A stretch of 64,000 bases of DNA. Source: Flexilinea sp. Lineage in GTDB: Bacteria > Bacillota > Clostridia > Oscillospirales > Oscillospiraceae. Where the stretch lies: the NCBI GenBank assembly GCA_963615825.1, contig CAVEIY010000001.1:3200-67199 (forward strand), written 5' to 3'. Position numbers and translations under genes: made by a program. A model generated the notes under the pieces. The model did not search any database. It had not been told where the DNA came from and worked only from the letters and a program-made list of their open reading frames with translations. This document shows, one piece after another, positions 1 through 64,000 of this stretch (its first letter is position 1; every line of letters starts with the position of its first letter).

Positions 1-582
1 CTCAATGCCTCGTGTTACAGACGCGATAGACAGCTCGTCCGCCGCTTTGCTTGCCGCTGTCAAAAGCGGCACATAGATGCAGTTGATGGTCATAGCCGGG
101 GCTTTCAGAAAGCCGGCCAGTGTCGGCGACACATCCCGTAGGCGCATGGCGTCCTTGATAAAATGCCAGTCCTCCCGGATGGTAGGGAGATAGCGGAGCA
201 TGACGGCGATGGGGATGGTCAGCTTTTTCGGCACATGCAGCCGCGCCATGGCGGAGAGAAATTCCCCCACTTTGGTGGTGGAGATCACAAGTCCTGCCAG
301 CATCCCGCAGGCATAGACCTTGTGAATCAAGCCGAGAAATGCCACAAACATGGTCCGCCAGAGATTGGTCATTACGCTCATACACCAGATGGTGAACAAG
401 CAGATTAGTCCATAGACAATCATTCCGTGCAGCGCGTATTTCCATTTTCCACAGAGTGCGGCCAGCAAAGCGATGAGTGCGACCAAAGCAAACTGAACAT
501 ACAGGTTCGGCGCAAACATGGCGGAGAAAACGCAAATCAAAATGAGAAATAGCTTTGTCCGCGGATCGAGATGCAGCTTCAT
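1..582 (-). CDS. ECF transporter T component (EcfT/CbiQ family), 5' part only; the gene runs off the left edge
   Basis: Hand translation of the minus frame from ATG 582-580 gives MKLHLDPRTKLFLILICVFSAMFAPNLYVQFALVALIALL...IPIAVMLRYLPTIREDWHFIKDAMRLRD. It stays open to position 1, is multi-TM, and has an ATGA overlap with the upstream S-component stop. It is absent from the supplied ORF track; track ORF 2..634(-) is a different, Arg/Cys-rich frame. Confidence 0.65.
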   Translation of the reverse strand, partial: MKLHLDPRTKLFLILICVFSAMFAPNLYVQFALVALIALLAALCGKWKYALHGMIVYGLICLFTIWCMSVMTNLWRTMFVAFLGLIHKVYACGMLAGLVISTTKVGEFLSAMARLHVPKKLTIPIAVMLRYLPTIREDWHFIKDAMRLRDVSPTLAGFLKAPAMTINCIYVPLLTAASKAADELSIASVTRGIE

Positions 583-1181
583 TTGGTGATACCGGCTTTT
601 TCAAATTGCTTGCGGAGCATTTTGCAGCCCACAAGGGCGCTGATGGCGGCGGAGAGGACAGTCCCTACCAGCATAATGACCAGGATCCAGACGGTTCCCG
701 TGGAGCGCATTGTATCAATATAGGACTGCTCCGTACCGTTGCCGAGCATGGTTTTTGCCCAGCCGTCCGGGTCAGCGAAGAACACAAGATAAGAAGCGGT
801 GCCGCCGAGGGAAATTAAAATATAGGAAAGCGAGTTGATCTTTTTGCTTTTGTATCCGCCTGCACCTGCAACAAGATCGGCAACGATACCCATGATCAGG
901 TAGCCCAGCGCCATGGCCCAGTGCATCCCCGTGACAAACCAGATGATGCAGAGAATCGCACCGAGAATGGTGGCCGCCCAACGCTTTTGCACCTTGGCCA
1001 GCATCAGCAGGTATATTGGCCCACAGAGCAGGGCGCTGCCCACGGGCATATAGAAGGTCAGCACCGGGTTCGGCGCAAAGAAAATGCCGCCGATCAGGGC
1101 GAATACGAGAAAGAGCGCGGAAAAGATACCGACTGTGACCAGATCCTTTACGGTGAGGCCCTTTTTGTTGATTGTCTGCAT
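579..1181 (-). CDS. ECF transporter S component, MptD/Trep_Strep (TIGR02185-like) family membrane protein
   Basis: About 200 aa with 5-6 TM helices (MQTINKKGLTVKDLVTVGIFSALFLVFALIGG...). Start moved to ATG 1181 behind AAAGGAGAC. Stop overlaps the EcfT start. Confidence 0.6.
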   Translation of the reverse strand: MQTINKKGLTVKDLVTVGIFSALFLVFALIGGIFFAPNPVLTFYMPVGSALLCGPIYLLMLAKVQKRWAATILGAILCIIWFVTGMHWAMALGYLIMGIVADLVAGAGGYKSKKINSLSYILISLGGTASYLVFFADPDGWAKTMLGNGTEQSYIDTMRSTGTVWILVIMLVGTVLSAAISALVGCKMLRKQFEKAGITK

Positions 1182-1357
1182 AATAAGTCTCCTTTGCAAT
1201 GACAGACGGTTTGACATTTGAACCGCCCTTTGTTATAGTGAAATTAGAACAAACTAACTGAAGCTAACGGTATCATATTGCAGAAATTCCGGCAAGCTCA
1301 GGCAGTGCATTTTGCCTGATCGTTGCAAAGAATTGTCTGTTCATTGCAAGGAGGATT

Positions 1358-2329
1358 ATGAAACACGACGTTTTAACAGACTACTACCGCCCACTTTTGG
1401 AACGGAACAACTTTCTTCCAATCCCCTGCCCGGAGAAATTCAGTTCGGCGGGGCGATGCTGGGAGATTTCTTCCGCCGTTGGCGGCGGCTACTATTGGGT
1501 TTACGCCAAACAGGACCTGTTTGACATTAAAATTCACGATTTCTATTTCAACGACGACTGCTGCTTGGATATGGAAATTCCGGAGTGCATCAGTATTCAG
1601 CGCTATGACTCCATCTCCGGCGAGGAACTCAGCCCCTACAGACGGTTATCCGCAGGGGATATTCAGACTATTGTGGGCGGGAAACAGCGATATCGTGCGC
1701 TCATTCACAAGCGCATTCCCATTCATGCGGTTGGCATTGAAATCCTTCCAAACTATTATGAGGATTTTCTAAAGAAGCAGTATCCGGACCTTTATTTTGA
1801 CCTCCCGGCTGCATTTCAGAGCGTAGATCAGGCAACAGATTTCCCGGCCATGTCCAAGCTGCTGTTTGAGATCGAAAATTACCGGGGCGAAGGGGCGGCA
1901 GCGGCGCTTTTCTATGAGGCTAAGGTTACGGAGGCTATTTCGCTGGTGGTGGATGCATGGAAACGGCAGAGCCAAAAGCGAGAGCGCCCACTGTCGGCAG
2001 AGGATACCGAGAGCCTTCAAAATGTGGTCAGCTATATCGCTGACCACTATGCCTTTGACATTCCGCTTGGACGACTTGCGAGTATTGCCTGCATGAGCGA
2101 AACCAAGCTCAAAAGCTGTTTTAAACGGCAGTTTGGGTGCAGTGTCACGCAGTATATTCAGGGGCGAAGAATGAGTCAGGCGGAACACCTGCTTATCAAC
2201 ACCGACTTCACCATGGGACAGATTGCCCAGATGATCGGTTACACCACCTCCAGTCGCTTTGCGGAGCTGTTTAAAAAGAGCACCGGTATTCTGCCAATTG
2301 AGTATCGGCGAATCGCAAGACAGGAGTAA
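1358..2329 (+). CDS. AraC family transcriptional regulator
   Basis: 323 aa. C-terminal double HTH (LGRLASIACMSETKLKSCFKRQFGCSVTQYIQGRRMSQAEHLL...IGYTTSSRFAELFKKSTGILPIEYRR). RBS AAGGAGG before the ATG. Confidence 0.85.
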   Translation: MKHDVLTDYYRPLLERNNFLPIPCPEKFSSAGRCWEISSAVGGGYYWVYAKQDLFDIKIHDFYFNDDCCLDMEIPECISIQRYDSISGEELSPYRRLSAGDIQTIVGGKQRYRALIHKRIPIHAVGIEILPNYYEDFLKKQYPDLYFDLPAAFQSVDQATDFPAMSKLLFEIENYRGEGAAAALFYEAKVTEAISLVVDAWKRQSQKRERPLSAEDTESLQNVVSYIADHYAFDIPLGRLASIACMSETKLKSCFKRQFGCSVTQYIQGRRMSQAEHLLINTDFTMGQIAQMIGYTTSSRFAELFKKSTGILPIEYRRIARQE

Positions 2330-2359
2330 GCTGGATTCGTCAAAAGACCATAAGCCCAT

Positions 2360-2377
2360 GCGGTGGCACCGCTTTTT
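2360..2377 (+). terminator. Short hairpin plus T5 after the AraC gene
   Basis: GCGGT-ggc-ACCGC followed by TTTTT. The stem is only 5 bp. Confidence 0.4.
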
Positions 2378-2412
2378 AGAGGGGAGCTTCCAGAAAATGA
2401 AGCGGTACATTC

Positions 2413-2441
2413 TTGACATTTTCCTGCTTTTGATGCATAAT
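2413..2441 (+). promoter_or_regulatory. Sigma-70-like promoter for the PLP-enzyme operon
   Basis: TTGACA (2413-2418), 17-nt spacer, CATAAT (2436-2441). Confidence 0.5.
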
Positions 2442-2527
2442 GAAAATCACAGCAAAGGGGCTACACCGAATGGTGCGGCCCCTTTGCTGTTTGCAAATAA
2501 GGACAATGGATGGATACGGAGGCAACT

Positions 2528-3634
2528 ATGAAAGCAATGGAACTGGATACCCCGGCGCTGCTGATTGACCGGGAAATTATGATGGATAATCTGCGGTTTA
2601 TGCAGGCATATGCGGATCGCCAGGGGGTAGCGCTGCGGCCTCATACAAAGACCCATAAGATGCCGCGCCTTGCCCGCATCCAGGAGGAACTGGGGGCGCA
2701 TGGTATTACGGTGGCCAAGGTGGGGGAAGCGGAAGTGATGGCCCGGGAGGGACTGAAGGACATCTTTATTGCGAACGAGATCGTAGGTCCACAGAAGCTG
2801 GCTCGAATTCGCAAGCTGGCAGAGTCGGTGGAAATTTCCTTTGGCCTGGATTCTCTGGAGCAAGCAGAGCAGGTGGAAGATGCCTTTGCGGGAGCAATGA
2901 AGCCTGCCTGCGTCCTGATTGAAATCGAAGTGGGGGAGAATCGTTCCGGCGTTATTCGTGACGAGAACTTTATCGCACTGCTGACCTATTTAAAAAGCTG
3001 CCGCAATATTCGGCTAAAAGGCGTTTTTTCCCACGACGGCAGTTCTTATCAGGCGGAGAGTGTAGCGGCATGCCGTGAGATCCACCTGGAGGCCCAGCGT
3101 CGCACCCTGCATTTTGTGGCCCTGGCCCGGGAGGCTGGGATGTCATTGGAGACAGTCAGCATCGGATCTACGCCCTCGCTGATGCACGATTTTCCGGTTT
3201 TAGAGGGAATTACAGAGATACGGCCCGGTACCTATATTTTTATGGATGCCTCTCAGGCAAATGCTTACGGCAGCCTCCAACGCAATGCAGCTACCATACT
3301 GGCAACGGTCATCAGCCGACCAACACCGGAACGTGTGATTCTGGATGTGGGCGCCAAGGGAATCACGGCGCAAACTCGGTCTGTCGGTATCTGCGCCACC
3401 AGGGGATTGGGCCTGATAAAAGGCTGGCCGGATGTGGAGATCTATGATGTTTACGACGAGCACGCCATTATTTATAACGGCGCGTTCCGGGATGCTGTTC
3501 GCGTGGGAGATAAGGTGGAGATTATCCCCAATCATATCTGCCCGGTGGTCAACCTGCATGAGGTGGCCTATCTGGTTTCCAACGGCCAGGTGGTAGAAGA
3601 GATTCCGGTGCTATGCCGGGGCAAGCTTCGTTAG
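2528..3634 (+). CDS. D-TA family PLP-dependent enzyme (alanine-racemase-fold; D-threonine aldolase / D-serine dehydratase-like)
   Basis: MKAMELDTPALLIDREIMMDNLRFMQ...ALRPHTKTHK (PLP-Lys context)...GITVAKVGEAEVM. Start moved to ATG 2528 behind GGAGG. Confidence 0.7.
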   Translation: MKAMELDTPALLIDREIMMDNLRFMQAYADRQGVALRPHTKTHKMPRLARIQEELGAHGITVAKVGEAEVMAREGLKDIFIANEIVGPQKLARIRKLAESVEISFGLDSLEQAEQVEDAFAGAMKPACVLIEIEVGENRSGVIRDENFIALLTYLKSCRNIRLKGVFSHDGSSYQAESVAACREIHLEAQRRTLHFVALAREAGMSLETVSIGSTPSLMHDFPVLEGITEIRPGTYIFMDASQANAYGSLQRNAATILATVISRPTPERVILDVGAKGITAQTRSVGICATRGLGLIKGWPDVEIYDVYDEHAIIYNGAFRDAVRVGDKVEIIPNHICPVVNLHEVAYLVSNGQVVEEIPVLCRGKLR

Positions 3635-3646
3635 GGAGGCGTGACC

Positions 3647-4456
3647 ATGCCAAGAAAAACGGTTGCGATCATCGGATATGGGGCGCTGGGCAATATTCTG
3701 GCGTCGGCCCTTCGTCAAACCCTGCCGGAGAACTATCAGGTCAGTGGAATTTGGACCCGTCATATACAGCGGGATATGGAGCGGATTCGGCAGGACGGGT
3801 TCCGGCCCTATGGGAACTTTGAAGCGCTTTTGGCGGATAAGCCGGATTATGCGGTGGAAATTGCCAGCGTGGAGGCGGTTCGCATGTACGGGGAAACCTT
3901 GCTGCGCGCTGGGATTTCTCTCGTTGTGACCTCTGTGGGGGCTTTGGCAGAGGATGAATTGCGGGAGACGCTGGCCCAATCTGCCCAGGCCAACGGAACT
4001 CGGGTCTATGTGACATCCGGCGCAGTGGGCGGCTTTGATGTATTGCAGACGGTGGCCCTAATGGGAAATGCGCGGGGATGCATTGAAAACGTTAAGGCAC
4101 CGGAGAGCCTCCAAGGCGCGCCCTATTTGGAGGGAAAATCCCTGCCTTTGGATCGGAAGCAGACGGTATTCCGGGGAACGGCCCGGGAGGCAATTGCCGG
4201 TTTTCCAAAGAATGTCAACGTAGCGGTGGCATCTGCCCTTGCCAGCGTTGGAGTGGACGCCATGCAGGTGGTGATTGACAGCCGCCCGGGGAAGCAGGAT
4301 AATTTGCACCGTATTACGGTGGAGAACGATGGCGTCCGGGCTGTAATCGAGGTGGCCTCCCGTCCGGATCCCGGAAACCCTCGCTCCAGCGTTATGACGG
4401 CTTGGAGCGTGGTGGCATTGCTGCGGAATCTTGCCAGCCCCATTGAGTTCTTTTGA
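3647..4456 (+). CDS. Aspartate dehydrogenase domain-containing protein (NadX-like)
   Basis: N-terminal Rossmann motif VAIIGYGALGN and central SGAVGGFDVL motif. AGGGAGG lies 7 nt before ATG 3647; the track start GTG 3641 is the alternative. Confidence 0.6.
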   Translation: MPRKTVAIIGYGALGNILASALRQTLPENYQVSGIWTRHIQRDMERIRQDGFRPYGNFEALLADKPDYAVEIASVEAVRMYGETLLRAGISLVVTSVGALAEDELRETLAQSAQANGTRVYVTSGAVGGFDVLQTVALMGNARGCIENVKAPESLQGAPYLEGKSLPLDRKQTVFRGTAREAIAGFPKNVNVAVASALASVGVDAMQVVIDSRPGKQDNLHRITVENDGVRAVIEVASRPDPGNPRSSVMTAWSVVALLRNLASPIEFF

Positions 4457-4742
4457 TGGAATACGGGATGGGAGAAGCAGCAAATGAATTTGAGCGCCAT
4501 CAATTACTTGGCAAAAATGAATTTTGACGCAATATTTGATTCATTATAAAATTGAAACACAGATCAGTTTTATGCATGGTGCGCAAGAAACTCCTTCGGA
4601 TAAATGGAAATTCTGCCGAATATCCCATATAAAAACTGTACAAATCGCATAATTTATGCGGGAAAATAGAAGATTATATAATGCGACGAAAATGCAATTG
4701 CTGCTGGAGTGATTTTTATCTATTTTTATTATGCAAGTTCGC

Positions 4743-4771
4743 TTGACTTTTCTTGCATAATGACGTAGAAT
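4743..4771 (+). promoter_or_regulatory. Sigma-70-like promoter upstream of ABC operon 1
   Basis: TTGACT (4743-4748), 17-nt spacer, TAGAAT (4766-4771). Confidence 0.5.
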
Positions 4772-4905
4772 GCATCTATAAAATCTAACACAGAAAGCAA
4801 AGGCGCTTCCTACCGGGATCCGGTTTGGAGGCGCCTTCTGTGTTTCATTCTCCGGCATCAACGATGATGATGGAAAATGAAAATCTGAGTTAGGAGGAGA
4901 TTTTT

Positions 4906-5928
4906 ATGAAAACAAAACTATGGAAGCGCGTTCTTTGCGCCGTGACGGCGCTGGCGATGACTGCGGCTATGACAGCCTGCGGATCGAGTACCTCGACAGC
5001 CGAAAGCAGCGCGGCTGCGAAAGCATCCTCTGCGGCACCGACTGCAACGGCTGCGGCAGCTGCGGACTCGGCTGTACCGGGGGCCTCGGCTGCGGAAACA
5101 ACCGGCAGTACAGACCTGAAAGCAAAATGGTCCTCCCTGGCGGGCAAGACGCTTCGAGTTGGTACCTCCGCTGCACAGTCGGGCTGGTCCCAGGATGACG
5201 GCAACGGCGGTGTCGAGGGTATGGATATCGACGTCATGAACTACATGGCAGATTATTATGGCTTTAACATTGAATGGACCATTTCGGAATACGCCTCCCT
5301 TTGGGGCATGGTTCAGAATGGTGTTATTGACACCATTGCAAACCTGACCACGGTAAACGATGATCGGCTTGGCCTTTATTGGTTCACCAATACCTATGCG
5401 TGGGAATCCTATTCGGTGGTTTGCCTGAAGGAAACTGGTGAGCCGGAGGATGGCGATATGGATTTCTGGGCGGACAAAACCATTGCAGGTGAGGCCGGCT
5501 CCAACGCAACGCTGACGCTGGAAAGCATCATCGAAGAGAAGGCGGCAGAGGGCATTACCATCAACGAGCTGACCCTGGATTCCGCAGCTGTTTTGATTCC
5601 CGCTGTTGTGCAGAAGCAGGCCGACGCCGAGTTCCAGTGTACTTCCACCGCAGCCTATGCGGTTGCACAGTCCGGCAATGCCGATAAGCTCTACATTCAG
5701 GATGCCAAGTGGAAGAACATGCCCATTGTCTACGGCTGGGCAAGAAACGACGACAACAAGGATTGGATCCTTGCATTCAACGATCTGATTGAGCAGATGC
5801 ACGAAGATGGCACGCTTGCGGAGCTGTCCATGAAGTGGTTCAACATGGATGTGACTTCCCTGCCCGAGGGCGAGGTCAACACCGTTACCACCACTGGCGA
5901 CAATGCATGGCAGAGCTACGAGAACTGA
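4906..5928 (+). CDS. Amino acid ABC transporter substrate-binding lipoprotein (family 3 SBP)
   Basis: Lipobox MTAAMTACGSS followed by a Ser/Ala-rich linker. SBP_bac_3-like body. First gene of an SBP-permease-ATPase operon. RBS AGGAGGAG. Confidence 0.8.
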   Translation: MKTKLWKRVLCAVTALAMTAAMTACGSSTSTAESSAAAKASSAAPTATAAAAADSAVPGASAAETTGSTDLKAKWSSLAGKTLRVGTSAAQSGWSQDDGNGGVEGMDIDVMNYMADYYGFNIEWTISEYASLWGMVQNGVIDTIANLTTVNDDRLGLYWFTNTYAWESYSVVCLKETGEPEDGDMDFWADKTIAGEAGSNATLTLESIIEEKAAEGITINELTLDSAAVLIPAVVQKQADAEFQCTSTAAYAVAQSGNADKLYIQDAKWKNMPIVYGWARNDDNKDWILAFNDLIEQMHEDGTLAELSMKWFNMDVTSLPEGEVNTVTTTGDNAWQSYEN

Positions 5929-6023
5929 TCGCTGAATAAAGCGCGAGAGACTGAAATGCGTCTGCTGCACAGGCGGCAGGCGCATTTTCCATTTCATCCA
6001 GCGCACAGAAAGGAGCCACTTGT

Positions 6024-6695
6024 ATGTATTATCAATTCTCGATGCAGTATTTCCTGGATGCGTTTCAGCCCATCATGTCCTGCATGAAGGTGACGCTGCT
6101 GATTACCTTTGCATCGTTCATTTTCGCATTTCTCTTTGCGATTATTCTGGCTGTGATCGCCATGAGCAAAAACCGCGTGGTTCAGGCTGTGCTGAAGGTC
6201 TGGCTGAGCTTGTTCCGAGGTACGCCGTTGATTGCCCAGCTGTTCCTGTTCTGCTACGGCATTTTTCCCTACATTCCCGGCATTGCAGACATCGGGCTTA
6301 CTGCACAGGCAATCCTCTGCCTGGCCCTGAGCTTCTCCGCCTATATGTCCGAAACCATTCGCGGTGCAATCTTGTCGGTGGATAAGGGGCAGATGGAGGC
6401 ATGCATCACCTGCGGCATGACGACCATGCAGGGCTATACGCATGTGGTACTGCCTCAGGCCTTCCGGCTGGCAATCCCGTCCCTGATGAACAACTTCATC
6501 GAGTGCTTCAAGGGGTCTGCGCTGTGCTCCATGGTAGGTGTTGTGGATATGATGCTTCGCGCAAAGATGCTGGCCAACAAGACCTACCGGTTTATCGAGG
6601 TTTATCTGTGCGTGCTGATCCTCTATTGGCTGCTGAACATGGTCTTTGTGGCGATTCAGAAGGTAATCGAGCGCAAGGCCAGCGCAAAATACTAA
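6024..6695 (+). CDS. Amino acid ABC transporter permease (His/Glu/Gln/Arg/opine family)
   Basis: 223 aa, 5 TM. Contains an EAA-like loop [25 protein letters not shown]. Confidence 0.85.
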
Positions 6696-6708
6696 GGAGG
6701 TAGCAGAA

Positions 6709-7452
6709 ATGATCCGGTATGACAATATTCACAAGGTATTCGGAGATCTTGAGGTGCTCAAGGGCATCAATTTTGAGATTGGAACCGGCGAAGTGGTTTG
6801 CATCTTGGGTCCTTCCGGCTCCGGTAAGACCACGCTGCTGCGCTGCACCAACTTCCTGGAGACACCCACTAAGGGGAAGATCACGCTGGACGACGTAACC
6901 ATTGATGCCGAGCATCACAATAAAAAAGACATTCTTGCCATTCGACAGCTGAGCACCATGGTATTCCAGAACTACAACCTGTTCCGGAACAAAACCGCGC
7001 TGGAAAACGTCATGGCAGGGCTGACCATTGTACAGAAAAAGGACAAAAAGGAAGCCAGGGAGATTGCCGAACACTATTTAGATGTTGTAGGCATGAGCGA
7101 GCGCATGGATTACTATCCCTCCCAGCTCTCAGGCGGCCAGCAGCAGCGCGTGGGAATCGCACGGGGACTGGCGCTGAAGCCCCATGCCATCTTGTTCGAC
7201 GAGCCGACGGCAGCCCTGGATCCGGAGCTGGTGGGCGAGGTACTGTCTGTTATGAAGAATGTTGCCAAGAGCGGCATCACCATGGCGGTAGTGACCCACG
7301 AGATGGGCTTTGCCAGAGAGGTGGCGGACCGGGTGGTGTTTATGGATGGCGGCGTTGTCGTAGAGCAGGGAAAGCCCCAGGAGGTTTTCGACCATCCTCA
7401 GAATGAACGGACCCGGAAGTTCCTCCGGGCCGTGGCCAATAAGGGCAACTGA
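6709..7452 (+). CDS. Amino acid ABC transporter ATP-binding protein (GlnQ-like)
   Basis: Walker [10 protein letters not shown], signature LSGGQQQRV, Walker B ILFDEPT. Confidence 0.9.
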
Positions 7453-7471
7453 CGGAAAGGAGCGGATCAAA

Positions 7472-8731
7472 ATGGATTTACTTGCAATGGCAAAGGAGCA
7501 GTTCCCCTATACGGTAGGACTTCGCCGCCATTTTCACGAATATCCGGAGTCCGGACCGGAAGAGCAGGTTCAGACCATGGCATATATTATAGAGGAGCTA
7601 AAGAAGCTGGATATTCCCTATGAGCAGGTGCCAGGCGGCGGTATCTTCGCCTTTATCCCCGGACCGCCGGAAGGGAAAACGGTACTGATGCGCGCCGACA
7701 TGGACGCATTGCCCATTCAGGAAAGCAAAACGAATCTGGCAGGACCCAAGGTGTGCGTTTCCAAGATTCCGGGAGTGATGCATGGCTGCGGTCACGACGG
7801 ACATCTTGCCATGCTGCTCACAGAGGCAAGAATCCTCAAGTCGATGCAAAAGGATCTCAAAGGCTCTATTCTCCTGATGTTTGAGGAGGGGGAGGAAGGA
7901 CACGGAAACGGTCAGAACCTCTGCCTGTATCTGCAAAAGCACAAGCTGCATGCCGATATCTGCTATGCTTCTCATGTGCGCTGGGATGTACCGGTGGGAA
8001 AGGTTGCCTGCAACTGGGGCACCGCAATGTCTGGCCTTTATCATTTTGAGCTGGAGCTGTTTGGTCAAGCCGGTCATGGTTCCCGGCCGGATCTTGCCCA
8101 CAGCACCCTGGACTGCTTCCATGAAATCTACAATGCCCTGCAGACGCTCCGGCTGCGCTATGTGCGGCCCAACGCATCCCTCACCTGGTCCATCGGCAGC
8201 ATTCACGCCGGAGAACGGTTTAATGTAGTGCCCGACGATCTTGTTTGCCAGGGCAGCGTTCGCTTCCTGGATAAGGACAGCGGCATGGCCTTTTGGGCGG
8301 AATTCCGTCGGGTGCTGGATAGCGTCTGCCCGCTGAACTACTGCTCCTATCGTCTCCGGGTGCCGGAATTCCTGCTGCCCACCATCAATACGCCTGCTTG
8401 CACCAAGCTATTTCGGGATGCCGCCAAAGAATATTTGGGTCCCGACTCCGTCTATGAATGCGAGCCGTGGATGGCGTCGGAAACGTTTAGCTTTATCTGC
8501 AATATGATCCCTGGAGTCAACAGCTTCACCGGCATTCGGGATGACTGCTATGGCTCCGGTGCAAACCATCATACGCCGGAATTTGATATTGCAGAGGAAG
8601 GATTGATTTACGGTGTTGCCGCAGCGCTGGGATATGTGTTAAACTATTTAGAAAGCCCTCCGGATCTATCGGATTTCCAGCCTGTGTGTGAAAACATGGA
8701 AGATCTGATCGCCATGCTGCGCAATGCATGA
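7472..8731 (+). CDS. M20D family amidohydrolase (N-acyl-amino acid / hippurate hydrolase-like)
   Basis: MHGCGHDGH metal-binding motif. HFHEYPESG N-terminus typical of M20D. Start moved to ATG 7472 behind AAAGGAG. Confidence 0.8.
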   Translation: MDLLAMAKEQFPYTVGLRRHFHEYPESGPEEQVQTMAYIIEELKKLDIPYEQVPGGGIFAFIPGPPEGKTVLMRADMDALPIQESKTNLAGPKVCVSKIPGVMHGCGHDGHLAMLLTEARILKSMQKDLKGSILLMFEEGEEGHGNGQNLCLYLQKHKLHADICYASHVRWDVPVGKVACNWGTAMSGLYHFELELFGQAGHGSRPDLAHSTLDCFHEIYNALQTLRLRYVRPNASLTWSIGSIHAGERFNVVPDDLVCQGSVRFLDKDSGMAFWAEFRRVLDSVCPLNYCSYRLRVPEFLLPTINTPACTKLFRDAAKEYLGPDSVYECEPWMASETFSFICNMIPGVNSFTGIRDDCYGSGANHHTPEFDIAEEGLIYGVAAALGYVLNYLESPPDLSDFQPVCENMEDLIAMLRNA

Positions 8732-8745
8732 GAGAGGAGCGTTTT

Positions 8746-9351
8746 ATGGATCATTATGTTGTAACCGTAGGACGGCAGTTCGGCAGCATGGGGCGTCCCA
8801 TAGCCAAGCGTACGGCAGAACTGCTGGGGATTGAATACTATGACCGCGATATTGTAGAAGAGGTCGCAAAGCGCATGGACATCCCCCTGAAAGTGGCCAG
8901 CAAGGAGGAAGAGGATGCGGCGCATGTGTTCGGCAAGTACGGGAAAATGCTCTTTCCCCTTGGCACTGGAACCACAGAGCTTCAGGATCGTATTTTCTCT
9001 GTTCAGGAGTGCGTGCTCCAGGATTTTGCGGATCGTTCCTCGTGCATTCTGGTGGGACGCTGCGCCGATTACATCATGCGGGATCGGAAGAAGCTGCTGC
9101 GGGTGTTTATCTACGCGCCCATGGCAGCACGAATCCGGAACTGTGTGGAAAACTTTAATATGACGCCGCAGAATGCAAAAAGGATGTGTGCAGATGTGGA
9201 TAAAGCGCGTCGGGCGTATCATAAGCGTTATGCAGGCTATGCCCCTATGGACCCGGAATGGATGGATTTGATGCTGAACAGTGACGCGCTGGGAATTGAA
9301 GGGACTGCGAAAGCGCTGGCATCTTTCATTCAGCAGCGGTTTGAGGGCTAG
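8746..9351 (+). CDS. Cytidylate kinase-like family protein (AAA/P-loop)
   Basis: MDHYVVTVGRQFGSMGRPIAKRTAELLGIEYYDRDIV is the typical N-terminus of this family. Start at ATG 8746 behind GAGAGGAG. Confidence 0.6.
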   Translation: MDHYVVTVGRQFGSMGRPIAKRTAELLGIEYYDRDIVEEVAKRMDIPLKVASKEEEDAAHVFGKYGKMLFPLGTGTTELQDRIFSVQECVLQDFADRSSCILVGRCADYIMRDRKKLLRVFIYAPMAARIRNCVENFNMTPQNAKRMCADVDKARRAYHKRYAGYAPMDPEWMDLMLNSDALGIEGTAKALASFIQQRFEG

Positions 9352-9545
9352 GCTATCATAACCGGGGATTCGTGCAGTCGAACGCTTGTCCAGGCAGGAT
9401 TCCCTGCTTGTGATCCGTCATTTCTTCCAAGAGCAGCATGATATTTGCGCGGATTTGCAAAAGGTCCATTGTGATTGGCAGAGAAAAATCATACCCGATT
9501 CGCGCAAAGAGCGGTTCAATTTAGCTGTGAAATGGAGAGAAAGAC

Positions 9546-10469
9546 ATGGAAGGATCAATTATCGTCTCACAAATGGTTCAGATGTTTTTAATGATGTTTC
9601 TGGGCTATTTTTTGAGAAAGATCGGCTTGATGGATCAGGGGTTTACAGCAAAGCTGACCACGTTCCTGCTCAATGTGGCGATGCCCTGCCTGATTCTTCA
9701 TTCGGTCATTGGACAAGCGGGCGGAAGAAATCTGGAAGAGGCTGGGGTAGTATTTGCGGTGGCCACCGGAATGTATTTGCTGCTTCCGCTGCTGTCACTG
9801 CTGGTGGTGAAGCTGCTGCGGCTGCCAAAACAGCAGCAAGGGGTCTATGCTTTTATGATGACCTTTTCCAATGTGGGCTTTATGGGCTTTCCACTGGTTA
9901 ACGCGGTATATGGCGGTGAGGCAGTGTTCTACACGGCAATCATCAACATTCTGTTTACGATCTCCAGCTATACCATTGGTCTGCTGCTGCTCCACTGCGG
10001 TCAGGAAACCAAGGCGAGAATCGACCCGAAGCTGCTGCTGACACCGGGGGTGGTGCTGTCTGCGCTGGCCATTGTGCTGTATTTGGCGGACCTGTCCTTT
10101 CCTGCCGAGGTGGTTCAGGTGACGGAAACCGTGGGGAACATGACCACGCCGTCGGCAATGCTTTGTATGGGCAGCACCCTGGCTTCTATGGAGCTGAAGG
10201 AGGTCATGAGCGATTGGCGGGTATATCTGTTTAGCGCAATCAAGCAGATTGTCCTGCCGCTGCTGCTATTGCCGCTGCTTTGGACCGTCCTCTCCAGCGA
10301 TTATCTGCGGGGGATTGTCTATCTTCTGCTGCTTACGCCCGTGGCAAACTCGGCGGTGCTGTTTGCCACCGAGTATGGGTTTGACGAAAAGCTGGCTGCC
10401 AAGGGCGTGTTCATCTCCACCATCCTGTCTGTGGGAACCATTCCGCGGCTGGCTCCACTGATAGGGTAG
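9546..10469 (+). CDS. AEC (auxin efflux carrier) family transporter
   Basis: 307 aa, about 10 TM. Its N-terminus resembles AEC/malate-permease-type carriers. Confidence 0.75.
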   Translation: MEGSIIVSQMVQMFLMMFLGYFLRKIGLMDQGFTAKLTTFLLNVAMPCLILHSVIGQAGGRNLEEAGVVFAVATGMYLLLPLLSLLVVKLLRLPKQQQGVYAFMMTFSNVGFMGFPLVNAVYGGEAVFYTAIINILFTISSYTIGLLLLHCGQETKARIDPKLLLTPGVVLSALAIVLYLADLSFPAEVVQVTETVGNMTTPSAMLCMGSTLASMELKEVMSDWRVYLFSAIKQIVLPLLLLPLLWTVLSSDYLRGIVYLLLLTPVANSAVLFATEYGFDEKLAAKGVFISTILSVGTIPRLAPLIG

Positions 10470-10502
10470 GAAGAAACAGAAAATACCCCCAAAGAAACAG
10501 GA

Positions 10503-10547
10503 AAACATCCGCAGAAACCGGAAAGCAATTCGGTTCCTGCGGATGTT
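10503..10547. terminator. Bidirectional hairpin between convergent genes
   Basis: AACATCCGCAG.AACCG...CGGTT.CTGCGGATGTT followed by GTTTTGTT. Confidence 0.6.
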
Positions 10548-10557
10548 GTTTTGTTAT

Positions 10558-11967
10558 TTAGTCTGCCAGCACGTTTGCGTGCGTCATCAGGTCAATCAAC
10601 ACCCGAATACCCTGCATATAGGATCGCACCGATATCCGCTCGTTGGTGCCGTGAACACCGGCCGTGCGTTCCTCTGGCTCTGCCATAAAGGGGCTGCACC
10701 GCAAACAGGTGTCGCAGATTTGCTCATACTGGTGCGCGTCGGTAGCGCCTACCGTCATGGATGGCACAAATACCACACCGCCAAAGTAACGCTCCATACT
10801 CCGGATCAAAGCCTGATATCCATAGCCGTCCTGCTTTGCGGTTGCAGAGGGATTATTGGCTTGCAGATACCGCAGCGTTACGCTGTCGTCGGTAACGACC
10901 TGCTGGCAATGGGCCATGACGCTTTCAACCGTGTCGCCATCTGCCAGACGGAAATTGATGACGGCCTGCATGTCCTGGGGCATTACGTTGCAGGCGTCGC
11001 TGCTGCCTTGAATAATGGTGGGGGCAATGGTGGTGGATACAAAGGGGAATAAGTCGGGATGCGTGTGACAGTAGGCTGCAATGGCATCTTGATTCCCCGG
11101 AATATCCTGCACCAACGTTTTCAGCGGTTCTTCTGTAATATAGGGGGCCAGCGTTTTCAATGCGCCCATCATCACGGGACTGAGCCGAACAGGAAACGGA
11201 TTCCGGCAAATATCCGCAATGGCGCCGGATAGATGGGCCAAAGAGGTGCCACCATAGGGACGGCTGGAATGACCGCCGATGCTGTGAACAGACAGCTCCA
11301 GATCGGCATATCCCTTCTCCATCAAATCCACCTGGGAAATGAAAATCTCCGGTGCGCCGAACAGCGTGCCCGGTTCGATTTTTCCACCGCCCTCGTCCAG
11401 CACAAACTCCAAGGTGATCCCCTGGGCCTTGAGATGGTTGGATATGGCCAGAGCGCCGGTGTTCAGCGTTTCCTCGTCGTCACCGAAGGCCAGATAAGCG
11501 GTCCGGGAAAATGTCTTGCCGTGGGCCAGCAAATACTCTGCCGCCTCCAGAATGCCAAACACCTGCTCTTTGATGTCCAGGGTACCTCTGCCCCAGATAT
11601 AACCATCTTCCACAGCACCGGAGAATGCGGGATAGGTCCAGTCCTGCTCGGTGCCTTCCACCACAGGCACTACGTCCTGATGGGACATATACAGGCAGGG
11701 ACGGAGGGCTGGATCGGAACCGGGAATGGTAATCAGCACGGCATGATGGCCCACTAATTCAAAGGATCCGATAGACATAATAACTGGATAGCTGGCTTTC
11801 ATATGGGCTTGCAGCCGGTCAAACTCCCCGTAGTCGGTCAGGCTGTGGTCGGCATAGTTGATGGTTTTGTACGCAATGGCCTGGGAGAGCCGGTGGACGG
11901 CGCCGCTTTCGTCCAGGTCGGGGTAGTCATTCTCATGAATGAAGAAATCTGTTTGAAGCTGTTTCAT
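10558..11967 (-). CDS. M20/M25/M40 family metallo-hydrolase (M20A-type peptidase/deacylase)
   Basis: 469 aa. Motifs [16 protein letters not shown] and FGDDEE. 4-nt overlap with the upstream ATPase gene. Confidence 0.8.
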
Positions 11968-12716
11968 TCCATTTTGTCCTCCAGATAGCGGCTGAGAAAT
12001 TCACGGGTACGGGCTTGCTTCGGATGACCAAACACCTCGTTGGGACTTCCCTGCTCCAGAATGATGCCCTGATCCATAAAGACTACCCGGTCACTTACTT
12101 CCTTCGCAAAGGCCATTTCGTGGGTAACAACCACCATGGTCATTCCTGCTTTTGCCAGCTGTTTCATTACATCCAGCACTTCCCCCACAATTTCCGGGTC
12201 CAACGCAGAAGTAGGTTCGTCGAACAACATAATGTCCGGCTCCATACACAGCGCACGAGCGATGGCCACCCGCTGCTTTTGACCGCCTGACAAGCGGCGC
12301 GAATCCGCGTAGATAAAATCCTCCAGACCTACGGTTTTTAAGTGCTGGATGGCGGTTTTTTCCGCCTGGGCTTTCGGAATTTTCTTCACCGTCATAGGAG
12401 CCAGCGTGCAGTTATCCAGCACAGATTTGTTGTTGAACAGGTGAAAGCCCTGGAATACCATGCCGATTTTTTGGCGAAGGGCGTTCAGATTTACCTTCAG
12501 ATCCATTAGATCCTGATTTTCAAACCAGATGTGACCGGAATCGGCCTCTTCCAGCAGGTTAATGCAGCGCAGCAATGTGGATTTGCCGGAGCCGGAAGCA
12601 CCGATGATGCACACCACTTCGCCCTTGTGTACTTCCAAATCAATGCCCTTGAGCACATGCAGGGCGCCAAAGGATTTTTCCAGCTGTTCAATCTTGATTA
12701 CTGTTTTGTTATCCAT
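11964..12716 (-). CDS. Amino acid ABC transporter ATP-binding protein
   Basis: Walker [10 protein letters not shown], signature LSGGQKQRV, Walker B MLFDEPT. Confidence 0.9.
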
Positions 12717-12728
12717 AACACCCTCCCC

Positions 12729-13919
12729 TTAGTTGGAGCTGGGAATGCCGTAATCCGGCATGGCGGTTTCGGGCTTCCCGCTTTTTCCCTGCGGCTTGCT
12801 GGTATCGGAATGCTCCATCTTTTTTGCAATCGCCTTGAGCAGCAAAGAGGACAGATAGGTTAGAATCAGATACAGCCCCGCTGCCACAACATACATCTCC
12901 AAGTCCCGGTAATAGATTCCCACCACGCCCTTGGTTTGGAACATCAGATCGGAAACACCCAAAACGCTCAGTACAGAGGAATCTTTGATGTTAATAATAA
13001 ATTCGTTGCCAATGGCAGGAATGGAGTTCTTTACCGCCTGCGGGAACACGACCTTTACCATCGCCTGCCACTGGGTCATCCCCAAGGAGCGTGCGGCTTC
13101 CATTTGACCGGCATCAATGGCTAAAATGCCGCCCCGCAGCACCTCGGCCAGATACGCCGTGGAATTCAGGGAGATGGTAACCAGGCCGGAGATGAAGAAG
13201 CTCCAGATGCGATTGATTTCCGTAACGCTCAGATTGGTGCGCTTGAACAGATTAAAAATCGCATAATAGAAAATCAGGGACTGCACCATCATAGGGGTGC
13301 CGCGGATTACAAAAATATAGAAGCTTGCAAATTTATTTGCAACAATTTTCAGAAATTTGACCAGATCATTATCCCGCTTGTCCGGAGCTTGAATCCGCAG
13401 GAACACCATGAGGATGGACAGCAAAAATGCAATTGCCGTGCCGAACAGTGCCAGGCGAACGGTTGTCCATACGCCGGTCAAAAAAGTGGAACCGTTTCGG
13501 CTGGTCATGTATACCAATCCGCCAAAGAAGTTCTGCGGGTTGCTTTCCGCGTGGGCATAAGACCCGATGAGATAAATCAGGTTCAGAATCCACCGATCCA
13601 GCACAAACAGGAAACAGGCGATACTGACCAGATAGGACAGGTATCGGCTTCCCTTTACAATGGCGGGACGTTTCATAACCGTAGCGTCATAGGTATTCCA
13701 GTGCGTCCATTTTATCAATAAAGCTACAGCGCTGACTGCGAGAAACAACCAGCAAATCGCCGCCATAAGGATTCCGACCGGAGCATGGATGCCAAGAAAG
13801 CTATAGGGATTTGGTGCGGAATGCCACATGCTCAGCCCCAGCAGGGCGACCACACTGCCGCCCAAGTAGACGTACCGATGATCCCGGGTAACGAAGTTTC
13901 CATGGGATGTTGTTTTCAT
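12729..13919 (-). CDS. Amino acid ABC transporter permease with long N-terminal membrane extension
   Basis: C-terminal half is a His/Glu/Gln/Arg-type permease (LAEVLRGGILAIDAGQMEAARSLGM). Start moved to ATG 13919 behind GGAAGGAGG. Confidence 0.8.
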   Translation of the reverse strand: MKTTSHGNFVTRDHRYVYLGGSVVALLGLSMWHSAPNPYSFLGIHAPVGILMAAICWLFLAVSAVALLIKWTHWNTYDATVMKRPAIVKGSRYLSYLVSIACFLFVLDRWILNLIYLIGSYAHAESNPQNFFGGLVYMTSRNGSTFLTGVWTTVRLALFGTAIAFLLSILMVFLRIQAPDKRDNDLVKFLKIVANKFASFYIFVIRGTPMMVQSLIFYYAIFNLFKRTNLSVTEINRIWSFFISGLVTISLNSTAYLAEVLRGGILAIDAGQMEAARSLGMTQWQAMVKVVFPQAVKNSIPAIGNEFIINIKDSSVLSVLGVSDLMFQTKGVVGIYYRDLEMYVVAAGLYLILTYLSSLLLKAIAKKMEHSDTSKPQGKSGKPETAMPDYGIPSSN

Positions 13920-14009
13920 GCGATTGCCTCCTTCCATGCTGCGAAAAGTCGAATGCACCGGCTTTTCGCAGCATTTTTCCCGGATCGTGCCCTGTCCGGG
14001 GATTACACG

Positions 14010-14903
14010 TTACTGGGGCTGATTCGCCACTGCGGTATCCCACATTTCGTCGCGAGTGGCCTGATCTACGGTTGCCAGAACCTCGTTGACCTGTTCCAGC
14101 AGTGCGTCGTCAGACTTCCGAATGCCCACACAGGCGCCCTTGGAGGGAAGCTCAAAGCCGTTCCCATCCTCAAAGGTAATGACCTTGAAGTCGGGGTTGG
14201 CAGCCAGATAGCCGGAGGAGTTTTCTACGTTAATGACCAGCGCGTCGCAGGTGCCCTGCTGAAGCCGGGAAATCATGTCAGGAACGCTGCCCACGGGGGT
14301 CAGGTGGTTTACGTCGGGAATCTGGTCGATTACGGTATCCAGCGCGGTGCCCTGCTGGCCCAGTACAGCGGCACCGGCGAAGTCCTGAATCGAGGCCGCG
14401 TTTGCATACTGGGAATCGTTCATGACCATCATGCCGTAAATCGTTTCGTGGTAGGGATCGCTGAAGTTGATGGATTCCCGGCGCTCGGCGGTGTCCATCA
14501 TGCCGGCAATGATCGCATCAATCTGCCCCTGATTCAGCGCCGAAATCAGACCGTCCCAGCTCATCTTCACGATGACCAATTCCTTGCCCAGGCCTTCTGC
14601 AATTACCTGTGCAAACTGCACGTCATATCCTTCTGCATAAGCGCCTGCTACGTTCTCAATGGGCCAGTTGCTGTCGGTTGCTTCGCTTTCCTGCCAGTTG
14701 TTGGGCGCATAGGCACATTCCATTCCCACGCGGAACTGTTCGGTGGTTCCGGTTTCCGCCTGGCTTGCGGCGGCGACCGCTTCCGTCTGGGCAGTGGATG
14801 CGGCTGATGATGCATTGCTGGTGGTATTGCCGGAGCCACAGGCGGCCAGCGTCAGCGTCATTGCTGCTGCCAGCACGAGAGAGGTGATGTTTCTGAGTTT
14901 CAT
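14010..14903 (-). CDS. Amino acid ABC transporter substrate-binding lipoprotein
   Basis: Lipobox LTLAACGSG. Family-3 SBP body. First gene of the riboswitch-controlled operon. Confidence 0.85.
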   Translation of the reverse strand: MKLRNITSLVLAAAMTLTLAACGSGNTTSNASSAASTAQTEAVAAASQAETGTTEQFRVGMECAYAPNNWQESEATDSNWPIENVAGAYAEGYDVQFAQVIAEGLGKELVIVKMSWDGLISALNQGQIDAIIAGMMDTAERRESINFSDPYHETIYGMMVMNDSQYANAASIQDFAGAAVLGQQGTALDTVIDQIPDVNHLTPVGSVPDMISRLQQGTCDALVINVENSSGYLAANPDFKVITFEDGNGFELPSKGACVGIRKSDDALLEQVNEVLATVDQATRDEMWDTAVANQPQ

Positions 14904-14996
14904 TTGGTTTGCCTTCCTTTCTTTCTGTTCGGTTGCTATGCTTCCAAAACAGGCGCCGCCTGTTTTTTACGGTGTTTCATACATTGCGGCGCATAG

Positions 14997-15033
14997 AAAA
15001 AAGCCGTAAATGTTTTTGTGAAACATTTACGGC
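14997..15033 (-). terminator. Intrinsic terminator of the lysine-riboswitch expression platform
   Basis: Minus strand reads GCCGTAAATGTTT-cacaa-AAACATTTACGGC followed by TTTTTT. It lies between the aptamer and the SBP start codon. Confidence 0.8.
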
Positions 15034-15086
15034 TGCAATTTCTCCAAATATGCTGCACCAATGACCTCTTTGGGCCATTGGGTTCC

Positions 15087-15246
15087 GATAGCGCTCCACA
15101 ATCTGTGACAGTCCGGCGGATCTTATCCGACGACCCAGCAGAAAACAGTTCAGGTGCTGTTTTCAACTTCGGCAACGATCCCTTTCCCAAATCCCGGATT
15201 TCCTGCTCCAATGGAACTTGGTACTGATGAGCATTGCGCCTCTATC
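15087..15246 (-). promoter_or_regulatory. Lysine riboswitch (L-box) aptamer
   Basis: Minus strand reads GATAGAGGCGCaatgctcatcAGTAccaag..GGAGcagg..GGGAAAGGGatcgtTGCCGAAGttg...GCTGGGtcg...ACTGTCACagattGTGGAGCGCTATC. All hallmark L-box blocks appear in the right order, and P1 closes as GATAG/CTATC. Confidence 0.85.
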
Positions 15247-15288
15247 TTTTTGATCTTTCGATCAGTGCATGATTAAATTGTTGAAGAT

Positions 15289-15317
15289 AGAATACTCCTG
15301 TTTTATGCGCTTGTCAA
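15289..15317 (-). promoter_or_regulatory. Sigma-70-like promoter driving the L-box leader
   Basis: Minus strand has TTGACA (15317-15312), 17-nt spacer, TATTCT (15294-15289). Confidence 0.55.
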
Positions 15318-15660
15318 GAGAAAAATGTTATTTTTTTCGTAATTGTCTTTATTACGGTAAATTGCACAAGTTGTCTGCGGATAGAGCGTATGGATCCGGC
15401 GGATTGCCTGGTATGTGAAAAGGACAAAAGGCCGGAACAGGTCTATTGCTAGAGGAATGGCCGCTTCCGGATTTAATGAATTGGAAATTCCTTGCGACAC
15501 CCTAAAAGAAAAGTAACTGGAAACAATGTATTTTAATACATTATTTGATGCCGTTTTGGTGCGTTTTGATATTGGACAATGCAAGCATTCAATCTTATAC
15601 TGTAAATACAGGAAACACATATCTGGTGCAGCCCAGGTGTGGATGAAAGGAGAAAACACC

Positions 15661-17421
15661 ATGAAAAAAATACTTGCGCTCCTCACGGCACTGACTTTGC
15701 TGTGCAGCCTGTTTTCTGGCTGTGGACAGGAAGCGGCATCTGCAACGACAAGCAGAGCATCGGCTTCGTCGATCCAGGCGGAACCGGACGAGGCCCCCGA
15801 GGTTGAGCAGCCCTCGGCCAAGGAAGTGATATCGGCGGAAAGCAGCGAGGCACTCCCGGATGAGGAAACCTACTCCAAGTATGGCATCGACTTTGCCACA
15901 AAGTCCGGAAATCCCACCGAGGCAGCGGACATCCCTGTGGAGCTTCCTGTGACCGAGGATGACATCACAGCGTCCCTGTACATGATTATGTCCCCTGCGG
16001 TGATCGGAAATATCAATCAGCTTGCCGACGAAAACATCGCGTGGAAAACCTTCTGTGAGAGAACGGGTCTGAAATTGGACATCCATCTTGTGCATCCTGG
16101 CAATAAGGCTACAGAGGTTGCACTGATGCTTGCGTCTCAGGAATACTATGACGTTATGCAGGATGTTATCTCGGACTATACAGGTGGCGGCGATCAGGCA
16201 ATTGAGGATGAGTTTGTATATGATTTGACCGACACCATGAGAGAATACGCACCCAATTTCTTTGCCAAGATTACCTACAGTATGGATACCTATAATAAAG
16301 TTTGCACCGAATCCGGCAAGCTTGTTGGTTTTTCCAGAATTTCCAATGATCTGCTTCCTGAGAATGGACTGGCGATTCGCTATGATTGGCTCAGAGACAT
16401 AGGCATGGAGCTTCCCACTACAGTGGATGCGCTGCATGATGTTTTAACGGCCTTCAAGGAACAGGAGCATACCAATGCGGCTATGTGGCTGAATGGTACT
16501 GGTGTGTTTGAAACGGAAACGATTCTGAATGCGTATTATGGTGACGGCTCGTTCTATGTGAATGACGATGGCGTCGTTGGTTACGGCCCCATTGAAGATA
16601 GTTTCAAGGATTATTTAAAGACAATGGAACAGTGGTACAGGGAAGGGCTAATTTACCCGGATTTCTACACCAATGCAGATGATCTCCGAATTGAGGATGT
16701 CTCCCTGGTGGCATCTCAGAATATCGGTCTTGTTTCCACTGAGATCAATAAGCTCCAGACACTTAATGAGGTGGTCGAAGGCTCAGAGTGGGGGGCGCTT
16801 GGAACGGTGGTTCGGAATGAAGGCGATATGCTTCACACTGGCGGTACCTTTGCATACTATGCAGAAATGGTGGACATGGCGATTACAACCGCCTGCACAG
16901 ATCCGGAAACGGTATGCGCGGCATTTGACTATCTGTATACGGAAGAAGGTGCTTTGCTTGCTAACTATGGCGTTGAGGATGTAACGTTTGAATTTGATGC
17001 AGCCGGTACGCCGCAGTTTTCTGAGATGATGACCAATGATCCCAGCTCTGACCTGAAAACCATGATTCTGCTGAACTGCCTGGATATTGGACCCTATGTA
17101 AAGGATGTCTACCGTACACAGTCGACGCTTACGGATGCGCAGATCAAGGCCTATGAGATTTGGAATGATACCAGCATCAATGACCAGGCGTGGGAGATGC
17201 CGGCTAAGGTTTCGCTGACGACAGATGAAAGTGTTAGATACAGCAATCTGTATGCGGAGTTCCATGCATACTACCTTGAGATGGTTGATCAGTTTATCAT
17301 TGGCGCAGTTGACATTGACACAGAATGGGAGAACTATGTGGATACCATGAACAGCCTTGGCGTTCAGGATTCCGTAGAGATTTACCAGGTGGCATATGAT
17401 CGGTATGCTGCTGGGAAATAA
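15661..17421 (+). CDS. Large extracellular solute-binding lipoprotein (family 1, LplA/LipO-like), orphan
   Basis: MKKILALLTALTLLCSLFSGCG lipobox. About 586 aa with an acidic/Ser-rich linker. Start moved to ATG 15661 behind AAAGGAG. No ABC permease or ATPase is adjacent. Confidence 0.75.
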   Translation: MKKILALLTALTLLCSLFSGCGQEAASATTSRASASSIQAEPDEAPEVEQPSAKEVISAESSEALPDEETYSKYGIDFATKSGNPTEAADIPVELPVTEDDITASLYMIMSPAVIGNINQLADENIAWKTFCERTGLKLDIHLVHPGNKATEVALMLASQEYYDVMQDVISDYTGGGDQAIEDEFVYDLTDTMREYAPNFFAKITYSMDTYNKVCTESGKLVGFSRISNDLLPENGLAIRYDWLRDIGMELPTTVDALHDVLTAFKEQEHTNAAMWLNGTGVFETETILNAYYGDGSFYVNDDGVVGYGPIEDSFKDYLKTMEQWYREGLIYPDFYTNADDLRIEDVSLVASQNIGLVSTEINKLQTLNEVVEGSEWGALGTVVRNEGDMLHTGGTFAYYAEMVDMAITTACTDPETVCAAFDYLYTEEGALLANYGVEDVTFEFDAAGTPQFSEMMTNDPSSDLKTMILLNCLDIGPYVKDVYRTQSTLTDAQIKAYEIWNDTSINDQAWEMPAKVSLTTDESVRYSNLYAEFHAYYLEMVDQFIIGAVDIDTEWENYVDTMNSLGVQDSVEIYQVAYDRYAAGK

Positions 17422-17471
17422 AAGTCCAATCGACAATATAATAAAATCCATATTAGAAAGGTGAATGAATT

Positions 17472-18308
17472 ATGGAAAATGTTACAATAGAGGAGCTGCA
17501 AAAGCAAATTGCCGCACTTCAGGACAAGCTTGACCGAGTGGATGATTACCGCAAGATTATGAACGTCTACTCGAAGTTCTGGCACTACTATGAAATGGGA
17601 AAGTATGAAGAGCGCTTTGACCTCATTGCGCATCATACGCCCGGTGTTACGGTGGAAATTGGCGCGCGGGGTGTATTTGAAGGCCGTGAGAGCGCACATC
17701 GGAGCTTGGTTGACACGGAACTCGGCTTTGAGCACAGCCATGCAGTGGGGATGAAGCGGCTGTTCCCTGATGTCGATTTTCCCAGTGAGCATGCCGGTAT
17801 GCTGGAGTCAACTCTGATCGGTTCTCCGATTATTGAAATAGCGGAGGATCGCAAAACGGCCCACGGTGTATTCATTGCGCTGCAGTCTGTAGCAAAAACC
17901 CACGATAATGATCCAAAGCCGCGTTCTATGTGGATTTGGTGGAAAACAGCAATTGACTTTGTAAACGAGGATGGAACCTGGAGAATCTGGCATTTCAACA
18001 ACAACCCCTATTATGCAACAGGCAGCACAGAGGACTGGGTGACCAATGCCGTCCATATGGCTGGACTGAGAATGCCCGATGATCCCGAGGACTATGTTCC
18101 CTCTGGCGGCCCCGGTGGCCCTACTCCGAAGAAGGATGCAGAAAAGGGCAATCAGACCGGCGGCCATAGTCACTACACCACTGCGGATCGTCCCACAACG
18201 AGCTTCTATCGCTCCTATCGGATTACCGCATTGCCGCTGGAAATCCCGCTACCCGAACCGTATAAGACCTTCGATGAAAGCTTCAGCTATGAGCCTGAAA
18301 AGTCCTGA
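17472..18308 (+). CDS. SnoaL_4/NTF2-like (BaiE-like fold) protein with Pro-rich C-terminal tail
   Basis: N-terminal helix EELQKQIAALQDKLDRVDDYRKIMNVYSKFWHYY, then a cone-fold body (...DGTWRIWHFNNNP). Paralog of 24157..24834. Confidence 0.55.
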   Translation: MENVTIEELQKQIAALQDKLDRVDDYRKIMNVYSKFWHYYEMGKYEERFDLIAHHTPGVTVEIGARGVFEGRESAHRSLVDTELGFEHSHAVGMKRLFPDVDFPSEHAGMLESTLIGSPIIEIAEDRKTAHGVFIALQSVAKTHDNDPKPRSMWIWWKTAIDFVNEDGTWRIWHFNNNPYYATGSTEDWVTNAVHMAGLRMPDDPEDYVPSGGPGGPTPKKDAEKGNQTGGHSHYTTADRPTTSFYRSYRITALPLEIPLPEPYKTFDESFSYEPEKS

Positions 18309-18390
18309 ATAAGAAATTTCGGGAGTGCCATAAGCGTTAGCGGCACTCCCGATTTTGTTCGGACACTTAATATGTAAGGAGAAAGGGAAT

Positions 18391-19743
18391 ATGACAAACG
18401 ACGCAAAACGAGAAACTGTAAAATTAGCAGATATGGAGCCGAAGTTTCGTGGGCGTGCGGTGGGAATCATTATTGTGCTATTAATTCTCATGTTTTTAAA
18501 CAGCAGCGCTGCTTCTGATTCTATTAACGTAATCACAAGCTATTTCCCAGAGACGTTTGGCTGGTCAGATACGCAGGTTGCGCTTCCGCAGACCATCGGA
18601 AGCCTGATCTCGATTCCGCTGTTGGCACTGGCGGCGGTCCTTTATCACAAGTTTTCCACCCTTCGGGTGCTGCGCGTTTCTTTTTTGATTCAGGGGATTT
18701 GTGTCATTCTGATTGGCGTTACTTGCGGTCATTATTGGGGATATGCGACGGCTGCAATCGTTGTACGTATGTGCTCCACGGTCAATCAGTTTGGTACATA
18801 TAAGCTCTGTACGGACTGGTTTAACTCCTGGCGCGGCCGGATACTTGGCATTGTAACCATTGCGGGTCCCATTAGTTCTGCGTCTACTGCCGGGGTGTTG
18901 ACCGCAGGCAATGCTGTGTTGGGATTTTCTACAACGTTTGTTGTGTTTGGAATTGTTGTGCTGGTTCTTTGCGTTGCCAGTACGTTTATCAGCAAATCCT
19001 ATCCTGAGGATTACGGTCTGGCGGTGGATGGTGTGGTTCGCACACCGGAGGAACTGGCTGCGCTGGACGGCGATGTGAACAGCCCCAGCATTTGGACCCT
19101 GAAGGCGATGATCCGCACCAAGGAATACTGGATTGTTACCTTTGCCATTGCGTTTTTTGCAATGGCGATGTCGGGAACCATGCAGATGTGGATCCGGATT
19201 ACGGTTATGGGAAAAGGGCTGGATATGGGACTTGCCATTGTGGCACTTTCCATCGGCTCGCTGCTGGGCATTCCGATTTCTATGATTTCCGGTGTAATCG
19301 ACGATAAATTCGGTACCAATAAGGCTGCCTTTTTTGTCTGGATGTTTATGATCGTACTGATGCTCTGTATGATTTTCATTACGCCTGCCTGTGCTTGGCT
19401 GGTCTATGTGGCTACTTTCTGCGTGGGCGCAGTGACGGGGTGCTTCCCGAACATCAACCCTTCTATTAAGGCGTATACCTTTGGCAGAAAAGCATTTGTG
19501 ACGGCCAATAGCGTTTCGGCAATGATTGAAAACCTGTTTATGAGTGGCGCGCTGATTTTCCTGTCGATTATCAGTGATTTGACAGGCTCCTTTACCCCCG
19601 CCTATGTCATCCATGTCATCATTACTGCAATCTTTGCTGTTCTGCTGTTGACCATCAAGCCCATGGCACCAGAGGTGATTGGCGTTGAAGCGGCAAAAGA
19701 AATTGTAAAGAGAGCGACAGAGCCTCGTCATAAAGGCAGCTAA
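18391..19743 (+). CDS. MFS transporter (oxalate/formate-antiporter-like subfamily)
   Basis: About 12 TM. Paralog of 22873..24114 (shared WRGR.LGI.TI motif). Start moved to ATG 18391 behind AAGGAGAAAGGG. Confidence 0.8.
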   Translation: MTNDAKRETVKLADMEPKFRGRAVGIIIVLLILMFLNSSAASDSINVITSYFPETFGWSDTQVALPQTIGSLISIPLLALAAVLYHKFSTLRVLRVSFLIQGICVILIGVTCGHYWGYATAAIVVRMCSTVNQFGTYKLCTDWFNSWRGRILGIVTIAGPISSASTAGVLTAGNAVLGFSTTFVVFGIVVLVLCVASTFISKSYPEDYGLAVDGVVRTPEELAALDGDVNSPSIWTLKAMIRTKEYWIVTFAIAFFAMAMSGTMQMWIRITVMGKGLDMGLAIVALSIGSLLGIPISMISGVIDDKFGTNKAAFFVWMFMIVLMLCMIFITPACAWLVYVATFCVGAVTGCFPNINPSIKAYTFGRKAFVTANSVSAMIENLFMSGALIFLSIISDLTGSFTPAYVIHVIITAIFAVLLLTIKPMAPEVIGVEAAKEIVKRATEPRHKGS

Positions 19744-19752
19744 TTTATCAAA

Positions 19753-19795
19753 AGCGCTGTGTATGGTAGTAAGTTACGATACACAGCGCTTTTCT
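19753..19795. terminator. Bidirectional terminator between the MFS and LysR genes
   Basis: AGCGCTGTGTAT-14 nt-ATACACAGCGCT, flanked by AAA and TTTT. Confidence 0.75.
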
Positions 19796-19798
19796 TGG

Positions 19799-20746
19799 TT
19801 AGATAGGGGGGTGATAATCCTCAGGGTGCATCACAGAGGAAAGGTCTTTACAATAATCCGTCAGAATGGATAAAAACAGATGATCCTGTTTTGATTGATA
19901 GCGATTTCGCAAGACCGCAATTCCAATGTCCATTTTTGCACAGGAGTCCGAAATAATGCGCATTTCGATGCCGGGGATCCTGGGATTATCCAAGCAGTTC
20001 TCCAGCTTGAGATGATTGACCAGATTGTGCTGGGAGATAAATCCGATTCCCACATTATTGCGGACCAGCTTGAAAATGAGAGAAGGATCACTTTCCTCAA
20101 ATACAATATTGGGGGAGGCGCCAACTGTGGAAAAACAGTCCTCCATCAGCGGACGGATGCCATAGCCGTGTGGGGTGCTGACAATCGGTTCGCCCACGAG
20201 CTGAGACAGGGAAAGCACTTCATATTTAGACAAGGGATGCTGCTCTGGAAGAAGTGCCAGAATGCTGTCGTTCAACAGGTGTGTCCACTGAATCCGATCA
20301 CTTTCAATCCGGTCTGCGGAAATGACATAGTCAACAATGCTGTCGTTCAGATATGCCATAGCCTGATTTCGCTGTAGAAAGAGCTGTGACAGCTTAAATT
20401 GATTTTGAAGGATCACATACCGGTCCAAGAAGAATGTCAGAATTCCCGGGATGGTAATTCCAACGTGAATGGTATGGGTTCCGTTGCCCTGAAGGTCCTG
20501 AATTTCCCGCTGGGCCTCCTCTAATTGCAGAAAAACCTGTTTTGCTCTCGCAAGAAAGACACGGCCAAAATCGTTGAGATAGATTTGACGTCCAATGCGA
20601 TCAAACAGCCGCACCCCTAAATCGCTTTCCAGCCGTGCAATGGTTCGACTGAGCGAGGACTGGGAGATAAACAGCTCTTCAGCGGCCTTTGTCATATTGC
20701 CGGATTCAGCAATCTTGATGAAGTAGCGCATTTGCAGAAGCTCCAT
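19799..20746 (-). CDS. LysR family transcriptional regulator
   Basis: MELLQMRYFIKIAESGNMTKAAEELFISQSSLSRTIARLE winged HTH plus a LysR substrate-binding domain. Start moved to ATG 20746 behind AGGAGGA. Divergent from the ene-reductase gene. Confidence 0.9.
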   Translation of the reverse strand: MELLQMRYFIKIAESGNMTKAAEELFISQSSLSRTIARLESDLGVRLFDRIGRQIYLNDFGRVFLARAKQVFLQLEEAQREIQDLQGNGTHTIHVGITIPGILTFFLDRYVILQNQFKLSQLFLQRNQAMAYLNDSIVDYVISADRIESDRIQWTHLLNDSILALLPEQHPLSKYEVLSLSQLVGEPIVSTPHGYGIRPLMEDCFSTVGASPNIVFEESDPSLIFKLVRNNVGIGFISQHNLVNHLKLENCLDNPRIPGIEMRIISDSCAKMDIGIAVLRNRYQSKQDHLFLSILTDYCKDLSSVMHPEDYHPPI

Positions 20747-20931
20747 ATTGCGTGTCCTCCTGAATACTGATTTCATTTATTATATCAAATGCGCTGAGAA
20801 AATCAATCAATTATCAGATGATTAATGCACTAAAATACATAACAAACATAAAAAACGGCACCCGGATATATTGGACTTATGGTAATTTTCAATTTATCAT
20901 AATGATAGAAAAGATAGATAGGAGGGGGAAA

Positions 20932-22860
20932 ATGAACCCATATCCACATTTGTTCTCTCCAATCCGTGTCGGACCGCTCCGGTTTAAAAACCGAATTATT
21001 GCAGCGCCGACACAGATTCGTCAGAAGGACTCAAACGGTCACATTAATGATTACGGAATTGCATATCAGGCCCGTAAAGCACGTGGTGGCGCTGCGCAGG
21101 TGACAATTGGAGATACGCCGGTTGAACCGCGTTATGGTGCAACACAATTTAACTCCTTTCAGCTGGATACCCCTGGTGCGCTGGCCTCCTTGTCGGAAGC
21201 GGCGGCAGCAATCCGGCAGTATGGAGCAATTCCCAGCCTTGAACTGAGCCATGGCGGAAAAATCGCAGTGCCGGCGTTTAATCATGGCAATGAGCCAATT
21301 GGCCCGATGGATGCGGTCAAGCCGGACGGGACAAAAATTCACGCAATGGATCAGACCATGATTGACTACATCGTGGGAAAATATGCAGAGGGTGCAAAAA
21401 CAATTCAGAAGTGCGGCTTTGAAATGTGTACTGTACATGCCGGTCACGGTTGGCTGCTGTCACAGTTCCTTTCACCACGATCTAATCAGCGGAAAGACCA
21501 GTATGGCGGCAGTCTGGAAAACCGAGCAAGACTCTGCGTGGAGGTAGTGGACGCAATTAAAGCAGCCTGTGGAAAGAATTTTGTAATTGAGCTTCGCATC
21601 AGTGGAGATGAATTTGTCGAGGATGGATTCCACCTGGAGGATATGATTGAATTTTGTAAAATGATTGAGACGAAGGTGGATATTTTGCATGTATCAGCCG
21701 GGCTCCACGGTGTCCCATCGGGTCTTATGCGGATGTTCCCGTCTAATTTGCTGCCCCATGGCTGCAATGTCTATCTGGCAGAGGCGATCAAAAAGAATGT
21801 CCATATTCCGGTGGCAACGGTGGGAGGAATTTCCTCCCCGGAAGAAGCCGAAGATATTATTGCTTCAGGGAAGGCAGACTTTGTAAGCCTTGCGCGCGCT
21901 CTGATTGCAGATCCCGATTTTCCAAACAAGGCACGGCATGGCATTCCGGTGCGTCCCTGCCTGCGCTGTCTCAACTGTCTGAAAAGCATGAACGATTGCA
22001 GGCATCTATCCTGTGCGGTAAACCCAACTGTAGGCAGCGAACATCGCCTTGGAAAGAAAGCGATGCCAACTGTGTCCAAGAAGTTGCTGGTCATTGGCGG
22101 AGGACCTGCGGGGATGAGCGCAGCCATAACTGCCCGGCAGCAGGGACATCAGGTAATTCTCTGCGAGAAAGCCGGAAGGCTGGGAGGACTACTGAACCAT
22201 GTGGATACGGATCCACGAAAGGACGATTTGAAGCAATATCGGGATTATCTTGTGGGCCAGACACAGGCCAGCGGTGCGGAGATTCAGCTGAATACCAATG
22301 TGACAAACGAGATGATTGCGTCGTTCCAGCCAGATGCAGTGATTTGCGCCATCGGATCGTCGCCCATTCTGCCGCCGATTCCGGGACTTGAAGCGTCCGG
22401 TGCCATTTCGGCAATGAGCGCGCATGAGAAAGACGCCGAACTTGGCGCACGTGTTGCGATAATCGGTGGCGGTCTTGTGGGCTGTGAAACTGCACTATAT
22501 CTTGCGGATTTGGGCCATACGGTTACTATTTTGGAGATGGCTCCTGCCATTGCGCAGGAGGATGCTCCGCTGCATCGAATGGCGTTGATGCAGGAGCTTG
22601 GAAGCCGTATTCAGATCTATACCGGACACCGCTGTACTGGAATTACAGAAGTCGGCGTACAGGCAGAAGCGGCGGATGGCACGATGGTGACGATTCCGGC
22701 GGATACGATTGTTTACGCGGCCGGAATGCGAGCGAAAACCGAAGAAACGGACACGCTTTATACCGCCGATATAGACTTTTACCCAGTGGGCGATTGCAAC
22801 CGCGCGAGAAAGATTCATGATGCGGTAACAGAAGGCTATTTTGCAGCGCTGGCGCTTTAG
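20932..22860 (+). CDS. NADH:flavin oxidoreductase, OYE-type TIM barrel + 4Fe-4S + FAD/NAD(P) domains (2,4-dienoyl-CoA reductase / enoate reductase / BaiCD-BaiH architecture)
   Basis: VHAGHGWLLSQFLSPRSNQRKDQYGGSLENRARL (OYE core). CLRCLNCLKSMNDCRHLSC (Fe-S Cys cluster). VIGGGPAGMSAA and IIGGGLVGCETA dinucleotide folds. Start at ATG 20932 behind AGGAGGGGG. Confidence 0.85.
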   Translation: MNPYPHLFSPIRVGPLRFKNRIIAAPTQIRQKDSNGHINDYGIAYQARKARGGAAQVTIGDTPVEPRYGATQFNSFQLDTPGALASLSEAAAAIRQYGAIPSLELSHGGKIAVPAFNHGNEPIGPMDAVKPDGTKIHAMDQTMIDYIVGKYAEGAKTIQKCGFEMCTVHAGHGWLLSQFLSPRSNQRKDQYGGSLENRARLCVEVVDAIKAACGKNFVIELRISGDEFVEDGFHLEDMIEFCKMIETKVDILHVSAGLHGVPSGLMRMFPSNLLPHGCNVYLAEAIKKNVHIPVATVGGISSPEEAEDIIASGKADFVSLARALIADPDFPNKARHGIPVRPCLRCLNCLKSMNDCRHLSCAVNPTVGSEHRLGKKAMPTVSKKLLVIGGGPAGMSAAITARQQGHQVILCEKAGRLGGLLNHVDTDPRKDDLKQYRDYLVGQTQASGAEIQLNTNVTNEMIASFQPDAVICAIGSSPILPPIPGLEASGAISAMSAHEKDAELGARVAIIGGGLVGCETALYLADLGHTVTILEMAPAIAQEDAPLHRMALMQELGSRIQIYTGHRCTGITEVGVQAEAADGTMVTIPADTIVYAAGMRAKTEETDTLYTADIDFYPVGDCNRARKIHDAVTEGYFAALAL

Positions 22861-22872
22861 GATGGCGATTTT

Positions 22873-24114
22873 ATGACAAAAACAAAGAATAAAAAATTTC
22901 TCATTCACGGAGCAGGAATCATATTTGTTTGTTTTTTCATGCAATATTTTTATTCCTGTTTACCCGGAGACAATCTGAATGTGCTGCAAACCTATCTGCC
23001 GGAGCTGCGAGGGTGGACAACCCTGCAAATTACAACCCCGGTTACCATTGGCGCGCTGCTGGCGGTACCGGGGACGCTGGTGTTTGGCACTGCCATTGTA
23101 AAGAAGGGGCCAAACTTTGTTATTATTCCATCCATCCTTTTGATGGCGATTTGCCAGGCAGCAATTGCGGTTTCTGATCGTCTGATTGTATATGCAATTG
23201 CCATGTGCCTGATTCGGCTGCTGATTCAGGTTGTAAGCCTTGGCATGACGACCTTGATTGCAAATTGGTTTGTAACCTGGCGCGGAAGAGCACTCGGAAT
23301 CATTACGATTGGATCACAGTTTAACACGGCCACATCTGTCGCACTGCTCACCAAAGGGTGTGATGCATTGGGCTTCCGTACCTCGTATTTGATCCTGAGC
23401 GGAGCAATTGCCGGCCTGGCGGTACTGACAATGCTCTTGTCCAGGGATAACCCACGTGCATTTGGACTGAATCCCGATGGTGCAGAGCAGGAGCAGTTCA
23501 CAACTGCGTCCCAGGTAAACTCGGAGGCAGTCTGGCCGCTGAAACGTATTTTTACATCCTGGGGTACATGGGTATTGATTATCAGCATGGGGTTTTTGAC
23601 CTTTATTATCAAAGCGGTAATGCCCAATTTCATGCCAAGAATGCTTGCTGTAGGCTTCCCGAAAGACTTGACGCTGATGCTCTTGACTTTTGCAACCGTA
23701 TGCGGCATGCCGCTTAGCTATCTGTTTGGCTGGATCAATGACCGATATGGTGCGCCAAAGGCTTGTATTACCCTGGGCATTGCCTATATCATGACAGTGC
23801 TGTCCTTCCGATTTGCACAGCCGGGGATGGAATGGCTGCTGTTCTTTGCTGTGCTCGGGATTGGCTGCATTACTGGCGGTACTGCCAGCCTGTATCCGGC
23901 ACTTGCCATGCACATTTATGGCCAAGCACATTTTGCACATGTCAACCGTTATGTGATGACGATTCAAAATATTATCGTTGCCTTTGCAGTTTCCTTTATG
24001 AGCGCAATTCAGACTGCTACAGGCTCCTTGAATGGTGCCTTTGATGTGCTGCTGATAATGGCTGTGCTTGCGACAGGACTGCTGTTTACCGTTCGGACCC
24101 AAAAGAACGTATGA
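22873..24114 (+). CDS. MFS transporter (paralog of 18391..19743)
   Basis: 413 aa, about 12 TM. 12 nt downstream of the reductase stop. Confidence 0.8.
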   Translation: MTKTKNKKFLIHGAGIIFVCFFMQYFYSCLPGDNLNVLQTYLPELRGWTTLQITTPVTIGALLAVPGTLVFGTAIVKKGPNFVIIPSILLMAICQAAIAVSDRLIVYAIAMCLIRLLIQVVSLGMTTLIANWFVTWRGRALGIITIGSQFNTATSVALLTKGCDALGFRTSYLILSGAIAGLAVLTMLLSRDNPRAFGLNPDGAEQEQFTTASQVNSEAVWPLKRIFTSWGTWVLIISMGFLTFIIKAVMPNFMPRMLAVGFPKDLTLMLLTFATVCGMPLSYLFGWINDRYGAPKACITLGIAYIMTVLSFRFAQPGMEWLLFFAVLGIGCITGGTASLYPALAMHIYGQAHFAHVNRYVMTIQNIIVAFAVSFMSAIQTATGSLNGAFDVLLIMAVLATGLLFTVRTQKNV

Positions 24115-24156
24115 TCGCCGGGGCCTTGTCCACCGGACAGAAAAGGAGAGATACAG

Positions 24157-24834
24157 ATGTCAGTGTTAACTGCAGAACAAAGACTTGCCAGGGTAGAGGC
24201 TTATATTGCGATTTCCAACGTCATGGGGAAATATGTATTCCATCGCATGAATGAAAATCTACCGGCGGTAACGGCGCTTTTTTCCCACCGGGATGACCTG
24301 CGGGTTGAAATGCCGTCGGGGACCTATACCGGCCCGAATGCGGCCTATCGCTGCTTCGAGGTGGACCATGCTGTGGATCTCAGCGCTGACCCGGCGCTTG
24401 TGATCCATGACGTCAATACACCGGTGATTGAGGTTGCTGCGGATTGTAAAACAGCCAGGGGCGTGTGGATTTCTCCCGGCCTGGCTACGGCGTCTATGCC
24501 CACAGGGAAAAAGGGGCTATGGGCCTGGGTGAAATATGATTGTGACTTCTTTCTGGAAGAGGACGGCTGGAAGATATGGCATATGCGCAAGTATGAGGTA
24601 TTTACGGTGCCGACAGATAAATCGTGGGTGGATGAGGACCCGATGGGAATGATGGTGCCGTCAAAATCGGATAATGGCACGGCTGCACCTCCCCCGCCGA
24701 AGCCCTTGCGCAGCAATGACCTGCCTGCTGGCATCAGTACAAAATATAATCCGAAAAAACGCGTTCCTGCCATTCCCGTCCCCCCGGAGCCATTTGAAAC
24801 CTGGCCTGAGCGCACACAGGAGGGAAACGAATGA
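24157..24834 (+). CDS. SnoaL_4/NTF2-like (BaiE-like fold) protein with Pro-rich C-terminal tail
   Basis: RLARVEAYIAISNVMGKYVFH...EEDGWKIWHMRKY. Tail is AAPPPPKPL...PVPPEPFETWPE. ATGA overlap with the next gene. Confidence 0.55.
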   Translation: MSVLTAEQRLARVEAYIAISNVMGKYVFHRMNENLPAVTALFSHRDDLRVEMPSGTYTGPNAAYRCFEVDHAVDLSADPALVIHDVNTPVIEVAADCKTARGVWISPGLATASMPTGKKGLWAWVKYDCDFFLEEDGWKIWHMRKYEVFTVPTDKSWVDEDPMGMMVPSKSDNGTAAPPPPKPLRSNDLPAGISTKYNPKKRVPAIPVPPEPFETWPERTQEGNE

Positions 24835-26582
24835 AGGTTTTTAAAGTTGTGGAAACCGAATGGGTTCTGGAAGATACCACAGAGCTGTTTGGACTTGTGA
24901 TTCGCGAAAATGCAAAGCTCTCTGCTCCACCGGGGAAGCAGCTTACTATGACGCTCAACGGCGAAAATGTGCCAATTGTACCTGGCACCTATGAGGGCGA
25001 TATTGTGCTCTCGGTTACGGATGATATTCCGATTCACGCTGTCTGCGATGCGGTTTTCCGCAGTGCCCTATACGTCGAGGACGGAAAGGTTGTGCCGGAG
25101 AAATCGGTTCTTGCGGCAGTGACTGGTGGAACAGTGGCAGATGGTGAGGCGATGGGCATTGCGATTACTAGCAGCGAAGAGAATTTTAACGGTGTTATTG
25201 TTGCAGGCGATGGCGAATATACCATTCAAAATGCTGAAATCCATTTCCATGGGAACGGAAGCAATGATTTTATTGGCCAGGGTGCAGGAATTATGACCAC
25301 TGGGGCAGGAAAGCTCACCATCAATCGTTCGCACCTAACAACGCATGGCGCAGCTCGCGGTACAATATTTAGCGGTGAACACGGAACGCTTGTTGTAAAC
25401 GACTGCGTGATTGAAGGAAAGCCCGGGGTGCTGCCGCCAGACTATGTGGACAGTATCGAGCCTGGTGGAATGCGCTGTGTGCCCTGGATGTTGGGCCTAC
25501 GGGGAAACTGCCGTGCCACCAATTTGGCGGATTATACCACAGCCTATTTTAATCGCTGTAAATGCACCTCAGAGAGCTGGGGCGTTATGTCTACAGACGG
25601 TGTCAGCCAGGTCCGTTCCTACATAAAGGACTGCGATATTCGTATTACCGGAAATAGCGGATATGGTGCATTTGCGCTGCTGGATACGGTTGTGACACTG
25701 GATCACTCCATGATTACAGTCCCGGACTATGGTATGGTCAGTTCCATGGCAAACGCTACCTTTGTGGTCAAAAATGGCACGGTTGTCCAGGCGGGACGGT
25801 TCGGCGGTATGAGCTATCGTTTGGTAGATGGCCTGTTTGATATTCAGCCGGGTTGTGAGATACATGCCGGAGAGACTGCGTTCCTGACAAAGGGCTGCCC
25901 CTGTACCTATCAGATTGAAGATGCGGTGGTTGAATCCGGGAGAAAGATTTTGCTTCAGATGATGGATACGGATGATCCCTTTAATCCAGCGGGATCCTAC
26001 TCTGATCCCGTTGACAATGAGCAGCCGATTGAAGGACGGGATCTTACAAAGACGGTTCGCAGTGAGGATTGTTTTGTGATTCTGAAGAATACAGAGATTG
26101 AGGGCAGCATTTACAACGCAACCAGTGACTTGAAGTTTGAGTTTATTCCGCTGAAGCCGCTGCCCGGAGAACCCGGCGGTCCTCCCATTGAGCCGCTGCC
26201 TGATGGAACCATTCCCAAATTCTCCAGAATGATGGGAAATGGTCCGATGAATTTGTCTGTCTCGCTGCAGGGCTCGACGCTAACCGGCAGCATTACCTCT
26301 GCTAAAGCCACCCATCGAGTTCCGAAGATTGATAAGACCAACTGCGAAGAACTAGGCGAGGTCAACAATACCCCGCGGCCTGCGATCAATAACGGCGTTG
26401 TGGTGGAATTGGACGGCACTTCTACCTGGACGATTGATGGCACCAACTATTTAAATAAGCTGATCCTTGCGGAAGGTGCCAAGGTTCTTCGGCGCGATGG
26501 CAGCGTGCCGTCGATGACCGTAAACGGCAACCCCGCTGAGTTTGCTGCGGGAAGCTATGTTGGCAGAATTATAATCGCCTAG
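24831..26582 (+). CDS. Hypothetical 583-aa cytoplasmic protein, predicted beta-helix-like repeats (paralog A)
   Basis: No signal peptide or TM. Repeated G-x-G..[IV].N..[IV] units (NGVIVAGDGEYTIQNAEIHFHGNGSNDFIGQGAGIMTTGAGKLTINRSHLTTHG...). I recognise no motif. Translationally coupled to the SnoaL gene. Confidence 0.7.
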   Translation: MKVFKVVETEWVLEDTTELFGLVIRENAKLSAPPGKQLTMTLNGENVPIVPGTYEGDIVLSVTDDIPIHAVCDAVFRSALYVEDGKVVPEKSVLAAVTGGTVADGEAMGIAITSSEENFNGVIVAGDGEYTIQNAEIHFHGNGSNDFIGQGAGIMTTGAGKLTINRSHLTTHGAARGTIFSGEHGTLVVNDCVIEGKPGVLPPDYVDSIEPGGMRCVPWMLGLRGNCRATNLADYTTAYFNRCKCTSESWGVMSTDGVSQVRSYIKDCDIRITGNSGYGAFALLDTVVTLDHSMITVPDYGMVSSMANATFVVKNGTVVQAGRFGGMSYRLVDGLFDIQPGCEIHAGETAFLTKGCPCTYQIEDAVVESGRKILLQMMDTDDPFNPAGSYSDPVDNEQPIEGRDLTKTVRSEDCFVILKNTEIEGSIYNATSDLKFEFIPLKPLPGEPGGPPIEPLPDGTIPKFSRMMGNGPMNLSVSLQGSTLTGSITSAKATHRVPKIDKTNCEELGEVNNTPRPAINNGVVVELDGTSTWTIDGTNYLNKLILAEGAKVLRRDGSVPSMTVNGNPAEFAAGSYVGRIIIA

Positions 26583-26599
26583 GAGAACATTTTATTCCG

Positions 26600-28399
26600 T
26601 TGCCGACGGGGAAGCCAATGGGTTCCCTGTCGGCTGGGAAACCGGCTGAGAAAGGATGCATATACTTGCAGAAATTCCGAGTGATTGAGCAGACCGTTGT
26701 AATTGAAGAAACAACCAGATTGTTTGGATTAAAGCTTGCCCCCGGAGCGGAACTTAAAGCGCCTGACGGAAAGCTTCTTACCATGACCTATAACGGAATA
26801 CAGGTAAACCCGATACCTGGCACCTATGAAGGTGATATTGTGCTCACCGTAACAGAGCCGATTCGGGTGGGAACGATGGCGCAGTCCGACCTTAGAACAG
26901 CCATCTGTATTGGAGAGAATGGACTGGTGCCCGAAAAGTCGGTTCAGGCTGCGGTGCTTTGTGGAACCGTTAGAGAACGAGAGATTTCCAATTTAAAAGT
27001 ATCGAGTCAGGGAGACTGCTTCTCTGCGCTCTACATTGATTCTGCGCAGGATTATGTGATAAATGATGCAGTGATCGAGTGTATCGGAAATGGAGAGAAT
27101 GAATCGGTGGGCGAAGGCGCAGGAATCATTACGGCGGGAACCGGAAAGATCACTATGAATCGGTCTGCAATTACAGTCCGAGGAGCAGCACGAAGTGCTT
27201 TGTTTGGCGGTGGTCATAGCCGGTTGGAAGTGAATGATTCAACCATATATACGTCCGGCGGTGTGTTACCCTACGATTATCAGGATTCCATTGCAGCAGG
27301 AAAAATGAAACGAGTCCCATGGATGCTGGGACTTCGGGGCAATAGTCGTGCAACGAACCTGGCGGAATGCGCAGAAGCGGTGTATAATCGCTGCACCATT
27401 ACGGCCGCAGAGTGGGGAGCCATGTCTACAGATGGTGTGGAGCGTTGTAGACTGTACTTGAAGGATTGCGATATTCGAGTCACTGGCCCCAGCGGCTATG
27501 GCACATTTGCCCTGTTGGATACGGTCAATACCATAGATCACTGCCGGGTGAATGTTCCGGATTATGCGGCGATTGTGGCAAATGGACCGGCCAGTACGGT
27601 AATTACCGGAGGATCTGACGTCCATGCAGGACGATTTGGGGTAATGTGCTTCCGCAATTCTGGAATTGTGATGGTAAACGGAGACAGCCAAATGGAATCG
27701 GGCGAGGCAACCTTTGTGGTAAAAGGCTGTTCGACCCGATTCGAGGTGGAGAATGCTGTATTGAAGCCGGGAAATGGAACGATCCTTCAGGTAATGGATA
27801 CCGATGACCCGAGAAACCCCCAAAAGTACTTTGTGGATAATGATGAGCCGGATAAAAAGAATCCGGAGCGCGATTTGACAGCCGCAGATGAGGAGGCGGT
27901 CCGCGCCATATTCCGGAATATGACCCTGGTGGGCAACTTCTTTAACGGAACGACCAATCGCAAGTATGATACCGGGCCGGAGTTGGGCGATCCGCATGGA
28001 CCAGGAGGCCATGGTGGGCCAGGTATGCCGCCTCCACCTAAACCGGATGAGAAGCCGGCGGAGCAGGCGAAAAATATGCAGATTACGCTGAGCAAGGTTC
28101 AGTTGACTGGCATGATTTCTGCGACTACAGTTCGGCATATCGTGAAAAAAATTTCAAAGGAGAACTGTGAAGAACTGGGAAGGATAATCAATATCCCAGC
28201 AATGGCGGTGAATAATGGCGTTATTGCAGTATTGCAGAATCAGTCGGTTTGGACTCCGCAAGGCACCAGTTATCTTACAAAACTGAGCGTGGATGAAAGC
28301 AGCTCCATCGAACATGCAGCTATGACAGTAGATGGGATTCCCACTAAACTGGAACCCGGGAGCAGCTATGTTGGAAGCATTATCATTACTGCGGTTTAA
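26600..28399 (+). CDS. Hypothetical ~580-599-aa protein, paralog B of 24831..26582
   Basis: Shares blocks with paralog A (PGTYEGDIVL.VT, VPWMLGLRGN.RATNL, WG.MSTDG, KDCDIR.TG.SGYG.FALLDTV, MDTDDP.NP, NCEELG). Start is uncertain: TTG 26600, ATG 26618 or TTG 26666. Alignment with paralog A favours 26666. Confidence 0.7.
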   Translation: MPTGKPMGSLSAGKPAEKGCIYLQKFRVIEQTVVIEETTRLFGLKLAPGAELKAPDGKLLTMTYNGIQVNPIPGTYEGDIVLTVTEPIRVGTMAQSDLRTAICIGENGLVPEKSVQAAVLCGTVREREISNLKVSSQGDCFSALYIDSAQDYVINDAVIECIGNGENESVGEGAGIITAGTGKITMNRSAITVRGAARSALFGGGHSRLEVNDSTIYTSGGVLPYDYQDSIAAGKMKRVPWMLGLRGNSRATNLAECAEAVYNRCTITAAEWGAMSTDGVERCRLYLKDCDIRVTGPSGYGTFALLDTVNTIDHCRVNVPDYAAIVANGPASTVITGGSDVHAGRFGVMCFRNSGIVMVNGDSQMESGEATFVVKGCSTRFEVENAVLKPGNGTILQVMDTDDPRNPQKYFVDNDEPDKKNPERDLTAADEEAVRAIFRNMTLVGNFFNGTTNRKYDTGPELGDPHGPGGHGGPGMPPPPKPDEKPAEQAKNMQITLSKVQLTGMISATTVRHIVKKISKENCEELGRIINIPAMAVNNGVIAVLQNQSVWTPQGTSYLTKLSVDESSSIEHAAMTVDGIPTKLEPGSSYVGSIIITAV

Positions 28400-28578
28400 A
28401 CGTGTTAGCCGACATCGGGAGCGTGAGCGTTGCTGTTATAGCTGAGATCTGGAATATATTTGCGGCGCTATATGATTTGAAATAATCCCCTAGGAAGATT
28501 GACACGGGAATCTGGACATCGCAAGTACAATCGAATGAGGTGCTCGTTAAAATTGGGCGCTGCCCTGTAATAAAATTA

Positions 28579-28610
28579 CCGCTGATTTCATAAGAAATCA
28601 GCGGCTTTTG
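28579..28610 (+). terminator. Intrinsic terminator ending the catabolic island operon
   Basis: CCGCTGATTTC-ataa-GAAATCAGCGG followed by CTTTTG. A near-identical copy lies at 48433-48464. Confidence 0.7.
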
Positions 28611-28961
28611 CATTGCGTTTTCCGCCACGCTTGCCGTGGGGGAAAACGCATGAAATATAAAATTTGAGCGGTTTTAGCAACCATGTTTTAGTATGCTTAT
28701 AAGTATGGTAACTGCCGGAAGTGTGCAAAGTTTTGCACAGCGTAGGGCGGGCTTGCATTTGCGTTATTTTCTAACACAGTGAACTTCCGCCACTGGTATG
28801 CCACATGTCTGAGAACCAATCAGTTTTGTACATGCCTTTTTCTTGTATTTTTTGAGTGCTGTTCATTATGGTTGAAACATCCATGTTGATCACAGTAAAT
28901 GGGGTATCAATGACTTTTTTCATTCGCCTCAATTTAATCTGCTCAAACTTAATGGAGCCTC

Positions 28962-29795
28962 TTACTTTAGACTTCTAACAAAAATCGAAATTTTTCTTTT
29001 AAACGAGTTATCATATGCTAGACTTTTGCTATAAAACCTTTTGTAGCTCTCATTTCCTGCTTTTTTTAGTTCATTGCCGGCATCCTGTAACGCACTAGCC
29101 ATAACATGCATCATTTTAGGATATTTTTTTTGAAAAGACGGATGCTTCTGTAAAATTAAATCGCAGGCTTTATAGAGCTTTTCAGGATTACTACTTATAG
29201 AATCATTGCCAATTTTATAATCAACCAGCCCGTCATCAAGACAGTAAATTCGATACTTTTCTGCAATTCTGACTAGCATTTCAAACTCCTGAAAGCGTGG
29301 CATCGAAATATCAAATGGGCATTTTTCAAATACTTCTTTTTTTGCTAATAGGCTTTGTGTCCCTATTCCAAACAAGTTTTCGACGGGATTCAAAAACCCC
29401 TCACCTATTGAATCCGGTAACAATTGAGTTTTTCCATTCGCATAATATTTGACAAGTTTACAAAAAACAAGATCTGCGCCTGATATTTCCATCGCTTTTA
29501 TCTGTTTTTCTAATTTGTCTTGATGCCAAATATCATCACTATCATGAAAGGCCACCAGTTCTCCATGGGAAAGCGCAACACCTTTATTTCGTGCTACACA
29601 AGCGCCCGCATTTTCTTGATAGAAATATTTTAGCCTTGAATCTTGAATAGACTGAACAACTCGGGATGTTTCGTCGGTAGATCCGTCATCAACCACGATA
29701 ACTTCAATATCTGTGTATGTTTGACACAAAACACTATTAATCGCCTCTTTAATCACATTTTCTCGGTTATAAGCTGGTATCACGACTGAAACCAA
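28962..29795 (-). CDS. Glycosyltransferase family 2
   Basis: VSVVIPAYNRENVIKEAINSVLCQTYTDIEVIVVDDGSTD...FHDSDD (DxD). TTG start behind GAGGTGA. Last gene of the EPS locus. Confidence 0.85.
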   Translation of the reverse strand: MVSVVIPAYNRENVIKEAINSVLCQTYTDIEVIVVDDGSTDETSRVVQSIQDSRLKYFYQENAGACVARNKGVALSHGELVAFHDSDDIWHQDKLEKQIKAMEISGADLVFCKLVKYYANGKTQLLPDSIGEGFLNPVENLFGIGTQSLLAKKEVFEKCPFDISMPRFQEFEMLVRIAEKYRIYCLDDGLVDYKIGNDSISSNPEKLYKACDLILQKHPSFQKKYPKMMHVMASALQDAGNELKKAGNESYKRFYSKSLAYDNSFKRKISIFVRSLK

Positions 29796-29801
29796 AGATA
29801 G

Positions 29802-31334
29802 TCACCTCTTTACAACAGTTTTCGTTACAAATTGAACCGCCTCTTTAAAATAACGTGATTTGGAATAAACCAATATATACAGAATATTTGGGACCACAAT
29901 ACAAATAATTGCAGTTAAAATAAGTCCGCAAATTCCAGAAAACTGAATAAGGCTACAAACTTTATAAGTAATAAAGCAGACTACAACTGTAACTACTGCA
30001 TAAAGTATTTCATTGCGCATATATTGCAAAAAGCTTTTCCCTTTAAAGTAGTTATCGAATACGATTTTTGTGCCCCAAGGGAATCCAATAAACAGGATTG
30101 AGATCGCTGTTGCAATCACAATTCCGAATACTCCCCAGTGCTTGACAAGAATATAATTAAAAGCAACATTTGCAATTGCTTCAACAGATGCACGGATTCG
30201 ATCTTTCCACCAAAGGCCGGCAGCGTCAGCATATTGACTTTTAATGTCACCGATTGTCCATACATAAAAATATATACAAATTGCAATTACAACATCAAAC
30301 GAAAAGAGCGCTTTTTCTCCAACCCATATTCGCATAAAAGGCTGAAAAAGACACAGCAAACAAATAGTGCACCAGCCGCATAACCATTCGTATATGAATG
30401 TAAATAAATTGAGGTTTTTATAATTTTTGTCTACACTTTCTACAGCAACACTATTACCCACGCTAGCGCTCATGGAAATCGTAAGAACGTCCAAAATGCC
30501 TCTTACAGAACTCATAACATAATAGTAATTACTGTATATGCCAACCGGCGTTAATCCCAAAAACATGGATATAAAAATATTGTCGCACGAGTTTCGTGTA
30601 ACGCCACAAATTTTGTGAATAAGTAAGCCCTTGGTTTTTTCGATAATATCATCTTTATACTTCTTATCAAGTTTTCCATAGCATTCAAACTGTGGATAAT
30701 ATTTTTTGGCCAGAAACTCGCAGAGTAAATTATCGAACAAAGACATCAGCGGTAAGACCGCAATAAAGATATAATACTGTTTCAGGAGAAGCAAGCCTGC
30801 AATCTGTATAAAACTACTGACGATTTTATTAACCATTGCAACCTTGCTTATGATATCCTGTCGTTGCAACGCAGAGAGTAAGGATTTTTTATATGCAAAT
30901 AAAAAATAGCTACAAGATGTATTAAGAAGATAAATTATGTAAACAACATATATGTTAATATCGCTTGGACAAGATCCTGAAATCAAGTATTTCAAAAAAG
31001 GAATTAATGCAACTCCAATTATCAGCACAATACCGCCAATGCAACGATATATTTTTTTATAGAACTGTAACAATGCACATACTACGGCTTTGTTGTTTTC
31101 TGCCAAGGGTTTATACATACTATATACAATGGCACCGGAAAACCCTAATTCTGCCAAACTTAAAACTTGAAGGATGGAAGAAAACAATCCATTTATACCA
31201 ACATATTCAACCCCTAAAACGTAGATTAATACTGTTCGGGTAATGAACGGAAGGAGAATCGCAATGAACTTATTTACAATTCCCCATATAGCATTTCTCT
31301 TTGTGTTTTTTATTCGATCACTATTAAGACTCAT
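29802..31334 (-). CDS. Oligosaccharide flippase (Wzx; MOP/polysaccharide biosynthesis protein family)
   Basis: About 510 aa, 12-14 TM. N-terminus KNTKRNAIWGIVNKFIAILLPFITRTVLIYVLG is typical of Wzx. Start moved to ATG 31334 behind AAGGTGA. Confidence 0.8.
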   Translation of the reverse strand: MSLNSDRIKNTKRNAIWGIVNKFIAILLPFITRTVLIYVLGVEYVGINGLFSSILQVLSLAELGFSGAIVYSMYKPLAENNKAVVCALLQFYKKIYRCIGGIVLIIGVALIPFLKYLISGSCPSDINIYVVYIIYLLNTSCSYFLFAYKKSLLSALQRQDIISKVAMVNKIVSSFIQIAGLLLLKQYYIFIAVLPLMSLFDNLLCEFLAKKYYPQFECYGKLDKKYKDDIIEKTKGLLIHKICGVTRNSCDNIFISMFLGLTPVGIYSNYYYVMSSVRGILDVLTISMSASVGNSVAVESVDKNYKNLNLFTFIYEWLCGWCTICLLCLFQPFMRIWVGEKALFSFDVVIAICIYFYVWTIGDIKSQYADAAGLWWKDRIRASVEAIANVAFNYILVKHWGVFGIVIATAISILFIGFPWGTKIVFDNYFKGKSFLQYMRNEILYAVVTVVVCFITYKVCSLIQFSGICGLILTAIICIVVPNILYILVYSKSRYFKEAVQFVTKTVVKR

Positions 31335-31339
31335 GTTCT

Positions 31340-32335
31340 TCACCTTGTACATATATATCCCCAATTGGTCAGGTTCCCTTTTTCATCCACCTTTGTATAG
31401 TTATACTTATACGACTGCTTATGTAGGATTGTGTTTTTAGTCAACTCATTGAATTCTTCCGCGTTATATGGTTCATTCCTATAAATAAAAAGATTAAAAA
31501 TATTCTGATTATTATATGGAATCAAATCAATCTCTCCTCGTATCGCGGGAATGTTTTTGTACGCCACATAGATTGTATAATCAATCAGCCAATAGTCAAT
31601 TAGGGCATTATGCTTCTCCCAATAGAGTTCAAAAGCATCACACATGAATTGAAGCAGCTGATTTCCCGGTTCTGCTTTCATAAAATATGATGTCCATCTT
31701 CCAGATGAAATCATTTTTTTTTGATTCATAGAATCAAGATTTTTCCTGTTACTATAAAAAGGAAACGCTCTGACTTCTTCGGGAAATGATTCAGACATAT
31801 AAATAGTGGCATCCATCCAGATTCCGCCATAATTGGACAACAAATTTGCTCGAATAATATCTGACAAATGGGTTAATGTTATTTGTCCTTTATTATATTT
31901 CGCTTTGATATTATCAGAAAGCGACACATAATTCCAAACGCAATTTTCCGTTAACAAATGATATTCGTATTGATCTGGACTCAAGTTCCTCTGTTGACTT
32001 CTTATACATTCTCTTACAATATCGGGCGCACAATCCGGACCCTGCCACCATAGGACCCACACATGTGTTTTTTTATTTAAATCAACATTTTGCACATTGC
32101 TATTTTGTGTTCTGTATTCATTAATAAGAGATTTGAAATCTTTTTCAATGAAACTCGAAAGCTTCTTTTTGTAAAAGGATGTTCTATATCCAGTAAGCGC
32201 GTCTGCAATATTTAACCATTTAAGAGTTCTGCCAACATATGCACCAAATTCTTTTACAACCTGAGAGTTATTCATAATATTTGGCTCTGTAGAAATCAAA
32301 TCAATTTTTCTTTTAATTTTAGAATATATCGTCAC
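31340..32335 (-). CDS. Capsular polysaccharide synthesis protein (Caps_synth / OCH1-like glycosyltransferase)
   Basis: VWVLWWQGPDCAPDIV...HLSDIIRANLLSNYGGIWMDATIY motif set. GTG start behind GAGGTAAG. Confidence 0.7.
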   Translation of the reverse strand: MTIYSKIKRKIDLISTEPNIMNNSQVVKEFGAYVGRTLKWLNIADALTGYRTSFYKKKLSSFIEKDFKSLINEYRTQNSNVQNVDLNKKTHVWVLWWQGPDCAPDIVRECIRSQQRNLSPDQYEYHLLTENCVWNYVSLSDNIKAKYNKGQITLTHLSDIIRANLLSNYGGIWMDATIYMSESFPEEVRAFPFYSNRKNLDSMNQKKMISSGRWTSYFMKAEPGNQLLQFMCDAFELYWEKHNALIDYWLIDYTIYVAYKNIPAIRGEIDLIPYNNQNIFNLFIYRNEPYNAEEFNELTKNTILHKQSYKYNYTKVDEKGNLTNWGYICTR

Positions 32336-32339
32336 AATC

Positions 32340-33542
32340 TTACCTCATGCGTATTTTTAGATTAACGTTAGAATGCTGACCCAATTCTCGGTTATCTGAC
32401 GGTAGCGCAAAAATATATAATAGCGAAAAATTGCAATAAATCATAAATACATTTTGCTCCATTAACCCGTCCACAACAAATAATGCTGCAATGATCATTA
32501 AAATGTAGTCTTTTTGGTTTCCGATTTTTTTAAACAAATGGATGATTGCAATTACAAACAATCCTGTGGCAATATACCCACGATACAATAATAAGTTTAA
32601 GTACGCCGAATCAAGGATTACAGAAGCTTTTCCTGTCTGTGCGGAAACAACAGAACTTACAAATGTAATATTAGATCCAAAAGGGTGAATACCATATTGC
32701 TGGTAGATATTGTATGCTGATGTAAAACGTGTTGTAAATGTTAGGTCAGCTAAAATCTTATTTGCGCCAGTATGCCCTATGGGATTCATCAAATAGATTG
32801 AAACCACAAAAACAGCAATGATTGCCAGCTTTAATAAATGAATTAACCGTTCAGCATTGACTTTTATCATCATTTTGTAGAGTGAATAAATTACAGAAAA
32901 TGATAAAATTACAATTAAACTTGTCCTAGATGCTGTCAGCGCAAAAACAATGAAACCCACAATGAGGTCAGTACATATTAGCTTTAAAGATGACTTTTTA
33001 CCTTTATTCTTGTATATCCAAAGGAAAAGAACGGTCATTACATACGCTGCAAAATTGTTAGGATGTGAGGTCCCCATTGTATGTCCGTACAATCTCCCCC
33101 ACGCATATGTAAATCGAATCTGATTATCATTGACGCAACCCGTAACGGTAGCTAATATTAAGAGTAAAACCGAAAATAATGCAGTTTTAAATAAAGAATT
33201 TACGATTTTATTGTAATCAATTCCGCGAGCCAGCAAAATAAAGGCTGCGGTATAAACAAGCGCATTATCATGTATTTTGCTTGACGAATATACAGCACAA
33301 GCAATTATCATTAACGATATTAATTGAAACCATGTTCTTTTTTTCAATAAACCCAATAAAAAGCAAATCGCCAATAAACACGGTATAAGGTAAGTCAATA
33401 ATAGTTGAAGGCCGTTTTTCAGTGTAGAAAATAACCCAACCCACTGCACGCCTAAAATTGCATAGCTAAAAAAAACATATAATGATAGCGCATACAAATA
33501 TAATTGTGTTAATGTAACTTTTCCGAATTCTCTGGCATTCAT
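32340..33542 (-). CDS. O-antigen/EPS repeat-unit polymerase (Wzy-like, O-antigen ligase family)
   Basis: 400 aa, about 10-11 TM, AT-rich and poorly conserved. Sits between the flippase and the glycosyltransferases. Confidence 0.65.
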   Translation of the reverse strand: MNAREFGKVTLTQLYLYALSLYVFFSYAILGVQWVGLFSTLKNGLQLLLTYLIPCLLAICFLLGLLKKRTWFQLISLMIIACAVYSSSKIHDNALVYTAAFILLARGIDYNKIVNSLFKTALFSVLLLILATVTGCVNDNQIRFTYAWGRLYGHTMGTSHPNNFAAYVMTVLFLWIYKNKGKKSSLKLICTDLIVGFIVFALTASRTSLIVILSFSVIYSLYKMMIKVNAERLIHLLKLAIIAVFVVSIYLMNPIGHTGANKILADLTFTTRFTSAYNIYQQYGIHPFGSNITFVSSVVSAQTGKASVILDSAYLNLLLYRGYIATGLFVIAIIHLFKKIGNQKDYILMIIAALFVVDGLMEQNVFMIYCNFSLLYIFALPSDNRELGQHSNVNLKIRMR

Positions 33543-33640
33543 AAAATAGCGTTCTCTTTCTTAAATTTTTATCCCTGCACGAATTACATAAATACAATAG
33601 TTGTCCTGTGCATGTTCAGATCATTGGTTAAAGTCAATCA

Positions 33641-34825
33641 TTATCCCCTATTATATTCTGCTATAGCATCTTGTAACTGCTCAAGATATGCATAGCCGTG
33701 CTTTTCGTCAGGCTCTAAATAAGCACCTTCGGCCCATTCATTCCATGCATTAATAAAGACGAGCGGCAGGTCACCCTGTTCTCGCATTTGTTTGAAGAGA
33801 GATTTCGCACAGTTTCCAAATTTCTCTGGATTTCCGCCTCTGAAAACAAAGCCGTTTTTTCTTCTCGCTGTATTATCCCAATCTGTAAACAGCCCCTGTA
33901 CCAATTTTTTTGAATGAGGTCCATTTAGAATATCTCTGCATTCTTTATCATAACTAAAAATCGACAGCGGTTTATCATTTCCGTTCCCAATTGCTTTTTT
34001 TCGACGCTTCACAAATGCATAAACTGGCTTTTCCAATTTAACCTTTTTCAAAATACGGTAGGACGTTTGCAGAAATTTTATTTTTTTTAAATTCTTCTCT
34101 GCGTATTGTTTTGAGAAATAAGGCTCAAATTTAACCTGATAGTCGAAATCTCTATCATCATAAAATGGTGAAAAATACCAGCCGGAATTCTGAATCATCA
34201 AACAGATTCGATTAAATCCATATTTTTTAATCTCAGACTGCCAATATGCAACCATACGATGCAGGTCAGAAATTTCTTCAGGCTTATATATAAGAAAAAC
34301 CGGATCACCATTTAATGTAATATACCGTTCGTCCTTAAAGAACTGAACCATATAAAATAAATGTTGCGCCCAATCATCTTCTGCCCCGTAATCCTGTTCG
34401 GCAATAATCTCCTGGTTACCACCGTCCCAGCGCTTACTCCAGTTTTCATTTGCCCAAGACATGCAAAAGGGAATATCAATATCGCGGTTCTTTAACATTT
34501 GCTCTAGCGGTTTTTCAAGCAGCTTTTTTCCATCTTTAAACCAGTAATGATAATAGCAGAAGCCAAATACATTATACTGTTTTGCTAAATTTGCCTGCCA
34601 GACTTTTACATTGTCGTTTAACAGGTTATAGTAGTTTTCGTTTAGCGGAACCTTAGGCTGGTAGTGGCCCTCAAATAAAGGAATTGCCTTTTTGGTATTT
34701 GTCCATTCCGTAAAACCTTTCCCCCAGAACTTGTCATTCTCTGGAATAGCATGGTATTGAGGTAAGTAAAATGCGATGGTTTTCAGTTTATTATCTGATA
34801 ATAGCTCTGCCATTTTAGTTCTCAC
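33641..34825 (-). CDS. WbsX family glycosyltransferase (GH99-like domain), copy 2
   Basis: IAFYLPQYHAIPENDKFWGKGFTEWTNTKKAIPLFEGHYQPKVPL is the WbsX hallmark N-terminus. Confidence 0.75.
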   Translation of the reverse strand: MRTKMAELLSDNKLKTIAFYLPQYHAIPENDKFWGKGFTEWTNTKKAIPLFEGHYQPKVPLNENYYNLLNDNVKVWQANLAKQYNVFGFCYYHYWFKDGKKLLEKPLEQMLKNRDIDIPFCMSWANENWSKRWDGGNQEIIAEQDYGAEDDWAQHLFYMVQFFKDERYITLNGDPVFLIYKPEEISDLHRMVAYWQSEIKKYGFNRICLMIQNSGWYFSPFYDDRDFDYQVKFEPYFSKQYAEKNLKKIKFLQTSYRILKKVKLEKPVYAFVKRRKKAIGNGNDKPLSIFSYDKECRDILNGPHSKKLVQGLFTDWDNTARRKNGFVFRGGNPEKFGNCAKSLFKQMREQGDLPLVFINAWNEWAEGAYLEPDEKHGYAYLEQLQDAIAEYNRG

Positions 34826-35939
34826 TTTCTAATTCATCAACACACGATTTAATCGCATCCAAGTAGCCAAACTGATTTTTCATATCAGGCTCCAGGTAAC
34901 CGCCTTCTGACCATTCATTCCATGCAAAGACAAAAATATAGTCGGAGTGATATTCGTCTCGCGCTCTTTTTAGCTGCTTTCCGAAATATTCTTTGAATTT
35001 CTGAGGTGTTGCACCAGTCAACACACGACCTTTTTCTTTATATCTTGGCGTGTTATCCCAATCCACAAATGCGCCCGGAATCATCCCAGGTTGTGCCTTC
35101 CTGTTTAAAATGGTATTCCACACGTCATCATACGATAATTTCTGTAAATTCGCCTTTTTTACAGATTTGAAGTGTTTCAAGTGATCTCTGGCCCATGTCT
35201 GAGCATTCTGTTTCATGACGCTCATTTGCTTCTGCATCCAGGAACTCATATCATAAAATGCAAATCCCGGCTGATATTCAATTTGATATTGAAACATGGA
35301 CTTATCAACGCCTTTTTCGGCATAAAAAGATACATGCTGTGCAGCAAACACCAAACCGTCAAAGCCTTCTTCTTGTGCTCGCCTGTTATAGTAAGCCAAC
35401 CGTGCATTCAGCTCTGGAATATATTGCGGACGATAAATCACAAACAGCGGTTTATTTCCTTCTTTGATATACCGCTTGTCCCTGAAAAAAGGAAGCAGAT
35501 ATTGGAAGTGACGTTCCCATTCGTCATGATTGCCATACTCCTGTTTGATCAACGTCTTTCGATCAGATGCTGTTTCTGCGGCCCAGGCATTTGTCCATGT
35601 TTCATTTGCCCAGCAAAAGCAAAATGGCAGATCACAATTTTGGTCCATCAGGTAGATTTCCATTGGCTTTTCAAGAAGCATCTTGCTTCCAAACCAATAA
35701 TGGTAGCAACAGAAACCATATATGCCGTGCGTTTTTGCAATTTTCGTCTGCCACTCCAGCGTTTTTTCATCCAGGAGGTTATAATAATTTTTGTTAAGTG
35801 GAACTCGTGGCTGATTATGCCCGTCAAACAGCGGTTTGGCCGCCTTCATATTATTCCATTCGGTAAACCCCTGTCCCCACCATTCATTATTTTCAGGGGT
35901 TTCATGGAATTGTGGCAGATAAAATGCAATTACTTTCAT
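34815..35939 (-). CDS. WbsX family glycosyltransferase (GH99-like domain), copy 1
   Basis: VIAFYLPQFHETPENNEWWGQGFTEWNNMKAAKPLFDGHNQPRVPL. Overlaps both neighbouring genes. Confidence 0.75.
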   Translation of the reverse strand: MKVIAFYLPQFHETPENNEWWGQGFTEWNNMKAAKPLFDGHNQPRVPLNKNYYNLLDEKTLEWQTKIAKTHGIYGFCCYHYWFGSKMLLEKPMEIYLMDQNCDLPFCFCWANETWTNAWAAETASDRKTLIKQEYGNHDEWERHFQYLLPFFRDKRYIKEGNKPLFVIYRPQYIPELNARLAYYNRRAQEEGFDGLVFAAQHVSFYAEKGVDKSMFQYQIEYQPGFAFYDMSSWMQKQMSVMKQNAQTWARDHLKHFKSVKKANLQKLSYDDVWNTILNRKAQPGMIPGAFVDWDNTPRYKEKGRVLTGATPQKFKEYFGKQLKRARDEYHSDYIFVFAWNEWSEGGYLEPDMKNQFGYLDAIKSCVDELESEN

Positions 35940-37147
35940 GTCTTTTTCCTTTGCTTTTTAATTTTGAACAGGATTTTTTTAATCTTCAAATTTTGGCTTA
36001 AATGTGTCCGAACCATGATTCGTTTAAGAAAGTCCATAGCGGCTTCTTTTTTGGAATATGGAATGTACCGATCAATCAATTCTGTATAGGATAGCTGTCC
36101 ATAATCATGCCAAAATGCCGCACGTGCGTTATTTTTCACTGCGGATTTATAAATCATGTCTCCGTCATTCTTTGTAGTGACCGCAGCTTCCGTTTTCACA
36201 GTAGTAACTTGTGCTGCTACTTTCGTCCATAAATCCAGTGCTTTTTGTGTACGAATATACACATTGGATAATCCAAAATCATCATCCTTAAAGTCGTATT
36301 GTTCTGCGGATTTAAATGAATCAAACAAGGTGAAATCGCTCACTCGATCTTCTTCTTTAAAGCTGCAAGCATAACAGGAAGGGCGTGATGCCAATCCGGC
36401 AAACCATAATCTTGGGTAAGATTTTACTAAGCGTCTGCTATGAATCAACTTCCCGTTTGAAAAGCGAACTGCAATCGTGGATAAATGATGACCGAGCACT
36501 TTACTCCGAAAATATATATTTTGAATTTCACTTCCATATTTTTTTGAAAGTGCAGATTTGTAGTCTTGAAATAGCTTTGGCGATGGGACTCCATGACAGA
36601 CCAGATCCAAAAGAAGCAGATTTGCGTCCTCTCTGCCGATATATGCTTTAAGTCCTGCTACCTGGCATGGCGTGCCAGAAAATAGAACCAGTCTATCTGC
36701 GTTCAAATACTGGTTGACTTGTCTAAATGTATTGCCCAAATCACTTTGAACGTATTTTGACATTTGCAGTTTCACCAGGTCTGTTTCATTTTCTATTGCG
36801 ATATGTTTAACTTTTAGATTTTTGTCGTATGCGGCACCAAAAACCACTCCGTGACAGCCTAGGACATATTGTGCGATGACGCTGAATAGTCCACCAGATG
36901 CACTAGCCACTCGCTGCGCCTTGTTATTATTTATGGCAAGATAGGAAGCTATCACAGAATTTTTCTGCAACGGGTTTGTTATGGGGCATATCCTTGTACA
37001 TTTTCCACATTCTATGCACCGATCTCTATCAATAATTGGGTATTGGAATCCTTCTGCATCAGGGCGTATTGATATGGCATCCTTGGGACAGCCTGCCATA
37101 CAAGCTGTGCAGCCCGAACAGTGCTCTTTCTCAACGAATTCAATCAT
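35936..37147 (-). CDS. Coenzyme F420 hydrogenase/dehydrogenase beta-subunit-like (FrhB family) 4Fe-4S protein
   Basis: N-terminal 2x[4Fe-4S] ferredoxin motif CSGCTACMAGCP...CIECGKCTRICP. Usual partner of polysaccharide pyruvyl transferases. Confidence 0.75.
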   Translation of the reverse strand: MIEFVEKEHCSGCTACMAGCPKDAISIRPDAEGFQYPIIDRDRCIECGKCTRICPITNPLQKNSVIASYLAINNNKAQRVASASGGLFSVIAQYVLGCHGVVFGAAYDKNLKVKHIAIENETDLVKLQMSKYVQSDLGNTFRQVNQYLNADRLVLFSGTPCQVAGLKAYIGREDANLLLLDLVCHGVPSPKLFQDYKSALSKKYGSEIQNIYFRSKVLGHHLSTIAVRFSNGKLIHSRRLVKSYPRLWFAGLASRPSCYACSFKEEDRVSDFTLFDSFKSAEQYDFKDDDFGLSNVYIRTQKALDLWTKVAAQVTTVKTEAAVTTKNDGDMIYKSAVKNNARAAFWHDYGQLSYTELIDRYIPYSKKEAAMDFLKRIMVRTHLSQNLKIKKILFKIKKQRKKT

Positions 37148-38304
37148 GCTTCCTCACCTTTTAAGCACTTTAATGCTCGCTCAAAATAATCCCGTGAACT
37201 GCGTCTAAAATCATTTAGTTTCCCATCGACTTCAAACCAATCCACGGTATGAGTAAGTGCAACTTCCGGAGTTGTCGAGTTTTCAAACAAACGATCACTC
37301 AAACCAACAATCGAAAGAATATTTTTTACGCGTGAATTCATCGAACGCTTCTGGTTATCTGAAAATCTCTTAAATGTAAAGAAAGTTTTATGGTATATGA
37401 TTGAAAAAATCGTTCCGTGAAAAGAGTCCGTGCACACATATGTTGCGTACCGGATAAAGTTAACAAACTCCGTTGGGCCGACTTCCAAATAGTCTATGTT
37501 TCCGAATTCATCATCGCTTTTAATGTATTCATCAATATGCTTAATGGCAAGAATTTTACAGCCTGTTTGATGCGCCAATTTTTTTGCAAATTCGCGCTGA
37601 CTGGGATTGTTTCCAATAAAATAGCAAAAGATATATTTCCCCTTTACAAATGGAATTTCTCCGCTAAGATTATCCCATCTTTTACGATCTGTTAACACAG
37701 TGGGATCACAGCAGACTTCTGCCTCTTTTCCAGTAAGTTCTTTCACGATTTCCGCTCCCTGTTTTTCTCTAACAGAGATCATATGGAATCGCGATAAGTA
37801 TGCTTTCGTCTTTTTGACCTGTCCGGAAGGGATTTTTGATACGCCGAAACTCGAAGCGTATGTTACCTTGGGGCGGGCATTGTCTACCCAATTTAATGTA
37901 TAATAGTCTCCACCGAGCAGCATCGGATTCCAGACTTGATCGCTTCCTAAAATAAAGGCATCAAACTTTTTCGTATAGTCAATCAGATGCTTTCTGCCGC
38001 TTAGGCACGGTGTAAATACAAAGTTATCTTTGAGAAATTCGGAGAATGCTTTGTTCCTTCCAGAAATAATCGGTTTAAGCTTTGGATTGGTCTTTCCTTC
38101 AATTACACGCCGGATATCTTTCATCTTTGCAATGAGGAGCGGCAGATTAAAGATTCTGAGGGCCTGCTTGAAAACGTTCCGTTTTTTGTAATAAATTAGC
38201 TCATTATCAATACCTGCTGTAAATAGCTCCTGCTGTAAGGCATATGCTTGCAATATGCTTCCATAGTTATAGTTTCGCACGGAAACCAGACCAACTTTTC
38301 CCAT
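37144..38304 (-). CDS. Polysaccharide pyruvyl transferase family protein
   Basis: NYGSILQAYALQ...ILGSDQVWNP motifs. 4-nt overlap with the FrhB-like gene. Confidence 0.8.
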   Translation of the reverse strand: MGKVGLVSVRNYNYGSILQAYALQQELFTAGIDNELIYYKKRNVFKQALRIFNLPLLIAKMKDIRRVIEGKTNPKLKPIISGRNKAFSEFLKDNFVFTPCLSGRKHLIDYTKKFDAFILGSDQVWNPMLLGGDYYTLNWVDNARPKVTYASSFGVSKIPSGQVKKTKAYLSRFHMISVREKQGAEIVKELTGKEAEVCCDPTVLTDRKRWDNLSGEIPFVKGKYIFCYFIGNNPSQREFAKKLAHQTGCKILAIKHIDEYIKSDDEFGNIDYLEVGPTEFVNFIRYATYVCTDSFHGTIFSIIYHKTFFTFKRFSDNQKRSMNSRVKNILSIVGLSDRLFENSTTPEVALTHTVDWFEVDGKLNDFRRSSRDYFERALKCLKGEEA

Positions 38305-38315
38305 GTTTTCGCCCT

Positions 38316-39431
38316 CTAGCTTTCTGAATTCTCCAAATATTTTTTGATATAAAAATCTTGCAGATACGCGGCTACAGCCTGTATATCATAGCCTGCGGCT
38401 CGTATTTTCTCGATTTCTGCTTCACGTTTTTGTTTCGTCACATTTATGATCTCTTTAGCCCAGGCCTCTGCGGAATCATTGAGTGACATATAATGGAATT
38501 GGCTTGTAGCTGCTGCCTCTTTGGGGATCATATCGGAGCCAACAACAGGCAAGCCTGAACACTGTGCCTCAATTGCAACAATGCCAAGCCCTTCAAATAG
38601 GGAAGGAAACACAAAGCAATCCATTGCCTGATACAGACTGGAAATATCTTTCCTTACACCCAAGAAAATGACACACTGCTCCAAGTTGTTTTCCCGGACT
38701 TGTTCTTTTATTTTTTCAAATGTTTCTCCAGCGCCAACCAGCAGAAGAACCGCATGATCTTCTAATTCTGAAATCTCCTTAAAAATATCTATTAAAAATG
38801 TGTGGTTTTTCTGCGCACAGAATCTTCCTACATGACCAATGGCGAGCTTGTCCTCAATACCAAGTTCTTTCCGCAGGCGATTTCGCTCCGTTTCGTTGTA
38901 AAGAAAATTATGGATCATAATCGCATTTTTCAGAACAGTAAATTTTCTGCCTGGAAACATGAACTCACCGGCTTTTTGTGAGCAGGCAAAGTAATCTGTT
39001 GCATATACCTGATATCTCTTCAAAAGAAGCCCTTTCATTCTGCCCTTGAGTGTGTTTTCTGTTGCTGAATTATGGCTGTGCGCAATGCGTACTGGAACAT
39101 GATTTTTCTTTGCGGCTTTAAAATAAAACTGGCCCAAGCTCTCCATATGGCCGTGTACAATCTTATATTCTGAATGCTCTTTAAAAAAGGTATCCAGGTC
39201 CTTTAGGTATTTTATGAAGTTGTTATCATCGCGTACGGATAACTTATAAATCTTTCCGCCCAAGCTTCTAATTTCATCATCGTAGAAGTAGGTTCCGGTA
39301 TAATGGACAAGAAAGTCAAATTGAACCTTGGTCCTATCTATATTTCTATAGATATTCATAATCAAGGTTTCTAATCCACCTGCCTGCATATTCGGCACAA
39401 TATGTAAAACTCTTATCGGTTCCTTTTCCAT
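38316..39431 (-). CDS. Glycosyltransferase family 4 (GT-B, Glycos_transf_1)
   Basis: IRVLHIVPNMQAGGLETL N-terminus and C-terminal FVFPSLFEGLGIVAIEAQCSGLPVV (E-x7-E). Start moved to ATG 39431. Confidence 0.85.
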   Translation of the reverse strand: MEKEPIRVLHIVPNMQAGGLETLIMNIYRNIDRTKVQFDFLVHYTGTYFYDDEIRSLGGKIYKLSVRDDNNFIKYLKDLDTFFKEHSEYKIVHGHMESLGQFYFKAAKKNHVPVRIAHSHNSATENTLKGRMKGLLLKRYQVYATDYFACSQKAGEFMFPGRKFTVLKNAIMIHNFLYNETERNRLRKELGIEDKLAIGHVGRFCAQKNHTFLIDIFKEISELEDHAVLLLVGAGETFEKIKEQVRENNLEQCVIFLGVRKDISSLYQAMDCFVFPSLFEGLGIVAIEAQCSGLPVVGSDMIPKEAAATSQFHYMSLNDSAEAWAKEIINVTKQKREAEIEKIRAAGYDIQAVAAYLQDFYIKKYLENSES

Positions 39432-39448
39432 AATAGTCCCCAATCTTT

Positions 39449-40273
39449 TTATCGCAGTAACTTCAGATAGATGACCTTGCGCAGCGTATTGGGTAACACA
39501 CACACAAAGGCCTGCCCCAACCCGCTAATGCAAAAATCCATCAGCGACATATACCCTTTCTTATGCTGGTTCCATTTAAAGTTCAATACAGTTCCGGCAT
39601 ATTTTAAGCCGCCGCGTCTTTTAAAGAAATCCTCGCTTGTTCTGATGTAATACAAACTTTCCTGAATATTATAGCTGCGGACGTGATATTCCAGTACCAT
39701 TCTTGCAAAAAGATCATAGTCCTCGTAAAGTGGGACGGAATGGTAGTTTCCACTTCTGATTACTGCGCTTTTCTTGTACATTACAGTTGGATGCAAAATA
39801 GCACATCTGCGACGCATAAAGCTGGTAATGTCGTCATGGGTTTCAGGAACACGATGGATGGATACGATATTATCTTTTTCGCCAATGAATTCTGCCTCAA
39901 AGGATCCCACCATCTCAAGGCTGGGGTCTTTTTCGAATATGGCCAACTGTTTTTCGCACCGATCTTTTTCCGATATATCATCGGAGTCCATTCTTGCAAT
40001 CAGTTCATTCCTGGATAAGACAATGCCTTTGGCTAAGGCTGGTCCAAGTCCAAGATTCTTTTCATTTGAAATGATATGGAATAAACCTGGATGTTTTTGA
40101 ACGTAATAATCCACAACTGCATCCAGTTCTGTCGTTAGTGGGCCGTCCTTAATCAGGATAAACTCATCAGGCGGGACCGTTTGATCGAGCATACTCTGAA
40201 TGCTTAATTTTAAATACTCGGCCTTTTCTTTTAGATATACAGACATCAGAACTGTATAGGGGGTATTATTCAT
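39449..40273 (-). CDS. Glycosyltransferase family 2
   Basis: YTVLMSVYLKEKAEYLKLSIQSMLDQTVPPDEFILIKDGP...MDSDD. Confidence 0.85.
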   Translation of the reverse strand: MNNTPYTVLMSVYLKEKAEYLKLSIQSMLDQTVPPDEFILIKDGPLTTELDAVVDYYVQKHPGLFHIISNEKNLGLGPALAKGIVLSRNELIARMDSDDISEKDRCEKQLAIFEKDPSLEMVGSFEAEFIGEKDNIVSIHRVPETHDDITSFMRRRCAILHPTVMYKKSAVIRSGNYHSVPLYEDYDLFARMVLEYHVRSYNIQESLYYIRTSEDFFKRRGGLKYAGTVLNFKWNQHKKGYMSLMDFCISGLGQAFVCVLPNTLRKVIYLKLLR

Positions 40274-40313
40274 CGTTTTATCCTACCTTCTGGTTGATTC
40301 TGTTCGCCCAAAC

Positions 40314-40922
40314 TTAAAACTTGAAGGTATCCTTCAGTCCCAGCCACTTCTGATCCTTAATGCTCAGGTTTAGTGCAGTACCGTCCTCCAGCCTATAGCC
40401 TTCTGCGCATGCGCTGCCCTTGTATTCACCCTTCAGCTGCGGCCATTCGATACCGATTTCCGGGTCATTCCAAGCCATGCCGCCCTCATCATTCGGATGC
40501 CAAAAGTCGTTGACCTTATAGCAGAATTCAGCCTCATTGCTCAGCACCAGAAAGCCATGAGCAAAGCCCTCTGGAATGAGAAATTGCTTTTTGTTCTCGG
40601 CAGACAGGATAATGCCATACCACTTGCCATAAGTTTTGGAAGCATTTCGCAGGTCAACAGCAACATCAAACACAGTTCCGCGCACAGCACGAACCAGTTT
40701 GCACTGCGGATACTGCTTCTGGAAATGCAGACCGCGCAGTACCCCCTTTGTGGACATGGACTGGTTGTCCTGCACAAAGTGGATGTCAATGCCAGCTTCC
40801 TTCATATCCTTCTCGTTGTAGGTTTCCATGAAATAACCGCGGGCATCCCCATGAACGGCAGGCTCAATGACACAAAGCCCCTCGATACCGCCGACGTTTT
40901 TCTCAACTTTAATCTGTCCCAT
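40314..40922 (-). CDS. rfbC: dTDP-4-dehydrorhamnose 3,5-epimerase
   Basis: GDARGYFMETYN...RGLHFQ...KLVRAVRGTVFDVAVDLR are canonical RmlC motifs. Confidence 0.92.
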   Translation of the reverse strand: MGQIKVEKNVGGIEGLCVIEPAVHGDARGYFMETYNEKDMKEAGIDIHFVQDNQSMSTKGVLRGLHFQKQYPQCKLVRAVRGTVFDVAVDLRNASKTYGKWYGIILSAENKKQFLIPEGFAHGFLVLSNEAEFCYKVNDFWHPNDEGGMAWNDPEIGIEWPQLKGEYKGSACAEGYRLEDGTALNLSIKDQKWLGLKDTFKF

Positions 40923-40937
40923 TTTCCTGGCTCCTCT

Positions 40938-41852
40938 TTACAGCTCGATTTCCTTCAAATAACGGCTCAGTGCATCCTGCCAAGTCGGGAGCGGGGTAAA
41001 TCCGGCCTCCACCAGCTTGCGTTTATCCAGACGGCTGTTGAACGGACGCGCTGCCTTGCTCAGACCATACTCTGCCGTCGTCACAGGCAGAACTTCCGTC
41101 TGATAACCAGCCTGACGGTAAATTTCTTTCGTGAAATCATACCAGCTGATATAGCCCCCCTCATTGGTGGCATGGTAATAGCCATATTTTTCGGTTTCAT
41201 TCATGTCGATGAGTAGCCGAGCCAAATCGTATGTATAAGTCGGCGTACCAATCTGGTCATTGACCACACGAACGGTGTCGTGGGTCTTGCCGACATTCAA
41301 CATGGTTTTAATGAAATTTTTGCCGTTCAAGCCGAATACCCAAGCAATGCGGACGATGAAATACTTCTCCAGCGCCTGGCTAACTGCCAGCTCGCCTTCC
41401 AGCTTTGTCTGGCCATACACGTTCAGTGGCTTATAATCCTTGCAGTCCGGCTGCCATGGCTCCGTACCTTGACCATCGAACACATAGTCTGTGCTGATGT
41501 AGGTCATCTTGCAGCCCAGGACCTTGCAGATATCAGCAATGTTCTGGGTGCCGTCTGCATTGATGGCGCGGACTTTTGCAACGTTATCATCATCTTCAGC
41601 CATATCCACAGCGGTCCATGCTGCACAGTGAATCACGGCATCCGGCGTTATTTCGGTTATTACTTTTTCAACATCCTCTTTGTCGGTGATATCCAGCGGC
41701 ACATACGGGGCTTTCGTTACAGCAGAGCCGTCTGCTACACCGCTGTAGTGCGCCTGAATGTCGGATCCTACCCCTTTATGACCGCGCTTCAGCAACTCGT
41801 TCATTACATCGTGCCCCAGTTGGCCGCCAACACCTGTTACAAAAAACTTCAT
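40938..41852 (-). CDS. rfbD: dTDP-4-dehydrorhamnose reductase
   Basis: MKFFVTGVGGQLG Rossmann motif. ISTDYVFDG and YGQTKLEGE (YxxxK). Confidence 0.9.
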   Translation of the reverse strand: MKFFVTGVGGQLGHDVMNELLKRGHKGVGSDIQAHYSGVADGSAVTKAPYVPLDITDKEDVEKVITEITPDAVIHCAAWTAVDMAEDDDNVAKVRAINADGTQNIADICKVLGCKMTYISTDYVFDGQGTEPWQPDCKDYKPLNVYGQTKLEGELAVSQALEKYFIVRIAWVFGLNGKNFIKTMLNVGKTHDTVRVVNDQIGTPTYTYDLARLLIDMNETEKYGYYHATNEGGYISWYDFTKEIYRQAGYQTEVLPVTTAEYGLSKAARPFNSRLDKRKLVEAGFTPLPTWQDALSRYLKEIEL

Positions 41853-41873
41853 GGTAATTCCTCCTTGGGGTCC

Positions 41874-42893
41874 TTAGCGATTGCTGTACATTTTCTCGTA
41901 GTAGTTCCGATACTCACCACTGATGATGGTTTCCCACCAATCGCGGTTATCAAGATACCACTGAATGGTTTTCTTGATGCCATCCTCAAACTTAGTCTCC
42001 GGCATCCAGCCCAGTTCGTTGTGGATCTTGGTCGGGTCGATTGCATAGCGCATATCATGGCCCTTACGGTCGGCAACATGGGTAATCAGGCTCTCAGGCT
42101 TGCCCAACTCTCTGCAAATAATCTTCACGATTTCAATGTTCTGCTTTTCGTTATGGCCGCCAACATTGTAGACTTCACCAATTTGGCCCTTGTGGATAAT
42201 TAGGTCGATGGCCTTGCAGTGATCCTCTACATACAACCAATCACGGACATTCAGGCCCTCTCCATAAACGGGAAGCGGCTTGTCGGCTAGTGCATTGGCA
42301 ATCATCAGCGGAATCAGCTTTTCCGGAAAGTGATACGGACCATAGTTGTTGGAGCAACGAGAGATGGTCACAGGCAGACCATATGTACGGTGGTAAGCCA
42401 ACACCAACAGGTCAGCGGCAGCCTTAGAGCTACTGTATGGGGAACTGGCGTGGATTGGAGTCTCCTCTGTGAAGAACAGGTCAGGACGGTCCAGCGGAAG
42501 ATCACCATAAACTTCATCGGTAGAAACCTGATGATAACGCTGAATGCCGTACTTGCGGCAGGCGTCCAGCAGCACGCCGGTACCAATGATATTGGTCTGA
42601 AGGAAGATACCGGGATCCTCAATAGAGCGGTCAACATGGGATTCTGCTGCGAAATTGACAACGATATCAGGATGTTCCTCCTCAAACAACTGATTCACTG
42701 CTGCACGGTCACAGATATCAGCCTTCACAAAGCGGAAATTTGCATTACCCATAACAGGTGCCAGTGTGGAAAGGTTGCCAGCATAGGTCAGCTTGTCCAG
42801 ACAGATGATCCGGTAGTCCGGATACTTCTTTTGCATATGGAATACAAAGTTGCTACCAATAAAACCGGCGCCGCCGGTAACAATAATATTCAT
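41874..42893 (-). CDS. rfbB: dTDP-glucose 4,6-dehydratase
   Basis: IIVTGGAGFIGSNF, HQVSTDEVYG, SPYSSSKAAADLL. Confidence 0.92.
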   Translation of the reverse strand: MNIIVTGGAGFIGSNFVFHMQKKYPDYRIICLDKLTYAGNLSTLAPVMGNANFRFVKADICDRAAVNQLFEEEHPDIVVNFAAESHVDRSIEDPGIFLQTNIIGTGVLLDACRKYGIQRYHQVSTDEVYGDLPLDRPDLFFTEETPIHASSPYSSSKAAADLLVLAYHRTYGLPVTISRCSNNYGPYHFPEKLIPLMIANALADKPLPVYGEGLNVRDWLYVEDHCKAIDLIIHKGQIGEVYNVGGHNEKQNIEIVKIICRELGKPESLITHVADRKGHDMRYAIDPTKIHNELGWMPETKFEDGIKKTIQWYLDNRDWWETIISGEYRNYYEKMYSNR

Positions 42894-42923
42894 GATCTAT
42901 CTCCTCTGAACATATCTCGCAAG

Positions 42924-43820
42924 TTAATACAGATGCTCCTGATACTTGCCGTCCATAACATCTTTCAAATACTGACCGTATTGATTCTTTTTCATTACCT
43001 CATAGACTTCCATCAGTGCATCCTTGCTGATCCAGCCGTTTAGGTATGCGATTTCCTCCAGGCAGGCAATCTTGCGGTGCTGATGCTGCTCCACAGTCTT
43101 TACAAAGTTGGTTGCGTCTACTAAGCTCTCATGTGTGCCAGTGTCCAGCCAGGTAAAGCCCTGCCCCAGCAGTTCTACATTCAAAGAACCGTCCTTTAGA
43201 TAGATGCGGTTCAGGTCCGTAATTTCCAACTCGCCGCGAGCAGACGGTTTCAGTTCCTTTGCAAACTCAACGACACGGTTGTCGTAGAAGTACAGACCAG
43301 TCACGCAGTAATTGCTCTTCGGGTGCTCCGGCTTTTCCTCAATGGAAACTGCCTTACCGTTCTTGTCGAACTCAACAATACCGAATCGTTCTGGATCATC
43401 CACATAATAGCCAAATATGGTTGCGCCCTTGCCGCTTTCTGCGTCCTGAACAGCTGTCTGCAAACGCTTCTTTAGACCGTGGCCCGCAAAAATGTTGTCG
43501 CCCAGTACCATTGCTACGGAATCGTTACCGATAAAGTCAGCTCCAATGATAAAGGCCTGCGCCAGCCCATCCGGAGAAGGCTGAACAGCATACGTCAGAT
43601 TCACACCGAACTGGTGACCATCGCCAAGCAAATTCTCAAAGCGCGGTGTGTCCTGCGGTGTGGAGATAATCAAAATATCACGGATGCCAGCGTTCATCAG
43701 AACAGACATTGGATAGTAAATCATTGGTTTATCATAGATGGGTAAAAGCTGCTTGCTTGTAACCTTCGTTAATGGATATAGACGGGTGCCAGAGCCACCT
43801 GCCAAAATAATACCCTTCAT
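42924..43820 (-). CDS. rfbA: Glucose-1-phosphate thymidylyltransferase
   Basis: [37 protein letters not shown]. Confidence 0.93.
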
Positions 43821-43973
43821 AATATCCCTCCGCTATTTCATTTTTAAAACATCCATGTACACATCATGGAGATCGGTACTTTACTCACAATCGAGCCCTA
43901 TAATTGGCCAAGTGTCGGCCTTTACTGCGGCATTTTACTGATGCAGTTACATGACGTCTCTTTCCTTTTTGGT

Positions 43974-44015
43974 CAACAAAACACCCGCATACAGTGCATT
44001 TCAACTGCATGCGGG
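43974..44015 (-). terminator. Internal hairpin/terminator between the priming transferase and rfbA
   Basis: Minus strand reads CCCGCATGCAGT-tgaaatgc-ACTGTATGCGGG followed by TGTTTTGTTG. Confidence 0.55.
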
Positions 44016-44023
44016 CAACCCCA

Positions 44024-44734
44024 TCACCGTCCGTGCCCCATTAGGCACACTCGAAAAGTTTTGAAAATGATCTTCCAGTCAACAAGGAAGCTGCGTTCCT
44101 GAATGTACTTTATGTCTAGGTCCACCCATTCGTCAAAACTCAGGTCATTCCGGTTCGGCTCGATTTGCCAGTAGCAGCTAAGTCCCGGTGTTATGTACAG
44201 GCGTTGCAGTTCGTAGGCGTTATACTGCTCGACTTCCCGTGGAAGTGGCGGCCGGGGACCTACGATGCTCATATCGCCCTTTAAGATATTCCAGAGCTGC
44301 GGAAGCTCGTCCAGACTTGTTTTCCGAATGAAATGGCCGACTCTGGTAATACGGGGATCTTCTTTCATCTTAAAGGCGGGACCATCCATCTCGTTTTGCG
44401 CAAGTAACGTATCTAATTTTGCTTCTGCATTGGGACACATGGAGCGGAATTTATAGAACGTAAACGGTTTTCCACCCCGTCCTACACGAGTTTGCGAGAA
44501 GATGGGGCCTGCGCTCGGATCATCAATTACAATTGCAAGCGCGATTACAAGCATCACTGGTGACAGGACAATCAACGCCAGAAGGGACAGAACAATGTCT
44601 TGTATACGCCGTCCGATCCAGTATCCTTTGTGTTCACGTAGATTTTGCTTTTCATCCAGCAGGACTGCTGCATTCATGCCAGAATGCAGTTCTGCCCCTG
44701 CGCCATTTGCCACTTTAACTTCCACCTTTACCAC
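44024..44734 (-). CDS. Undecaprenyl-phosphate sugar phosphotransferase (bacterial sugar transferase, short WbaP/CpsE-type priming enzyme)
   Basis: PIFSQTRVGRGGKPFTFYKFRSM...DELPQLWNILKGDMSIVGPRP. One N-terminal TM. Start is uncertain (GTG 44734 or an internal ATG). Confidence 0.85.
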   Translation of the reverse strand: MVKVEVKVANGAGAELHSGMNAAVLLDEKQNLREHKGYWIGRRIQDIVLSLLALIVLSPVMLVIALAIVIDDPSAGPIFSQTRVGRGGKPFTFYKFRSMCPNAEAKLDTLLAQNEMDGPAFKMKEDPRITRVGHFIRKTSLDELPQLWNILKGDMSIVGPRPPLPREVEQYNAYELQRLYITPGLSCYWQIEPNRNDLSFDEWVDLDIKYIQERSFLVDWKIIFKTFRVCLMGHGR

Positions 44735-44761
44735 ACATCCCTCAACTCATTACATGCCAGA

Positions 44762-45469
44762 TCAGGTTTCAAACAGTGCAAGCGCGTTGCCTGCCAACTG
44801 ATCTGCAACATCTCCCATTCCCCAGTCGTCCAATTGCTCATAGGCAAACCCCAGATTCGGCATTCTTGTATCCATGTTGTGGCTGTCTGAACCCAATAAA
44901 TCGACAACCCCCTTTTGTAGTAGCTTCTTTGCCTTTTTTTGTGTCTTAGGATTCAAGATATACTCTGCATTCATCTGGATCATTACGTCCATATCCAGAA
45001 GCTCCTGTATCGTTTTTTTGTCCTCAAATGCAAAAAAACGCTCTAAATGCGCAATTACGGGGATAATACCTCGGGTGTTCCGCAGCATCTGCACGTCCCG
45101 CAGAACGGTTGTGTCCCATTTGGCAAATGGCAGCTCAAGCAGAAGATAGTTTGATTCTCCAATGCAGAGCCGATCCAGCTTCGGCTCGTAGATCAGCCCG
45201 TTATGGTAGGCTACCTCGGCGCCCAGCACCACAGAAGGATGATCCTCCCACTGAGACTGTATCAATGCCGCGGCAAGCCGCTTTGCTGCTTCCACGCGCC
45301 GAACTAAAAAATGATCCACCGTTTCCTTCGGATAGTAGTGTGAAGTCGCTGCGATATGTGTTACACCCTGCCAATAGCTTTCTTCCATCAGATCTAAGGA
45401 CTCTTCGGCAGTCTTACACCCGTCGTCAATCCCTGGAAGCAGGTGACAATGAACATCACATAGGGGCAT
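44762..45469 (-). CDS. Tyrosine-protein phosphatase, PHP family (CpsB/Wzh-type)
   Basis: MPLCDVHCHLLPGIDDG N-terminus. HYY and GSDSH motifs. Confidence 0.88.
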   Translation of the reverse strand: MPLCDVHCHLLPGIDDGCKTAEESLDLMEESYWQGVTHIAATSHYYPKETVDHFLVRRVEAAKRLAAALIQSQWEDHPSVVLGAEVAYHNGLIYEPKLDRLCIGESNYLLLELPFAKWDTTVLRDVQMLRNTRGIIPVIAHLERFFAFEDKKTIQELLDMDVMIQMNAEYILNPKTQKKAKKLLQKGVVDLLGSDSHNMDTRMPNLGFAYEQLDDWGMGDVADQLAGNALALFET

Positions 45470-45486
45470 CTATGATTTCTCCTGAA

Positions 45487-46179
45487 TCAATAGTAGTGTT
45501 TGTAGTAGCTTTTTCCGGTTACCGGCGCATCGTTATACACCATACCTAAGATTTTTGCATTGGCCAGACGGAGCTGACTCAGCATCGCGTTGACCTCGCG
45601 GTATTCTGCAACATTGTGTCGTGCCACCAACAGCAGTCCGTCCAGCCGCTTTGCAAGAATTGCGGCATCTGTAACTGAATTGACCGGCGGCAGATCCACG
45701 ATGATATATTCATAGTATTTTTTGAGGATTTCCAATAGCTTGGCCATCCGGTTGGATTCCAGCAGATAGGTAGGATCGGGCGGAATGGTTCCAGAGGGAA
45801 GTACGGTGATATCCATCCCGTTAATTCGGCGCAAAGCGGACTCGATATTTCCGTTTTGCACAAGAATATTACTGAGGCCCGGTACGCCGGTAATCCCCAG
45901 TTTTGACGCAATGGTAGGAAGGCGCATATCGCAATCAATCAACAATACTTTTTTCCCAATCTGGGAAAAGGAGATTGCGAGATTTAATGCAGTGGAACTT
46001 TTTCCCTCGCCTTTGGTAGCGGATGTTACGCCGATGCACTTGGAGGGGCTGTCGGGCAGCGAGAAAATCACGTTGGTTCTCAGCGCTTTATAGGCCTCTA
46101 CAACGGAAAAAGGGGAATCTGCGCTCAATACATGCCATTCTCCGTTGGATTCGGCACCGTGTTGATTTTTTTTAGACAT
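45487..46179 (-). CDS. CpsD/CapB family tyrosine-protein kinase (Wze)
   Basis: Walker A VTSATKGEGKSST. C-terminal Tyr cluster GKSYYKHYY. Confidence 0.88.
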   Translation of the reverse strand: MSKKNQHGAESNGEWHVLSADSPFSVVEAYKALRTNVIFSLPDSPSKCIGVTSATKGEGKSSTALNLAISFSQIGKKVLLIDCDMRLPTIASKLGITGVPGLSNILVQNGNIESALRRINGMDITVLPSGTIPPDPTYLLESNRMAKLLEILKKYYEYIIVDLPPVNSVTDAAILAKRLDGLLLVARHNVAEYREVNAMLSQLRLANAKILGMVYNDAPVTGKSYYKHYY

Positions 46180-46955
46180 CAGCGTTTTCCTCCACTTTCC
46201 TTCTTGGAATAGGCATAGCTGTCACCGATCTTTGCAGCGGCCTCCATGTTGGGAATCGAACCAATCACCGGAATTCCGCAGCGCTCTTCCAGTGTGCTGA
46301 CATCTTTAATCCGGTCGTCCAACAGTTCCTTCACGATTACAATACCGGCGGAAAGAAAGATACCGAGAATCACACCCAATAAAGCATTTTTGGTGTAGCT
46401 GGGGGAATAGATGTCGACGGGAATGACCGGCTGGTCTACGATCTGCATAGAGCTTCCTTCAACAATTTTTGCAATATAATCTCCAGCAACCTCCGATATT
46501 GCCCGTGCAACTGCGGCAGCCATTTGGGCATCCGGCATTGTCACGGATACCTGGATGATTTCAGTGCTATCTACGGAAGCTGTGGATACCATTTGTTTTA
46601 GCTGTAAATAATCATAAGGAGCGCCGGCCTGCGCGGCTGCACTCTCCAATACGGAACGACTGGTAATTACGGCAGAATAGGTCTTTACCAGAGCCTGGGA
46701 GGCGGCTAAGTCTGAATTGGTCAGCGTTCCGGAACCGCTATCCTGATTGCTGCGGTTGTTGACATACGCGGAAAAGGTAGACTGATACTGCGGTGTAATG
46801 AACACATGCGTTCCAACAAATGCCAATACACCGCAGAGTATACCAACCAGCAGGATGATACCTGCACGCTTCCTGAGTGCTTTGGCAAGCACCCGAAGAT
46901 CTATCGTCACTTCATCCTCATTGTTCCCAATTCCAACATGATTGGCAGCTGCCAT
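46179..46955 (-). CDS. Wzz/CpsC-type chain-length determinant (Wzd), kinase modulator
   Basis: Two TM helices flank a periplasm-like loop. 1-nt overlap with the kinase gene. First gene after the invertible promoter. Confidence 0.8.
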   Translation of the reverse strand: MAAANHVGIGNNEDEVTIDLRVLAKALRKRAGIILLVGILCGVLAFVGTHVFITPQYQSTFSAYVNNRSNQDSGSGTLTNSDLAASQALVKTYSAVITSRSVLESAAAQAGAPYDYLQLKQMVSTASVDSTEIIQVSVTMPDAQMAAAVARAISEVAGDYIAKIVEGSSMQIVDQPVIPVDIYSPSYTKNALLGVILGIFLSAGIVIVKELLDDRIKDVSTLEERCGIPVIGSIPNMEAAAKIGDSYAYSKKESGGKR

Positions 46956-47131
46956 AAACCTTCTATCCCCTCAGCAATGTATATTTGATCGTGTTACTTC
47001 CTCGTGTGCCCTAAAATGTATCGACATGTGAAAGCCCGCGTTGCGATGCGTTCCAGGAGCTCTGATACTACTGGAATATTCTTCGGATTGTTACGCAGCT
47101 GTTGTTTTGAGATCTATGGATTCACCTGATA

Positions 47132-47156
47132 ATTACATAATCAGCATTATGTGATA
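47132..47156. repeat. Inverted repeat, left arm (IR-L) of putative inverton
   Basis: ATTACATAATCAGCATTATGTGATA. The exact reverse complement lies at 47403-47427. Confidence 0.9.
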
Positions 47157-47188
47157 CGAATGCACAACAATGATATTTTTCTTTTTGA

Positions 47189-47217
47189 ATTTTATCATCA
47201 TCATTTCCGAAAGTCAA
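47189..47217 (-). promoter_or_regulatory. Near-consensus sigma-70 promoter inside the invertible segment, currently aimed at the capsule operon
   Basis: Minus strand has TTGACT (47217-47212), 17-nt spacer, TAAAAT (47194-47189). Confidence 0.6.
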
Positions 47218-47402
47218 CCTAAACCGCCTAGATTTGTCAATTCATAAGGGATGGTTGATCCATATCAATTATACTCAAAGCAACAGAGCTTGGATTCCAC
47301 AGACTTTGCGGGACAAGCTCTCGTCTTTTATCGCCTTTGCATACATTTAAATACATTTTAGTATATATATGTATTTTCGATGCTGATAATAGCTGCTAAT
47401 AC

Positions 47403-47427
47403 TATCACATAATGCTGATTATGTAAT
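47403..47427. repeat. Inverted repeat, right arm (IR-R)
   Basis: TATCACATAATGCTGATTATGTAAT is the reverse complement of IR-L, 25/25. Confidence 0.9.
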
Positions 47428-47444
47428 GGTCTGGATTATTGCGA

Positions 47445-48284
47445 TTATAGCAGTAGACCAAGGCCATCAATTTTTTTCTGGTGCTCCATACCGGTAGACA
47501 TAATATAGATCCGCGTTGTGTTGATGCTGCTGTGTCCCAGCAAATCTGCCAGCTTTGCAATGTCCTTTTCCAGTTCATAAAATGTCTTTGCAAAGAGCTT
47601 TCGCAGATTATGCGGAAAAACCTTTTCCCGTAATACATGGGCTTGGGTACAGAGTTGCTTCATTTCAGCCCATATATTACAGCGGTTGACTGCTTTTCCG
47701 CTTTTGGTTCGGAATATTATCCCGCTTTTAATATGATTCTGCTGTGCATAGGCCAGCAGAATTTTTTTCAATTTATGAGGAATTAAAATTGGCCGTGTTT
47801 TTCCCTTGCAAGAGACGATGACTTCCCCTTTACGCACCATCTCCACGGTAAAAAAGCGCAGTTCTGATACTCGGATTCCGGTGCTGCATATTGTCTCCAA
47901 GATAAGCTTGAGGCGTGGCTGATGCTCTGCTGCACGGAGAAGCCGCATATATTCCTTTTTGGTAAGCTCCTTATTTTCTGTTAAATAGGTCTGGCGCTGC
48001 AGTTTTATGCTTTTTACCTTACAATCTCCGCATTCCATGTAGTCGAGTAAGCAATTGACAGCGGCAAGCATGGAGTTTACAGAACGAACGGCATACCCTT
48101 TTTCTATTAGCGCCTGTTTATATTGAACAACCAATTCCTTTGTTAGGGTCTGGCTTCCAATGAACTTTAAAAAGCAGCCAGTATCATGACGATATTTTTG
48201 GATTGTAGCGGAGCTTCGTTCTTCATGGACCAAATAAGTGAAAAAACCATTCATTACTTCATCCGTTATTTTATCCTGTCTCAT
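47445..48284 (-). CDS. Tyrosine-type site-specific recombinase (phage integrase/Xer family), candidate invertase
   Basis: N-terminal SAM-like core-binding domain. Catalytic set GIRVSELR (R), CKGKTR (K), PHNLRKLF (HxxR), LGHSSINTTRIY (H, Y). Start moved to ATG 48284 behind GGGAGGA. Confidence 0.85.
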   Translation of the reverse strand: MRQDKITDEVMNGFFTYLVHEERSSATIQKYRHDTGCFLKFIGSQTLTKELVVQYKQALIEKGYAVRSVNSMLAAVNCLLDYMECGDCKVKSIKLQRQTYLTENKELTKKEYMRLLRAAEHQPRLKLILETICSTGIRVSELRFFTVEMVRKGEVIVSCKGKTRPILIPHKLKKILLAYAQQNHIKSGIIFRTKSGKAVNRCNIWAEMKQLCTQAHVLREKVFPHNLRKLFAKTFYELEKDIAKLADLLGHSSINTTRIYIMSTGMEHQKKIDGLGLLL

Positions 48285-48470
48285 TGTGTTTCCTCCCAAA
48301 TTCAATAGATACCTATAATATAGCATTTCTCATTCAAAAGAATAAAGAAGCGTGAGACAGAATTTGCTCCGGGCCTGCAAGTGAATGGGTTGCGCTGCCG
48401 TGAAAATTGTGATCCTTTCGTCCGCAGAGAAAAGCCGCTGATTTCCAAAGAAATCGGCGGCTTTTTCAAA

Positions 48471-48503
48471 ATAAAAATGGGCAGCCACAGTGTGTGGCTG
48501 CCC
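48471..48503 (-). terminator. Terminator of the Dlt-like operon
   Basis: Minus strand reads GGGCAGCCACA-cac-TGTGGCTGCCC followed by ATTTTTATTTTG. A second hairpin follows at 48431-48464. Confidence 0.75.
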
Positions 48504-48577
48504 ATGATGGCGATGCAGGGATAGATAGTTAAAGCACAGCGGCGATAGCACAAGACTGTCCGTTCACAAGTAGCGGC

Positions 48578-48712
48578 TTAAAATCCCTCATAGATAAATT
48601 CGCCGTTTCCGGTGAAAAACAGGAAAATGGCCAGCAGCATCAGGGCGTAAAGCAGAACCTGAACAGGGAGGCTTCCTAAAAAACGAGAAAACTTTGATGT
48701 TCGCTTTTTCAT
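48578..48712 (-). CDS. DltX-like small membrane protein (44 aa), not in the ORF track
   Basis: Hand translation gives MKKRTSKFSRFLGSLPVQVLLYALMLLAIFLFFTGNGEFIYEGF. One TM plus a C-terminal FIYxxF-type motif, as in DltX. ATGA overlap with the upstream gene's stop. Confidence 0.65.
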   Translation of the reverse strand: MKKRTSKFSRFLGSLPVQVLLYALMLLAIFLFFTGNGEFIYEGF

Positions 48713-49605
48713 TGGCACAACCACTCCTCAATTGCATTTGTGAACTGAACCGCGCCGACCTCACGGTTCAGGTGACCCAGATCATAAAATCCCTCACGGT
48801 CAATGGAATTCCGCATGTCCAAAACGTCGATTCCCGACTCCTGAAACATCGTAATTGCCTCGTCCATCACCTCGGCGGGGTAACCGTCAAAGGTATAATA
48901 GGGATTGAGCGGGGCGCAGAGAACGCGAAGGCGTATGCCGTGCTGCTGACAATAGTTGATGATCCGGCGGGTTGCAGCAAAGTTCTTCTTGTAATAGCTC
49001 AGATCCTTGTTGTAGTATTGCTCGGCTTGGGCGGAGATGATTTGATCCAGCTCATCATCGCTTAAACTGCCGTGGCACTCGGAACGGCTGAGATCGGTAT
49101 AACGGGTGATGCCGGAAAGGCTGTGTGTCTCCAGAAGGCTTTTGGCGGTATTTTCGGCAGCGGTCATCAGACGGTCCCGCTGGAAGTATACATACGGCTC
49201 CAGGGGAAGCCTGTGCCAGGGATAGGAGGGGTCCGTGCTGATGATGTCGGAGAAGGTCAGGTAATTGACCATAACCACCAGATCGGTTCCGGGGGAGAGA
49301 TAACCCTTTGTCAGCTCGGCCTCCAGGTCCAGCATTGTGCCATAGACAATGCCAAAATTGACATAGCCGGATTGACTGCGATCCTCCAGATACCCGGCGC
49401 CAACGACAGAGTTTCCCCACAGTACCTTGTCAAAGGCGGTCTTTCCGTCGTGGGAGATGACGGCACGTTCATAGTCGTTTTTGGGGAAGAGCGTGCTTTG
49501 CTCTACCGGGGCCAAAGCGGTCAAAATAAGGTCGATTCCAACCAGTACAGCCAACAGGAGCAGGATAAAGCGAAGCTCCAATAACAGATGTTTCAGTTGT
49601 TTCAT
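48709..49605 (-). CDS. DltD-like / SGNH-type membrane-anchored acyl-transfer protein
   Basis: N-terminal TM anchor. LWGNSVV (GxS block) and DLGHL (DxxH block). Position matches DltD after the MBOAT. Shorter than canonical DltD. Start at ATG 49605 behind GAGGTG. Confidence 0.55.
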   Translation of the reverse strand: MKQLKHLLLELRFILLLLAVLVGIDLILTALAPVEQSTLFPKNDYERAVISHDGKTAFDKVLWGNSVVGAGYLEDRSQSGYVNFGIVYGTMLDLEAELTKGYLSPGTDLVVMVNYLTFSDIISTDPSYPWHRLPLEPYVYFQRDRLMTAAENTAKSLLETHSLSGITRYTDLSRSECHGSLSDDELDQIISAQAEQYYNKDLSYYKKNFAATRRIINYCQQHGIRLRVLCAPLNPYYTFDGYPAEVMDEAITMFQESGIDVLDMRNSIDREGFYDLGHLNREVGAVQFTNAIEEWLCQ

Positions 49606-49613
49606 TGCGCACC

Positions 49614-50753
49614 TCACAGTTTGAAAAAGCCATGCAAAACTTGAAGCAGCTGGTCATACTGAAGGGTAAAGACCAGCGTGTTCAGGGCAAATGCGGCGTT
49701 TACAAACAGGCATCGGGCGAGATAAACGGAGCGCTTCACCTTCCGCTTGTTGACGGAGGTTTGCTCAAGCAGGTTTTCAATGGCCAAAAGCGCACCATTA
49801 TATACGCCAGCAATGAGGTACAGCCAGGAAAATCCATGCCAAAGACTCATGACGACCATGGTGAGCAGGGCGATCAGGGCAGAGATGCTGCGTTTGAGCT
49901 TCTTCTTGTTGAGCAGAATAAAAATGTGCTCCCGAATCCAATCGGACAGAGTGGAATGCCAGTTTCTCCAAAACTGAGTAAAGGATGGAGAGGCCCAGGG
50001 ACGCTTGAAGTTCTCGGGAACGGCATAGCCTGCCATACGGCCCATGCCGATGGCAATGTCACTGTAGCCGGAAAGATCAAAATACAGTTCCAGATAGCTC
50101 AGCAGCAGGGCCAGTATGCTCAGGTACCAATGAGCGCCAAAGGTCAAAAGCAAATTCATTCCGCGAATGACCAGAGAAACCAGCACCACTTTTTTGAAAA
50201 AGCCCCGTACAATTCGCTTGAAGTCCAGCGTGAACTCCTGGCAGGTCATAGGAACGGGGGCATTGTAGGTTCGTAAGAAAGCGCTGTAGCGGAAGATCGG
50301 CCCTGCGGTAAAGACCGGCAAAAACAGCATGTAGTTGAGATACGGGAGAACAGCAATCTTTTCTCGGGTATAGTACACATAGTAAAGGGTGTCTATTTGC
50401 TTGAGCATCTGAAAGGCGATGCCGATACAAACCAGAGGGAAAGGCAGAGAAAGGCCAAACGCCTCGAATCGGGTCAGGAAAAACGGAACAAGCGCCACAA
50501 GGGAGAAGCCCAGAAATAGAATCCAATGGTGGAACCGATACAGAAGCCAATTGCATAGCATGCTGAGTCCCAGGTAGATCAGATAAAACGCTGCCAGACG
50601 TAGACCAATGAGGGCTAAAATCCCCAGCTCTGCGATGGGGAGCAGGGTGCGGAACCAGAGCGGCTTCTTTCGCTCCAGCGTTACCCGCAGCAGTGCAGTG
50701 ACCGCAACATACAAAACCAAAATCCCAAGGGTTTGGGTTTCAAGATACCACAT
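49614..50753 (-). CDS. MBOAT family O-acyltransferase (DltB-like)
   Basis: 379 aa, about 10 TM. Conserved His context MVVMSLWHGFSW. Confidence 0.8.
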   Translation of the reverse strand: MWYLETQTLGILVLYVAVTALLRVTLERKKPLWFRTLLPIAELGILALIGLRLAAFYLIYLGLSMLCNWLLYRFHHWILFLGFSLVALVPFFLTRFEAFGLSLPFPLVCIGIAFQMLKQIDTLYYVYYTREKIAVLPYLNYMLFLPVFTAGPIFRYSAFLRTYNAPVPMTCQEFTLDFKRIVRGFFKKVVLVSLVIRGMNLLLTFGAHWYLSILALLLSYLELYFDLSGYSDIAIGMGRMAGYAVPENFKRPWASPSFTQFWRNWHSTLSDWIREHIFILLNKKKLKRSISALIALLTMVVMSLWHGFSWLYLIAGVYNGALLAIENLLEQTSVNKRKVKRSVYLARCLFVNAAFALNTLVFTLQYDQLLQVLHGFFKL

Positions 50754-50756
50754 GGT

Positions 50757-51236
50757 TTACCCTCCAAGCTTCTTGTATGTCAGCTGGCAAAATGGAAGAT
50801 AGCCATGCTTTTGAAACCAGCGCAGGCTATGCTGGTTTTCACAAATGACCTCGCTCTCCACAATCGGGACGCCCAACTCCGTCAGCCAAGCTTCGACATA
50901 TTCCAGAAGCTTGTCCGCCACGCCGCTGCCCCGATATGCGGGGGAAACACAGATATCATTGATTTTTCCCATCAGGCGAAGGCCGTCGCAGCTCAGCTTC
51001 CGATCCATGCGATTGACAGATGCGGAGAGAAAGCCGCAGATGGCTCCATCTGCTTCTGCAACTGCAAGACAGCACATCTTTGAGCGCAGAAGAATGTTCA
51101 GAATATCGTCCAGTTCGTCCTGTGCGAAGGTGAACGGAAAGGTCATGGTGCACAGCAGCCCATAAAGGTCCCCGTAGAGCGCGGAAACTGCGTCCAAATC
51201 CTCGGGGACCGCTCTGCGAATGATGACGTCGCTCAT
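50757..51236 (-). CDS. GNAT family N-acetyltransferase embedded in the Dlt-like operon
   Basis: 159 aa. Acetyl-CoA motif VSPAYRGSGVADKLLEYV. ATGA overlap with the carrier-protein gene. 3 nt from the MBOAT start. Confidence 0.8.
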   Translation of the reverse strand: MSDVIIRRAVPEDLDAVSALYGDLYGLLCTMTFPFTFAQDELDDILNILLRSKMCCLAVAEADGAICGFLSASVNRMDRKLSCDGLRLMGKINDICVSPAYRGSGVADKLLEYVEAWLTELGVPIVESEVICENQHSLRWFQKHGYLPFCQLTYKKLGG

Positions 51237-51481
51237 GACAGCTTCTTGCCAATGACCTCGGCAATTTCGCGGATGCTGTTCATGGGATACAGAATCAGGT
51301 CCTTCTGCGTGATTTCCACGTTCCAGGTATCCTCAATGAATTCAATGATTTCAAAGGAACCCAGAGAGTCCAGATAACCGTATTCAAACATGTCGATCTC
51401 GGGGGAAAAATCCGGGTCGTCGGCGTCAATGTCAAAGTGCTCCAGGATAAAGTCATACAGCTTTTGTTCAATTTCGTTCAT
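51233..51481 (-). CDS. Acyl/peptidyl carrier protein (DltC-like)
   Basis: 82 aa and acidic. Phosphopantetheine site YLDSLGSFE. Confidence 0.8.
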   Translation of the reverse strand: MNEIEQKLYDFILEHFDIDADDPDFSPEIDMFEYGYLDSLGSFEIIEFIEDTWNVEITQKDLILYPMNSIREIAEVIGKKLS

Positions 51482-51499
51482 ATGAAAGGCTCCTTGTGG

Positions 51500-53020
51500 T
51501 TAAAAGGTGGATTTTAATGTAACGCGGTCAATTTTGCCGTTGGGGGTTTGGGGAAGCTCCTGCATGCACACCAGACGGGTGGGGAGCATATAGCTGGGCA
51601 GAATCTTCCGCAGCTCCATGTTCAGCTTCCGGAGAATGAGCTTCTCGTCGGTTTCTGCAAAAAGGACAATGTCCTCCTTTGCCGCGTCGAACAGGGCAGC
51701 GGCGTTTCCAATGGCGGGAATGCACTTGGCGGCGGTTTCAATTTCGCCAAGCTCAATGCGGTTGCCACGGTGCTTGATTTGGGAATCTGCCCGACCAACG
51801 AACATCAGGTTGCCGTCTGCGGCCCAATAGGCCAAATCGCCGGTTCGATACATACGATCGTCGTAATAGTGCTGCATTGGGTTCTGGACAAATGCTTTTC
51901 GGGTAATCTCCTGGGCATTCCAGTAACCGCGGGCCAGGGCGCTGCCCTGAATGCACAGATCGCCGGTTTCTCCCACATCACAGAGGGTGTTGTCCGGGCG
52001 AAGCACCAGCGCACGCATATTTCTGCACGCTTTTCCGATGGGCAGCGTATCGCCGTCGGAGAATTCGCGGTCCACGATATAATAGGTGCAGACGTCGGTG
52101 ATTTCCGTTGGACCGTACAGGTTGGCATACATGGCATCCGGCAGGGCTTTACGCCAAATGTTTAACTGACGGTTTGGCATAACCTCGCCGCAGAATAGAA
52201 TTTTTTTCAAATCCGGCAGCTCCAGATCCGCCAGGGCGTTGTGATTGGCAACGCTAATCATTACGGTTGGAACCCAGAAGATGGTGTTGATCCGGTTGTC
52301 ACGGACATATTCCATCAGCTGGGAGGGAAAACGGAACAGCACGGCGGGAATCAGATAAACGGTGGCGCCGGTTCGGCACATGGTGTAGAGATCGAATGTA
52401 GAGTTATCGAAGTAGAATGCAGACTGATTCCCCAATACGGTATGTTCATCAAATTGGAAGGTGTCCCTGAGCCAGTCGGCGTAGTCCAGAATGCCACGAT
52501 GCGGGATGGTAACGCCCTTGGGAACGCCGGTGGAACCGGAGGTAAACATAATATAGATGGGATCGGAATCAATGACGGCAGAGACGGCCTGTTCAATGGC
52601 AGAATGGTTGATTTCGGCTTCCAGTGCGTCCTCCAGCAAGAGCACCTTTACTGCGCTGAGGTTCACGTTTTCAAGCCGGGAAACCATGTCTCGGCTGGTA
52701 ATCAGAAAGCCTTCTCCCAAACTTGCAGCAATGGATTCCAGACGCACCATTGGAATGTCGTCGGCAACAGGGACGTAAGGATTTCCGCTGTATTGCGCGC
52801 CGAGATAGCAGCTAACGGCAGCAATCGACTTTGGAAGATAGACGATCAGCGGAGTGAGTCCCCTGGCAGCGCCGCGGGCGGCCAATAGTGCGGAACCGAT
52901 GGCCTTGGCCTGCTGCGCAAGCTGCGCAAAGGTAACAGAGCCATTGGCATCCACAACAGCGGTTTTATCGGAAAACTTTTGAGCGGTTTGTTCAAACATT
53001 CGGACGGCTGTATTCAACAT
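51500..53020 (-). CDS. Amino acid adenylation enzyme, stand-alone A domain (DltA-like carrier-protein ligase)
   Basis: 506 aa. Motifs FTSGSTGVPKGV, YGPTE, YRTGD, GRADSQIKHRGNRIELGEIE and PNGKIDR. Confidence 0.85.
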   Translation of the reverse strand: MLNTAVRMFEQTAQKFSDKTAVVDANGSVTFAQLAQQAKAIGSALLAARGAARGLTPLIVYLPKSIAAVSCYLGAQYSGNPYVPVADDIPMVRLESIAASLGEGFLITSRDMVSRLENVNLSAVKVLLLEDALEAEINHSAIEQAVSAVIDSDPIYIMFTSGSTGVPKGVTIPHRGILDYADWLRDTFQFDEHTVLGNQSAFYFDNSTFDLYTMCRTGATVYLIPAVLFRFPSQLMEYVRDNRINTIFWVPTVMISVANHNALADLELPDLKKILFCGEVMPNRQLNIWRKALPDAMYANLYGPTEITDVCTYYIVDREFSDGDTLPIGKACRNMRALVLRPDNTLCDVGETGDLCIQGSALARGYWNAQEITRKAFVQNPMQHYYDDRMYRTGDLAYWAADGNLMFVGRADSQIKHRGNRIELGEIETAAKCIPAIGNAAALFDAAKEDIVLFAETDEKLILRKLNMELRKILPSYMLPTRLVCMQELPQTPNGKIDRVTLKSTF

Positions 53021-53071
53021 AGTTACGCCTCCATAAGATTTGTGCGGTGTTGCATTAGGTTATACAGAAAA

Positions 53072-53100
53072 AGTATAGCATAATCCAACAGGCTTCGCAA
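53072..53100 (-). promoter_or_regulatory. Sigma-70-like promoter of the Dlt-like operon
   Basis: Minus strand has TTGCGA (53100-53095), 17-nt spacer, TATACT (53077-53072). Confidence 0.5.
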
Positions 53101-53175
53101 TCATTATGTGGTAATTTCAAGGCTTCCAGAGCGCAAGCGTTGGCATGGCAGCCTGGATTTTTCCCGATCTATCAG

Positions 53176-53214
53176 CAGAAAACCAGGCTTTCCGAAAATG
53201 GAAAACCTGGTTTT
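53176..53214 (-). terminator. Terminator after the SDR pair
   Basis: AACCAGG.TTTCC-loop-GGAAA.CCTGGTT with flanking A/T tracts on both strands. Confidence 0.7.
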
Positions 53215-53246
53215 GCACGGTGTCGATACAGAACGGAAAGGTACCG

Positions 53247-54029
53247 TTATCCTCCGGTGGTTGCACCGCCGTCTACAATCAGCGTGGTACCGGTGATAAA
53301 GGCGGCGGCATCGGTGGCAAGATACAGCATGGCAGAGGCGATTTCCTCGGGCTGTGCCATACGGTGCATGGGGATTTTGTCCAGCAGGGTTTCTGCAAGG
53401 GCTTGATTCTCCAGCAGCTCCTGATTGATGGCAGTTGCGGTAAGACCGGGGCAAACCGCATTGACCGTAATGCCGTATTCTGCCCACTCCCGGCCCATGG
53501 TGCGGACCAGGGTTACCAGCGCACCCTTGGAGGCGCCGTAGGGGCCGTGGTGTCCGCCGCCCTCAAAGGCGCCAATGGAGGCGGTGATGACGATGCGTCC
53601 GCCACGGCCCTGATGAATCATTTGCTTTGCCGCTGCCTTTGCACAGAGAAAGGTCCCCTTGAGATTGACGGAAACGACGTTCATAAACTCTTCTTCTGTC
53701 TGCTCCAGAAGCGGGAGAACGGCGCCTCCGATGCCGGCATTGGCGACGAAAATGTCGACACCGCCAAAATGGTCCACGGCTTCGGCAATGAGATGCTCCA
53801 CCTGGGGACTCTGGGAGATGTCCACGGGGATGACGTGAACACGTCCGCCATTTCTCCGAATGATCTCTGCGGTCTTTTCCGCGGCAGGCTCGGAAATATC
53901 CGCCGCAATTACGTTCGCTCCATAGGCGGCAAACAGCATGGCGGCAGCCTGACCGATGCCGCTTCCGGCTCCGGTGACAATGGCGGTTTTTCCTGCGCAG
54001 TCAAAGGTGGGAATCGGGACAGGATACAT
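53247..54029 (-). CDS. SDR family NAD(P)-dependent oxidoreductase
   Basis: TGAGSGIGQAAA cofactor motif. YGASKGAL (YxxxK). Confidence 0.88.
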   Translation of the reverse strand: MYPVPIPTFDCAGKTAIVTGAGSGIGQAAAMLFAAYGANVIAADISEPAAEKTAEIIRRNGGRVHVIPVDISQSPQVEHLIAEAVDHFGGVDIFVANAGIGGAVLPLLEQTEEEFMNVVSVNLKGTFLCAKAAAKQMIHQGRGGRIVITASIGAFEGGGHHGPYGASKGALVTLVRTMGREWAEYGITVNAVCPGLTATAINQELLENQALAETLLDKIPMHRMAQPEEIASAMLYLATDAAAFITGTTLIVDGGATTGG

Positions 54030-54046
54030 AGCGCTTTCTCCTTTCC

Positions 54047-54808
54047 TTATAGGCAGCGGCCATTATCGGTGACAATGGCCTGGCCGGTGATACAGCGGGA
54101 CAAGTCGCTGGCAAGGAATGCAATGACATTGGCCTGGTCCTCTGCGGAAGCAAAGGGAATGGAGGAATCCATATGCCGGTCGGTAATGGCGAAGAACTCC
54201 TGGTCAATGAAGGTATCCTCCCGGCCGTCCATCCGATCTACCGCAGTTGGACCGGGGCAGACGGCGTTGCAGCGAATATCGGTGCCGGTATACTGAAGGG
54301 CAATGTTCTTGGTCATGGCAATCACGGCCGCTTTGGCTGCGGAATAGCTGACTCCGGCATTGCCATACACGCCTGCAATGGCTGAGAGATTCACAATAGA
54401 GCCGCTTCCCTGAGCGCGCATATAGGGGAGCGCAGCCCGACAGCAATAGAGCACCGCAGACTGATTTAGCGCAATCATCTGATCCCAGAATTGGTCGCTG
54501 CATTTTTCGGTGGTGGTGTGGAAATCTCCTGCCCCGGCATTGTTGATGAGAACGTCAATACGCCCAAAGGTCTTGACCACCTGCGCGACTGCGTTGGTAC
54601 AATCCTCGGAATGGGTTACGTCCCCTGCGATGGTCAGGCATTCTGCGCCCAGGGCCTTTAATTCGGCGGCAACCTGGTCCATTTTCTCCTGTCCACGGGC
54701 AAAAATAGCGACTTTAGCCCCCTGCTTTGCGAATACCCGGGCGGTTTCTGCGCCGATGCCGGAGCTTCCGCCGGTAATCAGCGCAACCTTATCTGTTAGC
54801 ATTTCCAT
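54047..54808 (-). CDS. SDR family NAD(P)-dependent oxidoreductase
   Basis: TGGSSGIGAETA, NNAG and YSAAKAAV. Confidence 0.88.
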   Translation of the reverse strand: MEMLTDKVALITGGSSGIGAETARVFAKQGAKVAIFARGQEKMDQVAAELKALGAECLTIAGDVTHSEDCTNAVAQVVKTFGRIDVLINNAGAGDFHTTTEKCSDQFWDQMIALNQSAVLYCCRAALPYMRAQGSGSIVNLSAIAGVYGNAGVSYSAAKAAVIAMTKNIALQYTGTDIRCNAVCPGPTAVDRMDGREDTFIDQEFFAITDRHMDSSIPFASAEDQANVIAFLASDLSRCITGQAIVTDNGRCL

Positions 54809-55103
54809 GTTGTTCCCTCCTGTCGTTCTGTTATTTCTACTATAAACGGCTTTGGGAGGAATGTAAAATAACTCTTTTGCCGCCCATTATAACCTGGAGA
54901 GAATAACGGGCGCGACGCGGCCCTGGCAAGAGCCGGAAAATTCCTGTGGGGATGACACTGGAAGGATGGGCTGGAATGCCTCGGGGGGAGAGGCGGGAAA
55001 TACGCTGTCTCTGCAAGAAACCGTGTCGTTCAGACGGGGGAGTAGAATATGGGTGATCCTTTTATACAATAGGAAAAATAACATAAATATTCTCATTTGA
55101 CGC

Positions 55104-55152
55104 TTGACAAGTAACCGAACGGTCACTATAATAAAAGTTACCGAACGGTTAC
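55104..55152 (+). promoter_or_regulatory. Promoter with two overlapping TetR-type operator palindromes
   Basis: TTGACA (55104-09), 17-nt spacer, TATAAT (55127-32). GTAACCGAACGGTCAC (55111-26) fills the spacer. GTTACCGAACGGTTAC (55137-52) lies just downstream. Confidence 0.6.
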
Positions 55153-55172
55153 TTCTGCGAAGGAGGGCGAGT

Positions 55173-55802
55173 ATGGCCGGAGATACAAAAGAACGAATTT
55201 TGGAAACTGCGCTGGAGCTGTTTGCACAGAGTGGATATCTTGGAACCTCCATGAATGACATTGCAAAACAGCTGGGGATTACCAAGGCTGCCCTGTATAA
55301 GCACTATGCCAGCAAGCAGGAAATTTTGGATCGAATTGTGGAGCGGATGAACAAGATGGATTATGAACGCGCCGAAGCATATGAAATGCCGGAAACGGAG
55401 CCGGACGGGTTCGCAGAGGCCTATCTGCATACGCCAATTGCGAAGATTCGTGCATACAGTATGGCGCAGTTCGACCACTGGACCAAAGAGCCGTTTTCCT
55501 CAAATTTTCGGAAAATGCTGACGCTGGAGCAGTATCGTGATCCCAAGCTTGCAGGGCTTTATCAGGATTATCTTGCAGCCGGACCCACGGAATATATGGC
55601 TGCAATTTTCCGAAAGCTGACGGACTCCGATGCAACCGCCATGCAGCTGGCACTGGAGTTTTATGGACCGATGTATCTGCTTTACAGCGTTTACGATGGA
55701 GCAAAGGAAAAAGAAAGCGTGGCGCCGCTGCTCAGTGCGCATATTGACCGCTTTATTGCCAAAACTGAATCCGGCTATAAAATGTCGGAAACTTCACAAT
55801 AG
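55173..55802 (+). CDS. TetR/AcrR family transcriptional regulator
   Basis: KERILETALELFAQSGYLGTSMNDIAKQLGITKAALYKHYASKQEI HTH. Start moved to ATG 55173 behind AAGGAGGG. Confidence 0.88.
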   Translation: MAGDTKERILETALELFAQSGYLGTSMNDIAKQLGITKAALYKHYASKQEILDRIVERMNKMDYERAEAYEMPETEPDGFAEAYLHTPIAKIRAYSMAQFDHWTKEPFSSNFRKMLTLEQYRDPKLAGLYQDYLAAGPTEYMAAIFRKLTDSDATAMQLALEFYGPMYLLYSVYDGAKEKESVAPLLSAHIDRFIAKTESGYKMSETSQ

Positions 55803-55812
55803 AAACCCCGGG

Positions 55813-55838
55813 AGCCAGACGCTAAGACGCAGTGCTGA
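55813..55838 (+). repeat. 26-nt exact repeat, copy 1 (matches the 3' end of the KTR gene)
   Basis: AGCCAGACGCTAAGACGCAGTGCTGA is identical to 57453-57478. It runs into terminator hairpin 55826-55867. Confidence 0.85.
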
Positions 55839-55867
55839 TCGAAATGCCGATCATACTGCGTCTTTTT
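55826..55867 (+). terminator. Intrinsic terminator after TetR gene 1
   Basis: GACGCAGTGCTGATCG-aaatgc-CGATCATACTGCGTC followed by TTTTT. Confidence 0.7.
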
Positions 55868-55918
55868 GGCGCTGTATGCAAGCAGTACAGTGCACCCAAA
55901 TAACAATAGGAGGAATGT

Positions 55919-56137
55919 ATGATGATGTGTCCGAAATGCGAAAAAGAAATGAGAAAGGGCTACCTGTTTGGCAGCAAAGACGGGGCGTTCAGCTTTGCAA
56001 ATGAGGTGCCCTCTGCCCTGGAGCCTGCGAAAAATGCAGACGGCTTTGTGAAGATCACGGGGCTGAAATCGGGAGGCCGGACTAGTGTGAAAGCCTGCTG
56101 CTGCGATGTGTGCAGAATGATCCTGATCCAGTATTGA
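55919..56137 (+). CDS. Small Cys-rich zinc-ribbon-like protein (DUF6487-like)
   Basis: 72 aa. CPKC...CCCDVC pairs. RBS AGGAGG. Confidence 0.55.
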   Translation: MMMCPKCEKEMRKGYLFGSKDGAFSFANEVPSALEPAKNADGFVKITGLKSGGRTSVKACCCDVCRMILIQY

Positions 56138-56151
56138 GGAGGGGCAGTGAG

Positions 56152-56565
56152 ATGACAAAACTCTATTTTGGAAATATAGTGACTGCAATTACAACGCTGA
56201 TGATCCTCACCATGCTGGGCTTTATCGGGTATTCCGCGTATCACCACGCCGCAATTTCCTGTTGGGGACGCAGAAGCGCCTTTCTGCTGGTGTTCGGTCT
56301 TGTTGTCTGCTGCTTGGCGGCGGCACGGGACGGTCTGGACAAAACCATTCAGCACACCATTGACGGCAGCTGCGCACCAGGGCTGTTTCCGCTGATTAGC
56401 GTTCCAACCATCGTCGGCTGCATTGGTGCACTGCTGATCGTGGTGGCTGCCATTGCAACGCCGATTGCCAAAACACAGCGGGTGCGGGAGATCTGGTTTT
56501 ACATCATGTCTGGCGGTGCGGTTTTAAAAATCGTGACCATGGAGATTGCAAGAGTGATAATCTAA
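56152..56565 (+). CDS. Hypothetical membrane protein (4 TM)
   Basis: Start at ATG 56152 behind GAGGAGGGG. Hydrophobic. I recognise no motif. Confidence 0.55.
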   Translation: MTKLYFGNIVTAITTLMILTMLGFIGYSAYHHAAISCWGRRSAFLLVFGLVVCCLAAARDGLDKTIQHTIDGSCAPGLFPLISVPTIVGCIGALLIVVAAIATPIAKTQRVREIWFYIMSGGAVLKIVTMEIARVII

Positions 56566-56590
56566 ATCAGCTTTCGACAGTATCTTCCCC

Positions 56591-56639
56591 TTGACTTTTG
56601 TAAAAAAGCAAATTACAATATAACTAACGAACGTTAGTT
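56591..56639 (+). promoter_or_regulatory. Promoter plus perfect 18-bp TetR-type operator palindrome
   Basis: TTGACT (56591-96), 17-nt spacer, TACAAT (56614-19). AACTAACG-AA-CGTTAGTT lies at 56622-39. Confidence 0.6.
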
Positions 56640-56653
56640 AGTGAGGGGCGGCT

Positions 56654-57283
56654 ATGAAACAAGAGGACACCAAGCAAAAAATTCTGGATCAGGCGCTGGA
56701 GCTGTTTTCCACATATGGCTACGATTCTGTCAGTGTAGGGGAAATTGCCAAGGCGGTGGGAATCAAGGCCCCCTCCCTTTATAACCATTTTCCCAGCAAG
56801 CAGGCCATTTTTGATGCAATTGTGGCATCCACGGCGGCACAGTATGAGGCCGACACCGGGAAGATTGACATTCATGTGCAGAATGTGGCGCAGGATATTC
56901 CGGTATTTACGGAGATCACGGCGGAAGCCCTGTTTGAAAAGGTCCGACAGATTTTTGAGTATTCCCTCCACAATGAGCCGGTCAGCCGCTTTCGGCATAT
57001 GATGACCATGGAGCAGTTTCGCTCGACGGAGCTGGCGGCCTTGTATTCACGGCGTTATGTGGAGCGCATTCTTGACTATCATGCCGGTATTTTCCGTGCA
57101 TTGATTGCTTCCGGTGAGATTTGCGCAGAGGACCCGGATGCATTGGCAATGATGTATGTGGCACCGGTCCTGACACTGATTGGAATTTGTGACCGTCAAC
57201 CGGAGCGAGAGGCGGAGTGCGTCGAAAAGCTTCGCCAGCATGTGGATCTCTTTTTCCGTATGGTACACGTAAAGGAGTCATGA
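56654..57283 (+). CDS. TetR/AcrR family transcriptional regulator
   Basis: KQKILDQALELFSTYGYDSVSVGEIAKAVGIKAPSLYNHFPSKQAI. Confidence 0.88.
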   Translation: MKQEDTKQKILDQALELFSTYGYDSVSVGEIAKAVGIKAPSLYNHFPSKQAIFDAIVASTAAQYEADTGKIDIHVQNVAQDIPVFTEITAEALFEKVRQIFEYSLHNEPVSRFRHMMTMEQFRSTELAALYSRRYVERILDYHAGIFRALIASGEICAEDPDALAMMYVAPVLTLIGICDRQPEREAECVEKLRQHVDLFFRMVHVKES

Positions 57284-57286
57284 CAG

Positions 57287-57478
57287 ATGAACACAACCGA
57301 TGAACAATGGGTGCGATGCCCAATTTGCGGTGCAAAGACGCGGCTCCGTCTGCTGCAAAGAACGGTGTTGATGGAGTTTCCTCTGTTTTGTCCAAAGTGC
57401 AGGCGGGAGAGCATTATCAACGCGAGAAACTTTCAAATTGAACAGGTCAATCAGCCAGACGCTAAGACGCAGTGCTGA
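57287..57478 (+). CDS. Cysteine-rich KTR domain-containing protein
   Basis: 63 aa. CPICGAKTRLRL...FPLFCPKCRRE is the Cys_rich_KTR signature. RBS AAGGAG. Confidence 0.7.
   Translation: MNTTDEQWVRCPICGAKTRLRLLQRTVLMEFPLFCPKCRRESIINARNFQIEQVNQPDAKTQC
57453..57478 (+). repeat. 26-nt exact repeat, copy 2 (3' end of the KTR gene)
   Basis: AGCCAGACGCTAAGACGCAGTGCTGA. Encodes ...QPDAKTQC-stop. Confidence 0.85.
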
Positions 57479-57513
57479 CCACGGATTCGGTGGTCATGCA
57501 CTGCGCCTTTTTT
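57468..57513 (+). terminator. Intrinsic terminator after the KTR gene
   Basis: CGCAGTGCTGACCAC-loop-GTGGTCATGCACTGCG followed by CCTTTTTT. Confidence 0.65.
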
Positions 57514-57528
57514 GAAAAGAGGGAGCCA

Positions 57529-58182
57529 ATGAAAAAAACATTTCTACAGAAGCTGGGCCTGCTGGGCGTGCTCAGTTTCCTCTCCTATACGGCAGCTGTG
57601 GTATTCTCGCCGCTGGCCTATCCCGGATACCGCTGGATGGCGCAGGCAGTCAGCGATTTGAGTGCAGCCAATGCACCGTCCCTGGCACTGTGGAATCAGT
57701 TGAGTGCAATTTATAACACCTGCGAGGTTCTCTGTGCAACCGTTGTGTGCATTGGCATCCAGGGAAAGAAAACCAGACTGCTGCGCATCGGCATTTCCTT
57801 ATTTGCGGGGATGGAGTGGATCTCGGCGGTAGGTTATCGAATGTTTCCTCTCAGCGACAGCGGTTATGCGGGGGCATTTCAGGATGTAATGCACATGGTG
57901 GTGACTGCGATTGTGGTGCTGCTGTCCATTGTGTCGCTGACCATGATCCTGATTGCCGGTGTGAAAAATAAGGGCTGCCGTTCCTATGGCATATGTGCGG
58001 CAGTGGCGCTGGGGATGATGCTTGTGGGGGCACTTGGGATGAAGTTGGTGCCTGCTGAATATTTTGGAGTTGTGGAGCGATTCAGTGTGTTTGCGGCAAC
58101 GGGCTTCAACGCGGCACTGGGCATCCATCTGTTTTGCATGAAGCCTGAAAATAATTATTGTATAAGGGAGAATGAATTATGA
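57529..58182 (+). CDS. DUF998-like integral membrane protein
   Basis: About 217 aa, 6 TM. Start at ATG 57529 behind AGAGGGAG. Confidence 0.55.
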   Translation: MKKTFLQKLGLLGVLSFLSYTAAVVFSPLAYPGYRWMAQAVSDLSAANAPSLALWNQLSAIYNTCEVLCATVVCIGIQGKKTRLLRIGISLFAGMEWISAVGYRMFPLSDSGYAGAFQDVMHMVVTAIVVLLSIVSLTMILIAGVKNKGCRSYGICAAVALGMMLVGALGMKLVPAEYFGVVERFSVFAATGFNAALGIHLFCMKPENNYCIRENEL

Positions 58183-58805
58183 CAGAGAACAACGTGATCA
58201 TCCGTCTTGAGACAAAAGCCGATTATCGAAATACTGAAAACCTGGTCCGGGAAGCGTTCTGGAATGTTTACCGTCCCGGCTGCATGGAGCATTATGTGCT
58301 GCACTGCTATCGGAATGATCCGGCATTTGTGCCGGAGCTGGATTTTGTGATGGAGCGGGACGGAGAACTGATTGGGCAGATTATGTATGTACGCTCGGAA
58401 ATCCAGTGCGATGACGGGCGAAAGCTGCCGATTATGACTTTTGGCCCCATAGGCATTGCACCTTCGTATCAGCGGCAGGGCTATGGAAAGCGGCTGCTGG
58501 ATGCTTCCATGGAGAAAGCCAAGGAGATGGGCGCTGGTGCGCTGGCGATCACCGGAAATATTCAATTTTACGGCCAATCCGGCTTTGTCCTGGGCAAGAC
58601 AAAGAAAATTCGCTATGCTGACGATCCGGAGGCAGACTATTTCCTTGTGAAGGAACTGGAACCCGGTTTCCTGAGCGGAATTTCCGGCGCCTATCGTGAC
58701 CCGGATGGGTATTTTGTCTGTGAGAAAAATCCGGAGACATTTACAGCGTATGAGGCTACGTTCCCGGAAAAGGAGAAGTGCAAGCTTCCAGGGCAGCTTT
58801 TTTAA
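58179..58805 (+). CDS. GNAT family N-acetyltransferase
   Basis: GIAPSYQRQGYGKRLLDASMEKAKEMG acetyl-CoA motif. ATGA overlap with the upstream gene. Confidence 0.8.
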   Translation: MTENNVIIRLETKADYRNTENLVREAFWNVYRPGCMEHYVLHCYRNDPAFVPELDFVMERDGELIGQIMYVRSEIQCDDGRKLPIMTFGPIGIAPSYQRQGYGKRLLDASMEKAKEMGAGALAITGNIQFYGQSGFVLGKTKKIRYADDPEADYFLVKELEPGFLSGISGAYRDPDGYFVCEKNPETFTAYEATFPEKEKCKLPGQLF

Positions 58806-58900
58806 ATCAGAATGTGCCGCAGCATTGTAGACGGGACGATTCAGCCAAGGACGGCGCATGGGTTACTGCAAACGAATCCATAACAAAGGAAAGAGGAAAC

Positions 58901-59572
58901 ATGAAAAAGCAAAACCGAAAACTCATTTTTGCAGCACTGGGCTGTTTTGCAGCGTTTATCCTATGGACGGTGCTGGTTGGCTATGTAGATGTGCAGCCGA
59001 TTGGACCGGAGCGCTCCGCTGTGGGATTTGCTGCCCTCAACGGCGCATTCCATAGCCTGACCGGTGTACATTGGCTGCTCTATACCCTTACAGACTGGCT
59101 GGGACTGGTTCCAATTGTAATTGCACTGAGCTTTGCGGGGCTGGGACTGCATCAACTCATTCAGAGAAGGCGCATTCTCCGCGTAGACCGCAGCATCCTT
59201 GCGCTTGGCGTGTTTTACATTGTGGTGCTGGCTGTTTATTTTCTGTTTGAAAAGGTCATCATCAATTACCGTCCGGTGCTGATCGAAGGTCGGCTGGAGG
59301 CATCTTATCCGTCCTCTACGACTATGCTTGCGCTGTGTATCCTTCCAACAGCTATGATGCAGCTGAGCAGCAGAATCCGGGCAGGGGTCATCCGTAAAAC
59401 GGTTCTCCTGATGCTTGGAATATTTTCTGCCTTTCTGGTGATTGGAAGGCTCCTCTCGGGCGTACATTGGCTAAGCGATATTTTCGGCGGCGTGCTGTTG
59501 AGTGCAGGACTTGTTCTGTTCTATGCCTGGGTGTTTCAGAAATGCAGAGCTGCAAATCCGGAAGAGAAATAA
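58901..59572 (+). CDS. PAP2 family phosphatase (membrane)
   Basis: YPSST... and RLLSGVHWLSDIFGG (SRx5Hx3D-type motif). Several TM. Start at ATG 58901 behind AAGAGGAAAC. Confidence 0.7.
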   Translation: MKKQNRKLIFAALGCFAAFILWTVLVGYVDVQPIGPERSAVGFAALNGAFHSLTGVHWLLYTLTDWLGLVPIVIALSFAGLGLHQLIQRRRILRVDRSILALGVFYIVVLAVYFLFEKVIINYRPVLIEGRLEASYPSSTTMLALCILPTAMMQLSSRIRAGVIRKTVLLMLGIFSAFLVIGRLLSGVHWLSDIFGGVLLSAGLVLFYAWVFQKCRAANPEEK

Positions 59573-59757
59573 AGAGAGATACAAGGTAGCCGCCTGACGG
59601 TATGCTGGTCAGACGGCTACCTGAATATGGGGAAGAGCAGGTAAATATATCGCCGCAGAAGTGCAATCAGCGCTTCTGCGGCGAGCTTTTTATCTGTAAG
59701 GCTCCACAGCCTGATTCGCTGGGGCGTTTTGACGATGTACCGGAAAACAATTCTGGC

Positions 59758-60486
59758 CTACAAATAATTGGACAGCCAGTGATGATAATTCTCGCGGAAG
59801 CTGTCACAGCAGCTTCGACCGACAGGCAGCGTTTTCCCCGTGGAGAGGGTGATTTCCGAGCGTTTAGTTGCCGAGATGTAGTGGTGATTTACAATATAGC
59901 CCCGATGGCAGATGGAAAACTGCCGTTTGGGGAGCAGATCATAGATCTCCTTGATGCTCATCGAGGACTTAATCTCCTGTCCATCGTTTAAATTGAGCTG
60001 AACGATTCGGCCAAAGCGCTCGCAGTAGATGAGCTGCTTTAATGGGACAATGACCTGTGAACCGCAGGACAGAATGGAAATGTACTGCGCCTGCTCACTG
60101 CGATACTGGAAAAAGCGCTTCATGGCCTGCGGAATCCGGTCTGCATATTCCTCTTTTAGAATGTAGTAGATGGGGCCTGTTTCGTAGATGTCCGTTGCGT
60201 AGGAGAGATACGCGGTCAAGTAGATGACGGCGCAGTCCGGCCATAATTTTAGCAGCTCTGCAACGCCGTCGATACCAGAAGGCGTATTTTCCCCCAGATC
60301 AATGTCGGAAATCACCAGGTCAACAGGCGTTGTTTTGGCCGCTTGCAGCATAGATGGTACATCCGAAAAGCAGGTTATGGTGAAATCATCTGCTGCATTC
60401 TGTTTCAGATATTCGTTTAAATGCTGCTGGAATCCATGAAGGAACACAGCATTGTCGTCCAGAAGAAAGATGGAAAGCGATTTCAT
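59758..60486 (-). CDS. LytTR-family response regulator (AgrA/LytR-type)
   Basis: Receiver domain (IFLLDDN...VISDIDLG) plus a C-terminal LytTR DNA-binding domain (ICHRGYIVN). ATGA overlap with the kinase gene. Confidence 0.85.
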   Translation of the reverse strand: MKSLSIFLLDDNAVFLHGFQQHLNEYLKQNAADDFTITCFSDVPSMLQAAKTTPVDLVISDIDLGENTPSGIDGVAELLKLWPDCAVIYLTAYLSYATDIYETGPIYYILKEEYADRIPQAMKRFFQYRSEQAQYISILSCGSQVIVPLKQLIYCERFGRIVQLNLNDGQEIKSSMSIKEIYDLLPKRQFSICHRGYIVNHHYISATKRSEITLSTGKTLPVGRSCCDSFRENYHHWLSNYL

Positions 60487-61796
60487 GGGTTTTGCTCCTT
60501 TTTAGCATCCAGTGGAATCCACAGCGAAGCCTGAAACTGGGCGTTTTCATTGTGAAGCTCAAGCCGGCCGGAGGTGCGATCCGCTAAACGCTGCAAAATT
60601 GTCAGCCCCCATCCGTGCTCGCTGGACAGGTCCGGCGCCTTGGGAACGGCCTGCGTTGACGTATTCGAGGGGTTCCTGCAGGAGATCAGCAGATCACTGC
60701 CGTGGAGAAGTACGGAAAAGTCGATGGAACGCTGCTCCGGCGGAAGCTTGGCGCAGGCGTTAATGGCGTTGTCTAGGAGATTGGAGATGACGCTGCTGAG
60801 GGAAACGGAATCAAAGTTGATATGAGCAGGAAGCGGACCGCTGTAATGAAAGCGAATCTCGTGCTCCTGAATCAGGTAATATTTTGCGTTGATGACAGCA
60901 TCAACGACGGCGTTCCCTGAGAACGCGGCATTGCCCCACTGCTTCACCTCGGTGAAATAGGAATCAAGCTGTGATACAGCGGTACCGGTATGTCCGGTGC
61001 TGAGCAGCATGCGGACGGCCTGAAGCTGATTGATCATATCATGACGCAGCCGACGGATAATCTGTGCCTGCTCCTGTAGTCTGGAGTAGTTTTCCGCTTC
61101 GCTTTTCAGGAGTAGTTCGGCCTGCTGCTTGTCCAGCTCCAGCTGATGCACGTTGTTGAGCTGTTCAAAGGTGCGCATGAGCATGTAGTCCATTACAATG
61201 ATAAACGCAACAATGATGCTGGAGCAAATGGCAAACGGAACGATGTTTGCACCGGCTGCAAGGGCAAGTGCGTCCATAAAAATCAGGGCCAGCAGGATGA
61301 ACGTCTGGAAAATGAAAAGAGGCAGATAGCGCTTTACACTTTGCGCTGTGTATTGGTGAAACAGCTTATCGCAAATCAGCCAGTCTATATAATAGCAAAA
61401 AACGAAATAGGGTGTTCCAATGAGCCGGAATACTACAATAAACGACAGCGGCAGCTGCTGCATGGACACAAAATCCGGATACGCAAGGAATGTGGCCATG
61501 TCCATTGGAAACTCGGCGATAAACATCATAAAGATGCTTAATACGGAATAAATAGCGGCGTTGATTTTGGGGATTCTCGTTCCGATGAGCGTAAGAAGCA
61601 ATTGCGCGATACAGGTAAAAATGGGACGAACGAGCAGCATGCCAGTTGTTAGGGTGTATACGCCCAGCATGATGGCGGAGGAAATTGCGGTCCGAAGCCA
61701 GCGATGCGTGGCCTGCGTGTAGCGATATGTCATGTAGAATGCGGCGACGACCTGTAAAAGGGTCGATAGCGTGTCAATCCAAAATCGTGCGTCCAT
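60483..61796 (-). CDS. AgrC-like (HPK10, GHKL) sensor histidine kinase
   Basis: N-terminal 6-7 TM sensor. H-box RRLRHDMINQL, N-box ISNLLDNAINA, G-box EHGWGLTIL. Confidence 0.85.
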   Translation of the reverse strand: MDARFWIDTLSTLLQVVAAFYMTYRYTQATHRWLRTAISSAIMLGVYTLTTGMLLVRPIFTCIAQLLLTLIGTRIPKINAAIYSVLSIFMMFIAEFPMDMATFLAYPDFVSMQQLPLSFIVVFRLIGTPYFVFCYYIDWLICDKLFHQYTAQSVKRYLPLFIFQTFILLALIFMDALALAAGANIVPFAICSSIIVAFIIVMDYMLMRTFEQLNNVHQLELDKQQAELLLKSEAENYSRLQEQAQIIRRLRHDMINQLQAVRMLLSTGHTGTAVSQLDSYFTEVKQWGNAAFSGNAVVDAVINAKYYLIQEHEIRFHYSGPLPAHINFDSVSLSSVISNLLDNAINACAKLPPEQRSIDFSVLLHGSDLLISCRNPSNTSTQAVPKAPDLSSEHGWGLTILQRLADRTSGRLELHNENAQFQASLWIPLDAKKEQNP

Positions 61797-61897
61797 ATTA
61801 TTCCCTCCTTTGCGGGAGTAATCATATCATATCCAGTTGACCAGAATCAAGAAAAATAGGTTTTTCTGTAAGAAAACAGATCGTTTGGACGGTATGG

Positions 61898-61926
61898 TTG
61901 AATGTGGGAAATTGTTTTGATATAAT
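61898..61926 (+). promoter_or_regulatory. Sigma-70-like promoter for the O-antigen-ligase-family gene
   Basis: TTGAAT (61898-903), 17-nt spacer, TATAAT (61921-26). Confidence 0.55.
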
Positions 61927-62007
61927 ATTTAAGTTAGAGGGATTATAGAGAAAGGAACCCTGGGAGAGATCACCCATAGCGGGATTACAGGGATAATGGA
62001 GGAGAGA

Positions 62008-63789
62008 ATGTCTACAGCTCAGATGCTTTGGCTGGTGCGCGGTGGTGTTTTTCTGGCGGCAGCCATTTTCGGTGGGATACTCGTACATCGGGAAAGGGAT
62101 GACCCGGAGGTCCGGAGAATGCGATGGCTTTTGTTCGTCATGCCCTTTTCCACAGGCGGTTTTTTCAGCGCCTCCTCTGTGGTGCTGGGTGGAGCGTCTA
62201 TTTGGATTTTGGGAAAGAAATATCAGGAAAGCCGCACGCTGCGTTTTAAGCTGAGCGTATCCTCTGCGGCGCTGGGCCTTGTGGTGCTGGGATATTGGGC
62301 GACACTGTTCTGGGCAAAGAACAAGGGCGCAGCCTGGATTGGTGCGGCGAAGTTTTCCTCCCTGGGACTATATGGCCTTGCCCTAATGCAGCAGGCACCG
62401 GAAAAGCGGGAGAAAATTCTTGCGGTTTTGCCGCTGGCCGGGATGATTATGGTAGTAACAAGCTTTCCGCTTCAATACATCTCGGCACTTTCCGATACCA
62501 TTGCGCCCAAGGGCCGACTGGCGGGATTTTTTGAATATCCCAATACATTTGCGCTGTTTTTGCTGATGGGCCTGATCCTTCAGTATACAAAATCGCAGCG
62601 GAAAAAAGTAGATTATGTCATAGACCTTGTGCTGATTCTGGGCATATTCCTCAGCGGCAGCCGGACGAATTTTGCGTTTATGGCGCTGGTCATTTTGGTG
62701 GGCCTTGTGTGCCGAAAGGACTGGAAGTTCCGGCTGGTTACTGCTTGCGGCTTTGTCCTGTGCGTTGCGGCATCCCTGGTGGGCGCCAAGCTGCTGGGCG
62801 GATTTTCCGCAGCGAGATATCTCACTGCCAGCGCATCGGATACATCGTTCCTGTCCCGGGTGCTCTATGATGTGGATGCATTGCCGGTGATTTTGCGGCA
62901 TCCCTTTGGCCTGGGCTACATGGGCTATAAGGCGGTACAGGGGAGCATCCAGACCGGCGTTTATTCGGTGGCCTATGTTCACAATGAACTGCTTCAGCTG
63001 CTTCTGGACATTGGCTGGATTCCAACCGTAGCGCTTTGTGCCGCAATCCTACTGGCGTTTTTCAAACGCGGCGCTGGGGTTCAGCGGAGACTGATCCTGC
63101 TGGTGATTGCAGGCCATTGCATGCTGGACTTTGACCTGCAATATTTGTCGATTTGGATGGTGCTGCTGGCGTGCCTGAACCTGGAGTGCGGAAAAACGGC
63201 GACGCTCCAGCGCGGCATACCGGCAATGCTTGGCGGATTTGTGACCCTGCTGGCCGTGTGCCTGTGGCTGGTAACCGGGGATACACTCTACTACCTGGGA
63301 AAAACCCAGCAGTGCCTGGAGCTGACACCGTTCCATGGAGCGGCATTGGAGCGGCAGCTTTCGGAGCTGGACGATGCCGAGGTGCTGGATGAGACAGCCC
63401 AGAAGGTTTTGAAGCTCAACCGCTATTCTACCATTGCATGGAGCGCAAGGACCAATGCGGCCTATGCAACAGGCAATATTACGGCGATGATGCAGTATAA
63501 GGAGCGGGCGATTGCAACAGCCCCATACTCGTTGGACGAGTACCTGGACTATTTTGATAAGCTATACGGCGCCATGGAACGCTATATCGCAGTTGGCGAT
63601 CAAAGCAGTGCGGCGGTCTGCGCACAGAAGCTGCTGACCATTCCGGATCAGATGAACGCTGTGATGGAAGGGTCCTCCGCACTGGCATGGCACGTGCAGC
63701 ATATACCACAACTGACGCTTCCGGCGGAGTACCAGGAAATACTGGATCAGATTCCGGGAAACTTGAGAGGGGGTGCCGCGAACAATTAA
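62008..63789 (+). CDS. O-antigen ligase/polymerase family (Wzy_C) membrane protein with C-terminal TPR-like soluble domain
   Basis: About 10-12 TM with an ...FLSGSRTNFAFMALV... loop. The last ~180 aa are helical and soluble. Start likely ATG 62008 behind GGAGGAG; the track start is 61996. Confidence 0.7.
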   Translation: MSTAQMLWLVRGGVFLAAAIFGGILVHRERDDPEVRRMRWLLFVMPFSTGGFFSASSVVLGGASIWILGKKYQESRTLRFKLSVSSAALGLVVLGYWATLFWAKNKGAAWIGAAKFSSLGLYGLALMQQAPEKREKILAVLPLAGMIMVVTSFPLQYISALSDTIAPKGRLAGFFEYPNTFALFLLMGLILQYTKSQRKKVDYVIDLVLILGIFLSGSRTNFAFMALVILVGLVCRKDWKFRLVTACGFVLCVAASLVGAKLLGGFSAARYLTASASDTSFLSRVLYDVDALPVILRHPFGLGYMGYKAVQGSIQTGVYSVAYVHNELLQLLLDIGWIPTVALCAAILLAFFKRGAGVQRRLILLVIAGHCMLDFDLQYLSIWMVLLACLNLECGKTATLQRGIPAMLGGFVTLLAVCLWLVTGDTLYYLGKTQQCLELTPFHGAALERQLSELDDAEVLDETAQKVLKLNRYSTIAWSARTNAAYATGNITAMMQYKERAIATAPYSLDEYLDYFDKLYGAMERYIAVGDQSSAAVCAQKLLTIPDQMNAVMEGSSALAWHVQHIPQLTLPAEYQEILDQIPGNLRGGAANN

Positions 63790-63821
63790 AACCAAATCAA
63801 GTGATATAAGGAGGCACAAAC

Positions 63822-64000
63822 ATGAATCAAGTAAAGAAGAAGCTTAGACGAGGACTGGCACTGCTTCTGGCAGTGCTGCAGGCCATGCTGGTGTTTGCCG
63901 TGGTTCCGGTCAGTGCGGCGGATGACGTAACCAGCGGCACCTGCGGAGAGAATCTGACGTGGACGCTGGATGACGAGGGGACACTGACGATCTCCGGAAG
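63822..64000 (+). CDS. Secreted surface protein, probable BspA-type leucine-rich-repeat protein (N-terminal fragment; continues past the window)
   Basis: Hand translation gives MNQVKKKLRRGLALLLAVLQAMLVFAVVPVSAADDVTSGTCGENLTWTLDDEGTLTISG. That is a signal peptide plus the typical 'GTCGxNLxWxLDxxGxLTISG' opening. RBS AAGGAGG. Confidence 0.6.
   Translation, partial: MNQVKKKLRRGLALLLAVLQAMLVFAVVPVSAADDVTSGTCGENLTWTLDDEGTLTISG

Follow-up and report, generated by a model that had tools for sequence, protein, structure and literature searches.

Does a gene block that brings together protein families of bile-acid metabolism encode a small bile-acid pathway, or something else? Such a block lies in a 64-kb window (the whole stretch of DNA analysed, 64,000 nucleotides) from an uncultured gut Oscillospiraceae bacterium. 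The first-pass annotation had delimited it at 17472-24834 and described BaiE-like, BaiCD/BaiH-like and BaiG-like proteins under a LysR regulator, with the rest of a bai pathway missing. Its genes, their order and their families are confirmed by our analysis, as the ORFs lie where it had placed them and all their Pfam matches exceed the gathering scores. The boundaries were too narrow, leaving out three co-conserved genes for a lipoprotein and two beta-helix proteins, bhA and bhB. The island is a conserved, probably co-regulated nine-gene cluster centred on an Fe-S flavin reductase (Table 1). It probably imports and reduces a compound, possibly a plant-derived one.

Table 1. Features of the island, with positions in the window.
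Feature	Position	Strand	Description
16-bp palindrome ATGTATTTTAATACAT	15526..15541	.	candidate LysR operator, left operon
Lipoprotein, 586 aa	15661..17421	+	lipobox LFSGC; AlgQ1/AlgQ2/Smon0123-like family-1 solute-binding protein
SnoaL_4(1), 278 aa	17472..18308	+	LdpA-like NTF2 protein, long C-terminal arm (motif PLPEPYKTF)
MFS transporter 1, 450 aa	18391..19743	+	ORF 18355/18391-19743; variable, dispensable component
LysR-type transcriptional regulator	19799..20746	-	ORF 19799-20776, likely start 20746; divergent from reductase operon
16-bp palindrome ATGCACTAAAATACAT	20825..20840	.	candidate LysR operator, reductase operon
Fe-S flavoenzyme reductase, 642 aa	20932..22860	+	ORF 20818-22860, true start 20932; OYE/FMN, 4Fe-4S, FAD and NAD(P)H domains
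MFS transporter 2, 413 aa	22873..24114	+	constant component of reductase operon, in every syntenic locus
SnoaL_4(2), 225 aa	24157..24834	+	LdpA-like NTF2 enzyme keeping Tyr26/Tyr127 oxyanion hole and His84
bhA, 583 aa	24831..26582	+	cytoplasmic right-handed beta-helix protein; translationally coupled to SnoaL_4(2)
bhB, 593 aa	26618..28399	+	bhA paralogue, 44% identity; second conserved orthogroup
Bidirectional terminator-like hairpin	28579..28604	.	stem 11-12 bp, T runs on both strands; closes reductase operon after bhB

The island spans about 15.5-28.6 kb of the window. The gene order is lipoprotein-SnoaL_4(1)-MFS(1), then LysR on the opposite strand, then reductase-MFS(2)-SnoaL_4(2)-bhA-bhB. 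Tight gaps follow from the ORF coordinates, with 50 bp between the lipoprotein gene and SnoaL_4(1), 12 bp between the reductase and MFS(2), and 35 bp between bhA and bhB. The stop of SnoaL_4(2) and the start of bhA overlap by 4 bp (ATGA). Past the hairpin the GC content drops from 51% to 40% or less. In four diverged relatives, whose reductases are 87, 74, 71 and 66% identical, the gene set remains clustered, inversions and transpositions notwithstanding. Because the block is syntenic in loci L002-L005, L006, L007 and L089, its arrangement is not due to chance. The proposal that the genes form a conserved unit, with LysR divergently encoded, holds, and so does that of a core in which MFS and SnoaL_4 proteins accompany an OYE/4Fe-4S/FAD reductase. 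MFS(1) is present in L002-L005 and missing from L006, L007 and L089. The lipoprotein, bhA and bhB are co-conserved with the rest of the block. The lipoprotein (91% identical in L002, 72% in L006) is always encoded just upstream of SnoaL_4(1), and the bhB orthologues (80, 68 and 58% in L002, L006 and L089) are relocated within the island in L006 and L089.

The regulator carries the Pfam domains HTH_1 (2e-21) and LysR_substrate (1.7e-20), and scores below the cut-off of every NCBIfam equivalog model. Its position and orientation are unchanged in L002-L007 and L089. The palindrome pattern ATGYAYTNNAATRCAT has exactly two exact matches in the window, one before each operon, where 0.44 matches are expected by chance with 1-mismatch hits counted in. 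In the relatives, too, the exact palindrome is found only at the two promoters. The left palindrome, separated by about 32 bp from the -35 of a downstream promoter-like site (15573-15601), is matched at the same position in L002-L005. The palindrome of the reductase operon is closely followed by the -35 of a promoter-like site at 20872-20900. It matches the pattern exactly in the window, L002-L007 and L089, and is the sole conserved block of an otherwise diverged intergenic region in the four loci compared. One palindrome ahead of each operon is consistent with a LysR regulator that governs the two together.

The reductase, read from its true start, is identical to database protein P0121. Pfam detects Oxidored_FMN (191.7 bits, 2.7e-56) and Pyr_redox_2 (111.2 bits, 8e-32), and 103 of 103 homologues keep the 4Fe-4S motif C343-x2-C346-x2-C349-x11-C361 unchanged. 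The nearest solved structures are NCR (6QKG, 1.1e-69) and FadH (1PS9, 1.4e-64). BaiCD is the top-scoring NCBIfam model, but its 449.7 bits are far under the cut-off of 825; the long form of BilR (400.4 bits, cut-off 750) and mycofactocin OYE_2 (387.4 bits, cut-off 793) are failed as well. In particular, the motif H169-x2-H172-G-W174 (HxxHGW) carries Trp174 where BaiCD and IsmB have a conserved catalytic Tyr (HxxHxY). Beyond superfamily level, the BaiCD-like label is not supported. Rather than grouping with a clade of known function, the enzyme falls into its own clade (at least 65% identical), next to a sister clade at 56-59%, with all others at 49% or below. The sister clade adjoins genes for a CoA-transferase, a beta-keto-acid cleavage enzyme and a 3-hydroxyacyl-CoA dehydrogenase.

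Both SnoaL_4 proteins match the Pfam family (gathering 24) at 40.4 bits (E = 3.4e-10) for SnoaL_4(1) and 42.3 bits (E = 8.9e-11) for SnoaL_4(2). BaiE and BaiI are SnoaL_4 proteins as well (PMC10382948), but LdpA, a sphingomonad diarylpropane lyase which acts on a lignin dimer and has a Tyr/Tyr/His core (PMC9942872), is the best match of both in sequence and in fold, with a lead over BaiE of 3 to 17 orders of magnitude. The profile of SnoaL_4(1) (A4) matches LdpA (8ABV) at E = 5.9e-22 and BaiE at 4.4e-3, the latter over the N-terminal helix only. The profile of SnoaL_4(2) (A3) matches LdpA at E = 2.5e-15, and BaiE is not among its matches at E up to 10. In a Foldseek search with the AF2 model of SnoaL_4(2) (pLDDT 76.8), ranks 1-7 are LdpA, from 2.9e-9, and BaiE comes 11th at 1.4e-6. 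Both proteins are LdpA-like rather than BaiE-like, contrary to the first label. Polar residues are invariant in SnoaL_4(2), namely Y26, Y57, H71, H84, E92, D96, Y127 and D130. In SnoaL_4(1), Thr114 and Thr159 take the places of the canonical catalytic residues, LdpA His97 and Tyr147. Although its Tyr/Tyr/His core is lost, no island protein is better conserved (99, 92 and 80% identity). The two proteins are old paralogues that share 25% identity. SnoaL_4(1), being catalytically degenerate, may be a non-catalytic partner or the carrier of a different activity, and the two proteins may form a heteromer.

MFS(1) and MFS(2) are 28% identical and match MFS_1 at 88.8 bits (E = 4.4e-25) and 72.7 bits (E = 3.3e-20), respectively, against a gathering score of 33.4. 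The best NCBIfam model for MFS(1) is the L-lactate MFS carrier SfMCT (70 bits, cut-off 320), and others are the conjugated bile-salt MFS carrier (51 bits, cut-off 400) and the oxalate/formate family. The MFS proteins resemble lactate/oxalate-formate-type carriers, with scores well under any family cut-off, and the BaiG-like label is not supported beyond superfamily level.

bhA and bhB belong to a previously undescribed, unannotated beta-helix family. About 190 bhA homologues are found, all labelled 'hypothetical', and bhB is identical to database protein P0038. The hosts are gut Oscillospiraceae as well as peat and soil Acidobacteriota, Actinomycetota and Desulfobacterales. In Oscillospiraceae, Desulfobacterales and Acidobacteriota, these genes recur near Fe-S and FAD ene-reductases, SnoaL_4, MFS and orphan binding proteins. 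A binding lipoprotein lies within 400 bp in 14 of 73 non-orthologous loci, the commonest pairing, and an Fe-S flavoenzyme in 8 of the 73. The adjacency to reductases (binomial P = 3e-5, assuming 22 reductase copies per genome) is often convergent, not operonic. Same-strand arrays, bh-FADreductase-bh-FADreductase-MFS-RED-SnoaL, are observed in Desulfobacteraceae (L062 and L063), and in L092 a SnoaL-SBP-RED operon adjoins an SBP-bh pair.

Family searches reveal no close characterised relative for any island component. With a probability of roughly 55%, we propose that this two-operon LysR-type regulon brings an exogenous organic compound into the cell, where it is transformed by reduction. Beyond the observed gene content, family assignments, cofactor motifs, synteny, common palindrome and LdpA-likeness, we infer the direction of flow, the reaction order and the substrate as follows. 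The surface AlgQ-like lipoprotein would capture the compound or its conjugate, which would be imported by an MFS carrier or by a permease encoded elsewhere. In the cytoplasm, bhA, bhB and SnoaL_4(2) would perform cofactor-free hydrolytic, eliminative or isomerising steps, with His84 of SnoaL_4(2) as base and Tyr26/Tyr127 as oxyanion hole. A C=C conjugated to a carbonyl, a carboxylate or a 4-hydroxyphenyl would thereby be exposed or created. The Fe-S flavoenzyme would then reduce this bond with NAD(P)H, the electrons passing from FAD via 4Fe-4S to FMN; if so, the reduction would be an electron sink for the cell. The substrate or an intermediate would be the LysR effector, acting at both palindromic operators. 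The likelier substrate, in our view, is a phenolic or acidic compound of plant origin rather than a bile acid or steroid, with a hydroxycinnamate, a stilbenoid, a lignan-like dimer or a conjugate of one as candidates, because a lignin dimer is the substrate of LdpA, the beta-helix family also occurs in the peat and soil bacteria named above, and the sister reductase clade sits with the three genes listed.

Alternatively, the island could handle uronate-containing oligosaccharides. The lipoprotein would bind unsaturated oligouronates, the beta-helix proteins would be cytoplasmic lyases, hydrolases or esterases, the MFS proteins would move carboxylates, in line with their resemblances, and the reductase, working as an enoate reductase, would take a 4,5-unsaturated uronate or a 2-enoate derived from it. 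Beta-helix folds mostly act on glycans. The lipoprotein profile (A5; 13 of the 18 family members carry SBP_bac_1) matches the alginate-oligosaccharide proteins AlgQ1/AlgQ2 (AlgQ2 at E = 6.8e-69) and, at 1e-63, the family-1 binding proteins 5GUB/5GX8, whose ligands are unsaturated chondroitin disaccharides, and the commonest beta-helix pairing is with such binding proteins. The best fold matches of bhA (AF2 model, pLDDT 93.4) include fucoidan, PL6 alginate and capsule lyases, and its conserved Asp/Arg/Lys/Tyr residues (among them R228, D256, Y278, D299, R323, K354 and D381-D382) are spaced by about 22-27 residues, roughly one coil, like those of glycan-active beta-helix enzymes. However, these Foldseek matches are generic, pertactin included, with TM of at most 0.3; bhA has no match among PDB sequences, and no curated family of Pfam or NCBIfam, glycan-active or other, covers bhA or bhB, except for a sub-threshold Beta_helix match (17 bits for bhA, cut-off 25.9). 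No ABC permease adjoins the lipoprotein gene, whose flanking genes hold only amino-acid ABC systems, and every syntenic locus lacks genes for an ABC permease, a sugar kinase, an isomerase or the KDG pathway. No role in uronate metabolism is known for LdpA-like NTF2 proteins, and we know of no reductive route for unsaturated uronates. We consider the acidic-glycan explanation unlikely.

A minimal bile-acid or steroid module, with a BaiE/BaiI-like dehydratase or isomerase, a BaiCD/BaiH-like 3-oxo-delta4 reductase, a BaiG-like importer and no CoA chemistry, is highly improbable. The host dwells in the gut, BaiCD tops the reductase models, BaiE is detectable as a fold relative of SnoaL_4(2), and IsmB-type Fe-S flavoenzymes use free sterols without CoA in related lineages. 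As had been claimed, the block contains no CoA ligase, CoA transferase or HSDH, and without an HSDH the 3-oxo group would not be made. The bai-like framing stands at the superfamily level and fails at anything closer. The cut-down bile-acid pathway was rejected on the failed BaiCD and BilR cut-offs, Trp174 in place of the catalytic Tyr, the LdpA-like SnoaL_4 proteins and the three extra genes. Conservation of the AlgQ-like lipoprotein, a glycan-type binding protein, and of the two beta-helix genes, all without counterpart in steroid pathways, pulls the reading away from bile acids, and the same family toolkit is found in peat, soil and sediment bacteria. Least credible of all is that a generic detoxifying reductase-MFS pair merely neighbours SnoaL, beta-helix and lipoprotein genes of other functions: some adjacency is expected from the high paralogy of Fe-S flavoenzymes (22 copies in one MAG; PMC7371122), and many beta-helix loci lack the other island families, but the gene set, MFS(1) apart, survives rearrangements in four diverged lineages, SnoaL_4(2) and bhA are translationally coupled, the palindrome is common to both operons, and another phylum has these families together on one strand.

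Several points count against the proposed uptake and reduction regulon. The candidate operator is not a strict T-N11-A LysR box. The closest solved relatives of the lipoprotein bind acidic oligosaccharides, not phenolics, and the lack of a neighbouring ABC permease does not explain how it would serve in uptake. Beta-helix folds, as said, mostly act on glycans. SnoaL_4(2) has the Tyr/Tyr/His core in common with LdpA, but it is unlikely to run the LdpA reaction itself because Asp40 and the LdpA-specific Glu-Tyr-Gln motif II are missing. In its favour, 849 gene-cluster families are on record for the Fe-S flavoenzyme superfamily in gut Clostridia, most of them with an MFS transporter (PMC7371122), and the island belongs to this known gene-cluster class, with a differing make-up.

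The island is a nine-gene unit spanning about 15.5 to 28.6 kb, and the six open reading frames named in the first-pass annotation, from SnoaL_4(1) to SnoaL_4(2), are recovered by our ORF calls at the same positions, each scoring above the Pfam gathering threshold of the family assigned to it. The unit also includes a lipoprotein gene at one end and two beta-helix genes, bhA and bhB, at the other. The absence of the rest of a bile-acid (bai) pathway holds as well: no baiB, baiA or baiF gene is found at 15.5-28.6 kb or in the syntenic loci of relatives (L002-L007 and L089). The two SnoaL_4 proteins (SnoaL1 and SnoaL2) share 25% identity and the two transporters (MFS1 and MFS2) 28%, values which mark both pairs as old paralogues and not recent duplicates.

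Features of the island and of its flanks, with positions in the window
Feature	Position	Strand	Length	Remark
Amino-acid ABC operon	10558-14903	-		behind the lysine riboswitch
Lysine riboswitch RF00168	15081-15252	-		left edge of the island
ATGYAYTNNAATRCAT, first copy	15526-15541		16 bp	ahead of the lipoprotein promoter
Lipoprotein gene	15661-17421		586 aa	50 bases 5' of SnoaL_4(1)
SnoaL_4(1)	17472-18308	+	278 aa	
MFS(1)	18391-19743	+	450 aa	
LysR	19799-20746	-	315 aa	
ATGYAYTNNAATRCAT, second copy	20825-20840		16 bp	between LysR and reductase
Reductase	20932-22860	+	642 aa	
MFS(2)	22873-24114	+	413 aa	
SnoaL_4(2)	24157-24834	+	225 aa	
bhA	24831-26582		583 aa	start overlaps SnoaL_4(2) stop by ATGA
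bhB	26618-28399		593 aa	bhA paralogue, after bhA
Terminator-like hairpin	28579-28604			after bhB
Exopolysaccharide/capsule locus	28900-47000	-		right flank
Wzz gene	46179-46955			
ATACATTTAAATACAT	47341-47356		16 bp	one mismatch to ATGYAYTNNAATRCAT
Tyrosine-recombinase gene	47445-48326			
DltA/DltB-like pair	49614-53020			beyond the recombinase gene

The left edge is marked by a lysine riboswitch (103.6 bits), behind which an operon encodes a family-3 binding protein, a permease, an ATPase and an M20 peptidase; this amino-acid ABC operon is unrelated to the island. The right flank is an exopolysaccharide/capsule locus with a GC content of 34-40%, carrying genes for GT2, Caps_synth, two WbsX glycosyltransferases, an FrhB-like Fe-S protein, Wzz and a CpsD-like ATPase. 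On its far side lie first a recombinase gene and then a DltA/DltB-like pair. No RNA element is found inside the island in the Rfam scan.

The same nine genes occur in the same order in human-gut metagenome contigs (L002-L005), where bhA is about 87% and the reductase about 86% identical to the window proteins. In L006 and L007 (reductase identity 74% and 71%) MFS1 is absent and bhB is inverted and placed upstream. In L089 (66%) the lipoprotein-SnoaL1 pair is inverted and bhB is relocated, with LysR still divergent from reductase-MFS-SnoaL2-bhA. The beta-helix genes form two separate orthogroups. Antisense ORF clusters c4, c8, c19, c31 and c71 are artefacts of greedy ORF calling and were disregarded. 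SnoaL1 is the best-conserved protein of the island, with identities of 99, 92 and 80% in L002, L006 and L089, compared with 84, 76 and 61% for SnoaL2. All of these relatives are uncultured Oscillospiraceae MAGs, and several of the source samples are Hadza stool. Immediately 3' of bhB, the closest relatives (L002-L005, positions 14059-21752) carry a mobilisable element with integrase, relaxase and MobC genes and, after it, a further Fe-S flavoenzyme gene that is again paired with one for an orphan binding lipoprotein.

The intergenic region between LysR and the reductase has diverged between these loci save for one dyad and the -35 region. Exactly two sites in 64 kb match the palindrome ATGYAYTNNAATRCAT perfectly, one in this region and one ahead of the lipoprotein promoter; the count expected by chance, one-mismatch matches included, is 0.44. 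Both positions are occupied in L002-L005, and the reductase-side site is found in L006, L007 and L089. Since the palindrome stands ahead of both operons, in the window as well as in L002-L005, we infer that one regulator, LysR, controls the two through these candidate operators. The regulator has the HTH_1 and LysR_substrate domains, the divergent arrangement and the candidate dyad operator near the target -35 region that are expected of its type; a strict T-N11-A LysR box is not found in the palindrome by eye. A third copy with one mismatch, ATACATTTAAATACAT, lies between the tyrosine-recombinase and Wzz genes and is probably there by chance.

The reductase contains an Oxidored_FMN domain (PF00724) and a Pyr_redox_2 domain (PF07992), and its 4Fe-4S motif C-x2-C-x2-C-x11-C (C343/C346/C349/C361) is invariant among its homologues. 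This combination of an OYE/FMN domain, a four-cysteine cluster and FAD/NAD(P)H Rossmann domains on a single chain of 642 aa, where 600-800 aa is the range taken for the superfamily, places it among the Fe-S flavoenzymes together with FadH, NCR, enoate reductases and the Bai enzymes. Its description as BaiCD/BaiH-like is sound as to superfamily and domain layout, but the protein does not reach the BaiCD cut-off and carries a Trp in place of the active-site Tyr. Classes were assigned by curated HMM equivalog cut-offs, and the reductase scores under every one of them in NCBIfam, including BaiCD (NF041087, 449.7 bits against 825, about half), the long form of BilR (NF045599, 400.4 against 750) and mycofactocin OYE_2 (387 against 793). 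A 3-oxo-delta4/5 steroid reductase of the BaiCD/IsmB type is likewise not supported: the site reads H169-A-G-H172-G-W174, whereas IsmB has H206, H209 and Y211 in its OYE domain, a His-x2-His-x-Tyr pattern also found in BaiCD. Trp174 is not a mark of the clade, as HxxHGW is common to the whole surrounding branch; all 103 of the closest background homologues carry the Trp, and HST takes the place of HGW in the sister clade. Of the solved structures, NCR (2-naphthoyl-CoA reductase, 1.1e-69) and FadH (1.4e-64) come nearest, FadH being aligned over residues 4-530 only. A FadH-like role in beta-oxidation, which the first-pass annotation had named as incompatible with its own reading, does not fit, since the island and the syntenic loci hold no CoA-related gene.

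Among database proteins, the reductase identities fall in steps, with its own clade at 65% or more, a sister clade at 56-59% and a large background at 49% or less. Members of 65-69% identity still adjoin SnoaL2 and beta-helix genes. The sister clade (L086-L088) occupies a conserved cluster of uncharacterised genes for an AcetylCoA_hyd_C-type CoA-transferase, a beta-keto-acid cleavage enzyme (BKACE), a second Fe-S flavoenzyme and a 3-hydroxyacyl-CoA dehydrogenase (3HCDH). The L086 locus has an aldo-keto reductase gene and divergent LysR and SnoaL_4 genes besides.

Both SnoaL_4 proteins belong to the NTF2-like family PF13577 (40.4 bits for SnoaL1 and 42.3 for SnoaL2, gathering score 24), and their closest match is LdpA, by family profile for both and also by fold for SnoaL2. 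Single-sequence PDB searches with either protein stay near noise, LdpA being resolved by family profiles only. The SnoaL2 profile matches only LdpA (8ABT, 8ABU and 8ABV, E=2.5e-15), with no BaiE match up to E=10 from single sequence or profile; the SnoaL1 profile reaches 5.9e-22 with LdpA, and its match to BaiE (4.4e-3) is confined to the N-terminal helix. The AF2 model of SnoaL2 (pLDDT 76.8) has three helices and a curved sheet, in keeping with the alpha+beta cone of this group, and its Foldseek matches include LdpA, LinA, BaiE and scytalone-dehydratase-like proteins. The best seven are LdpA, with LinA and BaiE about three orders weaker and BaiE at rank 11 (1.4e-6). On sequence neither protein is a BaiE, and the kinship lies at the level of the fold. 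The proposed BaiE likeness survives as membership of the same SnoaL_4 superfamily and as fold kinship, but LdpA is closer and the BaiE catalytic set is incomplete. For this set, which we take to be Tyr30, Asp35 and His83 in a protein of about 170 aa, SnoaL2 keeps the Tyr and the His and has Met31 at the Asp position, and SnoaL1 has Thr114 at the His position.

BaiE has a His-Asp dyad and a Tyr oxyanion hole (PMC9942872). LdpA (LsdE) is the diarylpropane lyase of Novosphingobium/Sphingobium (PDB 8ABT-8ABW), a trimeric, cofactor-free lyase which converts a lignin beta-1 dimer into lignostilbene via a quinone methide (PMC9942872). Its C-terminal arm holds the homotrimer together; motif I is the His97-Asp40 dyad, and motif II, described as exclusive to LdpA, consists of Glu143, Tyr165 and Gln170 (PMC9942872). 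At LdpA positions Tyr35, Asp40, His97, Glu143 and Tyr147, SnoaL2 has Tyr26, Met31, His84, Ala123 and Tyr127, and Lys145 and Thr150 stand at Tyr165 and Gln170. SnoaL1, mapped with confidence at His97, Glu143 and Tyr147, has Thr114, Ile and Thr159 there. Of the two proteins, only SnoaL2 has the oxyanion-hole tyrosines of LdpA (Tyr35 and Tyr147), as the invariant Tyr26 and Tyr127. SnoaL2 thus keeps the general NTF2 dehydratase core and has lost the LdpA-specific motif II, and SnoaL1 appears to have lost the catalytic core. Neither qualifies as an LdpA diarylpropane lyase, by motif I (His84 with Met31 in SnoaL2, Thr114 at His97 in SnoaL1) or by motif II (Ala123/Lys145/Thr150 in SnoaL2, Ile at Glu143 in SnoaL1). 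Both resemble LdpA in being matched best to it, in their similar length and in an extended C-terminal arm, and SnoaL2 also in the retained equivalents of Tyr35, His97 and Tyr147; they differ in an identity of only about 20% and in the absence of Asp40 and motif II, SnoaL1 apparently lacking the whole catalytic set. The setting differs too, the host here being an anaerobic member of Bacillota and the partner a reductase, whereas LdpA works beside an O2-dependent lignostilbene dioxygenase. Both SnoaL families have long C-terminal extensions with a shared tail motif PPEPYxTF/W; in the SnoaL2 model the confidence is low along this arm. No other island protein is as conserved as SnoaL1, even though the canonical catalytic His and Tyr of NTF2 proteins are missing from it, and several distant members of its family carry signal peptides. 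Our literature search found no description of LdpA homologues in gut anaerobes.

MFS1 and MFS2 belong to MFS_1; the curated models that come closest to them are those of lactate, conjugated-bile-salt and oxalate/formate carriers, with scores well short of the cut-off in each case. The lipoprotein is a solute-binding protein. Over about 460 residues its family profile matches AlgQ1, AlgQ2 and other large binding proteins of family 1 that are related to them, with E-values from about 1e-63 down to 7e-69 (AlgQ2 at E=6.8e-69). SBP_bac_1 is detected in 13 of 18 family members, and the lipobox Cys (Cys21, within LFSGC) is invariant in the family. Neither the island nor its syntenic versions has a cognate ABC permease or ATPase gene beside it, the ABC genes upstream being those of family-3 amino-acid systems behind the lysine riboswitch. 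Strong profile similarity and a lipoprotein form, as expected for a Gram-positive, tie it to AlgQ1/AlgQ2; it differs in its predicted co-transcription with an NTF2 protein and, in relatives, with a reductase or a beta-helix protein. In other Oscillospiraceae (L020, L022, L023 and L024) a beta-helix gene stands beside an orphan binding lipoprotein with no ABC permease, adjoining genes for 3-oxoacid CoA-transferase A and B and one or two 4-hydroxybutyrate-type CoA-transferases.

The AF2 model of bhA (pLDDT 93.4) is a right-handed beta-helix. The roughly 190 homologues are all unnamed; bhA and bhB match no curated Pfam or NCBIfam family (Beta_helix gives 17 and 16 bits against 25.9), the PDB sequence search with bhA finds no match, and Foldseek with bhA returns generic beta-helix neighbours only, from which no function can be transferred. 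The conserved residues R228, D256, Y278, D299, R323, K354 and D381/D382 are spaced some 22-27 positions apart, close to the length of one coil, which suggests a putative binding or catalytic groove. The fold and this spacing of acidic and basic residues are shared with beta-helix carbohydrate-active enzymes (PL1/PL6/PL9, GH28, CE8 and FdlA), but bhA superposes on them poorly, and its close homologues, which are cytoplasmic, have reductase genes as their genomic context. Pectate lyase, GH28, CE8 and PL6 assignments are rejected on sequence, the likeness being one of fold. Signal peptides are absent in the close homologues and present in many distant ones.

A scan for beta-helix loci, built on a 12-sequence alignment and run over species-representative genomes, gave 73 non-orthologous loci. 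A binding lipoprotein gene lies within 400 bp in 14 of the 73 and an Fe-S flavoenzyme gene in 8, the reductase adjacency having a binomial P of about 3e-5 at a generous assumed 22 reductase copies per genome. Two Desulfobacteraceae/Desulfobacterales MAGs (L062, 86-12796, and L063, 1288-20887) carry arrays on a single strand, with a gene for a ferredoxin-domain FAD_binding_2-type reductase after every beta-helix gene; these FAD reductases fall under the score threshold of the adjacency count and were recognised by inspection. The arrays also hold MFS and Fe-S flavoenzyme genes, with a SnoaL_4 gene in L062 only. In L092 a SnoaL-SBP-reductase operon lies beside an SBP/beta-helix pair under AraC regulators. 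From these adjacency counts, arrays and operon it follows that the family set recurs across phyla and habitats (gut, rumen, peat, soil and sediment). The beta-helix family, which is without annotation, accompanies ene-reductases in three phyla or more. Synteny, the shared palindrome and this wider association support the view that the island is a putative co-regulated uptake-and-reduction module.

As to its substrate, we lean towards plant phenolics or organic acids, because the SnoaL_4 proteins are kin to LdpA and because of the genes that surround the sister clade of the reductase. Acidic glycans, to which the AlgQ-like binding protein and the beta-helix fold point, are a second candidate; both are kept, with the former weighted somewhat higher. 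Bile acids or steroids, a tempting but unsupported reading that is corrected here, are disfavoured, because the reductase and the SnoaL_4 proteins do not classify with BaiCD and BaiE, HSDH and CoA genes are missing, the binding protein is of glycan type, beta-helix proteins are present and the family set occurs in environmental bacteria. We give about one chance in eight to the island and its cross-phylum relatives forming an unrecognised anaerobic route for compounds derived from plant diaryls and lignin, for example beta-1-type dimers, lignans, stilbenoids and diferulates. In such a route, orphan binding lipoproteins with substrate specificity would supply the compounds, the LdpA-like NTF2 and beta-helix proteins would carry out cofactor-free eliminations to a stilbene- or quinone-methide-type alkene, and the Fe-S flavoenzyme would reduce this alkene, replacing the O2-dependent dioxygenase cleavage of aerobes.

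Several of the best-known reductions in the gut that matter to the host, among them those acting on bile acids, bilirubin, cholesterol, steroid hormones and flavonoids, are the work of Fe-S flavoenzymes, and most of their hundreds of cluster families have no assigned substrate. The island is a sharply defined, testable case among them: its nine genes form a fixed set, its candidate operator and regulator could serve in a screen for inducers, and it encodes an NTF2 enzyme whose nearest characterised relative acts on a lignin dimer. Its substrate would give the beta-helix family a function and might reveal plant-phenolic or acidic-glycan processing by strictly anaerobic, fibre-associated Oscillospiraceae.

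The general kind of cluster is already known, since the survey by Andreu, Fischbach and Medema (2020) lists 849 families of clusters built on Fe-S flavoenzymes, most with MFS genes and most unassigned (PMC7371122), and the island belongs to one of the many such families without an assigned substrate. Our literature search found no described cluster of its composition. With the Clostridium scindens bai operon it shares three superfamilies side by side (BaiCD/BaiH, BaiE/BaiI and BaiG); it differs in SnoaL proteins of 225-278 aa with a C-terminal arm, in the extra beta-helix and binding-protein genes and in a LysR-type regulator. Characterised members of the Fe-S flavoenzyme clusters of gut Clostridia include bai, BilR, IsmB, OsrB, Fcr and the enoate reductases. 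The island has in common with them the reductase layout, the 4Fe-4S motif, an MFS gene in the cluster and an anaerobic gut Bacillota host, whereas its partner set is not found among the architectures described in the text of the 2020 survey: a pair of LdpA-like NTF2 proteins, a pair of beta-helix proteins from a family that lacks annotation, and an AlgQ-like orphan lipoprotein.

Follow-up and report, generated by a model that had tools for sequence, protein, structure and literature searches.

A large, unnamed family of right-handed β-helix proteins and its leaderless pair in a flavoenzyme operon of Flexilinea sp.

BH-A and BH-B, two adjacent genes in the 64,000-nucleotide stretch of Flexilinea sp. 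DNA analysed here (the window), code for members of a large, unnamed and previously undescribed family of right-handed β-helix proteins. The neighbours of the family's genes, which include uptake systems, a relative of LdpA and flavin-dependent redox enzymes, suggest an uncharacterised step early in plant-phenolic breakdown. We tentatively propose, with a probability of roughly 0.4, that the two proteins represent a new family of cofactor-independent hydrolases or lyases that deconjugate or open plant phenylpropanoid-type substrates.

BH-A and BH-B are paralogs in an operon with a reductase, a transporter and a SnoaL-like gene

The relevant features of the window are:

15526-17421, + strand: SBP_bac_1-like lipoprotein, about 587 aa (real start about 15658), which opens a conserved 12-kb cluster
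17472-18308, + strand: second LdpA-like SnoaL_4 paralog, 278 aa (SnoaL_4 E 3.4e-10)
18355-19743, + strand: second MFS transporter, 462 aa as listed (MFS_1 E 4.4e-25)
19799-20776, - strand: divergent LysR-type regulator (Pfam HTH_1 and LysR_substrate)
20806-20779, - strand: promoter-like site (10/12 matches)
20872-20900, + strand: promoter-like site in the LysR/OYE gap
20818-22860, + strand: two-domain OYE/FMN plus FAD/NAD(P) Fe-S flavoenzyme (Oxidored_FMN E 2.7e-56; Pyr_redox_2 E 8e-32)
22873-24114, + strand: MFS transporter, 413 aa (Pfam MFS_1 E 3.3e-20), kept in syntenic clusters
24157-24834, + strand: LdpA-family NTF2/SnoaL_4 protein, 225 aa, with a C-terminal arm (Pfam SnoaL_4 E 8.9e-11)
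24831-26582, + strand: BH-A, 583 aa in the ORF list, leaderless right-handed β-helix of an uncharacterised family
26600-28399, + strand: BH-B, paralog of BH-A, 599 aa as listed from TTG 26600
28579-28604, both strands: terminator-like hairpin past BH-B, at the end of the unit (11-12 bp stem, 6 GC pairs)

The operon genes lie on the same strand and are tightly packed, with intergenic distances of 12 nt (OYE-MFS), 42 nt (MFS-SnoaL), -4 nt (SnoaL-A) and 17-83 nt (A-B, the range reflecting the choice of the BH-B start). The sequence-only reading had described an ATGA overlap of BH-A with the SnoaL gene and a transcription unit shared with the OYE-type reductase and the MFS transporter. The overlap is real, with GGAGGG 6 nt before the ATG, and the shared unit is borne out by the spacing and by synteny in relatives. 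The 155-nt LysR/OYE gap has promoter-like sites for both directions, the hairpin has T-rich tails on both strands, and the GC content falls past about 28.4 kb. The entire 12-kb cluster is syntenic in one relative of 87% identity and rearranged in two more; BH-B remains in the cluster even in rearranged relatives. The lipoprotein gene, whose translation contains MKKILALLTALTLLCSLFSGC, also heads the cluster at loci L001, L008 and L087-90, and the 278- and 225-aa SnoaL_4 copies are 25% identical over their full length (E 4e-19).

BH-A cannot be extended upstream, as 24831 is the first start codon past an in-frame stop; its ortholog P0001 (87% identity) is present on 37 contigs. Judging from the sequence, BH-B more probably starts at ATG 26618 (593 aa) or TTG 26666 (577 aa) than at the listed TTG. 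In a tblastn alignment TTG 26666 coincides with Met1 of BH-A, the orthologs P0033 and P0048 begin MQKFRVI and MKEFRVIE, and P0038 begins MGSLS. The paralogy recognised earlier holds over the full length of the proteins (256 of 586 positions identical, 44%; BLASTP E 2e-157), and all six of the motif blocks then quoted were found in both:

PGTYEGDIVL.VT: BH-A 51, BH-B 73
VPWMLGLRGN.RATNL: BH-A 217, BH-B 239
WG.MSTDG: BH-A 250, BH-B 272
KDCDIR.TG.SGYG.FALLDTV: BH-A 266, BH-B 288
MDTDDP.NP: BH-A 378, BH-B 399
NCEELG: BH-A 504, BH-B 522

Neither protein has a transmembrane segment (peak Kyte-Doolittle 19-residue means of 1.38 for BH-A and 1.28 for BH-B) or an N-terminal hydrophobic segment, in agreement with the earlier view that both lack a signal peptide.

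The fold is a β-helix that no characterised family claims

The AF2 model of BH-A (pLDDT 93.8, pTM 0.91) consists of all-β coils from residue 4 to 582, with disorder at 444-454 and 462-467. BH-A is thus predicted to be a single continuous right-handed β-helix with a disordered Pro/Gly loop, and the same module of about 55 residues caps both ends of the helix. The β-helix proposed from the periodicity of the sequence is upheld by the model and by Foldseek, whose matches were all β-helix proteins. The Pro/Gly-rich stretches are likewise present in both proteins, but the separate C-terminal domain thought to follow them is not, the modelled helix continuing past the loop.

The Foldseek matches were generic, with TM-scores of about 0.16-0.41, and mostly to glycan-cleaving proteins (fucoidan lyase FdlA, PL6 alginate lyases, GH28, GH87, GH110 and tailspike depolymerases). 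Pfam Beta_helix gave a generic, sub-threshold match to BH-A (17 bits vs a cut-off of 25.9), and searches of NCBIfam and PDB sequences with both proteins returned no match. Among 70 family members, generic Beta_helix alone recurred (40/70), and the GH28, pectate-lyase, pectinesterase and chondroitinase Pfam models matched none, even at E 0.1. These searches placed the pair in no known lyase or adhesin family, and the suspicion that no characterised family claims them stands.

D146, R228, W250, D256, Y278 and D381 (BH-A numbering) are invariant in the family, and D299, K354 and D382 nearly so. Conserved polar residues recur at equivalent points of successive coils, past the second or third strand, as assigned from sequence periodicity and DSSP, and this pattern fits a putative functional groove. 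The conserved residues are kept in multidomain members, and the main motifs in one short paralog examined (L057). However, D146 and D381 are an estimated 40 Å or so apart, too far for all of the conserved residues to take part in catalysis; for some, a structural role or Ca2+ binding is possible.

The family is widespread and often leaderless

The family comprises 1,489, 1,052 and 589 clusters at 50% identity for E <= 1e-3, 1e-10 and 1e-30, respectively, and extends from gut Clostridia to soil Proteobacteria, with relatives in Steroidobacteraceae and in one estrogen-degrading Novosphingobium. Members named by any source are all "hypothetical". We found 284 loci in GTDB species genomes and kept the 80 closest to the query; ORF calling and single-linkage clustering were home-made. 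About a quarter of the loci carry two family genes, and fused double-unit proteins occur. Export signals, lipoboxes or SLH domains are found in about half of the members and in none of the Oscillospiraceae clade. A cytoplasmic pair had been deemed unexpected, but leaderless proteins are ordinary here: in a sample of 256 members, 143 begin with the domain itself.

Family genes neighbour uptake, redox and LdpA-like genes

We surveyed the genes within two positions of family members, 211 proteins in two groups. The Oscillospiraceae group (101 proteins) includes flavin oxidoreductases (Pyr_redox_2 7, FAD_binding_2 6, Oxidored_FMN 3) together with SBP_bac_1 (5), LysR (4), Fer4 (4), SDR (3), SnoaL_4 (3) and ROK (3); the genes found most often directly next to family members in Oscillospiraceae are SBP-like. 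The exported group (110 proteins, a count that leaves out TonB receptors) has MFS (11), SDR (8), FAD_binding_3 (7), Glyoxalase/VOC (6), FAD_binding_2 (5) and LysR (5). Neither glycoside hydrolases nor polysaccharide lyases, esterases, sugar kinases or sugar ABC permeases were among the 25 families listed per group. Overall, uptake neighbours are SBP/MFS or TonB receptor/MFS. As redox neighbours, anaerobes have OYE-type and further flavin reductases, and aerobes have FAD monooxygenases together with VOC dioxygenase-like proteins. One neighbouring FAD_binding_2 protein scored best, below cut-off, with a vinyl-phenol reductase model, and the HsaC model reached 32 bits (cut-off 450) near aerobic relatives. 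According to PGAP, a Novosphingobium plasmid locus carries LacI, TonB receptors and two "hypothetical" family genes, with FAD monooxygenases, VOC proteins, SDR and NTF2 genes. Hints of a sugar moiety near some members (LacI, ROK, a gluconolactonase-like gene and glucose-dehydrogenase-like SDRs) run against a phenolic reading.

OYE-type reductases occur at 14 of 86 loci with a family gene (87 loci scanned), among them loci of Oscillospiraceae, Clostridium puniceum, Treponema, Acidobacteriota and Burkholderiales. The SnoaL subfamily lies near family genes at 12 loci in two phyla: in Oscillospiraceae (the window, twice, and L001, L008, L005, L036 and L058) and, 1-4 genes away, in Proteobacteria (L047, twice, and L057, L060, L066 and L084). 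Co-occurrence with the reductase and SnoaL genes thus reaches beyond close relatives. The operon linkage is not universal, since many members from Oscillospiraceae lie beside unrelated genes (TrkA/TrkH, a cold-shock gene, peptidases).

By its domains, the OYE-type protein belongs to the 2,4-dienoyl-CoA reductase/enoate reductase/BaiCD class. Its gene probably starts at ATG 20932 rather than 20818; orthologs have 639-641 aa. Among solved structures, 2-naphthoyl-CoA reductase (6qkg) and DCR (1ps9) come closest. As for the SnoaL neighbour, its earlier label was correct and can be narrowed to LdpA-family homolog: LdpA was the sole significant match of its profile in the PDB (E 2e-16), and LdpA structures 8abv, 8abt and 8abu led the Foldseek list (E 6e-10), some alignments extending into the C-terminal tail. 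This homology moves the likely chemistry from steroids or bile acids towards phenolic dimers.

A possible early step in plant-phenolic breakdown

We propose that family members could be acid/base enzymes with a long groove lined by the invariant Asp, Arg and Tyr, catalysing an early non-redox step, the deconjugation, trimming or opening of a phenylpropanoid-type phenolic. The substrate might be a conjugate of a lignan, neolignan, stilbenoid or flavonoid, or a small oligomer derived from lignin. Import of the compound would fall to the SBP-like lipoprotein and the MFS transporters, and cytoplasmic BH-A and BH-B would process it, working jointly or on substrates related to each other. The product would be handed to the LdpA-like NTF2 lyase or dehydratase and then to redox enzymes; the LdpA-like protein and the OYE-type Fe-S flavoenzyme would transform and reduce it, probably as an electron sink, under control of the divergent LysR regulator. 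In diderm aerobes, exported homologs may do likewise in the periplasm, with a TonB-dependent receptor acting before them and an MFS importer after; FAD monooxygenases and VOC dioxygenase-like proteins would stand in for the reductases. Against a phenolic substrate, RB-TnSeq of Novosphingobium rhizosphaerae LY confined pinoresinol-specific phenotypes to eight chromosomal genes, so that the family gene on pLY1 is dispensable for pinoresinol. The β-helix superfamily is also overwhelmingly carbohydrate-active.

It is possible, if unlikely, that BH-A and BH-B form an unclassified poly- or oligosaccharide lyase or glycoside hydrolase family acting on imported oligosaccharides. Uronates could be substrates, with unsaturated products feeding the enoate reductase or a KduD-like SDR, and the aromatic or redox neighbours would be incidental or downstream of the sugar. 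Nearly all structural neighbours are glycan-cleaving β-helix enzymes, a line of Asp, Arg, Lys and Tyr along the helix is typical of their grooves, and many members carry export signals, lipid anchors or SLH domains, as extracellular depolymerases do. Some neighbours are in the style of polysaccharide utilisation (TonB receptor, LacI, ROK, SBP-like lipoprotein), and KduD/glucose-1-dehydrogenase-like SDR and gluconolactonase-like genes lie nearby. However, no CAZy-linked Pfam model matched any of the 70 members, TM-scores to all solved enzymes were low, and the census lists of 25 families contained no glycoside hydrolase, polysaccharide lyase, esterase, sugar kinase or sugar ABC permease. The GH28 signature motifs are NTD, DD, GHG and RIK, and by eye not all are present.

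A non-catalytic role in binding, scaffolding or assistance, with an A-B heteromer that holds or presents a substrate or organises the reductase and LdpA-like enzymes, seems quite unlikely. The β-helix accessory proteins NosD and SufB/SufD, which serve other enzymes, offer analogues; neither a catalytic motif nor a cofactor site is recognisable in BH-A or BH-B, paralog pairs and fused double units recur, BH-A is translationally coupled to the LdpA-like gene, and the end modules could mediate end-to-end contacts. Yet D146, R228, D256, D381 and Y278 persist across phyla in exported and cytoplasmic members alike, many loci carry a family gene without a fixed partner, and periplasmic or surface forms could not scaffold cytoplasmic reductases.

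We regard as very unlikely a bai-like operon for steroids, bile acids or other terpenoids, with BaiCD/BaiH-like reductase, BaiE-like NTF2 dehydratase and BaiG-like MFS, in which the pair would be accessory for steroid conjugates. An MFS, OYE and NTF2 architecture is part of the bai operon, and the set here resembles it; BaiCD is the best NCBIfam match of the OYE-type protein, and the steroid-associated taxa named above harbour relatives. However, that match (449.7 bits) is far under the equivalog cut-off of 825. BaiE structures appear in the SnoaL protein's Foldseek list at ranks 15, 23, 34 and 36, but its profile retrieved no BaiE chain at E <= 10. The cluster has no BaiB, BaiA, BaiF-type CoA ligase, hydroxysteroid dehydrogenase or CoA transferase, and aerobic relatives adjoin FAD_binding_3 monooxygenases and VOC proteins, not KshA/HsaC-type steroid genes. 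That the pair are surface adhesins, or secreted by an unrecognised route, is hardly credible: pertactin and Ag43-type passenger domains are among the weak Foldseek matches and some members are SLH-anchored or lipoproteins, but BH-A and BH-B have no signal peptide, transmembrane segment, sorting motif or β-barrel translocator, begin directly at the first coil like all members of their clade, and BH-A is coupled to a cytoplasmic-type enzyme gene within a catabolic operon.

The only solved homolog of the SnoaL subfamily is LdpA, a lignin β-1-dimer lyase in which Y35 and Y147 bind the phenolate and H97 is catalytic (PMC9942872). Asp40 and Glu143 of LdpA are absent from the LdpA-like protein, so its chemistry, and hence the substrate class, is not fixed by homology; Y35, Y147 and H97 are retained as Y26, Y127 and H84.

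Organisation of the operon

The sequence-only reading placed A and B, adjacent genes for paralogous leaderless beta-helix proteins, in one transcription unit with genes for an OYE-type reductase, an MFS transporter and a SnoaL-type protein. The gene map bears this out, with gaps of 12, 42, -4 and 17-83 nt between successive genes from the OYE gene to B, and gives the following features.

Features of the operon and its surroundings (Pfam, domain assigned with Pfam)
15526 (real start about 15658), plus strand: SBP_bac_1-like (substrate-binding-protein-like) lipoprotein, ~587 aa, lipobox MKKILALLTALTLLCSLFSGC
19799-20776, minus strand: LysR regulator, divergent
20818 (likelier 20932) to 22860, plus strand: two-domain flavoenzyme, OYE/FMN and FAD/NAD(P) (Pfam)
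22873-24114, plus strand: MFS transporter (Pfam)
24157-24834, plus strand: SnoaL_4 protein (Pfam)
24831-26582, plus strand: A, ORF of 583 aa
26600-28399, plus strand: B, ORF of 599 aa as listed
28579-28604, after B: strong hairpin, terminator-like on both strands

The OYE gene most likely starts at ATG 20932, which lies directly 3' of a promoter-like site (20872-20900). Its product falls in the general two-domain class (OYE plus Pyr_redox_2) and contains a Cys-rich CLRCLNC...C...C stretch, which we take to be the site of the Fe-S cluster typical of this enzyme class. The proposed translational coupling of A was also found, as the ATG of A overlaps the stop codon of the SnoaL_4 gene (GAATGAAGG); GGAGGG sits 6 nt 5' of this ATG, and a 5' extension of A is impossible. 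For B, three candidate starts lie within 26600-26668 (TTG 26600, ATG 26618 and TTG 26666). The listed start, TTG 26600, is probably too far upstream, since the orthologs and the alignment with A favour TTG 26666, the only one that matches Met1 of A and the ortholog starts; an NCBI-type gene model of B (P0038) begins at ATG 26618. Numerous antisense shadow ORFs, of up to 388 aa, overlap the real genes on both strands between 17600 and 28200.

Directly upstream on the same strand is a second module (15526-19743), in which the SBP-like lipoprotein gene is followed by another LdpA-like SnoaL_4 paralog and another MFS gene. The SBP-like gene has no ABC permease or ATPase gene next to it in the window, and such orphan SBP-like genes are also paired with MFS and/or OYE genes at the related loci L001, L005, L008, L036, L058 and L087-90. 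A substrate-binding protein serving an MFS transporter would be unusual.

Conservation of the neighbourhood was then assessed. The 12-kb array SBP-SnoaL-MFS-LysR-OYE-MFS-SnoaL-A-B is fully syntenic in a relative of 87% identity, represented by many gut-metagenome contigs, and is rearranged at L001 and L008, where the B ortholog is found at the opposite end of the cluster on the other strand. Thus, A and B move as one set with the genes for the reductase, the SnoaL protein and the transporter. A variable region adjoins the cluster, as in the relative B is followed by an integrase/relaxase element where the window has a putative polysaccharide locus. The latter (about 28400-40000, minus strand) has the appearance of a surface-polysaccharide locus, with a 277-aa ORF, multi-pass membrane proteins of 520 and 400 aa and other ORFs, and was probably laterally acquired; the GC content changes after B (~28.4 kb) from about 0.51 to 0.34-0.40.

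A and B are predicted beta-helix proteins of a new family

A and B are 44% identical (256/586; E 2e-157) in an alignment that runs from end to end. The six sequence blocks on which their paralogy had been proposed are all present in both proteins at corresponding positions, as are the Pro/Gly-rich stretches. A tblastn search found no third paralog in the window; the ORF at 15526 (631 aa), considered as a candidate, is unrelated to A and encodes the SBP-like lipoprotein.

The suggestion that the periodic central part forms a right-handed parallel beta-helix is supported by an AlphaFold2 model of A (70-sequence alignment; pLDDT 93.8, pTM 0.91), in which about 50 short strands with a periodicity of 20-25 residues are predicted to form a single unbroken stack from residue 4 to residue 582. 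Longer loops are found at 198-227 and 379-413, and a disordered Pro/Gly segment at 444-467. Because the stack is unbroken, what had been described as a linker followed by a separate C-terminal domain is instead a disordered loop inside one helix. We noted that a Pro-rich, PPPPKP-type element occurs in the disordered loops of A (PLPGEPGGPPIEPLP) and B (GPGMPPPPKPDEKP) (26150-26250 and 27960-28040) and in the C-terminal tail of the LdpA-like SnoaL protein (AAPPPPKPLRSNDLP... PEPFETWPE; 24640-24834); it may be mere low complexity or an interaction motif common to the three. The N-terminal ~60 residues resemble the protein's own C-terminal ~55 (residues 3-62 and 527-582 of A; 24831-25020 and 26390-26579), and the same end-to-end cross-match recurs between A and distant homologs, as if both ends of the helix were capped by one module.

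Structural and profile searches assigned A and B to no characterised family. Foldseek, run with A against the PDB and BFVD, returned generic and weak matches, and all PDB matches with E <0.01 were beta-helix proteins. Fucoidan lyase FdlA, pertactin, alginate lyases, GH28, GH87 and GH110 enzymes and tailspike depolymerases were among the matches, those in BFVD being nearly all beta-helix proteins of the tailspike or depolymerase type. The best E value was 2.9e-4, with TM-scores of 0.25/0.32, and the PDB TM-scores ranged from about 0.16 to 0.41. Both proteins scored below the gathering cut-off (25.9 bits) of the Pfam model PF13229 Beta_helix, A with 17.0 and B with 16.0 bits; 40 of 70 aligned members match this model at E <= 0.1 (best 5.7e-9). 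At this threshold the generic Beta_helix was the sole recurrent Pfam family among the 70, with no carbohydrate-enzyme model, and none of them matched a characterised beta-helix CAZyme family (GH28, PL1, PL3, PL6, PL9, CE8 and others). NCBIfam gave no match for A and a negligible one for B (E 0.026, with 13.4 bits where 487 are required), and no solved structure in the PDB was matched significantly by phmmer or by a 70-sequence profile (best E 0.13). The GH28 catalytic signature consists of NTD, DD, GHG and RIK on consecutive coils. By eye, STDG (254-257) and SGYG (276-279) of A loosely resemble NTDG and GHG, with no DD coil between them and no RIK. The fold is one already known; the family is not.

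As had been noted, neither protein has a signal peptide or a transmembrane segment: the N-terminus is not hydrophobic and no TM-grade segment is present, the highest Kyte-Doolittle means over 19 residues being 1.38 (A) and 1.28 (B). These features of autotransporters and adhesins (pertactin, Ag43) are thus missing from A and B, and the C-terminus is a helix cap like the N-terminus, not a beta-barrel translocator or a cell-wall anchor.

Extent, architecture and conservation of the family

A word-indexed search found 191 relatives, and those with names are all "hypothetical protein" except one labelled as a DUF1307 lipoprotein. In an exhaustive profile search, 1,489 clusters (50% identity) were recovered at E <= 1e-3 and 589 at E <= 1e-30; in GTDB species genomes, 284 family loci were detected. 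Hadza, ruminant and human gut metagenomes are the sources of relatives of A. All close relatives belong to gut or rumen MAGs of Oscillospiraceae or 'Clostridiales' and start right at the first coil. Distant members (31-38% identity) occur in Novosphingobium, Steroidobacteraceae, Pseudoxanthomonas, Burkholderiales, Acidobacteriota, Actinomycetota, Desulfobacterales and free-living Clostridium, most of them with a signal peptide or a lipobox. Of the members sampled (256), an N-terminal hydrophobic segment is present in 113 and absent from 143. Among long members, SLH domains are found in 10 of 34 and Ig-like domains also occur; several, such as P0121 (1125 aa) and P0127 (1246 aa), consist of two fused family units.

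Multiple copies per genome are common, and at about one locus in four two family genes lie near each other. A recurrent adjacent pair, in Novosphingobium and others, is formed by a short (~480 aa) and a long (~570 aa) member. The divergent short paralog (~480-530 aa) lies beside or near the long form at L048, L054, L055, L057, L069, L071, L079, L041 and L045, and often immediately 3' of a TonB-dependent receptor gene, again in Novosphingobium and others.

Invariant residues include D146, R228, W250, D256, Y278 and D381 (numbering of A), and R176, N226, N231, S254, S276, D299, K354, D382 and N429 are at least 90% conserved. Multidomain members keep the core residue set, and the one short paralog examined, from L057, keeps the main motifs (GxGxNDF, WGxLSTD, GYG and DDP). 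When compared with the DSSP string of the model, the conserved residues fall at equivalent points on successive coils; we infer that they line one face of the predicted helix.

In the resources and literature searched, including work on Novosphingobium sp. ES2-1 and a lignin-dimer review, we found no description of the family, of its leaderless branch or of its association with LdpA-type and flavin redox enzymes. The family is a 'dark' one, yet real, large, conserved and well defined in structure, and its genomic context is both coherent and unusual.

Family genes neighbour redox and transporter genes

Neighbourhoods were examined at 87 loci, with ORFs chosen by an amino-acid-composition log-odds score that reproduces the gene map of the window, and with the products clustered; the 80 loci closest to the query were kept, and both the gene calling and the clustering were home-made. 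In addition, Pfam was run on all genes within two positions of a family member (211 proteins). In the Oscillospiraceae group (101 proteins), flavin oxidoreductases, SBP_bac_1, LysR, Fer4, SDR, SnoaL_4 and ROK were recurrent. In the exported group (110 proteins, TonB receptors excluded), the recurrent families were MFS, SDR, FAD_binding_3 aromatic-type monooxygenases, Glyoxalase/VOC, FAD_binding_2, LysR and LacI. No GH, PL, CE/esterase, sugar-kinase or sugar-permease family was among the 25 families listed for each group of these 211 neighbours; the only carbohydrate-type neighbours were LacI/ROK regulators and SBP-like or TonB uptake proteins. An early idea of a uronate lyase or PUL, suggested by the TonB, LacI and SDR neighbours, was demoted on the same census.

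The typical Oscillospiraceae layout has the SBP-like lipoprotein gene followed by the beta-helix gene, with OYE-type reductase, FAD_binding_2 and SnoaL genes close by. In Proteobacteria, the order is LacI, MFS, SDR, TonB receptor, short and long beta-helix paralogs, accompanied by FAD monooxygenase and VOC genes; a PGAP-annotated plasmid of Novosphingobium sp. ES2-1 has exactly this layout, with the family genes as "hypothetical protein". An OYE-type reductase gene is present at 14 of 86 loci holding a family gene, in Oscillospiraceae, Clostridium puniceum, Treponema, Acidobacteriota and Burkholderiales among others. Not every member has such neighbours: in one abundant ortholog group of Oscillospiraceae the gene stands alone behind a cold-shock gene, and in another group it lies behind trkA/trkH. 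A twin-arginine-signal protein of 510-550 aa, with no Pfam or NCBIfam match, adjoins family members at L059, L065, L067 and L073 (Acidobacteriota, Asticcacaulis and Novosphingobium) and represents a further uncharacterised partner. Taxonomy labels of MAGs are fallible: L009 and L025, labelled Bacteroidaceae bacterium and Barnesiella intestinihominis, have genes and synteny of the Oscillospiraceae type (compare L002 and L023), and their contigs are probably mis-binned. We also considered a role in the pinoresinol pathway for L061, a locus of the Novosphingobium rhizosphaerae LY plasmid pLY1, and rejected it, as the pin genes lie on the chromosome and RB-TnSeq did not flag the plasmid locus.

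The coupled SnoaL protein is related to LdpA

LdpA is a cofactor-less trimer with the NTF2 fold that converts erythro-DGPD, a lignin-derived beta-1 dimer, to lignostilbene and formaldehyde via a quinone-methide intermediate; its catalytic set comprises Tyr35, Asp40, His97, Glu143 and Tyr147, the two tyrosines holding the substrate phenolate and His97 being catalytic (PMC9942872). PcfL, an LdpA homolog, catalyses the analogous step on beta-5 dimers (PMC11323797).

The 225-aa SnoaL protein encoded next to A belongs to a small subfamily with 30 relatives, and the only significant matches of its profile in the PDB were to LdpA (8abv/8abt; Sphingobium SYK-6 and Novosphingobium aromaticivorans; E 2e-16). 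The protein has an NTF2 core and a long C-terminal tail. Its AF2 model (pLDDT 79) gave LdpA as the top seven Foldseek matches (E 6e-10; TMq 0.58-0.66), some of the alignments continuing into this tail and spanning nearly the full protein (up to 221 columns). Below them ranked LinA, scytalone-dehydratase-like proteins and BaiE. In the HMMER alignment to LdpA, Tyr35, Tyr147 and His97 are kept as Y26, Y127 and H84, and Asp40 and Glu143 are replaced by M31 and A123, so the catalytic set is incomplete. As judged from the alignment, the protein is an LdpA homolog that probably binds a phenol and, given the Met and Ala replacements, probably carries out a different reaction.

Members of the LdpA-like subfamily occur near family genes in Oscillospiraceae (twice in the window, and at L001, L008, L005, L036 and L058) and within four genes of them in Proteobacteria (twice at L047, and at L057, L060, L066 and L084). 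That beta-helix and LdpA-like genes stay paired in two phyla, whether the beta-helix protein is cytoplasmic or periplasmic, is the best functional clue from this analysis.

A possible function and comparison with known systems

Our proposal, to which we give a probability of roughly 0.4, is that A and B represent a new family of hydrolases or lyases that need no cofactor. They would act on plant phenylpropanoid-type substrates, a class suggested by genomic association, in a step that precedes those of the LdpA-like enzyme and the reductase. Uptake would be through a TonB receptor and an MFS transporter, or an SBP-like lipoprotein and an MFS transporter, and the beta-helix protein would be periplasmic in diderms and cytoplasmic in the monoderm clade of A and B. 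The phenolic or aromatic-type enzymes would be oxidative in aerobes (FAD monooxygenase, VOC) and their anaerobe counterparts reductive (OYE-type Fe-S flavoenzyme, vinyl-phenol-reductase-like flavoprotein), with the LdpA-like protein in both settings. Since the beta-helix step stays constant while the redox chemistry changes, it would most simply be early and non-redox, possibly a deconjugation, a trimming, or a ring- or bond-opening of a phenylpropanoid-type compound. The long conserved groove that is predicted would suit an oligomeric or conjugated ligand, and A and B may work jointly or on related substrates. A more speculative version, which we consider doubtful, is that the family consists of beta-helix enzymes acting on a phenylpropanoid oligomer or conjugate (lignin oligomer, lignan/neolignan or polyphenol) and not on a polysaccharide, by a cofactor-free cleavage that feeds LdpA-type quinone-methide chemistry. 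The gut operon would then be the anaerobic, reductive counterpart of the sphingomonad lignin-dimer pathways, running from the beta-helix enzyme through the LdpA-like lyase to an ene-reductase as electron sink.

If the proposal is correct, a family that comprises at least ~1,500 sequence clusters and has no name, Pfam or NCBIfam model or structure would gain a role, and a fold that is almost synonymous with glycan cleavage would extend into aromatic and phenolic catabolism. The proposal would also point to a first step in the bacterial uptake and opening of plant phenolic dimers, oligomers or conjugates, which bears on lignin valorisation in soil and, in the gut, on what becomes of dietary lignans and polyphenols when the diet is rich in fibre. 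The operon is a clonable candidate for an anaerobic route parallel to the aerobic LdpA/lignostilbene-dioxygenase pathways.

The main rival reading, in which A and B cleave glycans as ordinary enzymes of a family not yet classified, we consider unlikely. It draws on the fold, on the LacI and ROK regulators and on some sugar-oxidation-like neighbours. Like the pectate-lyase-like enzymes (PL1/PL6/PL9, GH28, FdlA and tailspikes), A and B are predicted to form one long right-handed parallel beta-helix of ~500-600 residues, with a conserved acidic, basic and aromatic line on one face, and many family members are exported. Unlike those enzymes, they show no significant similarity by sequence or profile, the TM-scores are 0.16-0.41, an export signal is missing from half of the members sampled, A and B among them, and the neighbours are redox and aromatic-type genes and transporters with no CAZyme context. 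GH91 difructose-anhydride hydrolase/inulin fructotransferase is a beta-helix enzyme that acts on a small imported molecule and not on an extracellular polymer; A and B have no detectable similarity to it, and it is absent among the 50 Foldseek matches listed. The phenolic and glycan readings would be compatible if the substrate were a glycoside of a phenolic aglycone. Should A and B be CAZymes after all, they would still represent a new family, with an unusual cytoplasmic branch and redox partners.

A non-catalytic role for A and B, as the scaffold suggested at the outset or as an accessory, seems distinctly unlikely to us. A bai-like steroid pathway is a thin prospect. The window operon resembles the bai operon in combining an OYE-type Fe-S flavoenzyme, an NTF2-fold enzyme and an MFS transporter in a gut Clostridium-type anaerobe, but the flavoenzyme scores 449.7 bits against the BaiCD NCBIfam equivalog, far under the cut-off of 825, the NTF2 protein is nearer to LdpA than to BaiE, and there are no BaiA-, BaiB- or BaiF-type genes. 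The bai operon is not known to contain beta-helix proteins. Secretion of A and B by an unrecognised route is scarcely credible for proteins with neither a hydrophobic N-terminus nor a TM segment.

Further parallels are found in flavonoid and lignin-dimer gene clusters. The equol-type cluster of gut bacteria contains genes for an OYE-like reductase, an SDR and a fumarate-reductase-like flavoprotein. The neighbours of the family are split as (iso)flavonoid clusters are, with OYE, FAD_binding_2 and SDR in anaerobes versus FAD_binding_3, VOC/glyoxalase and SDR in aerobes, a comparison at the level of gene types. The soil fde/ifc clusters hold FAD monooxygenase and glyoxalase-type dioxygenase gene types, and the parts of the ifc preprint that we consulted mention no beta-helix protein (10.1101/2023.08.07.552369). 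Nor are beta-helix proteins mentioned in the portions consulted of the lignin-dimer pathway literature (including PMC9942872 and PMC11323797). The likeness to the LdpA/PcfL pathway lies in the SnoaL gene coupled to A and its paralog at 17472, both of which encode LdpA homologs, that coupled to A with an identity to LdpA of only ~20%. As in the sphingomonad lignin-dimer loci, uptake, SDR/redox enzymes and an NTF2 lyase are combined; unlike in the sphingomonad pathway, there is no lignostilbene dioxygenase, and an anaerobe-type OYE reductase stands in its place.

Follow-up and report, generated by a model that had tools for sequence, protein, structure and literature searches.

We find that the window, the whole 64,000-nt stretch of Flexilinea sp. 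DNA analysed here, carries a recombinase-driven invertible promoter (inverton) that very likely phase-varies capsule production. The locus combines a pair of inverted repeats, a predicted promoter pointing outward across one of them, a tyrosine recombinase with the R-K-H-R-H-Y residues, and an interior that occurs in both orientations between unchanged flanks. The switch is real and of a well-known kind, a further inverton.

Invertible segment and its recombination sites

A sequence-only reading of this DNA had reported a 25-bp perfect repeat around 246 bp, and our search recovered both arms. ATTACATAATCAGCATTATGTGATA lies at 47132-47156 and its exact reverse complement at 47403-47427, with a spacing of 246 nt (47157-47402). 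Followed outward, the arms still pair over 32 nt at 91%. Even when as many as three mismatches were allowed, these two sites were the only matches to the 25-mer within the 64-kb window, and 100 shuffles gave 0 matches. The exact 25-mer had no match in the species-representative genomes and none in the JGI metagenome contigs. The enclosed invertible segment carries the promoter and is free of protein-coding genes.

Each arm contains an 18-bp core, which reads ACATAAT-CAGC-ATTATGT at 47135-47152 in the capsule-proximal site (IR-L) and ACATAAT-GCTG-ATTATGT at 47407-47424 in the recombinase-proximal site (IR-R). Based on this anatomy, we propose that each 25-bp arm is a complete recombination site, consisting of inverted half-sites that extend to about 10 bp and an asymmetric 4-nt centre, CAGC.

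Evidence for both orientations

The segment exists in both orientations in nature, as had been predicted; an exact flip in a relative, contig breaks at the repeats and family promoters pointing either way all bear on this. The related metagenome contig L003 has identical 25-mer repeats, the same flanking gene order and a wzd gene 99% identical to that of the window. Its interior is 94% identical to the window's and is reverse-complemented exactly between the repeats (OFF), with an alignment score of 219 reversed vs 20 in the same orientation. L003 is the only full-length flipped allele with the identical 25-mer, and its source is a metagenome assembly. In L109, which has identical repeats and a recombinase 94% identical to that of the window, the segment is in the ON orientation, and the close relatives show ON and OFF intermixed. 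L003 represents a different strain from the window, with about 6% interior divergence. A further contig, L108, was set aside as evidence for a flipped allele; it has an OFF-like junction, but one reaching 5 nt beyond the 25-mer (4 nt beyond the 26-bp repeat of L109), which is too short.

Two Logan contigs from SRR13434689, L001 and L002, encode the exact proteins of the window. L001 stops exactly at the inner edge of IR-R (47403), and L002 starts exactly at the inner edge of IR-L (47156). The same kind of break is found in L107 and in L005, where it falls at the end of the perfect core. In total, contig breaks at the inner repeat edges were seen in three independent samples (SRR13434689, SRR17531981 and SRR19415671). 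Logan contigs are assembled at k=31 (PMC12424806). Because a repeat of 25 bp is by itself too short to split the graph at this k-mer length, a second allele in the reads is required. Together with the related strain, these breaks point to inversion within one clonal population.

The adjacent recombinase

The presumed invertase is a 279-aa Xer-like tyrosine recombinase encoded on the minus strand at 47445-48284; a GGAGG lies 7 nt upstream of its ATG (48284). It matched the Pfam families Phage_integrase (6e-21) and Phage_int_SAM_1. The full tyrosine-recombinase catalytic set noted earlier is present, and R138, K160/K162, H225-x-x-R228, H251 and Y260 are invariant in an alignment of 32 sequences. 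The gap between the gene and IR-R had been given as 18 bp; measured from the stop codon, it is 17 nt. All NCBIfam Xer equivalog models scored below their cut-offs (XerA 129 vs 220 bits, XerC 106 vs 335, XerD 102 vs 330 and XerS 49 vs 267), which places the enzyme outside the XerA, XerC, XerD and XerS equivalogs. Its best PDB relatives are the XerC-like 4a8e and XerA 5hxy. We infer from adjacency only that this enzyme is the invertase of the neighbouring sites.

Promoter, leader and hairpins

Within the segment, the minus strand carries the predicted promoter TTGACT-17-TAAAAT at 47217-47189, with an extended TG -10, just as the sequence-only reading had described it. The -10 element is 32 nt from IR-L and the promoter points at wzd, in agreement with the earlier assignment of the window to the ON state. 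As a consensus match it scores 10/12, making it the top sigma-70-like site of 46700-48700. No comparable minus-strand site was found between the repeat and the wzd start, and no further minus-strand promoter-like site from the recombinase stop to wzd. The same motif occupies the same relative position in L003, L004, L006, L104 and L109, where it is the best-conserved part of otherwise diverged interiors. In relatives the promoter always points outward across a repeat, toward either the cargo or the recombinase. It is presumably the capsule promoter.

A 176-nt leader (46956-47131, minus strand) separates IR-L from the start codon of wzd, giving a predicted 5' UTR of about 225 nt with IR-L included; transcription is predicted to begin near 47182 on the minus strand. 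An Rfam search of 46700-48700 at E<=1 returned chance-level matches only, so the leader appears to contain no riboswitch or leader RNA of a known type. A 19-nt, 84% complementary match between the leader (47011-47029) and the interior (47343-47361) was considered as a cwpV-style orientation-dependent terminator. It was rejected because inverting the segment turns it into a direct repeat that forms no hairpin, and the match was treated as chance since the sequence is AT-rich.

RNA folding located a terminator-like central hairpin at 47283-47324, within the invertible segment and upstream of the promoter. On the minus strand it folds at -25.1 kcal/mol, with a z of -3.3; the plus-strand form, which is followed by UCUUUUAU, reaches -16.5 kcal/mol. 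Most family members have a comparably strong hairpin at the same relative position. A role as an OFF-state-only terminator was dismissed: a crude scan detected a hairpin with a T-run on both strands alike (61 vs 58 of 68 loci), and the hairpin of the window is stronger on the promoter strand than on the opposite strand. For these reasons only the idea of an insulating hairpin was kept, and the structure may act as a barrier to transcription reading through from the recombinase gene. Two more hairpins lie on the minus strand between an upstream dlt-like operon and the recombinase gene (48430-48505), one at 48477-48505 followed by a T-run and the other at 48430-48465.

Capsule locus probably controlled by the switch

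The genes downstream of the promoter follow the order described earlier, with Pfam matches to Wzz (Wzd), a CpsD-type ATPase, CpsB, Bac_transf, RmlA/B/D/C and glycosyltransferases. These components (Wzz, ATPase, CpsB, Bac_transf, RmlABDC and glycosyltransferases) would fit a putative Wzx/Wzy-dependent Gram-positive capsule locus of the cpsABCD type. The probable direct target of the promoter is a four-gene module on the minus strand at 44024-46955 (Pfam Wzz, AAA_31/ParA, CpsB_CapC and Bac_transf). It consists of wzd (Wzz, 46179-46955), wze (CpsD-type ATPase, 45487-46179), wzh (CpsB phosphatase, 44762-45469) and a priming sugar transferase (Bac_transf, 44024-44734). An intrinsic terminator lies 3' of the priming transferase on the same strand (43982-44017), with a 14-bp stem containing 7 GC pairs followed by TTTTGTTG. 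An equivalent hairpin and T-run follow the priming transferase in L004 and L006. The recombinase, the switch and wzd-wze-wzh-transferase are also found together in L004 and L006/L007, where the genes upstream differ.

The remainder of the capsule locus follows on the minus strand at 28962-43820, after a 203-nt gap before rmlA. It encodes rmlA/B/D/C, GT2, GT4, a pyruvyl transferase, an FrhB-like protein, two WbsX proteins, a multi-TM protein of 400 aa, Caps_synth, a multi-TM protein of 520 aa and a second GT2, and is closed by a terminator at 28578-28605 (minus strand). The 400-aa protein is a candidate Wzy with 8 TM-like segments by hydropathy, and the 520-aa protein a candidate Wzx with 9; neither has a Pfam match.

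The switch had been said to gate an entire Wzx/Wzy locus of about 18 kb. The length holds, at about 18.0 kb for the whole locus (46955-28962), whereas a terminator follows the fourth gene and Pfam did not confirm Wzx or Wzy. Because this strong terminator (44017-43982) occurs here and in two relatives, the direct target of the promoter is probably wzd-wze-wzh-priming transferase and not all 18 kb. Transcription from it may stop short of rmlA and the genes beyond, which may be served by a promoter of their own. The four-gene module would nevertheless still be needed for capsule synthesis; the rest of the locus is tied to the switch functionally, and perhaps not transcriptionally.

A recombinase and inverton family in the Clostridia

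Relatives of the recombinase are encoded at no fewer than 591 loci in species-representative Clostridia genomes, and the relatives of the window are Clostridia. Close relatives all came from exact-protein look-ups, and a protein-based metagenome scan yielded distant relatives only (46-55% identical). The anatomy of the sites and the layout are conserved across the family. In almost all fetched loci the recombinase gene is followed by an ACATAAT-N4-ATTATGT core, about 210-320 bp and then the core inverted; where enough downstream DNA was available, almost all had the paired site 5-60 nt past the recombinase stop, with 210-320 bp between the two sites. The core is near-invariant across 66 aligned sites. 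Its N4 centre took 34 different values among these 66 sites and was palindromic in none, which fits the expectation for a crossover region. Of 68 interiors, 41 had a predicted outward promoter at a distance of 20-55 nt from one of the repeats, compared with 1.2 +/- 1.0 in shuffles, and these 41 comprise 14 ON and 27 OFF states. Several copies can occur in one genome, as in MAG RUG11941 (L053 and L055) and bin Lapin-004__bin96 (L066 and L078).

We tentatively raise the possibility, on balance just short of a reading we would favour, that the switch in the window is one copy of a very large family of portable, self-contained recombinase and inverton cassettes that has been repeatedly recruited in the Clostridia. 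Such a family would include at least 591 loci in species-representative genomes, and its proteins would number in the thousands. One Xer-like enzyme together with an 18-bp lox-like core would form a self-contained phase-variation module, recruited repeatedly before capsule modules, SipW-type signal peptidase loci, pilins, TetR regulators and helicases, and also before collagen-like, BspA and VWA surface proteins. The variable N4 centre would prevent cross-reaction among the switches of one genome.

Proposed mechanism and alternative explanations

In the mechanism we propose, the 279-aa Xer-like recombinase would bind each 25-bp arm. Strand exchange between the two arms would flip the intervening 246 bp because the arms are inverted relative to each other. 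In the ON state, the promoter at 47217-47189 would read through IR-L and the 176-nt leader into wzd-wze-wzh-priming transferase. In the OFF state, it would face the 3' end of the recombinase gene and leave the capsule module with no recognisable promoter. Because capsule initiation should require the priming transferase and the export regulators Wzd, Wze and Wzh, the remaining genes of the locus would be silenced functionally. From this arrangement we infer a capsule ON/OFF phenotype.

An alternative is that the segment inverts and yet is no capsule gate, its promoter being minor or serving, for example, to exert antisense control over the recombinase while OFF. Expression of the capsule genes would then come mainly from read-through out of the recombinase or dlt-like operon, or from internal promoters such as one before rmlA. 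The terminator after the fourth gene and the 203-nt gap before rmlA do suggest separate transcription units, the OFF-state promoter is convergent with the recombinase gene, and the promoter is known as a consensus match only. Against this, nothing else that resembles a promoter lies on the minus strand from the recombinase stop to wzd. The recombinase is insulated by two hairpins from the operon upstream of it, a strong one stands between the recombinase and the promoter, and the promoter is both the best-conserved part of the interiors and always directed outward to cargo or recombinase. We consider this alternative unlikely.

It is very improbable that the repeats are static, as paired operators or a fossil switch, and that the orientation differences reflect ancient fixed events or assembly artefacts. 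That the sole full-length flipped allele of the identical 25-mer type (L003) comes from a metagenome assembly would fit such a view, but the repeats are still perfect although the interior has diverged by 6% between strains, and the recombinase is intact with invariant catalytic residues. The k=31 contig breaks in three independent samples and the interleaving of ON and OFF among close relatives also argue against it, as does the read-level flipping published for an inverton group of the Clostridia that shares this geometry and adjoins a tyrosine recombinase (PMC11892184). The enzyme might instead be an integrase or Xer-type resolvase, with the repeats serving as non-regulatory att/dif-like sites of a mobile element or of dimer resolution. 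Its best protein matches are indeed Xer models and XerC/XerA/XerD structures, and single-recombinase Xer systems such as XerS are described with a gene-adjacent site (PMC2731167). The Xer equivalog scores, however, all fall far under their cut-offs, and the sites form inverted pairs, spaced by 210-320 bp and with a promoter between them, exist in several copies per genome and retain the same flanks with the interior in both orientations. This makes an integrase or resolvase extremely improbable, and an inverton controlling the capsule remains our preferred reading.

Relation to known inversion systems

The locus had been likened to RecV/cwpV and to the Bacteroides capsule invertons. The closest architectural analogue is E. 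coli fimE-fimS-fimA, in which the adjacent recombinase gene likewise reads toward the switch. The invertible element fimS has 9-bp repeats and is served by two recombinases with directional bias. Like the segment in the window, it is a roughly 300-bp element carrying the promoter of a surface-structure operon and flipped by tyrosine recombinases, and its promoter faces the recombinase gene in the OFF state. A check of the fim gene order placed fimE immediately upstream and transcribed toward the switch, as is the recombinase here. In contrast to fimS, the window has one recombinase, 25-bp lox/dif-like sites and a Gram-positive-type capsule module as cargo. Its 279-aa enzyme lies outside the FimB/FimE family: FimB and FimE have 198-200 aa, lack the extra N-terminal SAM-like domain and share 24-26% identity with it, over the catalytic domain only. 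The site anatomy also resembles Xer/dif and Cre/loxP, with two inverted binding half-sites and a short asymmetric centre setting directionality, and by sequence the protein has the two-domain Xer-like fold of single-recombinase Xer systems. Unlike in Xer/dif, the inverted site pair would flip a promoter instead of resolving dimers.

In C. difficile, RecV is described as a tyrosine recombinase that inverts repeat-flanked regulatory segments before surface-related operons (cwpV, flgB and cmrRST; PMC5386303, PMC5903667). Compared by architecture only, the window shares with these switches a Firmicutes host, a tyrosine recombinase and short repeat-flanked segments, and differs in having a dedicated adjacent recombinase per switch and the promoter inside the segment. 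A single RecV serves several sites distant from its own gene, and regulation is often post-initiation, by terminator formation or Rho. For Bacteroides, the main CPS promoters are reported to be flipped by the global serine recombinase Mpi, followed by the UpxY/UpxZ regulators (PMC11685472), and the EPS locus of B. fragilis to be switched by a local tyrosine recombinase (Chatzidaki-Livanis 2008 and Weinacht 2004, in PMC11602134). Both these Mpi and local Tsr systems and the window place a capsule or EPS under promoter inversion in a gut commensal. The repeat motif and the phylum differ, and the window is no Bacteroides CPS inverton, since its enzyme is a tyrosine recombinase, its first capsule genes encode Wzz, a CpsD-like ATPase and CpsB, and it has no UpxY.

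The hCom2 study describes an inverton group 139 (invertase group 35) of 33 invertons in 17 strains; these are intergenic elements of Clostridia with repeats of about 14-26 nt and about 205-230 nt between them (PMC11892184). Group 139 nearly always adjoins a tyrosine recombinase, and read-level flipping was reported in Clostridium sp. D5 and Intestinimonas butyriciproducens (PMC11892184). Matched by taxon, geometry and recombinase adjacency, the switch in the window probably belongs to this group reported in 2025. Capsule cargo, the site anatomy and the breadth of at least 591 loci are not reported in the consulted passages of that study (PMC11892184).

Implications for gut Clostridia

In the literature searched we found no equivalent for gut Clostridia capsules, the sole match being the 2025 survey, which flagged a Clostridia inverton group beside tyrosine recombinases (PMC11892184). 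The locus offers a specific case, open to experiment, from a Clostridia lineage not yet in culture, and it establishes ACATAAT-N4-ATTATGT as the recombination site. Many other surface loci have the same cassette in front of them. In gut Bacteroides, capsules subject to phase variation are a characteristic trait, with effects on phage resistance, immune recognition and colonisation. Such switches break short-read assemblies exactly at the repeats, and reference genomes consequently freeze one arbitrary state, here ON. The point is relevant wherever genome sequence is the only basis for calling capsule genes expressed or silent. If the cassette family is indeed portable, gut Firmicutes would use phase variation much more widely than surveys based on reads indicate, and the family would readily supply small recombinases that are orthogonal to one another.

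Structure of the Switch and Its Recombinase

The perfect inverted repeat that the sequence-only reading had placed around 246 bp was found exactly. The 25-mer ATTACATAATCAGCATTATGTGATA forms the capsule-proximal arm, IR-L (47132–47156), and its exact reverse complement forms the recombinase-proximal arm, IR-R (47403–47427), 246 nt away. Even with up to three mismatches, the 25-mer occurred only at these two places in the 64-kb window and never in 100 shuffles. The proposed minus-strand promoter, TTGACT-17-TAAAAT with a TG extended −10 (47217–47189), was the top sigma-70-like site within 46700–48700. Its −10 lies 32 nt from IR-L and faces wzd, the gene starting at 46955, in agreement with the ON state proposed for the window. 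The 176-nt leader contained no comparable minus-strand site in a sigma-70-like scan and no Rfam match. A 19-nt, 84% complementary match between the fixed leader (47011–47029) and the invertible interior (47343–47361) was put down to chance, given that this DNA is AT-rich and that inversion would turn the match into a direct repeat.

The tyrosine recombinase ORF beside IR-R (279 aa, 47445–48284, minus strand, GGAGG 7 nt 5′ of the ATG) has the expected catalytic set, with its stop codon 17 nt from the arm rather than the 18 first counted. It carries Pfam Phage_integrase and an N-terminal SAM-like domain, and R138, K160/K162, H225, R228, H251, and Y260 were invariant in an alignment with 31 homologues. 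The protein is Xer-like, with a XerC-like protein (4a8e), XerA, and XerD as its closest solved structures, yet it falls far under all NCBIfam Xer cut-offs. The window holds no recombinase paralogue. The recombinase family and the named matches of neighboring genes belong to Clostridia, which makes the clostridial commensal of the sequence-only reading plausible. A dlt-like operon (48709–53020, minus strand) lies directly upstream on the same strand. It encodes an AMP-binding ligase, a GNAT acetyltransferase, an MBOAT protein, and a 302-aa membrane-anchored protein; gene calls on L001, a contig of the same strain, add a PP-binding carrier protein of 82 aa. Two hairpins (48430–48505) separate it from the recombinase. 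The dlt-like neighbors are also present in L001 and in the ENA metagenome contig L003.

Evidence of Inversion

Exact-protein look-ups yielded close relatives from independent assemblies. L003 has the gene order of the window, a 97% identical recombinase, a 99.2% identical Wzd, and both 25-mers unchanged. Its 246-bp interior matches that of the window at 94% identity only as the reverse complement (score 219 versus 20), and the change of orientation is located exactly at the repeats. Another relative, L109, with a 94% identical recombinase, is in the ON orientation. Two contigs in the Logan assembly of SRR13434689 code for exactly the recombinase and Wzd of the window; one stops at the innermost base of IR-R, and the second starts at the innermost base of IR-L. 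Logan assembly uses 31-mers and drops k-mers seen once (PMC12424806). Since a 25-bp repeat alone cannot branch a 31-mer graph, these breaks imply that the reads offered two alternative continuations, and the flipped interior is the obvious second one. L005 and L107 show this signature too: L005 breaks off on the final base of the perfect core in its repeat, and L107 at the repeat edge. The flipped allele, the ON copy, and the breaks at repeat edges give strong indirect, sequence-level support for inversion of the segment, as its reading as phase-variable had proposed.

L106 (ERZ27279219 k141_276602) encodes exactly the recombinase protein of L104 and L105. Its sequence departs from theirs 4 nt after the recombinase stop, before the repeat, and no core site follows. 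This contig could represent another rearrangement, a switch deletion, or a chimera.

A Family of Recombinase-Linked Switches

A profile of the recombinase, searched over species-representative genomes, returned at least 591 loci; the matches listed include Lachnospiraceae, Oscillospiraceae, Acutalibacteraceae, and Erysipelotrichaceae, among others. The anatomy is conserved across this family. Of the 80 fetched loci, nearly all that extend far enough downstream have an inverted pair beginning 5–60 nt past the recombinase stop, with arms of 18–34 nt spaced 210–320 nt apart. Alignment of 66 sites showed an almost invariant core, ACATAAT-N4-ATTATGT, with the palindrome reaching about 10 bp per half-site through the core flanks. 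The N4 center took 34 different values and was palindromic in none. This is how a complete tyrosine-recombinase site is built, with an asymmetric crossover region flanked by two binding half-sites. The window has no third core site. L022 has 65-nt arms (3853–3917 and 4164–4228) with two tandem core sites each, and L039 and L042 have additional cores inside the invertible segment; these three may be nested or multistate switches.

The interiors have diverged apart from the promoter. A strong predicted outward promoter lies 20–55 nt from one repeat in 41 of 68 interiors, compared with 1.2 ± 1.0 in shuffles, and such a site stands elsewhere in the interior in only four. With respect to the downstream genes, 14 promoters are ON and 27 OFF. 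The state varies among close relatives: it is ON in the window, L004, L104/L105, L109, and L110, and OFF in L003 and L006/L007/L008. A strong hairpin also lies 5′ of the promoter in most interiors. The one in the window (47283–47324, minus-strand fold −25.1 kcal/mol, z −3.3) may shield the promoter from recombinase read-through; across the family, hairpin signals with a T-run were about equally frequent on both strands.

Functionally, the window switch is of the fimS type. Its gene order is that of E. coli fimE-fimS-fimA, in which the recombinase reads toward the switch and the switch precedes a surface operon. The recombinase lies outside the FimB/FimE family, sharing only 24–26% identity with their catalytic domains, and its N-terminal domain is absent from both. 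In contrast to the C. difficile RecV switches named in the initial comparison, this one has a dedicated adjacent recombinase, and it is not of the Mpi/UpxY kind known from Bacteroides (PMC11685472). The nearest earlier report is inverton group 139 of the hCom2 study (PMC11892184), which comprises 33 invertons from 17 strains, all but one in Clostridia, and has a repeat motif that had not been published before. A tyrosine recombinase is nearly always adjacent, and the study demonstrated flipping at read level. The window switch agrees with group 139 in taxon and geometry and probably belongs to the same family. Full-text literature searches found no description of a capsule inverton in gut Clostridia.

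Target Genes and Proposed Mechanism

Pfam identified the genes directly after the window switch as Wzz/Wzd, a CpsD-type ATPase, a CpsB phosphatase, and a Bac_transf priming transferase. RmlA/B/D/C, GT2, GT4, a pyruvyl transferase, two WbsX, Caps_synth, and GT2 follow, to 28962. These assignments bear out the capsule locus; for the Wzx/Wzy part, two multi-TM proteins without a Pfam match are plausible candidates. A strong intrinsic terminator (43982–44017, minus strand, 14-bp stem and T-run) stands directly 3′ of the priming transferase, with a 203-nt gap beyond. Equivalent terminators occur in L004 (~10300–10350) and L006 (~10363–10400), a position conserved in three capsule loci. In L004 and L006/L007 the switch is likewise succeeded by the four-gene module, whereas upstream genes and later glycosyltransferases differ. 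The terminator splits the "operon" into a conserved four-gene head and a variable, serotype-like tail. Capsule genes do follow the switch, but this terminator makes the four-gene module (~2.9 kb) the most likely direct target of transcription, in place of the whole ~18-kb locus originally suggested. The remainder would be gated functionally because repeat units cannot start without the priming transferase.

The sequences show the anatomy of the switch, its two natural orientations, and its conservation throughout the family; we infer that the adjacent recombinase is the invertase and that the promoter is active. The recombinase would bring the two inverted sites into synapsis, and strand exchange in the CAGC-centered crossover region would flip the 246 bp. 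When ON, the promoter would transcribe across IR-L into wzd-wze-wzh-priming transferase, with a presumed capsule phenotype; when OFF, it would converge on the recombinase gene. By analogy with fimE/fimS, we speculate that this convergent transcription could also bias the switch.

More distant family members (52–66% identity) have mixed cargo by crude first-ORF calls: TetR regulators, S26 signal peptidases (SipW-type), collagen-repeat proteins, BspA-LRR, VWA proteins, pilins (FctA), Band-7 proteins, helicases (DUF4379/HA-domain), and a GGDEF protein. Among the first ORFs past the distal repeat in L009–L088, the collagen-like cargo consists of long GxD/GKDG repeat proteins. Judging from these calls, the cassette appears not to be capsule-specific. 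Many metagenome-assembled contigs stop 40–250 nt past the recombinase gene, at the first site; L013, L035, L038, L043, L048, L070, and L076 are examples that end 40–130 nt beyond the stop codon, on the first core site or slightly downstream of it. The window switch itself is well supported and useful but holds no surprise for specialists, and the family as a whole is the more interesting lead. Switches of this family are systematic assembly breakpoints, and their cargo genes are probably hidden from binning.
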